Assembly (NCBI GenBank): GCA_964360065.1
Contig: CAYHTW010000003.1
Location: 1-42,852 of the forward strand
DNA length: 42,852 nucleotides
Source of the DNA: an uncultured Candidatus Saccharibacteria bacterium
Lineage (GTDB): Bacteria > Patescibacteriota > Minisyncoccia > UBA6257 > Colwellbacteraceae
Reading direction: 5' to 3'
Below are positions 1 through 42,852 of this stretch, piece by piece. Position 1 is the stretch's first letter, and the number at the start of each line of letters is the position of its first letter. The notes under the pieces are model-generated. The model made no database searches. It saw only the letters and a list, made by a program, of their open reading frames with translations, and was not told the DNA's origin. Both the position numbers and the translations under genes were made by a program.

Positions 1-646
1 TGCCGCGAGGGTATGACCCAGTGGCAATGGTACCGATAGAGGTGAGGATGCCAGTTGGCGCCGTAACTATCCCCGGCATAATCGTTAATGAGTTGCCTTT
101 CTCGTAATCAGTGTTAGAGTCACCGCCGTCACTAGTCATATACGGCTGATATTTTTGAGACTCTAAAGGAGTAGCCAATTCAAATTGAGTCGTACTGGTA
201 GAATATTTGTAATAACTAGAACTGGTATTAACGGGGTCTACTGGAAGAACTGAAAAAGACGAACCTATCGACATACTTGTAAAGTTCACTGGGATCCATC
301 CGGAGCTATCTACCTTCCTCAAATTTGCCTGCGTAACGCATCGATAGGACGCACCGCCGGCAAGAATAGGCAAGCCGGTGATATTAACACAAGTAGAGGA
401 AGTGTCGGGTAAAGATATATAAAGAGTATTTGAAGTACCAAAACCTCCGGTAGCTGAAAAGTCTGCGCTGAAAATAGAGATTGCATTAACTATAGCGTCC
501 AGATCCGAAAGCCTTTGAGAATCTCTCGTCTGCTTGATACTCTCCGCCGGATTTAAGACCAAGACGACGGCCGTAGAAAGGGCAGCAAGGATTGCAACGA
601 CGATAAGAAGTTCGATGAGGGTGAAGCCCTTGTGGTTTAATCTCAT
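1..646 (-). CDS. Type IV pilin-like protein with a long C-terminal extension (3' end outside the window)
   Basis: Manual translation from ATG 646 gives MRLNHKG|FTLIELLIVVAILAALSTAVVLVLNP, a class III prepilin cleavage/N-methylation motif. The frame appears open to the window edge (...TSIGTIATGSYPRG). Absent from the ORF track because it has no stop here. Confidence 0.85.
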   Translation of the reverse strand, partial: MRLNHKGFTLIELLIVVAILAALSTAVVLVLNPAESIKQTRDSQRLSDLDAIVNAISIFSADFSATGGFGTSNTLYISLPDTSSTCVNITGLPILAGGASYRCVTQANLRKVDSSGWIPVNFTSMSIGSSFSVLPVDPVNTSSSYYKYSTSTTQFELATPLESQKYQPYMTSDGGDSNTDYEKGNSLTIMPGIVTAPTGILTSIGTIATGSYPRG

Positions 647-650
647 ATTA

Positions 651-1793
651 TTATCTAAATTCTACAATAATTTGGGCTATTTTTGAAGCTGCCTCTGGTT
701 TAGCAAAAGCAAACGCTGCTTCTGACATTTTGGCAGAGATGGCCTTATCTTCAACTATTTTTTTAACGTGGTTAATAAAGAGATTGGGCAGGAGATTGGT
801 TTGTTCCATTACCTCGCCCGCCCCAGCAGCTGTGTAGTCGTAAGCATTCTTAGTCTGGTGGTCTGAAGCAGCAATACTCGGTGGTAATGGTATTAATATT
901 GATGGTTTACCGAAAGCGGCTATTTCAAATATCACCCCGGCCGAAGACCGGCTTACTACGAGATCTGAAGCAATGTAGGCAACTTTAATTTCGTCACCAA
1001 AGTAATCAACGGCTTTATATCTCTTAGCCACTTCTTCGGGCATCTTTCCGGCGATAAAAGACACTTCTTTCAGAGTCTGCTCGTAGTTCTTTGGACCAGT
1101 CTGATGCAATACCTGCGTTACCTGCAAAATCGCAGGGAGATTGTCCAGAATAAAATCATTAATGCTCATTGCTCCCTGTGAACCACCTATAACTAAAATT
1201 AAAGGCAGTTGCGGGTCAAATCCGTATGCTCCCTTATTCCTCTCCTTAGATTCGGTAGCGATTCCGGCGAGGAGCGAACGGCGGATCGGATTACCAACAA
1301 GCATGACATGTTTCCCCTGGAAGTAACTTTCGGCTCCGGGGAAGGACGTTAGTATTAACTTAGCAAACCTGGTTGATAAGAGATTAGTAAGTCCAGGCAC
1401 GGTGTCGGATTCATGAATAATAACCGGTATAAAATAGAGCTTGGCCGCTAGTACTACTGCCAGAGCTCCTGGACCGCCCTTGGAAAAAACTACATCTGGC
1501 ATAAAGAAAAATATTTTTGCCGCAGCTTGAAAAAAGCTGTAAACAAATTTTGGACCGTCAATAAAATTATGAATAGACATATACCGGCGCAACTTGCTCT
1601 CGGCCACTCGCCAGACCTTAATGTTGTTCCCCTCTAGTAGGGCCTTAAATGGTCCATAAGCGCCTAGATATCTTAAGTCCAGCGTGATACCACTCTGCCC
1701 GCACTGGGTCTGTATTTCTGCACCAATAGCGACAAGCGGATAAATGTGTCCTCCTGTTCCTCCTCCGGTTAATAAAATTCTTAATTTACGCAT
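651..1793 (-). CDS. murG: Lipid II GlcNAc transferase MurG
   Basis: GGGTGGH, HES, GNPIR, GGSQGA and ILIP...HQ..NA motifs; next to ftsW. Confidence 0.95.
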   Translation of the reverse strand: MRKLRILLTGGGTGGHIYPLVAIGAEIQTQCGQSGITLDLRYLGAYGPFKALLEGNNIKVWRVAESKLRRYMSIHNFIDGPKFVYSFFQAAAKIFFFMPDVVFSKGGPGALAVVLAAKLYFIPVIIHESDTVPGLTNLLSTRFAKLILTSFPGAESYFQGKHVMLVGNPIRRSLLAGIATESKERNKGAYGFDPQLPLILVIGGSQGAMSINDFILDNLPAILQVTQVLHQTGPKNYEQTLKEVSFIAGKMPEEVAKRYKAVDYFGDEIKVAYIASDLVVSRSSAGVIFEIAAFGKPSILIPLPPSIAASDHQTKNAYDYTAAGAGEVMEQTNLLPNLFINHVKKIVEDKAISAKMSEAAFAFAKPEAASKIAQIIVEFR

Positions 1794-2877
1794 CTTTACT
1801 TATATTTAACATAACACCACTCATTGTGAGAAATGTAGCCAAAGCCGTTCCGCCGTAGCTTATAAATGGCAACGGCACGCCAGTGAGCGGAGTCAGCCCA
1901 GTATTGCTCCCGATGTGCAGAAAAACTTGCACGCCAATAATTGTACCGAAACCTATTAAGGTTAGCTTGCTAAAACGGTCGCTGACTTTTCTGGATAACT
2001 GATAGCTGCGAAAAACAAGAAAGAAAAATAGACCGACGATAGTTATACTTCCTACAAAACCAAACTCTTCGGCAATGATTGGAAAAATGGAATCCCCAAT
2101 ACGTTCCGGCAAGTATCTTTTAGCAATGGACTTGCCATAGCCCGTCCCCCAGATGCCTCCGGCTCCTACGGTCCTCTGGGAAATACTAACTTGATACCCA
2201 GACCCCGAAGAATCGCTTGCCCCATTTAAAAAAGTTTTAATTCTGTCGGAACGATATTCGGTCACGGCCACAAGTAATGCCAAGGCGACTATTCCTAATA
2301 AAATTGTTGTTAATATATACCTCCACTTGGCGCCGCTCGCAAAATAAATCACTAACGCCCCGCTCATAATTATTATTACCGAACTCATTGATTTCTCTAA
2401 CACCAATAGCAGCGTGATAATTCCACAAATAGCGAGGAACGGCATAAACCCCTGTATCAGGTCCTCTGCCCTCCTGCTCTTAGCGCCGGAGAGCCAAGCC
2501 GCCAGATAAAAGACAAAAGTGAGTTTAAGTATTTCAGATGGTTGAAATGTAACTGGCCCTACAGCTATCCATCTTTCTGCCGCCGTTCCTGCGGAATACC
2601 CCAAGGGTGTGAAAACTATTATCAAGCTCATAACACTTAGTAGTAAGGCGAAGGTGGAAAATTTCTTATACCAGCGTAAGGGCAGATACAAGCCAGCGAA
2701 GAAACCGACAATCCCCAAACTTAGCCCGTAGTAAATTTGGTGCTGGAGATAATAATAAGAATTATCAAACTTTGTCTTACCTAAATCAGACGAGGCGGAA
2801 GCGAGCATCATCAGCCCGAACACTGTCAGTAAAAAAACTGTTATTAATATCGGATAATCTATCTGCCTTCCCCTCAT
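1786..2877 (-). CDS. ftsW: SEDS peptidoglycan glycosyltransferase FtsW
   Basis: RWI..GP.TFQPSE..K, YLPE...D.IF.IIAEEFG and TGVPLPFISYGG motifs; upstream of murG. Confidence 0.92.
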   Translation of the reverse strand: MRGRQIDYPILITVFLLTVFGLMMLASASSDLGKTKFDNSYYYLQHQIYYGLSLGIVGFFAGLYLPLRWYKKFSTFALLLSVMSLIIVFTPLGYSAGTAAERWIAVGPVTFQPSEILKLTFVFYLAAWLSGAKSRRAEDLIQGFMPFLAICGIITLLLVLEKSMSSVIIIMSGALVIYFASGAKWRYILTTILLGIVALALLVAVTEYRSDRIKTFLNGASDSSGSGYQVSISQRTVGAGGIWGTGYGKSIAKRYLPERIGDSIFPIIAEEFGFVGSITIVGLFFFLVFRSYQLSRKVSDRFSKLTLIGFGTIIGVQVFLHIGSNTGLTPLTGVPLPFISYGGTALATFLTMSGVMLNISKDA

Positions 2878-2909
2878 TCTTAATTATTCTTGTTCCTTAA
2901 TATTCTTTT

Positions 2910-4397
2910 TTACTGTCTCCTAGGTTTATGAACCAGTATTTCTCCACGCCCGGTACAACCCGCCACTATAGTCTCGCGAATCTTACGATCGCTTTGTCCC
3001 ATAATAACGAGATCGGCCACCTTCCCTTCTTTAATAACTCCCCTGTCGGCAATGCCAAAATATTTGGCCGGCGCAGAAGTTATTTTTTGTATGGCCTTCT
3101 CTAAGGTCATTATTTTCCTGCCCGTTACTAAATCTATAAATTTCGGGAAAGTATTAATAGATCTCTCGTGCTTCACGAATTCCCCAGGAGCCGGAGAGTT
3201 GCCATTAGAAGCTATGAAAGACCTCTCGTCAAAGAGCAAATTCTCCAAAAGCTCCAGATTAATGTCTTTAGAAAATATTGTGGCTTTGAGATTGGTTATT
3301 TTCATAATATGTATAAGTGCTTCCGGAATCTCCATCTCCAAATCTTTGGCAACTTCCCGGATAAGACGGCCCAACAAGTATCCATTCTTCGGCGCGCCGG
3401 CTATACGAATTTCACCAATCTTCTCGCTTAATGGCTTGAACTCACCCTTAATCTTTCTGACCATCTCTGGGTTATTGAATTTCTCCATCATTTCAGACTT
3501 ATTATCCGACTGAACCCAAGTAGGCAAGAGTTTATAAATAGGATATATGCTCGTGTCGTGGGGATAAATGTCAAAATAAAGTCGCCCAACAGGCGTATTC
3601 TCTTTAATGTATTCCAAAGATGAAGTAAACTGCTCCTCAAATCCTAAAAGAGGTCTGAAGTGGCTTATTAAAGTTTTTACTTCGTTATAATTTGCCACCC
3701 GGACCGTTTCTTCAATCGCTTTTAACACGTCATCGGTTTGATTTCTTAAATGAGTGGCGTAAACCGCACCGGTTCCCGACAATACCCCCACCAATCTCTT
3801 TACTTCTTTCTCGGAGGCGTACTGACCATGAATATACCCCAAGCCAGTTGAGAAGCCGTATGAGCCTTCTCTGATAGATTGAGCTAAAACTTTCTCATAC
3901 ACTTTAAACTCCTGCTCGGTTAAATTCCGTTGCTCACCCCTCGTAATTGCATCCCTAATAGTCTTGTGGCCCGAGAGAGTCCCGAAATTAACTCCTAAAG
4001 GAACTCTTTTCATACTATCAAGAAACTCCGCCGTAGTGTGCCAATCCACATTGACCTTATTTAAATCAGCCGAACCTTCAATAGATTCCAAGGTGCCATA
4101 GAGAAGCGGCGCGAGAGATGTACCGCAATGTCCGCCGATAATGGTGGTTACTCCCTGGGCGGTAAAATCTACCTGCTTAGGATTACTGAAAAGGTGGAGA
4201 TAGTGATCGGAATCGGTATCTATATCAATAAAACCTGGAGCCAGATAATTGCCCATACCGTCTATAATTTCGTCGGCTTTCTTGTACTTCAAATCCCCTA
4301 CAGCGGAGATTAAATTCTTTTGAATAAAAACATCGGCTTTAAAAGGAAGTCTGCCTTCGCCATCAATAATTTGAACACCTTTAATGAGGAGGCTCAT
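2910..4397 (-). CDS. N-acyl-D-amino-acid deacylase-like amidohydrolase with a divergent metal site
   Basis: APGFID, QGVTT.I.G.CG.S, G.STGL.Y, YATH.R, ISH and DRG.I.EG..ADLV family motifs; HxH replaced by DTD. Confidence 0.8.
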   Translation of the reverse strand: MSLLIKGVQIIDGEGRLPFKADVFIQKNLISAVGDLKYKKADEIIDGMGNYLAPGFIDIDTDSDHYLHLFSNPKQVDFTAQGVTTIIGGHCGTSLAPLLYGTLESIEGSADLNKVNVDWHTTAEFLDSMKRVPLGVNFGTLSGHKTIRDAITRGEQRNLTEQEFKVYEKVLAQSIREGSYGFSTGLGYIHGQYASEKEVKRLVGVLSGTGAVYATHLRNQTDDVLKAIEETVRVANYNEVKTLISHFRPLLGFEEQFTSSLEYIKENTPVGRLYFDIYPHDTSIYPIYKLLPTWVQSDNKSEMMEKFNNPEMVRKIKGEFKPLSEKIGEIRIAGAPKNGYLLGRLIREVAKDLEMEIPEALIHIMKITNLKATIFSKDINLELLENLLFDERSFIASNGNSPAPGEFVKHERSINTFPKFIDLVTGRKIMTLEKAIQKITSAPAKYFGIADRGVIKEGKVADLVIMGQSDRKIRETIVAGCTGRGEILVHKPRRQ

Positions 4398-4421
4398 TAA
4401 AGGTAATTATACACCAACTCA

Positions 4422-5462
4422 CTAAATAACTCTGTCTAAAAAGAATAAAGCGAGTCCCAAGCCAGCAAAAATAACGGAAATAATCCAAAAACGCATAGTA
4501 ACCTGCGACTCCGGCCAGCCAATAGCTTCAAAATGATGATGAATCGGAGTGGAGAGGAATATCTTTTTCTTAAAAAGCTTTTTACTGGTCACTTGTATTA
4601 TGACCGAGACGGATTCAAAAACCATAACAAAAGCGAACAAGGGTAGTAAGAAGACGGTGTTAGTTAACATCGTCATCACCCCGAGGGTAATGCCTAGTGC
4701 CATGCTACCGGTATCCCCCATAAAGAAACGGGCCGGATAAATATTAAACCAGAGGAAAGCGAGGAGCGCTCCGACTATAGACCCGCCCATAACCGCCAAA
4801 TCATATCTCCCTAAAGCAAAGGCGACTACCGTGAGAGCCGAAAAAGCGAAAAGTGAAACTCCTCCTAAAAGTCCATCAAGCCCATCGGTTTCGTTAGCTG
4901 AAAAAGCGCTAGCCACAATGATGAACATGAATATCGGCACGTACCACAAACCGATGTCATATACTCCAAAGAAAGGAACTTTAATAACGTGCCAGTCTAA
5001 TGGTCCATAAAACCACCAAGCACCCACGGCCGAAATAATCGTGTAGACTAGAATCTTATGCTTAACACTTAATCCTCCTCCTTTAGGCCCAATTTTAAAA
5101 ACTCCCAAGAGGTCATCGAATAAACCAAGTAGAGCGGCGAGTAGTAGAGCCGTGAGAGGCAAATAAGTTTCCGGACGGCTGATGAAATTAAAATTGCCGA
5201 AAAAACCATCAAAAATAAAATCTAAAACTCCGAAAATTGCAGCGAGACCCAAAACAGTTGCCCAAATAATAACGCCCCCCATAGTCGGTATACCAGCTTT
5301 GCTGGCATGCAGTTTAGAAAATATCGGAGCAGATTCGGAAGTCCTGATCTGTTTATTAAAATTAAGCTTAACTAAAAGTCTGGAGACAGGAGCGGTTATC
5401 AAAAGTGCCGCTAGGAACGACACCATAGTTATTACCAAAACTCTGACCGCTTCTACTGCCAT
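4422..5462 (-). CDS. mraY: Phospho-MurNAc-pentapeptide transferase MraY
   Basis: PTMGG, DD, N.TDGLDGL, FMGDTGS and P.HHHFE..GW.E motifs. Confidence 0.95.
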   Translation of the reverse strand: MAVEAVRVLVITMVSFLAALLITAPVSRLLVKLNFNKQIRTSESAPIFSKLHASKAGIPTMGGVIIWATVLGLAAIFGVLDFIFDGFFGNFNFISRPETYLPLTALLLAALLGLFDDLLGVFKIGPKGGGLSVKHKILVYTIISAVGAWWFYGPLDWHVIKVPFFGVYDIGLWYVPIFMFIIVASAFSANETDGLDGLLGGVSLFAFSALTVVAFALGRYDLAVMGGSIVGALLAFLWFNIYPARFFMGDTGSMALGITLGVMTMLTNTVFLLPLFAFVMVFESVSVIIQVTSKKLFKKKIFLSTPIHHHFEAIGWPESQVTMRFWIISVIFAGLGLALFFLDRVI

Positions 5463-6343
5463 AATGAGCCTATTATTTTTCGCGTTTCAACGTACCTGTC
5501 TTCATCTCCTAAAATTATGATGGTTTTAGGCTCGCCTGCTATATTAAAAACCGAAAGAAGATTTTCTCCAGCCTCTGGAGTCGTGCCGGTCTTACCTCCA
5601 AGAAAATATGCCTGCCCAGCGAATTCGTTGATATTAGTCAAGGTCCTGCGTTTACCAGACTTCAGATCAGTTATGGTGTCCTTGGTCTTTCTGGTCTTTT
5701 TAAAAATGTCCGGATGATAGCCACGAACATAGCCAGCCAAAATAACTAAGTCATTAACAGTTGACTGGTTCTGGACTGAAATGCCAGCTGGATCAACGTA
5801 ATGAGTATCGTTCATCCTCAAATCACTAGCCTTTTGGTTCATAGCGGCGATAAAATTGGCCCGACCGTAATGGATAGCGAGAGCATAAGCGGCATCGTTA
5901 GAAGAAGGCACCAACATCGCCTTTTCCAAATCACTCACTTTATATTTCTGTCCTTTTACAAAAACAGAATTTCTGTCAGCGACTAACATTTCACTAGTCA
6001 TCTCCACCACATCAGTCGCCTGCATCTTCTCCGAAACAACAACTGCCGTCATTAATTTAGTAATGGAGGCAATAGGCCACCTCTTGGTGGTTTCCCAGCC
6101 AAAAACTTCTTTACCGCCATCTCCGAAGGCCCCGGCAGCGGTAGCGGTGATATCTATTCTCGGTGTCACGCCAATATCGTTACCTCCGTCAAAACTGGCT
6201 TTGGCAAAGTTATTTAAGTCTTTTGCTAAACCAATCTCCTTAGAGCTAGCCGAAAAAACTCCGTAAGAACTTACGAGTGCCGTAAATAGCGCCAAGGCTC
6301 CCAAGATATAAAAAGTTTTAAGATTGAGTTTGAGGTATTTCAT
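5453..6343 (-). CDS. D-Ala-D-Ala carboxypeptidase (peptidase S11)
   Basis: SxxK (ASITK), SxN (SSND) and KTG motifs; N-terminal anchor or signal. Confidence 0.9.
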   Translation of the reverse strand: MKYLKLNLKTFYILGALALFTALVSSYGVFSASSKEIGLAKDLNNFAKASFDGGNDIGVTPRIDITATAAGAFGDGGKEVFGWETTKRWPIASITKLMTAVVVSEKMQATDVVEMTSEMLVADRNSVFVKGQKYKVSDLEKAMLVPSSNDAAYALAIHYGRANFIAAMNQKASDLRMNDTHYVDPAGISVQNQSTVNDLVILAGYVRGYHPDIFKKTRKTKDTITDLKSGKRRTLTNINEFAGQAYFLGGKTGTTPEAGENLLSVFNIAGEPKTIIILGDEDRYVETRKIIGSLWQ

Positions 6344-6884
6344 TTTCTTTTTTCAGAAAAGATTTCACTAATCCACGATACTTGGCATGCTCAGGCAGAC
6401 TGTCTACTGAACTGACTCCCATATGCTTCAAAAAATCGAAACTGACATTATAGATAAAAGCGTTGCCTCTTTCTGGGTCCTGCTTCCTCTCCACAAGCCC
6501 TCTGATAGCTAAATTTCTTAAAATAAAGCTGGAGTTTACCCCACGGATGTAGTCAATCTCAGCTCTGATGCAAGGCCCTAGATAAGAAACAATGGCCAAG
6601 GTTTCCAGGCTCGCGGCGGTGAGCTCAGAATCAAATTCTTCTTTAATAATTTTTTGAATTATTTCGGAAAACTCCGGTTTAGTAACTAGGCTGTGTCTGT
6701 CTTCAGAGGAGAACATTGCCAATCCTCTGGTATCGCTCTGCAACTCAATTCGCAGCGCTTGTAAAGCCGCTTCGGCAACGCCGTCTGTTACCCCAAGTTT
6801 TTCAGAAAGAGTCTTTAACTTAACTGGCTCTCCATACACGAAAAGCAAAGCTTCTAATTTGGCTTGTAGGTTAGATTGAGGCAT
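6318..6884 (-). CDS. scpB: SMC-Scp complex subunit ScpB
   Basis: LEALLF and LT.A.LETLAIV.Y..P..RAEID.IRGVNS. Confidence 0.93.
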   Translation of the reverse strand: MPQSNLQAKLEALLFVYGEPVKLKTLSEKLGVTDGVAEAALQALRIELQSDTRGLAMFSSEDRHSLVTKPEFSEIIQKIIKEEFDSELTAASLETLAIVSYLGPCIRAEIDYIRGVNSSFILRNLAIRGLVERKQDPERGNAFIYNVSFDFLKHMGVSSVDSLPEHAKYRGLVKSFLKKENEIPQTQS

Positions 6885-7590
6885 TAGATTTCGTTGTTAC
6901 TATTTCTATATCAGAAAATCCATCCTTCTGATTAATGTTAACTAAGTTATCTTTTAGAAGGTGGAGAAGAGCAAGGAAAAAGACGATAATCTCAGACCTG
7001 TCCTTGTCTTTCGTTAATTCATTAAAGCTCGTTCTAAATACTTTGTCCACCCGAATCATTAGCTCGTTTATTTTCTCTTCCAGGCTCATCAGCTTCATTT
7101 TTGTTGATTCCTGCTTCGGCAGGAAAATAGCCAACTCACTGCTCAATTTTTGTATCTTCATGAAGAGGTCTTCTGGGAGGACGGCTTGGGTTAGATAGAA
7201 GCCCCCTGACGCGCCAGCCAGATAATCACGGGAATAAGCAATGTGCTTCAGCCACAAGGACCGCAAGCCAGGCTCTGTCTCTTTCATTGTCTTGTAAATT
7301 TTTAGCCTGGCCTCAAGATCTACGATTTCTTTTTCTTCATCGTCGCTAACCATTAGCTGAGGTAATAGCGCGTGAGATTTTATCAAAATCAGTTTCGCCG
7401 CCACGTTAACAAAGTCCGCGATAACCCTTGGGTCAGATTCTTCAAAAGTTCCCAGGTATTTCAAAAAGTCAGCGGTAACATCAGCCAAGCTAACCCTGGT
7501 TACTTCCATCTGCCTGGCTTCAATAAGCTCAAGAAGTTTTCCTAAAGGGCCCTGGAATTCGTTTATTTTAAGTTCGTAAACTGTATTCAT
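6871..7590 (-). CDS. scpA: Segregation/condensation protein ScpA
   Basis: F.GPL..LL.LI, AA.L..IKS..LLP and FLALL.L; adjacent to scpB. Confidence 0.92.
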   Translation of the reverse strand: MNTVYELKINEFQGPLGKLLELIEARQMEVTRVSLADVTADFLKYLGTFEESDPRVIADFVNVAAKLILIKSHALLPQLMVSDDEEKEIVDLEARLKIYKTMKETEPGLRSLWLKHIAYSRDYLAGASGGFYLTQAVLPEDLFMKIQKLSSELAIFLPKQESTKMKLMSLEEKINELMIRVDKVFRTSFNELTKDKDRSEIIVFFLALLHLLKDNLVNINQKDGFSDIEIVTTKSNASI

Positions 7591-7592
7591 AT

Positions 7593-8777
7593 TTATTGAG
7601 GGAGATATGCGCCCTCGGTGTAAACATTACCGGCGTTCCAAATAAGCCAGCCATCGGTTACTCCGGCATCGTACGTAGCCTGTATCTGCGCCCTGATTTC
7701 TTTAGCGTAGTAATTAACCCCCACTAAATTAAAATCCTGCAACCAAGGACGAAGCCGGCCTTTATAACTGCCAGCCTGTAATCTCGCCATTCCGTAGTCT
7801 AAAGAATACTTTACCACTTCGTATGGGTAGCTGGCAGGATTCTTGTAGCCGATAAATCCTGAAGCGTAGTGTGATGGGTAAATCATCGGGTTAATATAAT
7901 CAAAATGAGCCAAAGCGTTTTCCATTATCTGTCCTATACCGAGGTCGTCTTTATCCACAATCGAGAGACCGAAAATGTCGGCGGATATTTTTACATCCGG
8001 CGTTTTATGCAGATGTTCGTCAAGATATGCAAAGAATTTTTCTATCTCGTCGGCTTTTAGAGTTTTACCCAAATAGAAAGGATAGCTTAGGGCTTCCAAG
8101 TCTCCATCAGTAGGAAATCTGATGTAATCAAAATTAATTTCATCAAAACCACGGGAGAGCGCGTCCTCCGCAATCGCGATATTATAATCCCAAACTTCTT
8201 GGCTAGTCGGATCCACCCAGCTTAAATTATTTCTGTCTTTCCAAACTTTACCCGTCTTGGAATCCTTTATCGCCAAATCGGGCCTGGCTTTAGCGAGAGC
8301 CGGATCTTCAAAAACCGCGATTCTGCCAATCACATAAATATTTTTATCGTGTAGTTCCTTAATAAGAGCATTTATTTTTGGGATGCGTTTCTCCTCCGTG
8401 CCATATTTTTTGGCATCTGGTATATCGGTCTCGTAACCAATCATCCCGGTAGAATCTTTAACGTCCAAGACAACCGCGTTAAGTTCGGTGGTATCAACGA
8501 GCTTCAAAACCTTCTCTCTGATACTCGCGTATCCTCCCACCCAGCTAGTCATGTAAACACCTTTGATGACCGTGGGTGGATTGGCCAGTTTCGGCTGCTT
8601 CTCAATATCCTGGTCCTGATTCTGGCGCTTAAGGGCGGCATCAGCCCGAGCCGAAATAGTTTGGGCATCATCTTTAGAAACCGGCGCTATAAGACTAATT
8701 GAGTTAGCTTCGGTTAATAAAAAAGCCGCACCTAAAACGGCGGCTACACCCAAAAAAATGAATAAATATCGGTGCAT
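7593..8777 (-). CDS. Membrane-anchored putative glycoside hydrolase (DUF4015-like)
   Basis: NAVV.DVKD..G, RI.VF.D, GFDEINFDY.RFP, PM.YPSHY and RPWLQDF; N-terminal TM segment. Confidence 0.8.
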   Translation of the reverse strand: MHRYLFIFLGVAAVLGAAFLLTEANSISLIAPVSKDDAQTISARADAALKRQNQDQDIEKQPKLANPPTVIKGVYMTSWVGGYASIREKVLKLVDTTELNAVVLDVKDSTGMIGYETDIPDAKKYGTEEKRIPKINALIKELHDKNIYVIGRIAVFEDPALAKARPDLAIKDSKTGKVWKDRNNLSWVDPTSQEVWDYNIAIAEDALSRGFDEINFDYIRFPTDGDLEALSYPFYLGKTLKADEIEKFFAYLDEHLHKTPDVKISADIFGLSIVDKDDLGIGQIMENALAHFDYINPMIYPSHYASGFIGYKNPASYPYEVVKYSLDYGMARLQAGSYKGRLRPWLQDFNLVGVNYYAKEIRAQIQATYDAGVTDGWLIWNAGNVYTEGAYLPQ

Positions 8778-8820
8778 TTAGTATTTACATTTTACGCTTT
8801 TAACTCCTATAATCGCAATA

Positions 8821-8978
8821 GCTCATATACTTCCTTCGTTCGCCCCGAACAAAAGTTGAACTTTTGCTCTTAGGCTCTCTAGGAATTATATTCGCTTTTG
8901 GCTTCATGTACTTCCGTCGCTCGCTCCGAACAAAAGTGTATGTTTACCCTTTTGCTCTTAAGCTCGCTAGGAATTATA
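8821..8978. repeat. Imperfect tandem direct repeat (units ~8821-8890 and ~8901-8978), each with a CAAAAG/CTTTTG hairpin
   Basis: Both units share TACTTCC.TCG.TCGC.CCGAACAAAAGT...CTTTTGCTCTTA.GCTC.CTAGGAATTATA. Confidence 0.9.
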
Positions 8979-8991
8979 ATGGAAGAGCAAA

Positions 8992-10110
8992 ATGTCCCTA
9001 GCTATCTATCGAAAATACCGCCCCAAGGGTTTAGACGATCTAATAGGTCAGGAAGTCTTTGTGGAAATTATCAGGAACGCAGCCGCCTCCGACAAACTTA
9101 GCCACGCTTATCTTTTTTACGGCCCCAGGGGCACTGGTAAAACGACTGCAGCTAGAATCATCGCCAAAATCGCCAACTGCGAAAAGAGACAGGCAGATAA
9201 AAAGTTTCACGCCAACGGCGAACCATGCAACGAATGCCGGGTCTGCAAAGAAATAGACGAGGGCCGGGCCTTGGACGTAGTAGAAATTGATGCGGCTTCT
9301 AACCGTGGCATAGACGAGATGAGAGACTTGAAAGAAGGTATCCGCCTCTCCCCTACCTCTTACAAATATAAAGTTTTTATTATTGACGAAGCTCACCAAC
9401 TGACCAAAGAGGCCTCTAACGCTCTTTTGAAAACTCTGGAGGAACCGCCAGCCCACGCCATCTTCGTTTTGGCTACCACCGAGCAAGAAAAACTTTTGCC
9501 GACTATTGTTTCCCGCACACAGAGATTTAATTTCAGAAAGGTTCCAGTCCAGGAAATTTTAAAGAAACTTAACAAGATCGTTATCGGAGAAAAAATAGAT
9601 ATAGATAACGATGCCTTGGAACTTATCGCCGCTTCTTCGGAAGGAAGTTTCCGTGATGCTGAATCCCTCTTTGAACAAGTTGTTTCCATAGGCGAAGGGA
9701 CAAGTTTGGAGTCGGTTGAGCGTCTCTTGGGTAAAGTCGGGTTTGTAAGAACCAGCACGTTGGCTGGTTTCTTCCTGGAAAAAGATTTGCGGGGCGCGTT
9801 GGATTATTTAAATGAAATAAACGAATCTGGGTACAATTTAGTTCAACTGAATAAAGATTTAATTCATTATCTCCGTAGAGTTTTATCTCTAAAGATTGAT
9901 TCAAGCCTGGAGGATGTCTTTAAAAGAGAGCTTACCTCGGATGAAATAACTCGCCTTAAGCGTCACGGCACTCTTATTAAGGACGACGCCTACGCCATCA
10001 ACCTAATCAAGTCCCTTATCAGAGCTTACAGCGAAATGCGCTACAGCCCATTTGCAATCGTCCCATTGGAAATCGCCATTATTGAAAACTTAAAAGGACA
10101 AGAAAAGTAA
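8992..10110 (+). CDS. dnaX: DNA polymerase III subunit gamma/tau (short form)
   Basis: YRKYRP, GPRGTGKTT, Zn-binding cysteines, EIDAASNRG, IIDEAH and NALLKTLEEPP. Confidence 0.96.
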   Translation: MSLAIYRKYRPKGLDDLIGQEVFVEIIRNAAASDKLSHAYLFYGPRGTGKTTAARIIAKIANCEKRQADKKFHANGEPCNECRVCKEIDEGRALDVVEIDAASNRGIDEMRDLKEGIRLSPTSYKYKVFIIDEAHQLTKEASNALLKTLEEPPAHAIFVLATTEQEKLLPTIVSRTQRFNFRKVPVQEILKKLNKIVIGEKIDIDNDALELIAASSEGSFRDAESLFEQVVSIGEGTSLESVERLLGKVGFVRTSTLAGFFLEKDLRGALDYLNEINESGYNLVQLNKDLIHYLRRVLSLKIDSSLEDVFKRELTSDEITRLKRHGTLIKDDAYAINLIKSLIRAYSEMRYSPFAIVPLEIAIIENLKGQEK

Positions 10111-10146
10111 AAACGAGATAGATAACGAGCTAGTATACTAGTTTAA

Positions 10147-10596
10147 TTATTGGGTTTTTGTGTAGTTAAGGATGATTTGCTGCTTGTCTTTCATAACGAA
10201 GCCTGGGTCAGTGGTTTCTGCGCCATTGACGGTCATTTTTAGAGTATAGCCCGGCCTCTCAAGAGATTTGCCCCAGACCGATAGGAAATCCGAGAACTTA
10301 AATCCCCTGTCTTTAGCGGCTTCTATGTGAATCTCTCCATCTTGTTTGTGAGTATGAATTTCTCTGGTACAGCCAGGTTCAATGCCAATGCTTGCCGAGA
10401 TAATTTCTTCCTGCCCGTTTACAAGTATTTGGAGATGGGGATGGATATGGAAAGCTTCGTTATAAATACAAGGTACTCCGCTTACATTATTTGTATCGTT
10501 AGAATCACTGCCGCTTAAAAACGATTGCACTATAAGTAAACTTACCACCACGACAACTAGTCCAACAACCAAAAATACCGATTTGTTTTTTAACAT
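10147..10596 (-). CDS. Membrane-anchored hypothetical protein with His-rich motifs
   Basis: N-terminal TM, HIHPHL and EIHTH..DG.IHIE. ATG 10596 preferred over the track start at 10617. Confidence 0.7.
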   Translation of the reverse strand: MLKNKSVFLVVGLVVVVVSLLIVQSFLSGSDSNDTNNVSGVPCIYNEAFHIHPHLQILVNGQEEIISASIGIEPGCTREIHTHKQDGEIHIEAAKDRGFKFSDFLSVWGKSLERPGYTLKMTVNGAETTDPGFVMKDKQQIILNYTKTQ

Positions 10597-10621
10597 ACTT
10601 TTATTTAGTATAACCAATGAT

Positions 10622-10692
10622 TGCCGGGTCGTCTAATGGTAGGACATAGGCCTTTGAAGCCTAGTATCTTGGTTCGAGCCCAAGCCCGGCAG
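10622..10692 (+). tRNA. tRNA-Gln(TTG)
   Basis: Acceptor stem TGCCGGG/CCCGGCA, anticodon loop CTTTGAA, T arm GGTTCGAGCC; CCA not encoded. Confidence 0.95.
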
Positions 10693-10697
10693 CAAAG

Positions 10698-10736
10698 TCT
10701 AAAACGCACTTGCTTTAATAGTAAGTGCGTTTTAGA
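10698..10736 (+). terminator. Hairpin after tRNA-Gln, probable terminator
   Basis: TCTAAAACGCACTT / AAGTGCGTTTTAGA 14-bp inverted repeat. Confidence 0.7.
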
Positions 10737-10852
10737 TTTAGGTTGTTAGAGTTTGGCTCGAACTTGGAAAGGGGTCGGGAAAATGGGAGTTTTCCCGTGG
10801 TGGAAACATTAAAACCGCCCGGTTTTGAAAAGTTTCGTGGATACGAAACTTT

Positions 10853-10875
10853 GTTCGCGCCAAGCCCGGCAGCAA
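10853..10875 (+). repeat. Duplicate of the tRNA-Gln 3' end (att-like)
   Basis: CCAAGCCCGGCAGCAA is identical at 10680-10695 and 10860-10875; GTTCG lies just upstream of both. Confidence 0.85.
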
Positions 10876-10945
10876 GGATAAAACTCAAGTCATTTTCAAA
10901 GATCTAGATAGATATAACACCCGCAATTATGGTAACATTAAGCAT

Positions 10946-11200
10946 ATGATGAATAATTTTAACTATATGATGGGGGCTGGAGCACCGGCCTGGATGAATG
11001 GGTTCGGCCCAACATTTTTTCTTCTGGTACTTTGGAGTATTTTCTGGAAAGGACTTGCCTTGTGGCATTCTGGAAGGAAAGGACAGCCATGGTGGTTTGT
11101 GGCATTTCTTTTTGTTAATACAGCCGGCATCCTTGAGATTATATATCTTTTTTTGATTATTAAATTGAAGTCTTCGGAACTCTTTAGTAAGAAGCCTTAA
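10946..11200 (+). CDS. Small membrane protein (DUF5652-like)
   Basis: WS..WKG.ALW....GQ.WWF.....VNT.GILEIIY. Confidence 0.8.
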   Translation: MMNNFNYMMGAGAPAWMNGFGPTFFLLVLWSIFWKGLALWHSGRKGQPWWFVAFLFVNTAGILEIIYLFLIIKLKSSELFSKKP

Positions 11201-11271
11201 CTTTAATCCTCGTCTAATTACCCTTCCCCTATTCTGACTTACAAAGAAGCTCTATAATGGGGTGACTTTAT

Positions 11272-13227
11272 ATGGAGAAAAACTTGCCTGCTCAAGCGGG
11301 AGACAGAAAATCCGTTATTAAAGGGATAATAAGCCTGACTTCAAAAGCCACAGGCTATGTTACGACCCCAGAATTTACTGAAGATATTAAAATAGAACGG
11401 GAGTTCTTGAATACTGCCTTGAACTATGACGAAGTAGAAATTTCTTTATTCCCCCAAGTAGAAGGAGGAAAACTGAGCGGCGAAGTCGTAAAAATCCTAC
11501 ATAGGGAGAAAACCCAATTTGTGGGCACAATAGATAAAAGAAAAGGCAGCGCCGTCTGTTTTGTTGTCACCGACGACAGCAAAATGTACAGCGATATCTT
11601 TATTTCTTTTGCCGAATCCAAAAAGCTCCAGAATAACCTGAAGGTTTTGGTACAGATTAAAAAGTGGGATGATCCTAAAAAGAATCCTGAAGGCACGGTT
11701 CTAAAAATACTGGGTGAAAAGGGAGACAATAATGTAGAAATGGAGGCTATAGTGCTTGAACGTGGCTTCCAGATGAAGTTCCCTCCTAAGGTTGAGCACG
11801 AAGCGGAAATTTTGGGGAGAGAGTCCAAGCCTGTACCAGCCAAAGATATCAAAGAACGTAGAGATTTTAGGGGTGTCACTACTTTTACTATTGATCCCGA
11901 AGACGCCAAGGATTTTGACGATGCCGTCTCTTTCAAAAAGATATCCGATAACTTGTTTGAAATAGGAGTCCACATCGCCGATGTCTCGCACTATATAAGA
12001 GAGGGAAGTCAGCTGGATAAAGAGGCGCTTCACCGTGGAGTATCTATCTACCTCGTAGACAGAACTGTTCCGATGTTGCCTGAAATTTTATCCAACGACA
12101 TCTGCAGTCTCAACCCAAAAGAGGATAAATTGACCTTTGCTACCGTCCTAACTGTTTCTGAAAATGGCGACATCCAAAAAGTCTGGTTTGGCCGGACAGT
12201 CATAAATTCAAACAAAAGATTTATCTACGAAGAAGCCCAAAAAGTTCTGGACGATAAAAAAGGCGAATATTACACAGAGCTGGATTCCCTGAACAAACTG
12301 GCCAAAATATTCAAAGCGAAGAGGATGGGAACCGGCGCCTTGGACTTTGAGAAAGATGAAGTTAAGTTCAAGTTGGACGCCAAAGGCAAGCCAGTAGATA
12401 TAGTCGAGAAGCCTAGGCTGGATATCCACAAGCTCGTGGAAGAATTTATGGTTTTAGCCAACAAAGAGGTGGCTACTTACTTGAGTAGTGAAGTTAAAAG
12501 AATAAATAAAGGCGCCTCTATCTACCGTATTCACGACACGCCTAAGAAAAAATCTATGGAGGAGCTACTGGCTTTCGTGAGAATGCTGGGTCATGAAATA
12601 GAAGCCAAAGAAAGCAAAGTTTCTTCCCAAGAGTTAAATAACCTCTTTAAAAAAATCAAAGGCAAGCCGGAAGAGTCTTTAATCAAGACTGTGGCTATGC
12701 GATCTATGGCTAAGGCGATATATTCCACGGATAACATCGGCCACTACGGACTGGCCCTAGAAAATTACACCCACTTCACCTCCCCCATCAGGAGATACGC
12801 CGACCTGATGGTTCACAGGGTTTTAGAAAAACATCTGAAGGGTGGCCATCTGACAAACGATGAGGTTGAGTGGTACCGCAGCTCTGCCGTAAAACTGTCG
12901 GACCGTGAGGGCGACGCCACAGATGCCGAGAGATCTTCTGTCTCTTATAAGCAAGTTGAATATATGATGGAGCGTATCGGCAACGTTTACATGGGAGTAA
13001 TTTCCGGCATAACCAACTGGGGAGTCTATGTGGAAGAATCAAAAACCAAATCCAGCGGCATGGTGAAGTTTAAAGATATGAAAGGCGATTTCTATGTCTT
13101 CAATAAAGAGACTTATTCTCTTATTGGGGAAAGAACTAAGAAAAAGTATACGATCGGAGACGAAGTAAAGATAAAAGTTGTTGCCGGAGACTTGGAGAGA
13201 AAGACACTAGACTACATATTTGTTTAG
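11272..13227 (+). CDS. rnr: Ribonuclease R
   Basis: TIDPEDAKDFDDA, HIADVS, YTHFTSPIRRYADL and a C-terminal S1 domain. Confidence 0.95.
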   Translation: MEKNLPAQAGDRKSVIKGIISLTSKATGYVTTPEFTEDIKIEREFLNTALNYDEVEISLFPQVEGGKLSGEVVKILHREKTQFVGTIDKRKGSAVCFVVTDDSKMYSDIFISFAESKKLQNNLKVLVQIKKWDDPKKNPEGTVLKILGEKGDNNVEMEAIVLERGFQMKFPPKVEHEAEILGRESKPVPAKDIKERRDFRGVTTFTIDPEDAKDFDDAVSFKKISDNLFEIGVHIADVSHYIREGSQLDKEALHRGVSIYLVDRTVPMLPEILSNDICSLNPKEDKLTFATVLTVSENGDIQKVWFGRTVINSNKRFIYEEAQKVLDDKKGEYYTELDSLNKLAKIFKAKRMGTGALDFEKDEVKFKLDAKGKPVDIVEKPRLDIHKLVEEFMVLANKEVATYLSSEVKRINKGASIYRIHDTPKKKSMEELLAFVRMLGHEIEAKESKVSSQELNNLFKKIKGKPEESLIKTVAMRSMAKAIYSTDNIGHYGLALENYTHFTSPIRRYADLMVHRVLEKHLKGGHLTNDEVEWYRSSAVKLSDREGDATDAERSSVSYKQVEYMMERIGNVYMGVISGITNWGVYVEESKTKSSGMVKFKDMKGDFYVFNKETYSLIGERTKKKYTIGDEVKIKVVAGDLERKTLDYIFV

Positions 13228-13309
13228 GGAGCATAACAGAAAAAGTAAGCTTGAAAATGATATAATAAAGAGGCGGTTTGGTCGGGCCGCTGTAATATAA
13301 TTTTTAATA

Positions 13310-13540
13310 ATGAAATATCTTCATTCAATCGCATTTATTTTAGTCGTAGTGGGCGCCATTAACTGGGGTCTGTTAGGATTGGGCTGGCTTATGGGCGGCT
13401 CCAACTGGAACTTGGTTAACCTGGTTCTCGGTTCATGGGCACAACTAGAAGCAGTGGTCTACATCTTAGTAGGAGCTTCGGGTGTTTACCTGGTAACCAC
13501 CCATAAACAAGATTGTAAGAACTGCAATCAGGCTGCTTAA
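13310..13540 (+). CDS. DUF378 family membrane protein
   Basis: LVVVGAINWGL.G...NLV...VYILVG. Confidence 0.88.
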   Translation: MKYLHSIAFILVVVGAINWGLLGLGWLMGGSNWNLVNLVLGSWAQLEAVVYILVGASGVYLVTTHKQDCKNCNQAA

Positions 13541-13549
13541 ACGGCATTG

Positions 13550-13585
13550 AATACAAACCCTCGGTTTAGGCCGGGGGTTTGTATT
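13550..13585 (+). terminator. Intrinsic terminator
   Basis: AATACAAACCCTCGG / CCGGGGGTTTGTATT hairpin after the DUF378 stop. Confidence 0.8.
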
Positions 13586-13605
13586 TGTGTTAGAATAACA
13601 GGAAT

Positions 13606-13938
13606 ATGGACTTAACTTGTAAGCGCTGCGGGCAACCTGTTCAAGAAAGTTTTTATTTCTGTCCTGGTTGCGGAAAAAAAAGAAAAGAACCGCCTCCGTC
13701 CACATCGCTATCCGCCCAGTTGGTTGTTTACCTAGTAAGCTTCTTTTTACCGCCCCTTGGCCTTATTTACGCTTACAAATATTCTCGCCATGGCGGAACT
13801 AAAGAAAGATATATTGCCGTCACCGCCGGAGTTCTGACTTGTCTCATTATTTATCTTCAGTACACTCTTTTAATAAAAGTTTGGGAAACGTTTTCCCAAA
13901 CCCTGGAGGCTCTTGATCCATCCTTTACTGGTTTCTAG
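13606..13938 (+). CDS. Zinc-ribbon membrane protein
   Basis: CKRCG...FCPGCG followed by two TM segments. Confidence 0.8.
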   Translation: MDLTCKRCGQPVQESFYFCPGCGKKRKEPPPSTSLSAQLVVYLVSFFLPPLGLIYAYKYSRHGGTKERYIAVTAGVLTCLIIYLQYTLLIKVWETFSQTLEALDPSFTGF

Positions 13939-13976
13939 TATTTTGAGGCTTTTTTAGTGTAAGCTGCTGTGAGCTT

Positions 13977-14939
13977 ATGTTAGTAGATGACGTAAAAATC
14001 AAGATACATGCTGGGAACGGCGGCCAAGGCGCTGTGGCTTTTAATAAGAACATGATGAGTCTTGGTCCTACGGGAGCTAGTGGTGGCAATGGTGGCAGCA
14101 TCTATGCCGAGGGTGTTTCTGATATTAGCGCCCTCCGCCAACTTCGTTTCAAGAAGGATCTGGAAGCCCAAAGGGGCGGAGACGGCAGAAGCCAGTTTAG
14201 AGACGGCCTGGATGGCAAGGATTTAATATTGAAAGTCCCAGTAGGTACAGTCATACACAACCTTACCACCGGTAAGAATGTTGAAATAATCAAGATCGGG
14301 GAAACTTCCATTCTTGCCCATGGCGGCCATGGAGGTAAGGGTAATTTTCATTTTCGGTCTTCCAGAAACACTTCGCCAAAGCAATTCCAATTCGGTTTGC
14401 CAGGCGAAACTTTTGAATTACATCTGGAGATCAAGCTCATCGCCGATATTGGTTTCGTGGGATTACCTAACGCCGGTAAGTCCAGTATGTTAAACGAACT
14501 TACTAATGCCAAAAGCAAAGTAGCTAACTACCCATTCACTACCCTGGAACCTAACCTTGGCGTTTATTACGAGCTGATACTCGCCGATATCCCGGGACTT
14601 ATTGAAGGATCTTCAACTGGCAAAGGTTTGGGCATAAAATTCCTGAGGCACGTTGAACGCACAAGGATTTTATTCCACTTTGTCTCGGCTGAATCGGAGG
14701 ATCCGGTTGGAGACTACGAAACTATACGCGGGGAGCTGGGACGATACAAAGAGGCCTTGCTCAAAAAGAAAGAATATCTTTTTCTCTCCAAAAGTGATAT
14801 TTTAAGCCCTGAGGTTCTGAAGAAAAGGCTCACCTTGCTGAAGAAGATAAACCCCACCATTATCCCCGTTTCTGTTTATGACTTGGATAGCATTAAGAAA
14901 ATTGAGAAGATTCTTAACTCCATAAAATCAGCTAAATAA
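13977..14939 (+). CDS. obgE: GTPase ObgE
   Basis: Gly-rich Obg domain, GLPNAGKS, YPFTTL.P, DIPGLIEG and GLG..FLRH. Confidence 0.96.
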   Translation: MLVDDVKIKIHAGNGGQGAVAFNKNMMSLGPTGASGGNGGSIYAEGVSDISALRQLRFKKDLEAQRGGDGRSQFRDGLDGKDLILKVPVGTVIHNLTTGKNVEIIKIGETSILAHGGHGGKGNFHFRSSRNTSPKQFQFGLPGETFELHLEIKLIADIGFVGLPNAGKSSMLNELTNAKSKVANYPFTTLEPNLGVYYELILADIPGLIEGSSTGKGLGIKFLRHVERTRILFHFVSAESEDPVGDYETIRGELGRYKEALLKKKEYLFLSKSDILSPEVLKKRLTLLKKINPTIIPVSVYDLDSIKKIEKILNSIKSAK

Positions 14940-14940
14940 C

Positions 14941-16389
14941 ATGTCAGATAAAGTCATCTTACGCTTTAACAAAGTTTCGTTTGAATACGGCAAGAAAGTT
15001 GTCCTTGAAGAGGCGGATTTTTCGGTGCGCCAAGGAACCAAGATAACTCTTATGGGCCAAAACGGCGCCGGCAAAAGTACTATCTTCCGGCTGATTACCA
15101 AGGAACTCAGTCCAGACGAAGGGTCCATCGCCGTAGACAACGAGCTAACAATAGCAACGGGGAAGCAGGTCATCCTCCGAGAAGATATGAGTTTAACTGT
15201 CAAAGAATTTTTTGAAAAAGCTTTTGATAAAAAAATTTACGATATAGAGCCCAGAATCAATAAGATCCTTGAGGTGGTTAATTTATCCGCTCCACAAGAC
15301 AGAACACTTAAAACTTTCTCCGGCGGCCAGCAGGCCAGACTATTACTCGCTCGGGCTTTAATACAAAACCCTGACCTGTTGCTTTTAGACGAACCGACCA
15401 ACAATTTGGATAAAGAAGGTATTGCACATCTGACTAAATTCCTATCCGATTATAAAAAGACCTGCGTAGTTATTTCTCACGATGCGGAGTTCTTAAACTC
15501 TTTTACGGATGGAGTTCTCTACTTGGATGTTTTCACCAAGAAGATAGAACAGTATATGGGCAACTACGTAGACGTGGTGGAGGAAATAAAAGCCAGAATT
15601 GAGAGAGAAAGGATGAAAAATGCCAGGTTGGAGAAAGATATAGAGCACCGTAAGGACCAGGCTGGTTTCTTCGCCCAAAAGGGAGGCCACATGCGCGATG
15701 TAGCCCGTAAGATGAGGGAGAAAATTGAAGAACTGGAAGAAGACAAAGTGGAAACTAGACAGGAAGACAAAGCTATCCGCAACTTTTTCATCCCCTGCCA
15801 AGAAGACTTAACCGGACAAATATTACGCTTGGAAGCGGTCTCCGTGATTAAAAATCACAAACCAGTCAGTAAGAAAGTTAATATCGTTTTAAAAAAGAAA
15901 GAGCGTCTGCACCTCACTGGCTCTAATGGTATTGGTAAGACTACTCTTTTAGAAAAGCTCGCCACGGGTCACGCTAAAGGTGAAGAAGTAGCCCGTAGCG
16001 TTCGCATTAGCTACTACAGACAGGATTTCTCTACACTAGATTTTGATAAAACCGTCTACGCAACGCTCATTGATGCCCTGTTGGGCGGTAGTGAACAAAC
16101 CCTACGATCAACCGCTGCCGGTTTCTTGCTTGATGCTGAAATACTAAGATCTAAAGTAGGAGTACTTTCAGAGGGTCAAAAAGGTTTAGTTGCTTTTGCT
16201 AAGATATGTTTGGAGCGTCCAGGGCTACTAATATTGGATGAGCCTACTAACCACATAAACTTCCGTCATCTTCCTGTAATAGCCAAGGCTCTGGATAAGT
16301 ACGAAGGAGCCATGATACTCGTTAGTCACGTTCCTGATTTTGTAAAACAAATTAATATCAGCCAGACACTGGATTTATCCAGTCTATAA
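14941..16389 (+). CDS. ABC-F family ATPase
   Basis: Two ABC domains (GQNGAGKS/FSGGQ/LDEPTN and GSNGIGKT/LSEGQ/LDEPTN) joined by a helical linker; no TM segments. Confidence 0.9.
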   Translation: MSDKVILRFNKVSFEYGKKVVLEEADFSVRQGTKITLMGQNGAGKSTIFRLITKELSPDEGSIAVDNELTIATGKQVILREDMSLTVKEFFEKAFDKKIYDIEPRINKILEVVNLSAPQDRTLKTFSGGQQARLLLARALIQNPDLLLLDEPTNNLDKEGIAHLTKFLSDYKKTCVVISHDAEFLNSFTDGVLYLDVFTKKIEQYMGNYVDVVEEIKARIERERMKNARLEKDIEHRKDQAGFFAQKGGHMRDVARKMREKIEELEEDKVETRQEDKAIRNFFIPCQEDLTGQILRLEAVSVIKNHKPVSKKVNIVLKKKERLHLTGSNGIGKTTLLEKLATGHAKGEEVARSVRISYYRQDFSTLDFDKTVYATLIDALLGGSEQTLRSTAAGFLLDAEILRSKVGVLSEGQKGLVAFAKICLERPGLLILDEPTNHINFRHLPVIAKALDKYEGAMILVSHVPDFVKQINISQTLDLSSL

Positions 16390-16428
16390 AAAGCATTTAT
16401 CCAGGGTATTTTATCTACTCTATAAATA

Positions 16429-17883
16429 TTATCTACTGGCTGGGCCACCAGGACCTCTACTGGGGTAACTGGAACCACTACGATTAAAAGGTTTCCTACC
16501 ACCAACACTTCTGCCACCGCTAGGAACGGCGCCGCCTCTATTGCCACTATAAGTCCTGCCTGTACCGCCGAATCGACTGCCACCAGTACTACTGCCACCA
16601 CCAGAACGGCTGTAACCTCCGGAACGAGGGGCTCCGCTTCTTCCTTGATAACCTCCACTGCTCCTGCCTTGATAGCCTCCTCTACCGCCTTGGTAACCAC
16701 TGACACTCGTTGTCCTTTCTGTGATGCCAGTAAAAGCTGTCTTATATGGCGGCGGTAATTCCGGTAATTTTGAAACAGGTAAATTAATACGCATCAAACG
16801 CTCTATATTATAGACATCTCTTTTTTCATCGGGTCTCGCAAAAGAAATGGCGTGTCCGCTTGTTCCTGCTCTGCCAGTGCGTCCGGTACGATGCACGTAA
16901 TCTTCCGCAGCATCTGGAAGATCGTAATTCAAAACAAGCTCAATGTTGCTGACGTCAATTCCCCTAGCGGCAATATCTGTGGCAACTAAAATCCTGAACT
17001 TCCCTACTTTAAAACCATGCATGGCTTCCTTACGCTGGAATAGAGATCTCTCGGAATGGATTTCAACCGCAGTGTGTCCTAGAGCGCGGATGTGAGCTGA
17101 AATACGCTTGGCCCCAAATTTAGTTCTGCTAAATACTAAAACTGATCCCTTATATTCCTGCAAAATCTTTTCCAAAAGCCTTGGTTTATCACTCTGATTA
17201 ACGAAAAATATTTCATGAGTCACGTCTTTGGCGCCAGTACCAGATCTGGCTATCTCAACTCTAACCGGAAGCTGTAAATAAGTCCTAGCCATCGCCACAA
17301 TTTGTTCAGGCATAGTAGCGGAGAAAAGCATAGTCTGCCTTTCTCTCGGCACATTATCCATAATTCTCTTAAGCTGCGGATAAAAACCCATATCAAGCAT
17401 ACGGTCTGCTTCGTCTATAACCACTATACCAACTTCTTTGAAATTAAGCGTCTTGTGTTCCAGGTGGTCAATGATTCTTCCTGGGGTACCTATAACAACT
17501 TGAGGCTTGTAGGACAATGCTCTGTTCTGCTTCCACATACCTTCGCCGCCTATTATAACTGCTGTTTTTATGCCTAAAGACGATCCTACTTTTCTAATGG
17601 TTTCTTCAACTTGCAGGGCCAGTTCGCGAGTCGGCAAGACTATTAGAGCTCTCTTGTGTGGGTTTCTTAAAACACCCTGAATAAGAGGGATGCCGAAGGC
17701 TAAAGTCTTACCGGTGCCGGTTTGAGCAATGCCTATCAAGTCTTTGCCTTCGCTGGCAATCGGGATGGATTGAGCCTGAATCGGAGTAGGTACAGAAAAA
17801 CCAAGCTTTTTTAAAACCTCAAGAATAGCTGGGGCGATGCCTAGCCCGTGGAAATCAACTTCTTTCGTCATCTTCGTCACCAT
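16429..17883 (-). CDS. DEAD-box RNA helicase with a Gly/Arg-rich tail
   Basis: Q motif, AQTGTGKT, PTREL, DEAD, SAT, ARGID and HRTGRTGR. Confidence 0.95.
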   Translation of the reverse strand: MVTKMTKEVDFHGLGIAPAILEVLKKLGFSVPTPIQAQSIPIASEGKDLIGIAQTGTGKTLAFGIPLIQGVLRNPHKRALIVLPTRELALQVEETIRKVGSSLGIKTAVIIGGEGMWKQNRALSYKPQVVIGTPGRIIDHLEHKTLNFKEVGIVVIDEADRMLDMGFYPQLKRIMDNVPRERQTMLFSATMPEQIVAMARTYLQLPVRVEIARSGTGAKDVTHEIFFVNQSDKPRLLEKILQEYKGSVLVFSRTKFGAKRISAHIRALGHTAVEIHSERSLFQRKEAMHGFKVGKFRILVATDIAARGIDVSNIELVLNYDLPDAAEDYVHRTGRTGRAGTSGHAISFARPDEKRDVYNIERLMRINLPVSKLPELPPPYKTAFTGITERTTSVSGYQGGRGGYQGRSSGGYQGRSGAPRSGGYSRSGGGSSTGGSRFGGTGRTYSGNRGGAVPSGGRSVGGRKPFNRSGSSYPSRGPGGPASR

Positions 17884-17960
17884 AACAGAGAAATTCGTAA
17901 AACGCTAGCATCTCGTGCCCTTAATCTCCAGAATTTTCTTTAAGAAGCTCGGTAAACTCC

Positions 17961-18869
17961 TTATGCCCTAAGGTAGCGACGGATAGCAATGAGGCTGGAA
18001 ACAATACCGATACCGATACCAAAGAGAAGCTGGTAAGCAAAAAGCTGGAAGAAATGAGACGTGAAGTAGCTCAAAAGATCCATGTCCGTGATGAGTTCCT
18101 TAACAGATGGAGAAATAAAGTAGGTCGCTAGGAGCATAATAACCATAGAAAGAACAGCGGAGATAGTTCCATAAATTATACCCTCAACAATATAGGGGCC
18201 TCTGATAAACATATTAGATGCTCCTACTAATCTCATAATCTCTATACTTTCCCTGCTGGAATAAATCGCCAGAAGTATGGTGTTAAAAACGACTAATATA
18301 GCTACAATAGCGAGAACAACCGTGAGTCCCACGCCAGCCTGGCGGCTGACGTTAATGATAGAAGTTAATTTATCTATCACTACTTTGTTTTGGGCATAAC
18401 TTACTTTATCCACATAACCTTTCAGTGAATCGTTGTTAAGGTAGGAAGCTATAACAGAGTACTCGCCAGGATCATTGGCTTTAATGTTCAGAGAAGCTGG
18501 AAGCGGATTAGCTTCAAGCTCATTAACCGCTTGAGTGATAACCTTGTCGTCGGCGTGCTTCTCTTTAAATATCTCCAGCGCTCTGTCACTGGAAACATAG
18601 TCAACGTTTTTAACTTCAGCTAAGCCCTCAAGAGACTGTTTAATGCGAAGAATCTCGTCCTCCGGAGCGGTAGTTTTAAAATAGACGCTGATATCAATCT
18701 TTTCCTGAATTGAATTAAGGGCGGAGACAGCCACCACATTGAAAATTATTAAACTAGAAAAAGCGAGTAGTGCCAAAAGCATTACACTTAGTGTCGCTAC
18801 GGAAATCAGCCTCTGTCTCCAGAAGTTTTGGAAACCGTTTTTAATTACTCTGTAGGTCGTAGTAACCAT
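17961..18869 (-). CDS. ftsX: Cell division permease FtsX
   Basis: NPLPASL and I.IMRLVGAS..FIR.P...EG; follows ftsE. Confidence 0.93.
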   Translation of the reverse strand: MVTTTYRVIKNGFQNFWRQRLISVATLSVMLLALLAFSSLIIFNVVAVSALNSIQEKIDISVYFKTTAPEDEILRIKQSLEGLAEVKNVDYVSSDRALEIFKEKHADDKVITQAVNELEANPLPASLNIKANDPGEYSVIASYLNNDSLKGYVDKVSYAQNKVVIDKLTSIINVSRQAGVGLTVVLAIVAILVVFNTILLAIYSSRESIEIMRLVGASNMFIRGPYIVEGIIYGTISAVLSMVIMLLATYFISPSVKELITDMDLLSYFTSHFFQLFAYQLLFGIGIGIVSSLIAIRRYLRA

Positions 18870-18878
18870 TAGTCTTTA

Positions 18879-19556
18879 TTATAAAGAATATTTACCTTTT
18901 TCTTCATCTCTGGCAACTCTGCCGTTTTCAATCAAAATAACTCTCCTGCCCAGATGATTAACAATGTCCTTATTATGGGTAGCGAGTATTATGGTAGTCC
19001 CCAATTCATTAATTTTCGTAAGAAGACTAATAATGGAGGAGCTGTTGAAAGGATCCAGGTTGCCTGTAGGTTCGTCAGCCACAATGACATCGGGACGATT
19101 GACCATCGCCCTCGCTATAGCCACCCTTTGTTTTTCTCCACCAGAAAGTTCATTGACGAAATTCTTGGCCTTGGGGCCAATGTCTACAATATCCAAAACT
19201 TCTTTTACTAAGTCGTTAATTTCTTTTTCTGGCTTGCCGGCTACTTCCAAAGCAAAAGCAACATTTTCATAAACATTTTTCGTAGGCAAAAGCTTAAAGT
19301 CCTGGAAAATGATGCCGATATGCCTTCTTAATCGTGGCAACTGATTTACTTTTAACTTGCCCACATCGTAATGGCCAAAAGTTATCCTGCCACTGGTAGG
19401 CTTTTCCTCTCCGATTAAGAGTTTTATGACGGTGGACTTACCGGCGCCCGATCTGCCCACAATGGAAACAAATTCCTGGGGCATTATCTTAAAACTGGCG
19501 TTGATGAGAGCCTGGTAACTACCGTAGTTTTTAGAAACGTCCTGAAAGTTAATCAT
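18879..19556 (-). CDS. ftsE: Cell division ATPase FtsE
   Basis: GRSGAGKST, FQDFKLL, LSGGEKQRVAIARA and ADEPTGNLD. Confidence 0.93.
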   Translation of the reverse strand: MINFQDVSKNYGSYQALINASFKIMPQEFVSIVGRSGAGKSTVIKLLIGEEKPTSGRITFGHYDVGKLKVNQLPRLRRHIGIIFQDFKLLPTKNVYENVAFALEVAGKPEKEINDLVKEVLDIVDIGPKAKNFVNELSGGEKQRVAIARAMVNRPDVIVADEPTGNLDPFNSSSIISLLTKINELGTTIILATHNKDIVNHLGRRVILIENGRVARDEEKGKYSL

Positions 19557-19561
19557 TACTT

Positions 19562-19728
19562 AGTAGATCTATTGCTTAATAACTTTCGTAGCGAAATGGT
19601 CAGATTTTTGGCGAGGCGAAGCAAAAATCTTGAAGCATATACGACAAGTATACGTTGAAAGATTTTTGCAAAGCCGTAGACAAAATCTGGACATTGCAGC
19701 AGAAAGGTTATTATGCAACAGGTCTACT
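19562..19728. repeat. 167-bp imperfect palindrome (MITE/REP-like long hairpin)
   Basis: Nested arms AGTAGATCTATTGC/GCAACAGGTCTACT, CAGATTTT/AAAATCTG, GCAAAAATCTT/AAGATTTTTGC and TATAC/GTATA around loop GACAA. Confidence 0.88.
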
Positions 19729-19762
19729 TGATATTTTACCGCAAATCCAAGACGTCAACAAC

Positions 19763-19780
19763 CCTGCCTACGCAGGCAGG
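19763..19780. repeat. Short palindromic repeat CCTGCCT-acgc-AGGCAGG
   Basis: Related copies at 20886-20905 and, degenerate, at 11283-11300. Confidence 0.75.
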
Positions 19781-19781
19781 C

Positions 19782-20751
19782 CTACTTTAGCTTTTCTACC
19801 TCAGCCTGTATAAATAAGTCCAGTTCTCCCGCCAAGACTTCATGAACTTTACTTGTCTCTTCCCCGGTCCTGTGGTCTTTAACAAGTCTGTACGGATGTA
19901 ACACATACGACCTAATCTGACTTCCCCATTCCGGCTTCACTTTGGTCTTTAGTTCAGATATTTCTTTGGCATGACGCTCTTCCATCAGTTTGAATAGCTT
20001 AGCGGTTATTATCGCCATGGCCCGTTCCCTGTTTTGAGACTGCGATCTCTCTCTTTGAGACGAAGCTGTTAATCCGGTTGGGATATGAATTAATCTCACC
20101 GAGGTCTCAACTTTATTGACGTTCTGCCCTCCAGGGCCACTGGAACGAGAAAATTCTACCTTGATATCTTCAGGGGGGATTTTCGTCTTACTCATTTCTA
20201 CTTGAGGCAACTGCGGCAGAACCTCCACTAAAGCAAAAGAGGTATGCCGTAATTGCTTTGAATCATAAGGTGAAATACGAACCAAGCGATGAACGCCATT
20301 CTCCTTTTTCAAAAAACCGTAAGCGTAATCTCCTTTCACCTCAATAGTATCGCTATCTATAAGTTTAACTTTCCAGTTCTCTTTAAGAGCATAGTTGCGA
20401 TACATTTCGAGAAGCATCATCGCCCAATCTTCTGCGTCTTTACCTCCAACGCCAGGATAGAAAGATAAAATGGCTGACAATCCGTCATACCGTCCTGTCA
20501 TCAAGGTTTTTATCTCCAACTGTCTGATTTTTTCTATAGAATCAGCTGCTCCAAACTCGGCAATAAGACTCCTTAAAATACCGGCTTCTTTATTTTTTTC
20601 TTCAGCCAAAAATCGGTTGCTTTTCCATAAATCGGGGTCAGCAACTTCAGACTCCAATTCCAGAAGTCTTTGTTTCTTGTGAACCAAGTCAAAGCCGCTC
20701 GCCTAAGCGGCAAGTTAGCTCTTCCAAATTATCTTCTTTCTCTCCCTTCAT
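19782..20751 (-). CDS. prfB: Peptide chain release factor 2 with a programmed +1 frameshift
   Basis: ATG 20751 opens MKGEKEDNLEELTCRLGERL, ending at CTT TGA C (20694-20688). The +1 frame continues DLVHKKQR... and contains GVHRLVRISPY and GPGGQNVNK. Confidence 0.95.
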
Positions 20752-20798
20752 ATTATTAATACTATGTTATCTAATTAATACTACACTATGCCACTTAA

Positions 20799-20830
20799 TA
20801 TACTATAATGCTGATCAGCATTATAGTATA
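20799..20830. promoter_or_regulatory. Perfect 32-bp palindrome, copy 1 (function unknown)
   Basis: TATACTATAATGCTGA|TCAGCATTATAGTATA. Confidence 0.7.
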
Positions 20831-20885
20831 CTTTTCTTTTATATCATCCTATTCGCTTTATTTTTCTACTCCCCTATTTATTGTG

Positions 20886-20905
20886 GCCTGCCTGCGCAGA
20901 CAGGC
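20886..20905. repeat. Short palindromic repeat GCCTGCCTGCGCAGACAGGC
   Basis: Inverted repeat just downstream of the typA stop; same family as 19763-19780. Confidence 0.7.
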
Positions 20906-20934
20906 TAGCTAGAAATGGACAACGCAACGCAGGG

Positions 20935-22749
20935 TTAATACCCTTTATTATCTTTGGCTTGCTTTCTGGCCAGTTCGGTAAGGTACGTCTTCCTAACTCT
21001 GACATTTTTAGGCGTAACTTCCACCAGCTCATCATCACCTATATAACTCAAGGCGTATTCTAAAGTCAGTTCCTTCGGTACTTCCAATTTTTCTTCAACT
21101 CCTTCATTTTTAGAACGGAAATTGTTAAGTTGTTTGGTTTTACAGACATTAACTTTCATGTCCTCGGCCTTGGCATTTTCTCCAACTACCATACCGGCAT
21201 AAACAGGGACCCCCGGTCCGATAAAAAGTTGTCCGCGCCCTTGAGCAGTTGTAAGCCCATAAGAATTAGAAAGCCCCGTCTCTGAAGCCACAATAGAACC
21301 GTGCTCCGATGATCTAAATTCTCCTTTGTATTCTTCATAACCCGCGAAAAGAGGGTTCATAATGCCCATACCCCTAGTGAGTGTAAGAAACTCGTTCCTG
21401 ATGCCAATTAAACCCCTAGTAGGAACGGAGAACTCCATAATAGTAGTAACCCCATCAACTTTCATATCTTTCATAACGCCTAGACGTTTTCCCAAAAGCT
21501 CTATGGCAGTACCCGCGTAATCACTGGGGACTTCCACGGTTAATAATTCCATAGGTTCCAATTTTTTGCCGTTTTCTTCTTTAAAGATAACCTGGGGCTT
21601 GGAGACTTCTAGCTCAAATCCCTCACGCCTCATTTTTTCTATAAAAATAGAAAGGTGAAGTTCTCCACGGCCAGCTACTGTCCAGCGGTCGGCCGAATCA
21701 GCCTGGCTGACCGCAAGAGCCACGTCCGTCTCCATCTCTTTCTGCAATCTCTCATTTAAGTTTCTAGAAGTGGTTTTGTCGCCATCCTGCCCCATAAAAG
21801 GAGAGGTATTAACCGCAAAAGTCATTTTAATAGTGGGCTCATCAATTTTGATGGATGGTAATGCTATCGGATTTTCTAAATCAGCTATAGTTTCACCTAT
21901 AGAAACATCTGGGATACCTCCGATAGCCACAATATCTCCAGCTTGAGCTTCTTCCGCATCAATTCTGCCTAGACCGCTAAAAAGGAGAAGTGAACTTAAT
22001 TGAACTTTTCTAATTGACCTGTCTCTAGCAATATGGGCTACCCACATCCCCTTCTTTAGAGTACCTGAATATAACCTGCCGATGGCAAGCTTGCCTTTAT
22101 AATTATCATTAACCAGGTTCACCGTTAACATCTGCAAAGGAGCCGTAAGGTTTACTTGAGGCGGCTGAATATAGTTCACGACTGTGTCAAAAAGAGGCGT
22201 TACGTTTTCCATTACGCTCAAGTCCGGTGTGAGGCCTGCCTTACCCTGAACCGCCGAAGCGTAAATGACCGGGAAGTCTATCTGCTGTTCGTTCGCGCCC
22301 AACTCAAAAAAAAGATTATAAGTCTGGTCTAAAGCCCACTCGGGCCTAGCATCGTTTCTATCGATTTTATTAACCACTACTATAATTCTGTGTCCGGCCT
22401 GAATTGCCTTACGAAGCACGAATTTAGTCTGAGGCATCGGACCTTCTTTGGCGTCTATCAAAAGAATAACGCCGTCCACCATACGCATAATACGCTCTAC
22501 CTCTCCTCCGAAATCGGCGTGTCCGGGAGTGTCAACAATATTAATCTTTACTCCTTTATAGTTCACCGAAGCATTCTTGGAAAAAATAGTAATCCCCCTC
22601 TCTTTCTCCAGTTCGTTGGAGTCCATAATAAGCTCCTGCGGGCCGTCGGATTTCATCTTGAAATTATCCGATTGCTTCAAAAGCGAATCGACGAGGGTCG
22701 TCTTCCCATGATCCACGTGGGCTATGATGGCTATATTCCTAATATCCAT
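20935..22749 (-). CDS. typA: Translational GTPase TypA/BipA
   Basis: [46 protein letters not shown] and [12 protein letters not shown] 22749 preferred. Confidence 0.96.
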
Positions 22750-22843
22750 TGCTTTAAACAAAAGCGGCTGGTGTGTTGCCCAACCGCAGCAAAGCTAAAT
22801 TACCATTTTATTAGGTAATTGGTCAATAAATGAATCTTACTTA

Positions 22844-22919
22844 TGGAGCCAGCGAGAGGAATCGAACCTCCGACCTTTGCTTTACGAAAGCACTGCTCTG
22901 CCGACTGAGCTACGCTGGC
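22844..22919 (-). tRNA. tRNA-Thr(CGT)
   Basis: Reverse strand GCCAGCGTAGCTCAG...TTCGTAA...GGTTCGATTCC...CGCTGGCTCCA; CCA encoded. Confidence 0.95.
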
Positions 22920-22964
22920 AGCGAAATAAGGTTAACCCGAGTGCTTCAAATTTGAAATAGAGCC

Positions 22965-23390
22965 TTACTTACCTTCTATTAGGGCTTTCTCCTCTTCATA
23001 AATTCTACGTCTTAGCTCCGAAGTGGAATAACAGTGGTCTCTGGTATTGAAATAGTTTTCAATAGGCAAATCATGGCCAGTAAAAAGCTTACCTTCCCAG
23101 TCGGCTCCAAGAATACGGATATTTATGTCTAACTTGTTCTCTTTGAGAAGCTTGTAGAGATCCGTTTCGGTGTCATATACGATTATCTCATCAATGTATT
23201 TGATGCCCTTTAAAATTATGAGTCGCTCCTCCAGAGACATAATAGGCTTGTTTTTCCCTGTCCTATCCAGACTCGGGTCGGAGTGTAACCCCACTATCAG
23301 ATAATCACAGACTTTTCTGCACTCCTGAAACATAAGAATATGCCCGGCGTGACAGAGATCAAAGGCTCCGCAAGTAAATCCATTTTTCAT
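22965..23390 (-). CDS. Cytidylyltransferase, TagD-like
   Basis: GAFDLCHAGH (HIGH-like), LIVGL.SD, ER, G.DW and STS.LR. Confidence 0.85.
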   Translation of the reverse strand: MKNGFTCGAFDLCHAGHILMFQECRKVCDYLIVGLHSDPSLDRTGKNKPIMSLEERLIILKGIKYIDEIIVYDTETDLYKLLKENKLDINIRILGADWEGKLFTGHDLPIENYFNTRDHCYSTSELRRRIYEEEKALIEGK

Positions 23391-23396
23391 GTTGGC

Positions 23397-24098
23397 CTAC
23401 TTTTGTATCGTGATCCCCTTGATTACTACTGGTGTCAGAGGCCTGTCATTACTATCTCGTTTTACATTAGCTATGGCATCCACCACGTCCTGTCCGGAAA
23501 CAACATGCCCGAAAATCGTATAACTGTTTGGAAGCGGATAATCAGCGGTCATAATAAAAAATTGTGAACCGTTGGTGTTAGGACCGGCGTTAGCCATAGC
23601 TACCACACCCTTTTTGTAGCCGGCTTTATACGAAGCAGTTGCAGGATTTAATTCATCAGCAAACTTATAGCCTGGGCCGCCTGTGCCGTTACCGTTTGGA
23701 TCGCCTCCTTGAATCATGAATCCTGGAATAACACGATGAAACGTCAGGCCGTTATAAAATCCTTGCTCTGTAAGTTTCGTGAAATTCGCCACGGTCTTCG
23801 GCGCGTCCGCCTGGTAAAACTCTATGACGATTTTACCCATGCTGGTATCCAAAGTAGCTCTCGACAAGTTTACTTGAGGCTGATTACTGGTCGGTGTCGT
23901 ATTTGTATTGTTGCTATTCATGCTTGTATTGGTGTTGTTGATTTGGTCTGTACTACTCTGGCTGGTATCTTCGGACCCACTAGTAAAATTATTTATATTT
24001 GTAGTAGATTCTACTGCAGATTGATTAGAAACGAGATAGTAACCTACGAAAAGAAGCACTATGACTAAAACTATACCTATAGACCAAATTTGTTTCAT
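23397..24098 (-). CDS. Membrane-anchored cyclophilin-type peptidyl-prolyl isomerase
   Basis: FHRVIPGFMIQGGDP and AMANAGPNTNGSQFFI; N-terminal TM with an S/T/N-rich linker. Confidence 0.95.
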   Translation of the reverse strand: MKQIWSIGIVLVIVLLFVGYYLVSNQSAVESTTNINNFTSGSEDTSQSSTDQINNTNTSMNSNNTNTTPTSNQPQVNLSRATLDTSMGKIVIEFYQADAPKTVANFTKLTEQGFYNGLTFHRVIPGFMIQGGDPNGNGTGGPGYKFADELNPATASYKAGYKKGVVAMANAGPNTNGSQFFIMTADYPLPNSYTIFGHVVSGQDVVDAIANVKRDSNDRPLTPVVIKGITIQK

Positions 24099-24185
24099 TT
24101 ATTACTTTTAACATTAATCTTACAACAGAGTAAAAAACGAGTCTACTGAGCCTCTGTTTGAGTAGTCGCCACCTTATTTTACTAC

Positions 24186-24259
24186 TGGAGCGGGCGAAGG
24201 GAATCGAACCCTCACTTTAACCTTGGGAAGGTTACGTACTGCCACTATACTACGCCCGC
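24186..24259 (-). tRNA. tRNA-Gly(CCC)
   Basis: Reverse strand GCGGGCGTAGTATAG...TTCCCAA...GGTTCGATTCC...CGCCCGCTCCA. Confidence 0.95.
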
Positions 24260-24303
24260 TGTTACCTCAAACGAAGCCATAATAACACGAGGCGACTTCC
24301 GTT

Positions 24304-24981
24304 TTAAACACTGAACACTAAAAGGCCCAAAGCTCCCAAAAGCAAAGGGCCAAAAAGATAAGTGCCCACTGTTAAGATAATACCCGCTACGAGTATTGGC
24401 ATACCTAAGGTTGTGTAAGACTCTTTGAAAAAGATTCTTTTAATTATAGAAATCAATATAGTAGCAATGAAGGTAGCCGGTATCAGAACCACGAACCATG
24501 GCCAGCCTACAAGCAAGGCAACAATAAAACCTACCTTTATCTCTCCTTCTTTAAAAAACCTGGGGTTATATTTCTCCAATAGTTTCAGTAAAACATAGAA
24601 GACCGAAGCGCAGAGGAGGGCGAGCGCTGCACCTAAAATGAACCTACCCCAGGAGTAGTAAAGAAAATATCCCAAGTGCCCTTCAAAAAAACGCTTGAAA
24701 GGTTTCATGAAAAATGGCAAATTGGCCAGGACCGTACTGTCCAGAGGACTGTTAAGCAATGCCTTAGAAAGAGTATTGGAGGCGAAAATATAATATTGCA
24801 TTACGGAAAGCAGTAAAGGATAGATTAATCTCATGGCCACAGTCCCCCAAAAAACCATCTTTAGCTTGGAATCGCTGAAACCGACAACCAAGTAATAGGC
24901 TAGAATAAAGTAAATAAGACCGGCTAAGGCGAGAAAAAATAACGGAAAGAACGGAAGTAATTGCAAAAAATTAAAATTCAT
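24304..24981 (-). CDS. Polytopic membrane protein whose C-terminus loosely resembles A24 prepilin peptidase
   Basis: Several TM segments; GEIKVGFIVALLVGWP resembles GD.KL...LG...GW. Confidence 0.6.
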   Translation of the reverse strand: MNFNFLQLLPFFPLFFLALAGLIYFILAYYLVVGFSDSKLKMVFWGTVAMRLIYPLLLSVMQYYIFASNTLSKALLNSPLDSTVLANLPFFMKPFKRFFEGHLGYFLYYSWGRFILGAALALLCASVFYVLLKLLEKYNPRFFKEGEIKVGFIVALLVGWPWFVVLIPATFIATILISIIKRIFFKESYTTLGMPILVAGIILTVGTYLFGPLLLGALGLLVFSV

Positions 24982-24993
24982 TTAAATACCCTA

Positions 24994-25281
24994 TTAGTCG
25001 GAAACCTGATTGCCCTGCTTCGGTACGACTATAATAAGTTTTTCTCCTGGAAGCCTGACATTAAATCTGGCCCTTAATTCTTTTTCTAAATTCCTGGGGT
25101 CAGCGAAATACTCTATTTGAGACTTCAAGTTATTATTGTCCGACTCCACTACATCTTTTTCTGATTTAAGTTCTGATAATCTTGAGCTAGCATCGCCCGC
25201 CTCCAGACTTATTTTATAAATCTGGTAACCGAAAAGAATAAAAAGGGCTAAAAAAATAGAATAAACTAAATAATTCCTCAC
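24994..25281 (-). CDS. Septum formation initiator (FtsB/DivIC-like)
   Basis: TM, coiled coil, then LEKELR.RFN...PGE. Confidence 0.8.
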   Translation of the reverse strand: MRNYLVYSIFLALFILFGYQIYKISLEAGDASSRLSELKSEKDVVESDNNNLKSQIEYFADPRNLEKELRARFNVRLPGEKLIIVVPKQGNQVSD

Positions 25282-25290
25282 CTTTAAAGT

Positions 25291-27036
25291 TTACCTCTTT
25301 AAGAGCTCCTTGAAAACTTGAGGAGAGACCGAAACTCGCCCGGCTTCTTTAAGCCTTTTCTTACCTTCTTTCTGCTTCTTCCACAATTTCATCTTTCTTG
25401 TGCGATCACCGCTATTCTTACCGAAGTCGCCTAAAGCCTTCTTCAGGGCCGGAATCGTTTCACGAGCTACAATCCTGCCGCTAGCTGAGGCTTGGATAGC
25501 CTGAGTGAATTGCTGTTTGGGCAAGAGTTCTTTAAGCCTTTCCACCGTTTTCCTGGCGACAGATTCAACGTCGTCCTGGAAAACTACCCGTGAAAGACCA
25601 GGCACCATATCTCCTGCTACAGTCACATCCAGTCTTTTTACCCTAGCAAAACGATAATCAGAGAACTCGTAACTAAAAGAAGCAAACCCCGAAGAAATAG
25701 ATTTTATTCTATCGTCAAAGTCAGAGATAAGATCACTTAATGGCAGGGCGGCTGTAAGGATGACTTTTTCTCCCCTGGTCTCCGTACGAATTTCGCTCAT
25801 CCTAAAGATATCTTTGAGTTTTAAAATGCTTCCTAGATAAGTCATCGGAGAGAGTATGGTGACTTTTACCATCGGTTCCATTGTTGAAACGTAATCGTCG
25901 GGGAAGTCTTTTGGATTTTCAATTGTTCTCCATTCGCCCAAAGCGCTTTTAACCTTGTACGCCACTGATGGAAAACTGTTTACCACTCTGATATTAAACT
26001 CCCTCTCTAACCTCTGCGTCACTATTTCAAAGTGCAACCGACCTAGGAAACCACATTGGAAACCCCTACCCAAGGCATCGCTTGTAGTTGGAATAATAGA
26101 AAAAGAGGAATCGTGGAGCCGTAGTTTATATATGGCTACCTTTAGATTTTCGTAATCATCTCCCTCGTCTGGATAGAGGGCCACAAAAACTACTGGCGAG
26201 GGCGACTGGAATCCAGGTAGGGCTTGCTCCCCTATAGTATCTCCTACTCTGACAACGCCTGGGTCTTTTATACCTGTAGCTATATAGCCTATCTCTCCTG
26301 ATCTAATAACATCTTCGGCTTTTAATTCAGGTTTAAAGAAACCAATTTCTTTTATTTTGAAATCTACTTTGGCTTCAATTAATCTGGCACTCGTCTGCGT
26401 TTTAAATTCACCGTTAAAAACTCTCACAAAGGCCAGAACTCCTTTGTGTTCGTCATACAAAGAACTAAAAACTAAAGCTGCCCTGACTTTTGTTTCCTTA
26501 GGGTCAGGAAACTTTCTAATAACCTCCAGCAGCAGTTCTCTCACTCCCTCTCCGGTTTTCCCGGAAACTTTAAATATTTCTTCCTCGCCAGTTTCCAGTA
26601 AATCTGCTAAATCTTTAACTGCCTGCTCAACCTGCTCGCTTGAGGCAATATCCACTTTGCTCACCGCTCCAATAAACTTTAGTTCGGCTTTTCTAGCACT
26701 TTCAAGATTAGCTAAAGTTTGCGCCTGAATACCCTGAGTGGCGTCTACTAAAAGTATGGCCCCTTCAACGGCTTTTAAGGATCTCGAAACTTCGTAAGAA
26801 AAATCCGAGTGCCCCGGAGTATCGATAAGATTCAAAATACAACCTTCAAAGAACATCCGCACTGGAGCCATCTTTATAGTGATACCTCTTTCCCGCTCCA
26901 GATCCAGAGCATCCAAATATTGAGCCTTCATTTTGTGAGGCGGCACGGTCCCAGTCACTTCCAGCATTCTGTCAGCCAAAGTGGATTTGCCGTGGTCTAT
27001 ATGGGCGGTTATTACGAAGTTTCTTATTTTATCCAT
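25291..27036 (-). CDS. lepA: Elongation factor 4 (LepA)
   Basis: IRNF.I.AHIDHGKSTLADR, ERERGITIK, GF.CGFLG.LH and KL..KQKEGKKR. ATG 27036 preferred. Confidence 0.95.
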   Translation of the reverse strand: MDKIRNFVITAHIDHGKSTLADRMLEVTGTVPPHKMKAQYLDALDLERERGITIKMAPVRMFFEGCILNLIDTPGHSDFSYEVSRSLKAVEGAILLVDATQGIQAQTLANLESARKAELKFIGAVSKVDIASSEQVEQAVKDLADLLETGEEEIFKVSGKTGEGVRELLLEVIRKFPDPKETKVRAALVFSSLYDEHKGVLAFVRVFNGEFKTQTSARLIEAKVDFKIKEIGFFKPELKAEDVIRSGEIGYIATGIKDPGVVRVGDTIGEQALPGFQSPSPVVFVALYPDEGDDYENLKVAIYKLRLHDSSFSIIPTTSDALGRGFQCGFLGRLHFEIVTQRLEREFNIRVVNSFPSVAYKVKSALGEWRTIENPKDFPDDYVSTMEPMVKVTILSPMTYLGSILKLKDIFRMSEIRTETRGEKVILTAALPLSDLISDFDDRIKSISSGFASFSYEFSDYRFARVKRLDVTVAGDMVPGLSRVVFQDDVESVARKTVERLKELLPKQQFTQAIQASASGRIVARETIPALKKALGDFGKNSGDRTRKMKLWKKQKEGKKRLKEAGRVSVSPQVFKELLKR

Positions 27037-27067
27037 AATTATCAACCGAGATTCTACGCTACAATAC

Positions 27068-27099
27068 TATACTATAATACTGATCAGTATTATAGTATA
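27068..27099. promoter_or_regulatory. Perfect 32-bp palindrome, copy 2 (function unknown)
   Basis: TATACTATAATACTGA|TCAGTATTATAGTATA. Confidence 0.7.
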
Positions 27100-27120
27100 C
27101 TTGATGATTTTTATATTAAA

Positions 27121-29175
27121 TCACATCTTTTCTAGGGTAAGATCTATTATCAACCGTGACGGTATAGTATCGGTTTTATAGTGATAAATAAAGTCATTGG
27201 ACTCGGCCCACTTGTAACCAGGTGGTGTTTCTACGATGTAATCAAAGCTGGAATCCACTCCGGATTGCTTATCTAAAACAAACTGAAACTTAGCCCCATG
27301 GATTAAATTTACTCTTCTCGTGCTCTGGTAAGTTTCATCCAACTCTTTAGATTTCCCCGCCGCAATATTAAACCACGTTCCAAAGACAGCTTTGCCATTT
27401 TCTTCATAAGAATAAGCGTTAAATTCTTTTAATTGTTGCTCGGTGCTTTCCACCGCCGCTAAATCAGGATCAGTAAGGTATTTAACTGACTTATAATTCA
27501 CCAAAGGCGTCACGGTTTTCGGCGTATTCCCGGCCAGAGCTGTCAGTCTGGACCCGGGTAAAGTAAAAACTTTAAGAAAGTTGATGTTAGCAACCCGATA
27601 CCAGCTTTGTTTCTGATTTTGTCCATTATGGACCCTTATGATTTTCAGATTGTCGGTAATAAAACCACGCTCATCGATTTTGGAAACCAACTGCACTTGT
27701 TGATTCATAAAGATGTCTGTTCTCCCGCCTGCCACATTCGTATTTACCACAGCTAGATAATCACCGTTCCAATTGGAGGCTATGGCGTAGGCTTCACCGC
27801 TAAAACTAAGCAATTTTACTATATTTTGTAGTTTCTGGTCTTTAAAATAAAATTTAATGTCTTTATTGCTAAGCCTATAACCTATAGCTTCTTCCAGGGT
27901 TCTTTTCTCGGATTTGTTTAAAGAGCTTAATTTTTCAATCAGCTTTGGCAGAATAAATTTCATAATCTTTTTGGGATTCTGGCCCGGAATATTGTCTCGG
28001 CCAGCTTCCATCTGATACTGCGCCTGCTCTAGAAAGTTTTTATCGTTCAGGATTAAACCGTATTCGGGCATTTCTATGGGGCCAGTAACCAGAAGAAAAT
28101 CTTGTATTATTTTCAGATTTACGGCTATTACTCCTTGAAATTTAATTCCTGGATCCTCGTAAACCGATGACTCTTCTATAAACTGAATAGTTTTTTTAGC
28201 CGAATCCGGGAAATTAAAGAACCAGTTGGCATCTCTCGCTCTCCAAGTCCCTGTTATACCCTGTAATTGTTTGGGCGGAACAATATTCAAATCCAAGAAC
28301 CTGTCAGGGCGATAAATATCATCAACGCTAATATTTTTAACGCGGCCGTTACCGACAGTCATATCTGCATAACTGCCTACAAATCCCCCGCTGGGCCTGA
28401 TTTCAGAAGGATTTTCAAAAAAAGCCAAGAGATGCATATCCCCCGGCTGGTCTAGTATACTTATTAAAGCGTCCAGACCTTCTATCGCCTTGCCTGCTTT
28501 AAGGTTGAAATCAACATATTGAGCCGAATTTTCAGCAGATAGGACTCCCGTTCCAGAGACAATATTCCGCAAGTCGCCAGCTACGCTGTTCACGATTGCG
28601 ATATTACCTCTTAAACGCCTCAAAAGCTCCAGTGTATTACCATCATCAAACCCCAAAACCATTCCAAGTCCCGAAGACTTGAGTTGCCTAATCACCTCAT
28701 TAAGATCTCCTAGGGTAGCAGTAAGATTGGCTACCTTAGAGATAATCTCTGGAATCTGTTTTAAAATCGGCACGAATGAAAAAATATCCACTATGCCATA
28801 CATATCTATTGCTTCCGTATTAAACTGAATGGACTTACCTGCGACATTCGAGTCAAAACCAGAAAACTGCGTGCCAGCAAACTTGAGATTGTCGTAAATA
28901 GCGCTAACAGCCAAGAGCGATTTGCTTTTCAAATCTAAAAGATACCAACCGGAAAAGACGCCGATTAAAAACAACGCAATAGTTAGAAATAATAGTGATT
29001 TTTTGATAAGACGCAGTTTACTTTCTTGGATAATAAACTCTTTGCTAACAATCCCGTGCTCCGGAGCGAATGATTTCGCTCCTTCGCTTTTTAAGAACTC
29101 CCTCGCTTTCACATCCATGGGATGCTTCACATCAGAAAGAACTGGATGAATATTTTTTTTGGAACGAGGTTTCAT
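27121..29175 (-). CDS. DUF4012-like membrane-anchored protein
   Basis: N.SE.RPSGGF.GS, RDANW..NFP.SA, VVN.N..G and KQSG. Confidence 0.8.
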   Translation of the reverse strand: MKPRSKKNIHPVLSDVKHPMDVKAREFLKSEGAKSFAPEHGIVSKEFIIQESKLRLIKKSLLFLTIALFLIGVFSGWYLLDLKSKSLLAVSAIYDNLKFAGTQFSGFDSNVAGKSIQFNTEAIDMYGIVDIFSFVPILKQIPEIISKVANLTATLGDLNEVIRQLKSSGLGMVLGFDDGNTLELLRRLRGNIAIVNSVAGDLRNIVSGTGVLSAENSAQYVDFNLKAGKAIEGLDALISILDQPGDMHLLAFFENPSEIRPSGGFVGSYADMTVGNGRVKNISVDDIYRPDRFLDLNIVPPKQLQGITGTWRARDANWFFNFPDSAKKTIQFIEESSVYEDPGIKFQGVIAVNLKIIQDFLLVTGPIEMPEYGLILNDKNFLEQAQYQMEAGRDNIPGQNPKKIMKFILPKLIEKLSSLNKSEKRTLEEAIGYRLSNKDIKFYFKDQKLQNIVKLLSFSGEAYAIASNWNGDYLAVVNTNVAGGRTDIFMNQQVQLVSKIDERGFITDNLKIIRVHNGQNQKQSWYRVANINFLKVFTLPGSRLTALAGNTPKTVTPLVNYKSVKYLTDPDLAAVESTEQQLKEFNAYSYEENGKAVFGTWFNIAAGKSKELDETYQSTRRVNLIHGAKFQFVLDKQSGVDSSFDYIVETPPGYKWAESNDFIYHYKTDTIPSRLIIDLTLEKM

Positions 29176-29241
29176 GAATATAAAGAATTATATATTAGAA
29201 ACGTAACGAAAGCTTATAATTTCATACCGCCGGCAACCTCA

Positions 29242-29270
29242 TTGACATTTCGCCTTTTTTGTTGTATAAT
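29242..29270 (+). promoter_or_regulatory. Consensus sigma70 promoter, cassette 1
   Basis: TTGACA-17 bp-TATAAT, a perfect match. Confidence 0.9.
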
Positions 29271-29344
29271 GCAAGAATCCTGAAAAGGATGCCTGTTATT
29301 TAATAATTAATCGCAGTTAGTCCAAAAGATTAATTGCCACATGT

Positions 29345-29704
29345 ATGACTAAATCGCAGAAAGCCATCCGCGACAAGTGGTTTGAGCTTCGGCAGACGAT
29401 TCGCAACGAAATAGCTTTTCGTAAGAATCCTCTTCTCTGGGGCAAACTTATCCTTGATATCGTGAGTAATAATTCCAGATTCCCCGTCAAATACAAATGG
29501 CCGATGATCCACGTGGTCATCGAAGAGTTTGAAAAAACTCCCGTGAGTCACTTCGACTCGGATTATCTCGGTAAGATGTACCACGATGCCTCTATAAGGC
29601 AGTATCAAGGATATGGGAAGAAAGCTGTGTATCTGAGAAATGGCTTTCGAAGTCTTCTCTCGAAAGTCGAAGACAGGCTTAATAATATGCCTGGTCTCGG
29701 TTGA
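29345..29704 (+). CDS. Orphan hypothetical protein, cassette 1 (119 aa)
   Basis: ATG ORF between a perfect promoter and a terminator. Confidence 0.7.
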   Translation: MTKSQKAIRDKWFELRQTIRNEIAFRKNPLLWGKLILDIVSNNSRFPVKYKWPMIHVVIEEFEKTPVSHFDSDYLGKMYHDASIRQYQGYGKKAVYLRNGFRSLLSKVEDRLNNMPGLG

Positions 29705-29753
29705 ACCTTCCTGGTTCACGCACTTAATCCCCTCACCTAGTCGCGTGTGACGT

Positions 29754-29781
29754 AAAAGAGAGCTCTAACAAGCTCTCTTTT
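29754..29781 (+). terminator. Intrinsic terminator, cassette 1
   Basis: AAAAGAGAGCT-ctaaca-AGCTCTCTTTT. Confidence 0.85.
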
Positions 29782-29808
29782 CAATCAACATTCGAAAAAA
29801 TAACTATA

Positions 29809-29837
29809 TTGACAAAAAGACGATTATATAGTACTAT
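29809..29837 (+). promoter_or_regulatory. Sigma70 promoter, cassette 2
   Basis: TTGACA-17 bp-TACTAT. Confidence 0.75.
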
Positions 29838-29982
29838 TTTAGGTACAGTCATCGAGGGATTTATCTCTTGTTGGACCGTAAAGGTCGAACTAAGAGCGAG
29901 TCTCCCGGGTTCGCTCTTTTATAAATTAATTTTACGTTCGCGAGAACTGCCATTAGGCAATAAACGCGAATCGTCGCGACAT

Positions 29983-30339
29983 ATGTATGAACCAAGCACT
30001 ATCTATACTCTACAAAATAGAGCTATGGGCCTCATTAAAAATGGGGGGTCTCCGAGAAAGTATCTTGACGTTGTTATGCAACTTAAGTTCTTTCCGGATC
30101 AATGGGAACTCTGCCAAAAGTTGGTGCGTAAAGCTTATGAAGAGCTATGTAGGAATCACAATGGTGATTTCGAAACGTATCGCCTTCTCTGTTATACGGG
30201 GGTTATGTTTTTTGCCAAGTCCCCGACAAGAGACCGGGCTATTGCTTTATTCGCCTTCGAGAAAATGAAAGAAACGAAATCGAAGTCGAAACATCAGCGA
30301 GTCGTCCTTGAGTATTGGTTGATGCTCAAAAGAAGCTAA
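29983..30339 (+). CDS. Orphan hypothetical protein, cassette 2 (118 aa); paralog of cassette 3
   Basis: ATG 29983 (MYEPST...). The track's TTG start at 29809 is the -35 box. Confidence 0.72.
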   Translation: MYEPSTIYTLQNRAMGLIKNGGSPRKYLDVVMQLKFFPDQWELCQKLVRKAYEELCRNHNGDFETYRLLCYTGVMFFAKSPTRDRAIALFAFEKMKETKSKSKHQRVVLEYWLMLKRS

Positions 30340-30363
30340 GAAGTCGCGTGAGTTAATAGACAA

Positions 30364-30398
30364 AAAATAGCGCTCCCCGCAAGGAAGAGCGCTATTTT
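30364..30398 (+). terminator. Intrinsic terminator, cassette 2
   Basis: AAAATAGCGCTC...GAGCGCTATTTT. Confidence 0.85.
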
Positions 30399-30464
30399 AT
30401 TGCGGATAGCGAGGAGTGAAACGACAAGGAGTAAGACGAACTTTCATATTTACATTTTACTCTT

Positions 30465-30493
30465 TTGACAAGAAATAAATATTATGGTATAAG
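30465..30493 (+). promoter_or_regulatory. Sigma70 promoter, cassette 3
   Basis: TTGACA-17 bp-TATAAG with a TGn extension. Confidence 0.78.
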
Positions 30494-30564
30494 TACATAA
30501 CCTGAAGCATTACTGACGGTCGAATGCTTCGTTGATCTTTAATAATTTAATTAACGTCACAACT

Positions 30565-30831
30565 ATGAAATTGCAAAGACTATTGCGATCATCGGCGCTT
30601 GCTACCCTACTCTTGAAAGAGCCGGTATACCCTCTCCGAGATTTGAGAAACGAACTCGATGCCATCATAAAAAACGATGGGGAACCAGGAAAGTATGTAG
30701 AATTGTACTACAAAATTCCTGCTTTTATGAAGAATTTAAGGAATAAATTTTTCGAGAGGATATTCCGGAAAGCAAAACGTGAAAACTGGAAAGTAGAAAA
30801 ACTTGCCGCGATCGCAAGCGAGATATATTAA
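30565..30831 (+). CDS. Orphan hypothetical protein, cassette 3 (88 aa)
   Basis: ATG 30565; shares L.N.....IKN.G.P.KY with the cassette 2 protein. Confidence 0.72.
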   Translation: MKLQRLLRSSALATLLLKEPVYPLRDLRNELDAIIKNDGEPGKYVELYYKIPAFMKNLRNKFFERIFRKAKRENWKVEKLAAIASEIY

Positions 30832-30832
30832 A

Positions 30833-30862
30833 AAATAGCACCCACTCCAATGGGTGCTATTT
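30833..30862. terminator. Terminator, probably bidirectional (cassette 3 and secA)
   Basis: AAATAGCACCCA-ctccaa-TGGGTGCTATTT. Confidence 0.82.
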
Positions 30863-30968
30863 CATTGCGGAAAACATGACGACGTCTATATTTCTTACTG
30901 CTGCCGTCCGCCTTCTCTGCCAACTGGTGGATTCGGCGGGACTCCGCTCGTCTTTACGGTACTAAACG

Positions 30969-33497
30969 TTAGCGACCATGGCAACGCTTATATTTTATTG
31001 GATGCCCACTTTGATCTTTCGCTCCGCATGGACAAGGGTCATTTCGTCCCACATCTTTAAACTCAACTTTTTTAGGTTGGGCTGCCTGTGTAGATGTTTC
31101 TACTTGAGGTAACTTCTCCAGTTTAAAAACATTTATAAAGGCCCACGATTCAAAAGTCGCAGTCATGGTGTCAAAAAGGATCTTACTTTCCCTACGGTAT
31201 TCAACGAGTGGGTCTTTCTGTCCATAAGCGCGAAGCCTGACAGACTCCACCAGAGCTTCAATGTCTTCCAAGTGGTTCATCCAGAAGAAATCCAAGACAC
31301 TCAAAGCATGGATTCTAGCAGCATTCAGATTTTCGTGGATACGCAACCTCTTACTAATCTCTTCCGTGGCCTCTTCTATACTCTTCGCCTCGAGCCCCCC
31401 CTCCTTCAAGGCTTTCTGCATCTCTTCGTGAGACAACTCGGACTTTTCTATCTTGTCAAGATACCCAAGCATCACCTCTTCCAAGAATGAAACCAAACCA
31501 TCTTTATCTATGGCATTCAAAACTCTCTGTCGTTTACCGTAGAAATTTAAGCGCTGTTTATTCAAAATATCGTCGTAATCCAATAAGTGTTTACGCATAT
31601 CAAAATTAAAACCTTCGATCTTCCCCTGGGCCTGTGAAACAGAACGGGAAACCAACTTATTCTCTATTGGCACATCTGCTGGCAGATCAAATCTCTCCAT
31701 CATATTCTTAATTCTGTCACCACCGAAGATTCTCAAGAGATCATCCTCTAAAGACAAAAAGAATTGCGAAGAACCAGGATCTCCCTGACGTCCGCTGCGG
31801 CCTCGGAGCTGGTTGTCTATGCGTCTTGCTTCGTGACGCTCTGTGCCAATAACATGGAGTCCACCGGCGTTTTTTACTTTCTCCGCTTGTTCCGCAACCG
31901 GCGGATTGCCCCCTAAGATGATGTCCACGCCACGACCAGCCATGTTGGTTGCAACGGTCACGGCTCCTTCCCTGCCAGCTTGCGCAATAATCTGACCTTC
32001 TCTCTCGTGGTTCTTGGCATTCAACATTTCGTGTGGCACTCCTTCAGCTTTAAGATAACTGGAAAGAACTTCGTTCTTCTCTATAGAAACAGTACCTATT
32101 AAGACTGGTTGACCTGCCTCATTCTTTTTCTTAACCTCACGAGCTATAGCTTTATATTTAGCATCCAGATCTTTATAGATACTGTCTGACACATCTTTCC
32201 TGACATTGGGCCTGTTGGTCGGGATAGTAATTACCTCTAAACCATAAACTTTGTGGAACTCTTCAGCTGAAGTCTGGGCAGTTCCAGTCATACCGGAAAT
32301 CTTTTTATAAAGACGAAAATAATTCTGAATAGTAATTTGAGCCAGGGTCTTAGTCTCATCCTGAATCTTAACTCCTTCTTTGGCTTCCACGGCTTGATGT
32401 ATACCGACTGACCACCTCCTGCCCACCATTAATCTTCCAGTAAACTGGTCCACTATAACGACTTCTCCGTTCCTGACCACATAGTCCCTGTCTCGTAAGA
32501 AAAGTGCCTTAGCCTTAAGACTCGCTTCTAAATAATGGACCAAGCGTAAGTTTTCCATACTGTAAAGATTTTTAACGCCGACCATCATCTCAACTTTATT
32601 AATACCCTCGTCGGTTATACTTACCGACTTTAACTTTTCGTCAACCACATAATCCTCTACTTCTTGAAGTCTGACGGCCGCTCTCGTAAAAGTCTTGTAG
32701 AACTCGGATGATTCTCTATCAGCCATGGAAATAATAAGAGGTGTACGAGCTTCATCTATTAAAATAGAGTCTACTTCGTCTATGATGGCGTAATTTAAAC
32801 CTCTCTGGACTTGATTGGTTATGTCCTGGACCAGATTGTCTCTTAAATAGTCAAAACCGAATTCGTGGTTCGTCCCATAAGTTATATCGGCCGCATAGGC
32901 TTCACGCCTCGTAATAGGCCTCAGAAACTCGGTCTGTACCAGGAAACTTCCGGTAGTGTCCCTTTCTTTGTCTATCAGGGCCTCACCATCCTGAGGGATC
33001 TTGAATGTCGGGTCATAAAGAAAAGCGCCTTCGTGAACCAAGCAGGCTACTTTGAGACCCAAAAAGTCATAGATCTGACCCATCCAAACAGCATCTCTTT
33101 TAGCCAAGTATTCATTGACTGTAATAATATGCACTCCCTTACCGGCAAGAGCATTAAGATAAATCGGAGCAGTAGAAGAAAGTGTTTTCCCTTCACCGGT
33201 AGACATTTCAGCTATCTCACCGCGGTGCAGAACTATGCCTCCCCATAACTGGACATCATAATGTCTCTGCCGCAACGTTCGCCTCGCCACTTCCCGGACT
33301 AACGCATATGCCTTAGGGAGATATTTGTCTAGATCGCCATCCTCGGTAATATATTCTTTAATAGCCAAACTTTCCTTTTTAAGTTCGTCGTCAGGCAGTT
33401 CCTTAATTCCCGCCTCCAAGGCGTTTATTTCATCAATCTGCACAGGTCGAGGACTACTATAAGAACCAAATAGGTTCTTTAAAAAACCAGGAAACAT
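30969..33497 (-). CDS. secA: Preprotein translocase SecA
   Basis: EM.TGEGKT, DEVDSILIDEARTPLIIS, ATNMAGRG.DI, RRIDNQLRGRSGRQGDPG and SEC-C motif GRNDPCPCG. Confidence 0.97.
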   Translation of the reverse strand: MFPGFLKNLFGSYSSPRPVQIDEINALEAGIKELPDDELKKESLAIKEYITEDGDLDKYLPKAYALVREVARRTLRQRHYDVQLWGGIVLHRGEIAEMSTGEGKTLSSTAPIYLNALAGKGVHIITVNEYLAKRDAVWMGQIYDFLGLKVACLVHEGAFLYDPTFKIPQDGEALIDKERDTTGSFLVQTEFLRPITRREAYAADITYGTNHEFGFDYLRDNLVQDITNQVQRGLNYAIIDEVDSILIDEARTPLIISMADRESSEFYKTFTRAAVRLQEVEDYVVDEKLKSVSITDEGINKVEMMVGVKNLYSMENLRLVHYLEASLKAKALFLRDRDYVVRNGEVVIVDQFTGRLMVGRRWSVGIHQAVEAKEGVKIQDETKTLAQITIQNYFRLYKKISGMTGTAQTSAEEFHKVYGLEVITIPTNRPNVRKDVSDSIYKDLDAKYKAIAREVKKKNEAGQPVLIGTVSIEKNEVLSSYLKAEGVPHEMLNAKNHEREGQIIAQAGREGAVTVATNMAGRGVDIILGGNPPVAEQAEKVKNAGGLHVIGTERHEARRIDNQLRGRSGRQGDPGSSQFFLSLEDDLLRIFGGDRIKNMMERFDLPADVPIENKLVSRSVSQAQGKIEGFNFDMRKHLLDYDDILNKQRLNFYGKRQRVLNAIDKDGLVSFLEEVMLGYLDKIEKSELSHEEMQKALKEGGLEAKSIEEATEEISKRLRIHENLNAARIHALSVLDFFWMNHLEDIEALVESVRLRAYGQKDPLVEYRRESKILFDTMTATFESWAFINVFKLEKLPQVETSTQAAQPKKVEFKDVGRNDPCPCGAKDQSGHPIKYKRCHGR

Positions 33498-33504
33498 TTA
33501 TCTG

Positions 33505-33816
33505 TTAAATATGTTTTTCTTTATACTTCTCAATCTCACGCTTGAGTTTATCCTTGACGGCATCTATAGCGGCGTAAGCATCGTCCGTATCTTCTTCGGC
33601 TCGGAGCACTTCATGGGGCAAGTCCAGATTAGCGTCAACGTGGAAAACGTCTCCATGTTTGTGATGCCTCGTTGACCTGCCTACCTCAACCCTGGCCTTT
33701 ATAGAGTCCTTCTGGAGGCTTCCTAAGGGCCTGTCTAAGTCATTAAACTTCTCTTCTATATAGGCTTTTAAGGCTGGGGTTAAATCTAGGTCAGTGGCTT
33801 TAATAATGATTTTCAT
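33505..33816 (-). CDS. hpf: Ribosome hibernation factor HPF/RaiA (short form)
   Basis: LTPALK.YIEEK and D.YAAID...DKL.R...KYK; ATG 33816. Confidence 0.9.
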   Translation of the reverse strand: MKIIIKATDLDLTPALKAYIEEKFNDLDRPLGSLQKDSIKARVEVGRSTRHHKHGDVFHVDANLDLPHEVLRAEEDTDDAYAAIDAVKDKLKREIEKYKEKHI

Positions 33817-33849
33817 ATCTACCATTATATTAATCCCAAGCCCCAAAAG

Positions 33850-33884
33850 CAAAGTCCCCGCCGGATTACTCCGTGGGGACTTTG
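33850..33884 (-). terminator. Hairpin terminator downstream of the micro-ORF
   Basis: CAAAGTCCCC...GGGGACTTTG; the minus strand continues CTTTT. Confidence 0.75.
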
Positions 33885-33916
33885 TATTCCGCCAGTAGAC
33901 GGATTTGAAAGAGAGT

Positions 33917-33985
33917 TTACCTCTTTCTCTTAGAAGTCTTCTTAGCTTTTTTCTTAGAAGTCTTCTTAGCTTTTTTCTTTGCCAT
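33917..33985 (-). CDS. 22-aa lysine-rich micro-protein MAKKKAKKTSKKKAKKTSKRKR
   Basis: Manual translation from ATG 33985 to TAA 33917; internal 24-bp tandem repeat; upstream TATAAT and downstream terminator. Confidence 0.7.
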   Translation of the reverse strand: MAKKKAKKTSKKKAKKTSKRKR

Positions 33986-34082
33986 TGTTTCTATAATATT
34001 TGGTTTTGGTCTGTCGACTTTCAAACCAATTTTATTTTCAAACTACATTGATATTATATAACAAATTGAATTTTAAAAACAC

Positions 34083-34091
34083 TGTGGATAA
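34083..34091 (-). promoter_or_regulatory. Single consensus DnaA box TTATCCACA
   Basis: TGTGGATAA on the + strand, intergenic. Confidence 0.45.
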
Positions 34092-34097
34092 CTTTTT

Positions 34098-34113
34098 TCC
34101 GCCAGCTGGCGGA
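34098..34113. repeat. Short palindrome TCCGCCAGCTGGCGGA
   Basis: Perfect 16-bp palindrome abutting the murB stop; related copies at 33888-33903 and 41318-41347. Confidence 0.75.
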
Positions 34114-35037
34114 CTAAAAAATTAGAATCTCTTCTTCTAGCTCTACACCAAACTTTTCTTTGACTTCTGACTTCGCGAGTTCAATAAGACTTTTTACATC
34201 TGATGCTGTCGCGCCAAAGACATTCACAATAAAATTAGGATGCTTAGGAGATATCATCGCTCCGCCGCAAGCGACTCCCTGCAACTTCGCTTCCGATAAC
34301 AAATACGCTGTCGGAACTACCGGAAATGGGTCTTGTTTGATAGGAGCTCTAAAGTCAGGATGCCCTAAATGAGGATAGTCGGCAAAAACAACATTCTTAA
34401 AGACACTGCCGACATTAAAGTGATCTAGGGGGTGTCTCTGCTTTCTATAGGCGATTCTACTCTCCACCTTTTCTTTTATCTCACTGCCAGATCCTGGAGT
34501 AAGCGTTAAGGTCGCCTCAATAATAATTTCATTCCTATCTAACTTAAAGACACTCGTCCGGTAGCCGAAGCCGCATTCCTTGCGGCATCTTTCAGTTAAC
34601 TTCATCCTTTGTGTATCAAAACTTATAATCCTTTCCACCGCATCTTTTAATTCTCCACCAAAAGCTCCGGCGTTCCCGCGCAAAGCTCCGCCGAAGGTTC
34701 CCGGCAAGCCTCCAGCCCATTCCAACCCAGAAAGATTATTTTCTACTGATAAATTAACTAGTTCCGTCATATTTACTCCGGCGCCGGCTGTGATCTTGTT
34801 GCCTACCACACCCAGATTTATAAAATCCGGTTTTAAAACTAAGCCCTCGTAATCGGCATCGCTGAAAAGAATATTCGTGCCTCCTCCTAAAATGAAAAAA
34901 GGAAGACGCCTTTTCTTGGCGTCTTCCACGGTATTAATAAGATCCTCCAAAGTTTTTGCTCTCTTGAAGAATCTGGCTTCTCCTCCGATTTTGAAACTTC
35001 CTAAATTTTTGAGCTTAACGCCAGTTTCAAAATCCAT
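34114..35037 (-). CDS. murB: UDP-N-acetylenolpyruvoylglucosamine reductase
   Basis: IGG.A, LGGGTN, GLPGT.GGA..GNAGAFG, FGYR.S.F, GS.FKN, KH.NF.VN and LE.E. Confidence 0.95.
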   Translation of the reverse strand: MDFETGVKLKNLGSFKIGGEARFFKRAKTLEDLINTVEDAKKRRLPFFILGGGTNILFSDADYEGLVLKPDFINLGVVGNKITAGAGVNMTELVNLSVENNLSGLEWAGGLPGTFGGALRGNAGAFGGELKDAVERIISFDTQRMKLTERCRKECGFGYRTSVFKLDRNEIIIEATLTLTPGSGSEIKEKVESRIAYRKQRHPLDHFNVGSVFKNVVFADYPHLGHPDFRAPIKQDPFPVVPTAYLLSEAKLQGVACGGAMISPKHPNFIVNVFGATASDVKSLIELAKSEVKEKFGVELEEEILIF

Positions 35038-35114
35038 TTATTAAAAGGGCGGTAGTGGTGACCTCCATAATTTGTTGTTAAGTGAGTGCTCGTCCTACCG
35101 CCCGGATTTATTCT

Positions 35115-35181
35115 ACCCCGTTAGAAGTAGGATATCAAAGACGTCAACCGATGTGTAAAAGCATCAGACTTCTAACTGAGC
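35115..35181. repeat. Small inverted-repeat element ACCCCGTTAGAAGT...ACTTCTAAC
   Basis: 9-bp arms GTTAGAAGT/ACTTCTAAC with an inner GATG/CATC stem. Confidence 0.55.
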
Positions 35182-35192
35182 CTACTAATAAT

Positions 35193-35858
35193 TTAAAGTT
35201 TCCTCCAGGCTACGGCTTCTCTCACATCAAATTCTCTGAAAGTCAGCCGGTGAACAAATTCCCTCGTACCCTTACTTACAAGCAATGCTTTTAGCGGATC
35301 CAGTGAAGAATTTAGCGTATCGGCCACTTCCTGGGCTTGATAAGGAGTTGGGGCAGAGATTAGAACTCGCATATTGGCCCATTTCTTGGCCCAACCGCCT
35401 CCAGTCACCATAAACTGCAATAGGGCTCCCTCCCCTATCTCACTCACCTTAGAAAAATCCACCTCGTTAGGATTGAACTTATTAAGCTCACCCTGGAGAT
35501 AAAAACCCAAATGCGATCCCCCGGAATTATAGACGTGAAACTCATTGGCTTTTTTAGCCCCCGTTAAGTTGTGGAGCTCTTCTGTCATTCTTTCTGGCAC
35601 TCCTATGTAACAATGTACTTCTTTGCCTAACTGGTGCACGGCCATTTCAAATATAAAAGGAGTGGGCAATATTCTAAAAAGATCCAAAAGCTTTCCTTTT
35701 TCTTCCGAAAAATAAGACATAGGTATCTCCATCAGAGTAAATCTCCTTCTGATAAAAAAGTGGTGTCGTATGGCGCTAGTGATAGACATCGCCGTGATTA
35801 TCCCGAGAAGACTAATAGCAATGAAAGCAATTGTGGGTGGAGTAAGATATGATTGCAT
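35193..35858 (-). CDS. Hypothetical protein with an N-terminal TM segment
   Basis: 221-aa ORF filling the gap between murB and the glycosyltransferase. Confidence 0.7.
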   Translation of the reverse strand: MQSYLTPPTIAFIAISLLGIITAMSITSAIRHHFFIRRRFTLMEIPMSYFSEEKGKLLDLFRILPTPFIFEMAVHQLGKEVHCYIGVPERMTEELHNLTGAKKANEFHVYNSGGSHLGFYLQGELNKFNPNEVDFSKVSEIGEGALLQFMVTGGGWAKKWANMRVLISAPTPYQAQEVADTLNSSLDPLKALLVSKGTREFVHRLTFREFDVREAVAWRKL

Positions 35859-35874
35859 TGTAGAATGTTTGTAT

Positions 35875-37383
35875 ATGAAGAAGGAGTATTATTTTCTTTT
35901 ACTTATCTTAATTATAGCTGGAGCGCTCCGACTTACCAACTTAACCACCACTCCTCCTGGTCTTTATCCAGACGAGGCAATGAATGGTAATAACGCCTTG
36001 GAAGCTATCAGTACCGGGAACTTCAAGGTTTTTTATCCTGAAAATAACGGCCGCGAAGGCTTATTTATGAATATCCAGGCGGGCTTTATCGTCGCTCTTG
36101 GTAATTATCCCTGGGTCCTTCGCTTGCCAAGCGCCCTCTTCGGCATCCTAACGGTTCTTGGCATTTATTTTATGACCAGGGAAATGAAACTAGGCAACGC
36201 TTTCTTCTCTGGCTCCAATAGGTCCAATAAAATGTTTGGCTTGGATAAAAACGAATTCATAGCTTTAGCCGCGGCCTTTCTTCTCGCTATCACTTTCTGG
36301 CATATCAATTTTTCCCGCATAGGCTTCCGGGCCATCATGGCGCCTTTCTTTCTAGTGTGGTCGGTTTATTTCCTGCTTAAGGCCTTGAGGGAAAACTCCA
36401 AATTAATCTGGTCGTTCGTCGGAGGAATAATCTATGGGCTTGGCATGTATTCTTATATCTCTTACCGAACCACTCCGCTTCTCATTGGAGTGATCTTGCT
36501 TATTTATATGCGCCGGGCTTGGTTAGGAGGCTGGCTTAAAAAGTTTTTCGCCAGTGCTTTTATCTACATCGCCTGTTCTATTATAGTTTTTGTTCCTCTT
36601 GGACTTTACTTCCTCCATAATCCAGCAGACTTTTTAGGACGTACTACCCAGGTATCAGTCTTCAGTTCACAGACACCTCTTAAAGACCTTAGTGAAAATG
36701 TCGTTAAAACTCTCGCTATGTTCAACCTACAAGGAGATGGTAATTGGAGACACAATATTTCTGGAGCGCCAGAACTTTACCCCATCGTAGGCCTGATGTT
36801 CCTACTCGGTATCGCTATTTCAGTCGGCGCTCTACTTTCCAGGCACCGGCCCAAAGCAGAACCCATTATAATATATTCTGCTTTCCTATCGGGCTTTTTA
36901 CCTGTCGTTATATCTAACGAAGGAATCCCTCACGCTCTCCGAGCTATTATTATGATCCCTCCGGTTATTGTCTTGGCAGCTTTAGGTTTGGCCGGTTTTT
37001 ACGAGTACCTTTCTAAACATATATCTATAAAAACTATAGATTTGGGAGTGATATCGGTAGCCGTACTCTTGGTAGTACAAGCTTATGTGAGTTATTTCAT
37101 TATTTGGGCACAAAATCCCAATGTCCCTGGTGCATTTGCCCAAGATTACGTGGATATGGCTAATGAAGTGAACAGGCTTCCATTAAGCACGCCTAAAGTG
37201 ATTGTAGTGACATCTAGTGACACCAGCCTCCGCGGCTTTCCGCTTTCTCTACAGACTTTTATGTTTCTGACCAACAGTTGGAAACCTGAAGAACAGAAGT
37301 CTAATAATTTTATCTACATAAAACCCGAGCAGGTGTCCGGGTTTGTTGTCCCAGAAGGGGCGGTTATTCGATTTATTAATTAA
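35875..37383 (+). CDS. GT-C fold glycosyltransferase (ArnT/PMT-like)
   Basis: PPGLY.DEA after TM1, LRLPSA.FG.LT and WHI.FSR; many TM segments. ATG 35875 avoids overlap with the neighbour. Confidence 0.85.
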   Translation: MKKEYYFLLLILIIAGALRLTNLTTTPPGLYPDEAMNGNNALEAISTGNFKVFYPENNGREGLFMNIQAGFIVALGNYPWVLRLPSALFGILTVLGIYFMTREMKLGNAFFSGSNRSNKMFGLDKNEFIALAAAFLLAITFWHINFSRIGFRAIMAPFFLVWSVYFLLKALRENSKLIWSFVGGIIYGLGMYSYISYRTTPLLIGVILLIYMRRAWLGGWLKKFFASAFIYIACSIIVFVPLGLYFLHNPADFLGRTTQVSVFSSQTPLKDLSENVVKTLAMFNLQGDGNWRHNISGAPELYPIVGLMFLLGIAISVGALLSRHRPKAEPIIIYSAFLSGFLPVVISNEGIPHALRAIIMIPPVIVLAALGLAGFYEYLSKHISIKTIDLGVISVAVLLVVQAYVSYFIIWAQNPNVPGAFAQDYVDMANEVNRLPLSTPKVIVVTSSDTSLRGFPLSLQTFMFLTNSWKPEEQKSNNFIYIKPEQVSGFVVPEGAVIRFIN

Positions 37384-37463
37384 AGTTTACTTAAGTTGGG
37401 GTCTTGCTTTTAGGTATCTTCTTAACTACAGCAAAAACCTTTTCTTTAAAACCAAATTTAATA

Positions 37464-38117
37464 TTATTTAGATTCATATTTAAATAAGGGACATTTCTGA
37501 TTTATATGCGGCCTCGCGATGCAATATTTCCTGCCATAGTCTATTAGCCTATAAGTAAAGTCAAACCACTCCTTTTTAGGGATTACAAGCATCAGGTCTT
37601 TTTCGATTCTTACCGGGTCAGTCTCATCCGTTAACCCAAGCTTTTTAGAGAGTCTTATTACATGGGTATCAACGGCAATGCCCTCCACAACACCATGTGC
37701 GTTGCCCAAAATAACATTCGCCGTTTTTCTACCCACTCCCGGAATAGTCAACATATCCTGCATTGTCTTAGGTAACAAGCCATTAAAATGCTCTTTCAGA
37801 AATTCGGCGCCTGTCAGAATACTCTTTGTCTTGTTGCGATAAAAACCAGTCTGACGGATATCCTTTTCAAACTCTATTGGGTCGGCCTTCAAATAATCTT
37901 CAAACTTTTTGTACTTCTTAAAAAGTTTTTCTGTTACTTCATTTACCTTTTTATCGGTACACTGCGCCGAAAGGACCACTGCCACATAAAGTTCCCAGTT
38001 ATTGGAAAATTTCAAAGCAATCTCCGATTTGGGAAATATTTTCTTCAAGTCGGCAATGATTTTACCAGCCTTAACCTTAAGTTTTCTCTCCTCCGCCGGA
38101 ATAAGTTTCTTTTTCAT
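37464..38117 (-). CDS. nth: Endonuclease III
   Basis: LSAQCTD..VN, HhH PGVGRKTAN and AVDTHV.R; only two cysteines (C.ARP.....CPL) in the Fe-S motif region. Confidence 0.93.
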   Translation of the reverse strand: MKKKLIPAEERKLKVKAGKIIADLKKIFPKSEIALKFSNNWELYVAVVLSAQCTDKKVNEVTEKLFKKYKKFEDYLKADPIEFEKDIRQTGFYRNKTKSILTGAEFLKEHFNGLLPKTMQDMLTIPGVGRKTANVILGNAHGVVEGIAVDTHVIRLSKKLGLTDETDPVRIEKDLMLVIPKKEWFDFTYRLIDYGRKYCIARPHINQKCPLFKYESK

Positions 38118-38165
38118 GAGAATATTTGATTATAACATTGAGTTATCTATAATAAGCTAAGCAGA

Positions 38166-38237
38166 GCCGGCGTAGCTCAGTGGTAGAGCGAGGGACTCAT
38201 AAACCCTAGGTCGGAGGTCCGATTCCTCCCGTCGGCA
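38166..38237 (+). tRNA. tRNA with CAT anticodon (elongator Met, or Ile2)
   Basis: Acceptor stem GCCGGCG/CGTCGGC, loop CTCATAA; atypical T loop TCCGATT. Confidence 0.85.
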
Positions 38238-38244
38238 CTATAAC

Positions 38245-38700
38245 GTGTTTAAAAGAATCCTCTATAAAATCGTTCACCCTCTTATGAGATTTTACTGGTT
38301 TCTAGTACACCCGAAAACCTCTGGAGTTAAGTGTCTTATAGAACACGACGGCAAGTTTCTTGTAATTCGCAACACTTATGGCGAAATGCATTGGACTTTG
38401 CCCGGCGGCGGCATTAAAAAGGGCGAGTCCCCCGAGCAAGCTGTTTTAAGAGAGGTAAAAGAAGAAGTCAGAATATCCTTGAATTCCGTTAGAAAAATTG
38501 GTGAGTATCAAAGCAATAAAGAATATAAACTAGATACTATTTATTGCTTTTACGCTAAAACGACTGGCGCCGAAATATCCACTGATAAAGGCGAGGTCTT
38601 AGAAGCAGCCTGGTTTACATCGCAAACAATACCCAGCTTTAGATCTACTGCCACAGAAAAGGTATTAGACTTATATAGGTCTTCTTATGAAAAAAGATAA
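38245..38700 (+). CDS. NUDIX hydrolase
   Basis: Nudix box PGGGIKKGESPEQAVLREVKEE. Confidence 0.92.
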   Translation: MFKRILYKIVHPLMRFYWFLVHPKTSGVKCLIEHDGKFLVIRNTYGEMHWTLPGGGIKKGESPEQAVLREVKEEVRISLNSVRKIGEYQSNKEYKLDTIYCFYAKTTGAEISTDKGEVLEAAWFTSQTIPSFRSTATEKVLDLYRSSYEKR

Positions 38701-39508
38701 ATACATAGGGGTCTTTGATTCTGGCTTCGGCGGTTTAGATGTTCTCCGTGGCATCGTTAAAGAGCTCCCAAGTTACAATTATATTTACTTAGGCGACACT
38801 GCGCGCTTGCCTTACGGTAACCGACCAAAAGAAATTGTTTACGAATTTACAAAACAAGCGGTTGATTTCTTGTTCAAACAAAACTGCGAACTTATAATAG
38901 TCGCCTGCAATACCGCCTCAAGCGATGCCTTGCGCAAAATTCAGCGTGAATATCTCCCTAAAAAATATCCAAATAAAAAAGTATTAGGCGTTTTAATCCC
39001 CATCTCGGAAGAAACGGTTGAGAAAACAAAGAGTTTGAAGATAGGCGTTATGGCGACGATTGGTACCGTTAAATCAAAATCTTTTTTAAGAGAATTAAGT
39101 AAGCTAAATTCTAGAGTTAAAGTATTCCAAGAAGCTTGTCCTCTTTTGGTTCCGTTAGTCGAAGCCGGAGAACAAAACTCGAAAAAAACCGATTTGGCTT
39201 TAAGGAAATATCTGAAACCATTGCTAAAAGAAAATATAGATACCTTAGTCCTAGGCTGTACTCATTACGGCATATTGGAAAAACAAATACAAAAGATAAT
39301 AGGGCCTAAAATAAAAATAATTTCCGGATCAGAGCTAATCGGCAAAAAACTGAAAAATTACTTGAGTAAGCACAAAGAACTGGAAAAGAAATTAGGCATG
39401 GGTAGGGCTAGAGTTTTCTACTCTACAAAGTTAACCGCCAATTTCACCAAGCTAGGCAGTAAATTTTTTGGGGGTAATATAATAGCTAGAAAAGCAGTAG
39501 TAAAATAA
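38687..39508 (+). CDS. murI: Glutamate racemase
   Basis: FDSG.GGL, D.A..PYG, ACNTAS and LGCTHY. Confidence 0.96.
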   Translation: MKKDKYIGVFDSGFGGLDVLRGIVKELPSYNYIYLGDTARLPYGNRPKEIVYEFTKQAVDFLFKQNCELIIVACNTASSDALRKIQREYLPKKYPNKKVLGVLIPISEETVEKTKSLKIGVMATIGTVKSKSFLRELSKLNSRVKVFQEACPLLVPLVEAGEQNSKKTDLALRKYLKPLLKENIDTLVLGCTHYGILEKQIQKIIGPKIKIISGSELIGKKLKNYLSKHKELEKKLGMGRARVFYSTKLTANFTKLGSKFFGGNIIARKAVVK

Positions 39509-39739
39509 TGAAGGAAACCGATAAAATCGCTATTTTAGGATTTGGCAAAGAAGGCAAGGCCGTATTTAAGTGTCTTAAACAAGAAGGTATTAAAAACAGC
39601 TCTTAAAAATTCTATTAATGGAGGCTTTATTATTTTCTCCCCAGGCTCCGCTAGTTTTGATATGTTCCAGGATTATTACGACAGAGGCGAAAAGTTTACC
39701 AGACTAGTCAAAAAAGGGGTAAATAAGTATACTGGGTAA
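39508..39739 (+). pseudogene. murD: murD remnant with a large internal deletion and frameshift
   Basis: Frame 1 reads MKETDKIAILGFGKEGKAV (MurD N-terminus). A second frame reads IIFSPGSASFDMFQDYYDRGEKF (MurD C-terminus). Confidence 0.85.
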
Positions 39740-39744
39740 CGTTT

Positions 39745-39820
39745 GCGGGTGTAGCTTAGTGGTTAAAGCGCCTCCCTGTCACGGAGGAGACCGCCAGTTC
39801 AAATCTGGTCACCCGCGCCA
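39745..39820 (+). tRNA. tRNA-Asp(GTC)
   Basis: GCGGGTG...CCTCC CTGTCAC GGAGG...GTTCAAATC...CACCCGCGCCA. Confidence 0.95.
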
Positions 39821-39829
39821 CTAAACATA

Positions 39830-39859
39830 AAATACTGCCCTTAGTATAGAGCAGTATTT
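39830..39859. terminator. Terminator between convergent tRNA-Asp and gatA
   Basis: AAATACTGC...GCAGTATTT. Confidence 0.7.
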
Positions 39860-39867
39860 CTGTTTTC

Positions 39868-41310
39868 TTATGAGACTAACTTCTCATAAAACTGCCCGAT
39901 TCCTAAGATGTCAGCTTCTCTCCAAGGTTTTCCGATAAGCTGAAATCCAACTGGCAATTTACCTTCCCTGCCCCGAACCGGAATGGAAATGCCCGGCAAG
40001 CCCGCCAAGTTTAAAGGAATTGTAAAAATGTCAGATAGATACATATGCAACGGATTGTCTGTCTTTTCTCCAATCTTAAAGGCGGGTGTAGGAGCGACTG
40101 GAGTTAGAATAACATCTACTCCGCTATCAAAAACACGCTCAAAATCTTCTTTAACTAATCTCCTGACTTTCTGCGCCTTAGCGTAGTAAGCGTCGTAGTA
40201 ACCGGCAGAAAGCACGAAAGTTCCCAAGATTATTCTTCGCTTAGCCTCGGGCCCGAAACCGGCTCCCTTATCTTCAAAGTATAAATCCGACAAATTCTTA
40301 GCCTTCTCTCTTGTACCATAACGAATGCCGTCAAAACGGGATAAGTTGGTGCTCACCTCCGCCGGCATAATTATATAATAAGCAGACAAGGCGTCTTTGG
40401 TGTGAGGCAGGCTAACTTTCTTAACTTTAATGCCCAAACTTTCTAAATCTTTTACAGATCCGTGGATTGCATCGGCTACTTCTTTATCCAAACCATCAAT
40501 AAAATATTCATCGGGAATGCCGACAGTCAAGTTTTTAATATCTTCCAATTTTGGACTGGTCAAGCTCTCTCCGTATTTATGGTCTACACTTGTTGGGTCG
40601 TGTTTATCAGCCCCTGCAATAGCTTTGAATAAAATAGCAGCATCTTCCACGGTTTTTGTCAGGGGCCCTATCTGGTCTAAAGATGACGCCATAGCCATTA
40701 GCCCATAGCGTGAAACAGCCCCATAAGTAGGCTTAAGGCCAACCACCCCGCAAAAAGATGCAGGCTGTCTAATAGAGCCTCCTGTGTCGCTACCTAGGGC
40801 GGCAATGGCCATGTGCGATGCTACAGCAGCAGCTGAACCACCCGAAGAACCTCCAGGGACTCTCGTTAAATCATGCGGATTCTTGGTAACTTTAAAAGCC
40901 GAGTTTTCAGTGGAACTACCCATAGCAAACTCATCCATATTAGTCTTCCCCAAAAACACAGCGCCATTATCTTTTAGTTTTTCTATAACCGTAGAATCAT
41001 AAGCAGATTTATATTCTTCCAATATCTTGGAGGCAGCGGTAGCGGGATCGCCATAAATCAGCATATTGTCCTTGATAGCCAACGGCACGCCGGAAAGTAC
41101 GTCAATATTTTCTCCGCCCGCTAAAGCTACGTCAACCACTTCGGCTTCTTTCAAAGCTTCGTCTTTACGGAGACTCAGATAAGCGTCTATTTCTTTATCC
41201 CTGACATCAATATATTTGAAAAAATCCTGGGCGATCTCTAAAGCGGAGAACTTCTTATCCAGAAGCCCCCTGTGAAATTTCTTAATAGTTAAATCTCGTA
41301 ACTTTTCCAT
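39868..41310 (-). CDS. gatA: Asp/Glu-tRNA amidotransferase subunit A
   Basis: GKTNMDEFAMGSSTENS, GGSSGGS, SDTGGSIRQPA and RRI.LGT.VLS.GYYDAYY. Confidence 0.97.
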   Translation of the reverse strand: MEKLRDLTIKKFHRGLLDKKFSALEIAQDFFKYIDVRDKEIDAYLSLRKDEALKEAEVVDVALAGGENIDVLSGVPLAIKDNMLIYGDPATAASKILEEYKSAYDSTVIEKLKDNGAVFLGKTNMDEFAMGSSTENSAFKVTKNPHDLTRVPGGSSGGSAAAVASHMAIAALGSDTGGSIRQPASFCGVVGLKPTYGAVSRYGLMAMASSLDQIGPLTKTVEDAAILFKAIAGADKHDPTSVDHKYGESLTSPKLEDIKNLTVGIPDEYFIDGLDKEVADAIHGSVKDLESLGIKVKKVSLPHTKDALSAYYIIMPAEVSTNLSRFDGIRYGTREKAKNLSDLYFEDKGAGFGPEAKRRIILGTFVLSAGYYDAYYAKAQKVRRLVKEDFERVFDSGVDVILTPVAPTPAFKIGEKTDNPLHMYLSDIFTIPLNLAGLPGISIPVRGREGKLPVGFQLIGKPWREADILGIGQFYEKLVS

Positions 41311-41311
41311 T

Positions 41312-41620
41312 TTATTCTTCGCCAGGGGCGAATCCGTCTTGGGCGGAAAAAACTGGCGGCACTTTTAAGTAATTGCCGTCTCTATCTGGGAATGCCTTCC
41401 GCAATTCTTCCCCATTCTTAAACGGCTCGGCTTTATCTTCTCTCATCACGCTCTTTAAATTATGCCCTCCGGTCAAGGGGGCAACGCCCTCCGTATTAAC
41501 TGTCTGGAGGTCTTTAAAATGATCTAGGATTTTAACTAGGTCTTCGGAAAATTTTTTTTCTTCTTTTTCGGTGAGCTTAACTCTAGCGAGTTTAGCCACG
41601 TAATCAACGTTTAAGTCCAT
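41312..41620 (-). CDS. gatC: Asp/Glu-tRNA amidotransferase subunit C
   Basis: VAKLARV.L, T.GV.P, MRED and VPPV; directly upstream of gatA. Confidence 0.92.
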   Translation of the reverse strand: MDLNVDYVAKLARVKLTEKEEKKFSEDLVKILDHFKDLQTVNTEGVAPLTGGHNLKSVMREDKAEPFKNGEELRKAFPDRDGNYLKVPPVFSAQDGFAPGEE

Positions 41621-41670
41621 GTTTATAGGTTAAGATTAACCTAACAACGTGCTGTTGTTCAAGCTAAAGC

Positions 41671-42681
41671 CTAGCCGTGCTTAATTTCCATCACTTCTCC
41701 GTCTTTAACTATATAATCCTTGCCTTCGGTACGAATCCAGCCTTTCTGTCTTGCTACCGCCCAGCTTCCCGCCTCCAAAAGTTTCTGCCAATCGATGACA
41801 TCGGCTCTAATGAATTTCTTCTCAAAATCAGTATGAATCTCGCCTGCCGCCTGGGGCACCGTTGCACCCTGGTCGGTAGTCCAAGCACGTGATTCGTCCT
41901 CCCCCGTGGTAAAGAAACTCATTAATCCAAGAACCTCGTAGGCTTTTTTTATCAAAAATCCTAAGTCTTTTTCGGCGGACAAATCGGCTATCACATAGTC
42001 AGAACCCAATGCAATTATTTTATTTTTCAGTTCTTCAGTTACATCATTCTCGGCACCGTTTAATAAATAAATTCCTGCTTTGGCTGTCAAAAGATTCAGT
42101 TCTGCTACCGATGAATGTGAAACTATTTCTTTATTCAAGGTTTTCACGAAATTACCGGCTTCCAGCGTCGCCTTGGCCCGTTTAACCATTTCCACGCCTT
42201 TTATCTTTTCCTTATCTCCGGTTTTGGCTTCTTTTTCCAAACTCTGCACACGCTTATTAACAATATCTAAGTCTTTCAAAATAAGTTCTGTATTAATAAT
42301 GTCTATGTCCCTATTCGGGTCAACGCTATTTTCCACGTGTATGATTTCATCAGATCCGAAAACACGAACCACCTGAACAATAGCCATGACCTCTCTCACT
42401 TGAGTTAGAAACTGGTTACCCAAGCCCTCTCCCTTATAAGCGCCTTTAACTAGCCCTGCTATATCGTAAAACTCAACGACAGCGGGTACTACCTTTTTGG
42501 ATTTACTCATTGCAGCCAGCTTATCCAATCTCTCGTCGGGTACAGTGACAACTCCGACATTAGGATCAATAGTAGCAAAGGGATAGTTAGCTATTACTAC
42601 TTCCTGACTGGTGAGAATCTTAAAAAGCGTGGACTTCCCCACGTTCGGCAAACCGACGATACCGATAGATAGCTTTTTCAT
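41671..42681 (-). CDS. ychF: Redox-regulated ATPase YchF
   Basis: GIVGLPNVGKST, NYPFATIDPN, DIAGLV.GA..GEGLGN.FL and AG.IHTDF. Confidence 0.96.
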   Translation of the reverse strand: MKKLSIGIVGLPNVGKSTLFKILTSQEVVIANYPFATIDPNVGVVTVPDERLDKLAAMSKSKKVVPAVVEFYDIAGLVKGAYKGEGLGNQFLTQVREVMAIVQVVRVFGSDEIIHVENSVDPNRDIDIINTELILKDLDIVNKRVQSLEKEAKTGDKEKIKGVEMVKRAKATLEAGNFVKTLNKEIVSHSSVAELNLLTAKAGIYLLNGAENDVTEELKNKIIALGSDYVIADLSAEKDLGFLIKKAYEVLGLMSFFTTGEDESRAWTTDQGATVPQAAGEIHTDFEKKFIRADVIDWQKLLEAGSWAVARQKGWIRTEGKDYIVKDGEVMEIKHG

Positions 42682-42752
42682 CTGAATCTTTTATGTCAGC
42701 AGAATAATAACAGAAATTGGGCTTAGAGCAACACAGAGTAATATTAGAGCAA

Positions 42753-42852
42753 TTATTTACTCTTCTTTAAAAACTTTTCCGCCCTGACTTTTTTGTGATA
42801 TCTAATGGCAAATCGGTGCGCTTCGTCACGCAAAGCTATCAGTTCTTTTTCT
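42753..42852 (-). CDS. uvrC: 3' end of a UvrC-like excinuclease (partial)
   Basis: Manual translation gives ...LIALRDEAHRFAIRYHKKVRAEKFLKKSK-stop, ending without the usual HhH domain. Confidence 0.8.
   Translation of the reverse strand, partial: EKELIALRDEAHRFAIRYHKKVRAEKFLKKSK

Follow-up and report, generated by a model that had tools for sequence, protein, structure and literature searches.

In a 0.48-Mb CPR/Patescibacteria groundwater genome (476,501 bp, 100% complete by marker genes), the interval between the gene of a DUF4012 protein and secA holds three single-gene units on the plus strand. These units are read here, with a probability of about one half, as a clade-specific, vertically inherited accessory array that occupies a variable slot between the two flanking genes and is expressed via rRNA-like (Nus-type) leaders. 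All coordinates refer to the window, the whole stretch of 42,852 nucleotides that was analysed. An ORF survey placed the three units within a run of minus-strand ORFs extending from 16429 to 35858, as a first reading of the sequence alone had claimed. The left flank is the DUF4012 gene (27121-29175, minus strand, 684 aa; Pfam PF13196, E 1.2e-16) and the right flank is secA (30969-33497, minus strand), identified by its Pfam SecA domains. A Pfam scan of the flank genes identified the housekeeping flanks as LepA, DUF4012, SecA, S30AE/HPF (hpf) and MurB. The lepA-DUF4012-...-secA synteny is preserved across the family, and secA was detected in 51 of 53 family genomes.

The three units share a common plan, consisting of a near-consensus TTGACA-17 promoter, a leader, an ORF of 88-119 aa and a hairpin terminator. 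Promoter 1 (29242-29270, plus strand) reads TTGACA-17-TATAAT, matches at 12/12 positions and is one of only two perfect sites in the genome, where 115 sites with two mismatches or fewer were counted on both strands (476,501 bp); its version in the congener G001 is TTGACA-17-TATAGT. Promoter 2 (29809-29837, plus strand; TTGACA-17-TACTAT) lies inside a 122-nt block conserved in another genome, G044. Promoter 3 (30465-30493, plus strand; TTGACA-17-TATAAG) has a TG two bases 5' of its -10 hexamer and was found in the genome-wide promoter scan; it is missing from another scan because T is obligatory there at the last position. The three promoters match the E. coli consensus, and a TTGACA-17 promoter lies upstream of 16 plus-strand units in five genomes as well as before an inverted unit of G001. 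At the 3' ends, terminator 1 (29754-29781, plus strand) has an 11-bp stem with an A-tract on its 5' side and a T-tract on its 3' side, terminator 2 (30364-30398, plus strand) has 12-bp perfect arms and is terminator-like on both strands, and terminator 3 (30833-30862, plus strand) is situated where ORF3 and secA converge and is probably used by both. All three hairpins have perfect arms of 11-12 nt; their fold z-scores are -5.1, -4.1 and -4.5, respectively, and none of 200 shuffles of each terminator-bearing stretch folds as well. A hairpin of the form AATAGCA...TGCT, similar to terminator 3, was also found 3' of the ORF3-type gene in G012 and G044. The motif AGTCGCGTG occurs at 29739-29747 and 30342-30350 on the plus strand, two copies against 0.09 expected in the window, and the whole genome has only these two. 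Terminators 2 and 3 have GCTATTT(T/C)ATTGCGGA in common at 15 of 16 bases. The sequence-only reading was thus right in describing modular units with individual promoters, leaders and terminators, and in noting that their non-coding parts are related. The ATGTATG starts that it found to be shared by two of the units are present too, although this is trivial, and the congener lacks the first ATG of unit 1.

The three products, ORF1 (29345-29704, 119 aa, pI 9.9), ORF2 (29983-30339, 118 aa, pI 9.6) and ORF3 (30565-30831, 88 aa, pI 9.9), all encoded on the plus strand and taken from the ORF list, are basic, soluble proteins of very small clade-restricted orphan families. Searches of Pfam, PHROG, PADLOC and NCBIfam gave no above-threshold match for any of them, in agreement with the orphan status first proposed. 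They are considered to be real genes because they are retained at the protein level between genomes whose DNA barely aligns, because ORF1 and its counterpart in the congener G001 are 88% identical with a dN/dS of 0.40, and because AlphaFold models are confident, with five helices for ORF1 (pLDDT 84, pTM 0.78) and six helices in three hairpins for ORF2 (pLDDT 89, pTM 0.82). The small ORF1 family has members in G001, G003, G008, G012 and G044, and a word-index search with its profile returned six proteins. The corresponding homologue searches returned two proteins for ORF2 and two for ORF3, the window's own among the latter; the relatives of ORF3 are P0020 (74-75% identical) and proteins of G012 and G044. 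Against 1.84 billion protein representatives, the ORF2 profile gave 17 matches in total, of which 13 are short representatives of the family, the window's own truncated form included. The other four (ZinT repeats, a PPR-like protein and two TPR proteins) were rejected as additive low-complexity or repeat matches in long proteins.

The three proteins had initially been proposed to be paralogous, which is only partly borne out. An alignment of ORF2 with ORF3 spans no more than 28 residues, 10/28 of them identical (E 8e-5, as a single comparison), and hhalign gave a probability of 52% and later 74% over 38-39 N-terminal columns. The similarity covers residues ~21-60 of ORF3, which has only the first helical hairpin in common with ORF2. 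ORF1 is unrelated to both, as BLASTP gave either nothing or an E-value of 0.19 and hhalign a probability below 0.2%. Complex predictions for ORF2 with ORF3 scored 0.00 and 0.00, which gives no verdict on an interaction. The ORF1 family and a further family, X (159 aa in G001, 153 aa in G044), gave an hhalign probability of 1.2% and, on this evidence, appear not to be related.

The ORF1-, ORF2- and ORF3-type genes followed by secA occur in the same order in three genera (G000, G012, G044), which indicates that the array is old and vertically inherited within one sub-clade. As the relatives keep this order before secA, with two to five units and the maximum of five in one of them, an ancestral assembly with later loss or gain is suggested. 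Family HMMs detected the ORF1, ORF2 and ORF3 types in 5, 5 and 3 of 35 secA-flank intervals, respectively, all on the strand opposite to secA with the exception of an inverted ORF1-type copy in G001, and the ORF2 profile gave matches in 6 of the 53 genomes of the family, representing 5 of 30 genera. The slot is variable even within the genus. The congener G001 retains unit 1 at 91% DNA identity, and nothing in its DNA matches units 2 and 3; in their stead are the inverted ORF1-like gene, a gene from a different family that encodes 159 aa, and an ORF2 relative that is only 34% identical, compared to 93% for SecA. The comparison of cassette number across relatives that had been proposed therefore shows a locus that varies in unit content, and the length of the interval ranges from about 1 to 6 kb within the family. 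The idea of a duplicating unit was not borne out, since no duplicates exist at the DNA level, each of the three proteins falls into a different family and the array is old.

Such variability between congeners, together with the range of interval lengths, would also be expected if the locus were a mobile or conflict-related hot spot and the units its cargo, for instance effectors, anti-defence or toxin-like genes. Two sub-threshold matches of ORF3 point in the same direction, one to an excisionase PHROG (E 0.018) and one to a model of an ICE protein (17.7 bits, cut-off 40). However, order and position are kept in three genera, no repeats were detected around the array in a repeat check at the locus, and there was no recombinase or integrase among the flank genes scanned. 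Furthermore, contigs from four groundwater DNA runs carry the same sequence without structural variants; these contigs, compared over 28000-32000, are short and contain no joint within the array. Among the sequencing runs listed for the stretch, none is an RNA run. With single-gene units in place of toxin-antitoxin pairs and no PADLOC match for the three proteins, we regard the hot-spot explanation as quite improbable. The effector, anti-defence or toxin role suggested by the sequence-only reading lost its ground in the same way, as PADLOC gave 0 matches, PHROG and NCBIfam gave none above threshold and the flanks are housekeeping genes. Known anti-phage defence and toxin-antitoxin systems were likewise rejected, since the genes have separate promoters and terminators and no two-gene operon is formed.

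Two other types of gene cassette were compared with the array. Phage 'morons' are promoter-gene-terminator units inserted between phage genes, and the units described here resemble them in being self-contained and in lying on the strand opposite to their neighbours. They differ in that their position and order are conserved across genera. A prophage moron was rejected, as the flanks are lepA, DUF4012, secA, hpf and murB, with no prophage and no PHROG match above chance. Integron cassettes are promoterless and carry attC sites next to an integron integrase. The array shares with them a row of small unrelated ORFs whose content varies between relatives, whereas every unit has its own consensus promoter and the hairpins are ordinary terminators with T-runs. 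An integron cassette array was rejected on the basis of these promoters, present in all units, and with no integrase among the flank genes scanned.

The part of the array that is most readily linked to a known system is the leader. Leader 1 (29277-29344, plus strand) contains a boxA-like box (29293-29312) between two hairpins, 29277-29290 and 29313-29337. Leader 2, also called the B leader (29838-29940, plus strand), contains three hairpins (29854-29869, 29870-29890 and 29892-29918), a box, AAAGGTCGA, at 29880-29888 that is invariant in a five-lineage alignment, and a boxA-like box at 29911-29931. Leader 3 (30500-30564, plus strand) contains one hairpin (30504-30530), whose loop and 3' side include GGTCGA, and then a boxA-like box at 30532-30551; the same layout was seen in the ORF3-type units of G012 and G044. 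That the leaders are structured, as first claimed, is supported for units 1 and 2 (fold z -3.3 and -4.2) and not for unit 3, whose fold is not significant alone (z -1.6, with 19 of 200 shuffles folding as well). The unit boxes lie 33-72 nt upstream of the start codons.

The boxes were scored with a gapless matrix trained on 7 rRNA-leader boxA sites, all from relatives, which was adopted because nhmmer with a 20-column boxA profile gave only local fragments. Among 952,708 genome positions, the boxes of units 2, 3 and 1 rank 4, 61 and 158, respectively, and the genome's own rrn leader ranks 8. The boxA label thus turned out to be the most useful lead of the earlier reading. In five genomes, 12 of 17 unit leaders exceed the 95th percentile and 6 of 17 the 99th percentile of 752 intergenic control segments, counts that overstate independence because the 17 leaders are mutually related. 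Chance matches do occur, since boxA is short and AT-rich: eight of the ten top matrix matches fall within ORFs, and a regular expression for the box showed no genome-wide enrichment (2 sites against 3.05 expected, and 9 against 14.6). PMC5725501 gives GYTCTTTAANA as the gamma-proteobacterial boxA consensus. Judged by eye, the boxes of units 2 and 3 fit this consensus at 10/11 positions. The box of unit 1 and its versions in the relatives are without C at position 4, where mutations abolish function in E. coli, according to the same paper (PMC5725501).

The likeness to rRNA-operon leaders extends beyond the box. The genome's own rrn leader, on contig C4, has a promoter-hairpin-box layout like that of the unit leaders, as do the rrn leaders of the relatives, and the units combine a strong promoter, a hairpin in the place of the boxB-like hairpin of known rRNA-operon leaders, and a box matching the rRNA boxA of the lineage. 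Genus g46 was used to see whether the unit box co-varies with the rrn boxA of the same genome; there, the unit box of G067, whose own rrn leader is unassembled, is unlike the rrn leaders of G065 and G066. The promoter-hairpin-box pattern is not specific for the locus, since other single-gene units of the genome also use it. Profile searches showed that the genome encodes NusB (E 1.1e-32) and NusA (NusA_N, E 5.6e-29), again as expected of the rRNA-operon and Nus system. No match to Rho_RNA_bind or TIGR00767 was found in this genome, which is 100% complete by markers, so that the classical anti-Rho role of boxA would have no target here. Sites for Nus factors at boxA 5' of protein-coding genes are described in PMC5725501, for example at E. 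coli suhB. The array differs from these known leaders in that the genes served are orphan small proteins and not rRNA, Nus or translation factors, in the extra invariant AAAGGTCGA box of the unit-2 leader, and in the failure to find Rho.

A possible but doubtful alternative is that a dedicated regulator recognizes the leader boxes, as an operator or as a binding site on the RNA, or else that they form an AU-rich translation enhancer; they would then mark out a regulon of small, strongly expressed genes specific to the clade, with the array as one part of it. In addition to the AT-rich box, units 2 and 3 have a second box, (A)AGGTCGA(A/G), which was also seen on contigs C1 and C6, in the leaders of unrelated genes for small membrane proteins. 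The two boxes in this order, with a promoter at most 150 nt upstream, occur five times, compared to 0.13 expected from 15 simulated genomes. In addition, AAAGGTCGA is invariant in five unit-2 leader lineages despite a changed pairing context, and the start codons have no preceding Shine-Dalgarno sequence. On the other hand, the locus shows no link to any candidate regulator, the promoter-to-box distance varies from ~25 to ~105 nt, which fits a classical operator poorly, and the AT-rich box scores very high with a matrix built from rRNA leaders only. Nus-type leaders are kept as the preferred reading, although AAAGGTCGA is not explained by an rRNA-like leader model and has no counterpart among the rRNA leaders seen.

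The promoter and leader of unit 2 are well conserved. The 122 nt from 29809 to 29930 are 92.6% identical to those of G044, whose SecA is only 72% identical at the protein level, whereas ORF2 is only ~45% identical to closer relatives of the same leader type, such as P0008. The leader aligns across five lineages, an Infernal model (R1) scores 81-109 bits in G000, G044, G008 and G012, and all ten matches to the leader pattern in public contigs precede an ORF2-family gene. Hairpin 3 is preserved in the five lineages via one-sided changes; RNAalifold found changes on both sides at none of 16 pairs. The stretch 29838-29940 has no overlapping Rfam match at E up to 10, and only five tRNAs reach the Rfam gathering score within the window. 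From this conservation, which far exceeds that of the protein encoded behind it, we infer that the unit-2 leader acts in cis as a functional RNA.

Part of this evidence could also be read as indicative of a free-standing small RNA gene of ~80 nt, transcribed from the promoter at 29809, with a start near 29844, three hairpins and an end at a hairpin and U-run near 29922, with expression of ORF2 limited to read-through or to a weak, separate promoter. The conservation ends exactly past the hairpin and TTTTATAAATTAAT, no alignment between lineages is possible over the 50-60 nt ahead of the ATG, the flanks do not share the 92.6% identity, hairpin 3 followed by U4 resembles an intrinsic terminator, and no Rfam family matches. 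However, the element precedes an ORF2-family gene at a constant distance in 10/10 pattern matches and 4/4 strong model matches, which is exactly what a cis-acting leader predicts, and 29931-29983 contains no other consensus promoter. Moreover, the rRNA leader of the organism likewise has a hairpin directly 5' of TCTTTTAAAA, so that the terminator look may be the local form of hairpin and boxA. A separate small RNA is thus considered unlikely, and a cis-acting, Nus-type leader is retained.

According to this preferred reading, the unit leaders appear to mimic the rRNA-operon leader of the organism, with a strong promoter, a hairpin and a boxA-like box. They are predicted to load a NusB/NusE-NusA complex onto RNA polymerase, which would then pass the terminator-like leader hairpin; alternatively, the output or translation of the units might be tied to the control of rRNA synthesis. 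More tentatively, a sub-clade of ultra-small, apparently Rho-less CPR bacteria may have adapted an rRNA control module, together with the invariant box AAAGGUCGA, as a portable leader for small basic proteins. In that case, the unit-2 leader, ~90 nt long, would represent a novel structured RNA with a cis-regulatory role, sensing at a terminator-like hairpin whether Nus factors, or another factor, are available and so coupling accessory proteins to ribosome synthesis. Little is known about transcription control and clade-specific small proteins in CPR/Patescibacteria, for which the locus offers a compact test case. The finding is moderately interesting rather than striking; its notable features are a leader RNA conserved well beyond its gene and a boxA-like site before protein-coding genes in a genome where Rho was not found. 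If the leader acts via Nus factors, boxA control of protein-coding genes would reach a distant Rho-less lineage, and a portable expression module would be at hand for these uncultured bacteria; if not, the AAAGGTCGA box points to an unknown regulator.

As for the proteins themselves, the basis for assigning a function is fold likeness only, which for helical repeats lies below the specificity level of the tool used. The six-helix model of ORF2 looks TPR-like. It aligns over 105-108 residues with the TPR adaptor or chaperone domains of Sti1 TPR2B (3upv), Acl4 (4ynw) and PilW/PilF (2vq2, 2fi7), with VIA-align Z-scores of 8.2-9.7 for 3upv, 4ynw and 2vq2 and 7.6 for 2fi7; the highest Z-scores, 9.7 for a natural TPR protein and 11.1 overall, both fall under the value of ~13 below which VIA-align is unspecific for helical repeats. 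ORF2 differs from these domains in having no Pfam TPR match, with 0 Pfam families matched at E up to 1, and in a best Foldseek E-value of only 0.18; that of the ORF1 model was 0.33. As a guess from these models, the three proteins might be adaptor or nucleic-acid-associated factors rather than enzymes. In the ESM Atlas, where ORF1 had no usable match, the best score of ORF2 was 0.79.

Between positions 16429 and 35858 all long ORFs lie on the minus strand, save three plus-strand ORFs (ORF1, 119 aa; ORF2, 118 aa; ORF3, 88 aa). These occupy the 1.8-kb gap between the genes for a DUF4012 protein (27121-29175) and SecA (30969-33497), both part of the minus-strand run; LepA, a ribosome hibernation factor (S30AE) and MurB are encoded nearby. 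We consider ORF1-3, with a probability of about 0.85, to be real, independently transcribed and vertically inherited accessory genes. As the sequence-only reading had claimed, each is preceded by a near-consensus plus-strand promoter: TTGACA-17-TATAAT at 29242, TTGACA-17-TACTAT at 29809 and TTGACA-17-TATAAG at 30465. A scan of both strands of the genome (476,501 bp in 7 contigs, 43% G+C, marker-gene completeness 100%) tolerated up to 2 mismatches in total, with no more than 1 in the -35 hexamer, and returned 115 promoter sites, about 1 per 8 kb of strand, of which only 2 were perfect. Three of them in 1.3 kb of a single strand, each directly before an ORF, are therefore not attributed to chance. 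The local consensus scan alone gave no enrichment (8 sites versus 5.5 expected). The sole other perfect TTGACA-17-TATAAT lies outside the window, at 70720 on the minus strand of contig C3, whose positions 1-42852 form the window. Downstream of each ORF, a perfect 11-12 nt inverted repeat is preceded by an A-run and followed by a T-run, and the three stretches fold at z -5.1, -4.1 and -4.5, a stability that none of 200 shuffles reached, in agreement with a separate terminator for each unit. Likewise, AGTCGCGTG was confirmed between the stop codon and the terminator in units 1 and 2, with no further copies in the window (0.09 expected) or in the genome. Terminators 2 (30364-30398) and 3 (30833-30862) are both followed by ATTGCGGA, within a common 16-nt match GCTATTT(T/C)ATTGCGGA; the 8-mer occurs at 17 genome sites and is thus not special by itself. 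Contigs from four DNA sequencing runs were identical at the locus and added nothing further, and a look-up of RNA runs returned none containing it.

SecA is present in 51 of the 53 genomes of the family, and the 3' side of its gene was compared at 34 loci (flanking DNA of 31 genomes plus three further loci), 20 of which had the DUF4012 gene inside the retrieved 7 kb. The DUF4012-secA interval measures about 1 to 6 kb across the family and in most genera contains genes for a sugar transferase (Bac_transf) and a GT4 glycosyltransferase alongside various small genes. The Bac_transf and GT4 genes, assigned by Pfam for the G044 pair only, were seen at the secA-flank loci L047, L050, L052, L053, L055, L058, L063 and L040 and are absent there in the present genome (G000). 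HMM members of the three ORF families are confined to five intervals, those of G000, its congener G001 and the relatives G008, G012 and G044 (SecA identity to G000 93%, 72%, 70% and 72%, respectively); these relatives have the most similar SecA among the genomes with flanking DNA available. The label Candidatus Colwellbacteria, given by a source to two G012 proteins, places G000 among the CPR/Patescibacteria. Five successive units precede secA in G044 (ORF1-type, X type, a second ORF1-like type, ORF2-type and ORF3-type, the X type being a separate family of 153 aa here and 159 aa in G001), compared with the second ORF1-like, ORF2- and ORF3-types in G012, ORF1- and ORF2-types in G008 and ORF1, ORF2 and ORF3 in G000. 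In G008, a masked stretch (L022, 5231-5637), read as X, interrupts the ORF2-type gene. All 16 plus-strand units of the five genomes have a TTGACA-17 promoter, as does one inverted unit in G001.

Unit 1 is 91% identical in DNA to its G001 counterpart (ORF1 88% protein identity, dN/dS 0.40). Units 2 and 3 have no DNA match in G001, where other genes take their place: the inverted ORF1-like one, one of X type and a relative of ORF2 at 34% identity. The slot and the order of the units are constant across the sub-clade, which argues that the array is ancestral there and not recently duplicating. This constancy, with no sign of mobility at the compared secA flanks, also speaks against conflict or mobile-element cargo, the least likely of the readings considered. 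The locus is nevertheless not invariant, unit content differing in G001, G008, G012 and G044, and comparison of the sequences points to losses and gains in individual lineages and to rapid divergence of the proteins. A 129-aa minus-strand ORF (29330-29719) lies opposite ORF1, and a comparable mirror frame is open in G001; it was set aside as a gene and taken as a by-product of ORF1 codon usage.

Structured leaders had been proposed for all three units; folding was significant for leaders 1 and 2 (z -3.3 and -4.2) and not for leader 3 (z -1.6). The rRNA-operon (rrn) leaders of relatives consist of a TTGACA-17 promoter, a hairpin and boxA, the Nus-factor RNA site. The genome's own rrn leader, at the end of contig C4 (~1-240, minus strand), has TTGACA-17-GATAAT, a hairpin and boxA CCGGTCTTTTAAAATCATAGC; the 16S gene is missing from the assembly. 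A boxA position matrix, built from seven rRNA boxA sites of relatives only, was scanned over the whole genome. Among 952,708 positions, unit 2 (29911) ranked 4th, the own rrn leader 8th, unit 3 (30532) 61st and unit 1 (29293) 158th; 8 of the 10 top matches lie inside ORFs and are probably due to chance. Twelve of 17 unit leaders from the five genomes exceeded the 95th percentile of 752 intergenic control segments and 6 of 17 the 99th, the 17 sharing kinship and thus not being independent trials. Units 2 and 3 each agree at 10 of 11 positions with GYTCTTTAANA, given as the gamma-proteobacterial consensus in a published study (PMC5725501), and the unit 1 box lacks the C at position 4 that the same study describes as critical. 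NusA and NusB are encoded in the genome. Action of the leaders through Nus factors can be suggested tentatively, at somewhat below even odds: the sequence evidence at units 2 and 3 is good, and against it stand the shortness of boxA and the failure of two models to find Rho in the genome.

The main rival reading would have a regulator, or else an AU-rich translation element, act on the two leader boxes. On contigs C1 and C6, several small membrane-protein genes have a TTGACA-type promoter and, between promoter and gene, the related motif (A)AGGTCGA(A/G) with an AT-rich box after it; 5 such sites compare with 0.13 expected from 15 simulated genomes. Single-gene units with promoter, hairpin and both boxes lie on the minus strand at C6:13056-8785, C1:9705-9307 and C1:137508-136951, and their products are small proteins with a hydrophobic N-terminus. 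The promoter-hairpin-box arrangement is thus not peculiar to this locus, and serves the organism as a general way of expressing single small genes. C6 also carries two identical ORFs of 110 aa (12914-12582 and 9117-8785).

Over 122 nt, promoter 2 and its leader (29809-29930) share 92.6% identity with the G044 ORF2-type unit, whereas the remaining interval gives only short alignable stretches of 70-88%. A strict pattern of the unit-2 leader (29838-29940, three hairpins) matched 10 contigs, 7 from metagenomes and 3 from genomes, and each has an ORF2-family ORF downstream at equal distance (one running off its contig, one broken by a masked stretch). In an alignment of five distinct lineages, AAAGGTCGA, CTCYTTTATAA and the outer stem of hairpin 3 hardly vary, and conservation of the leader ends directly after the boxA-like box. 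RNAalifold retained hairpin 3 with one-sided changes only (two-sided changes in 0 of 16 pairs). After the main rival, the next reading in likelihood is that of an independent RNA of 80 nt with its end at hairpin 3. No Rfam family matched the leader. An Infernal model of it gave strong matches in 4 of the 53 family genomes and a weak one in G067, likewise adjoining secA and upstream of what may be a distant relative of ORF2. Other weak matches were C1:42944-43028 (+) in G000 (E 8.7e-4) and C18:32782-32861 (+) in the genome G058 (E 1.6e-3).

The three ORFs had been read as paralogues, which held in part for ORF2 and ORF3: 10 of 28 residues are identical in an N-terminal stretch (BLASTP, E 8e-5 for a single comparison), and the ORF2 family profile (15 sequences) matched the ORF3 family with 52% probability using 3 sequences and 74.5% using 4 (E 2.7e-5, 39 columns). 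ORF1 showed no relationship to either by BLASTP or profile comparison. None of the three had a Pfam or PADLOC match, or a significant one in PHROG or NCBIfam. All are basic (pI 9.6-9.9) and hydrophilic, without a hydrophobic segment. With family alignments, AlphaFold predicted with confidence all-helical folds of six helices for ORF2 (pLDDT 89, pTM 0.82) and five for ORF1 (pLDDT 84, pTM 0.78). The ORF2 model resembles three-repeat TPR domains (Acl4, Z 9.7; Sti1 TPR2B, Z 8.8; PilW, Z 8.2) and, up to Z 11.1, designed repeats, such values being common for helical repeats; its best Foldseek E-value was 0.18, and the fold search returned no match for ORF1. As a guess from these models, such small basic helical proteins, one of them TPR-like, might serve as adaptors or nucleic-acid-associated factors. 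Profile searches found 13 short ORF2-family proteins among 1.84 billion representatives, counting the window's own truncated form, with 4 further matches rejected as repeat-protein artefacts, and 6 proteins for ORF1; ORF3 has a single other cluster in a 5.8-billion-protein index.
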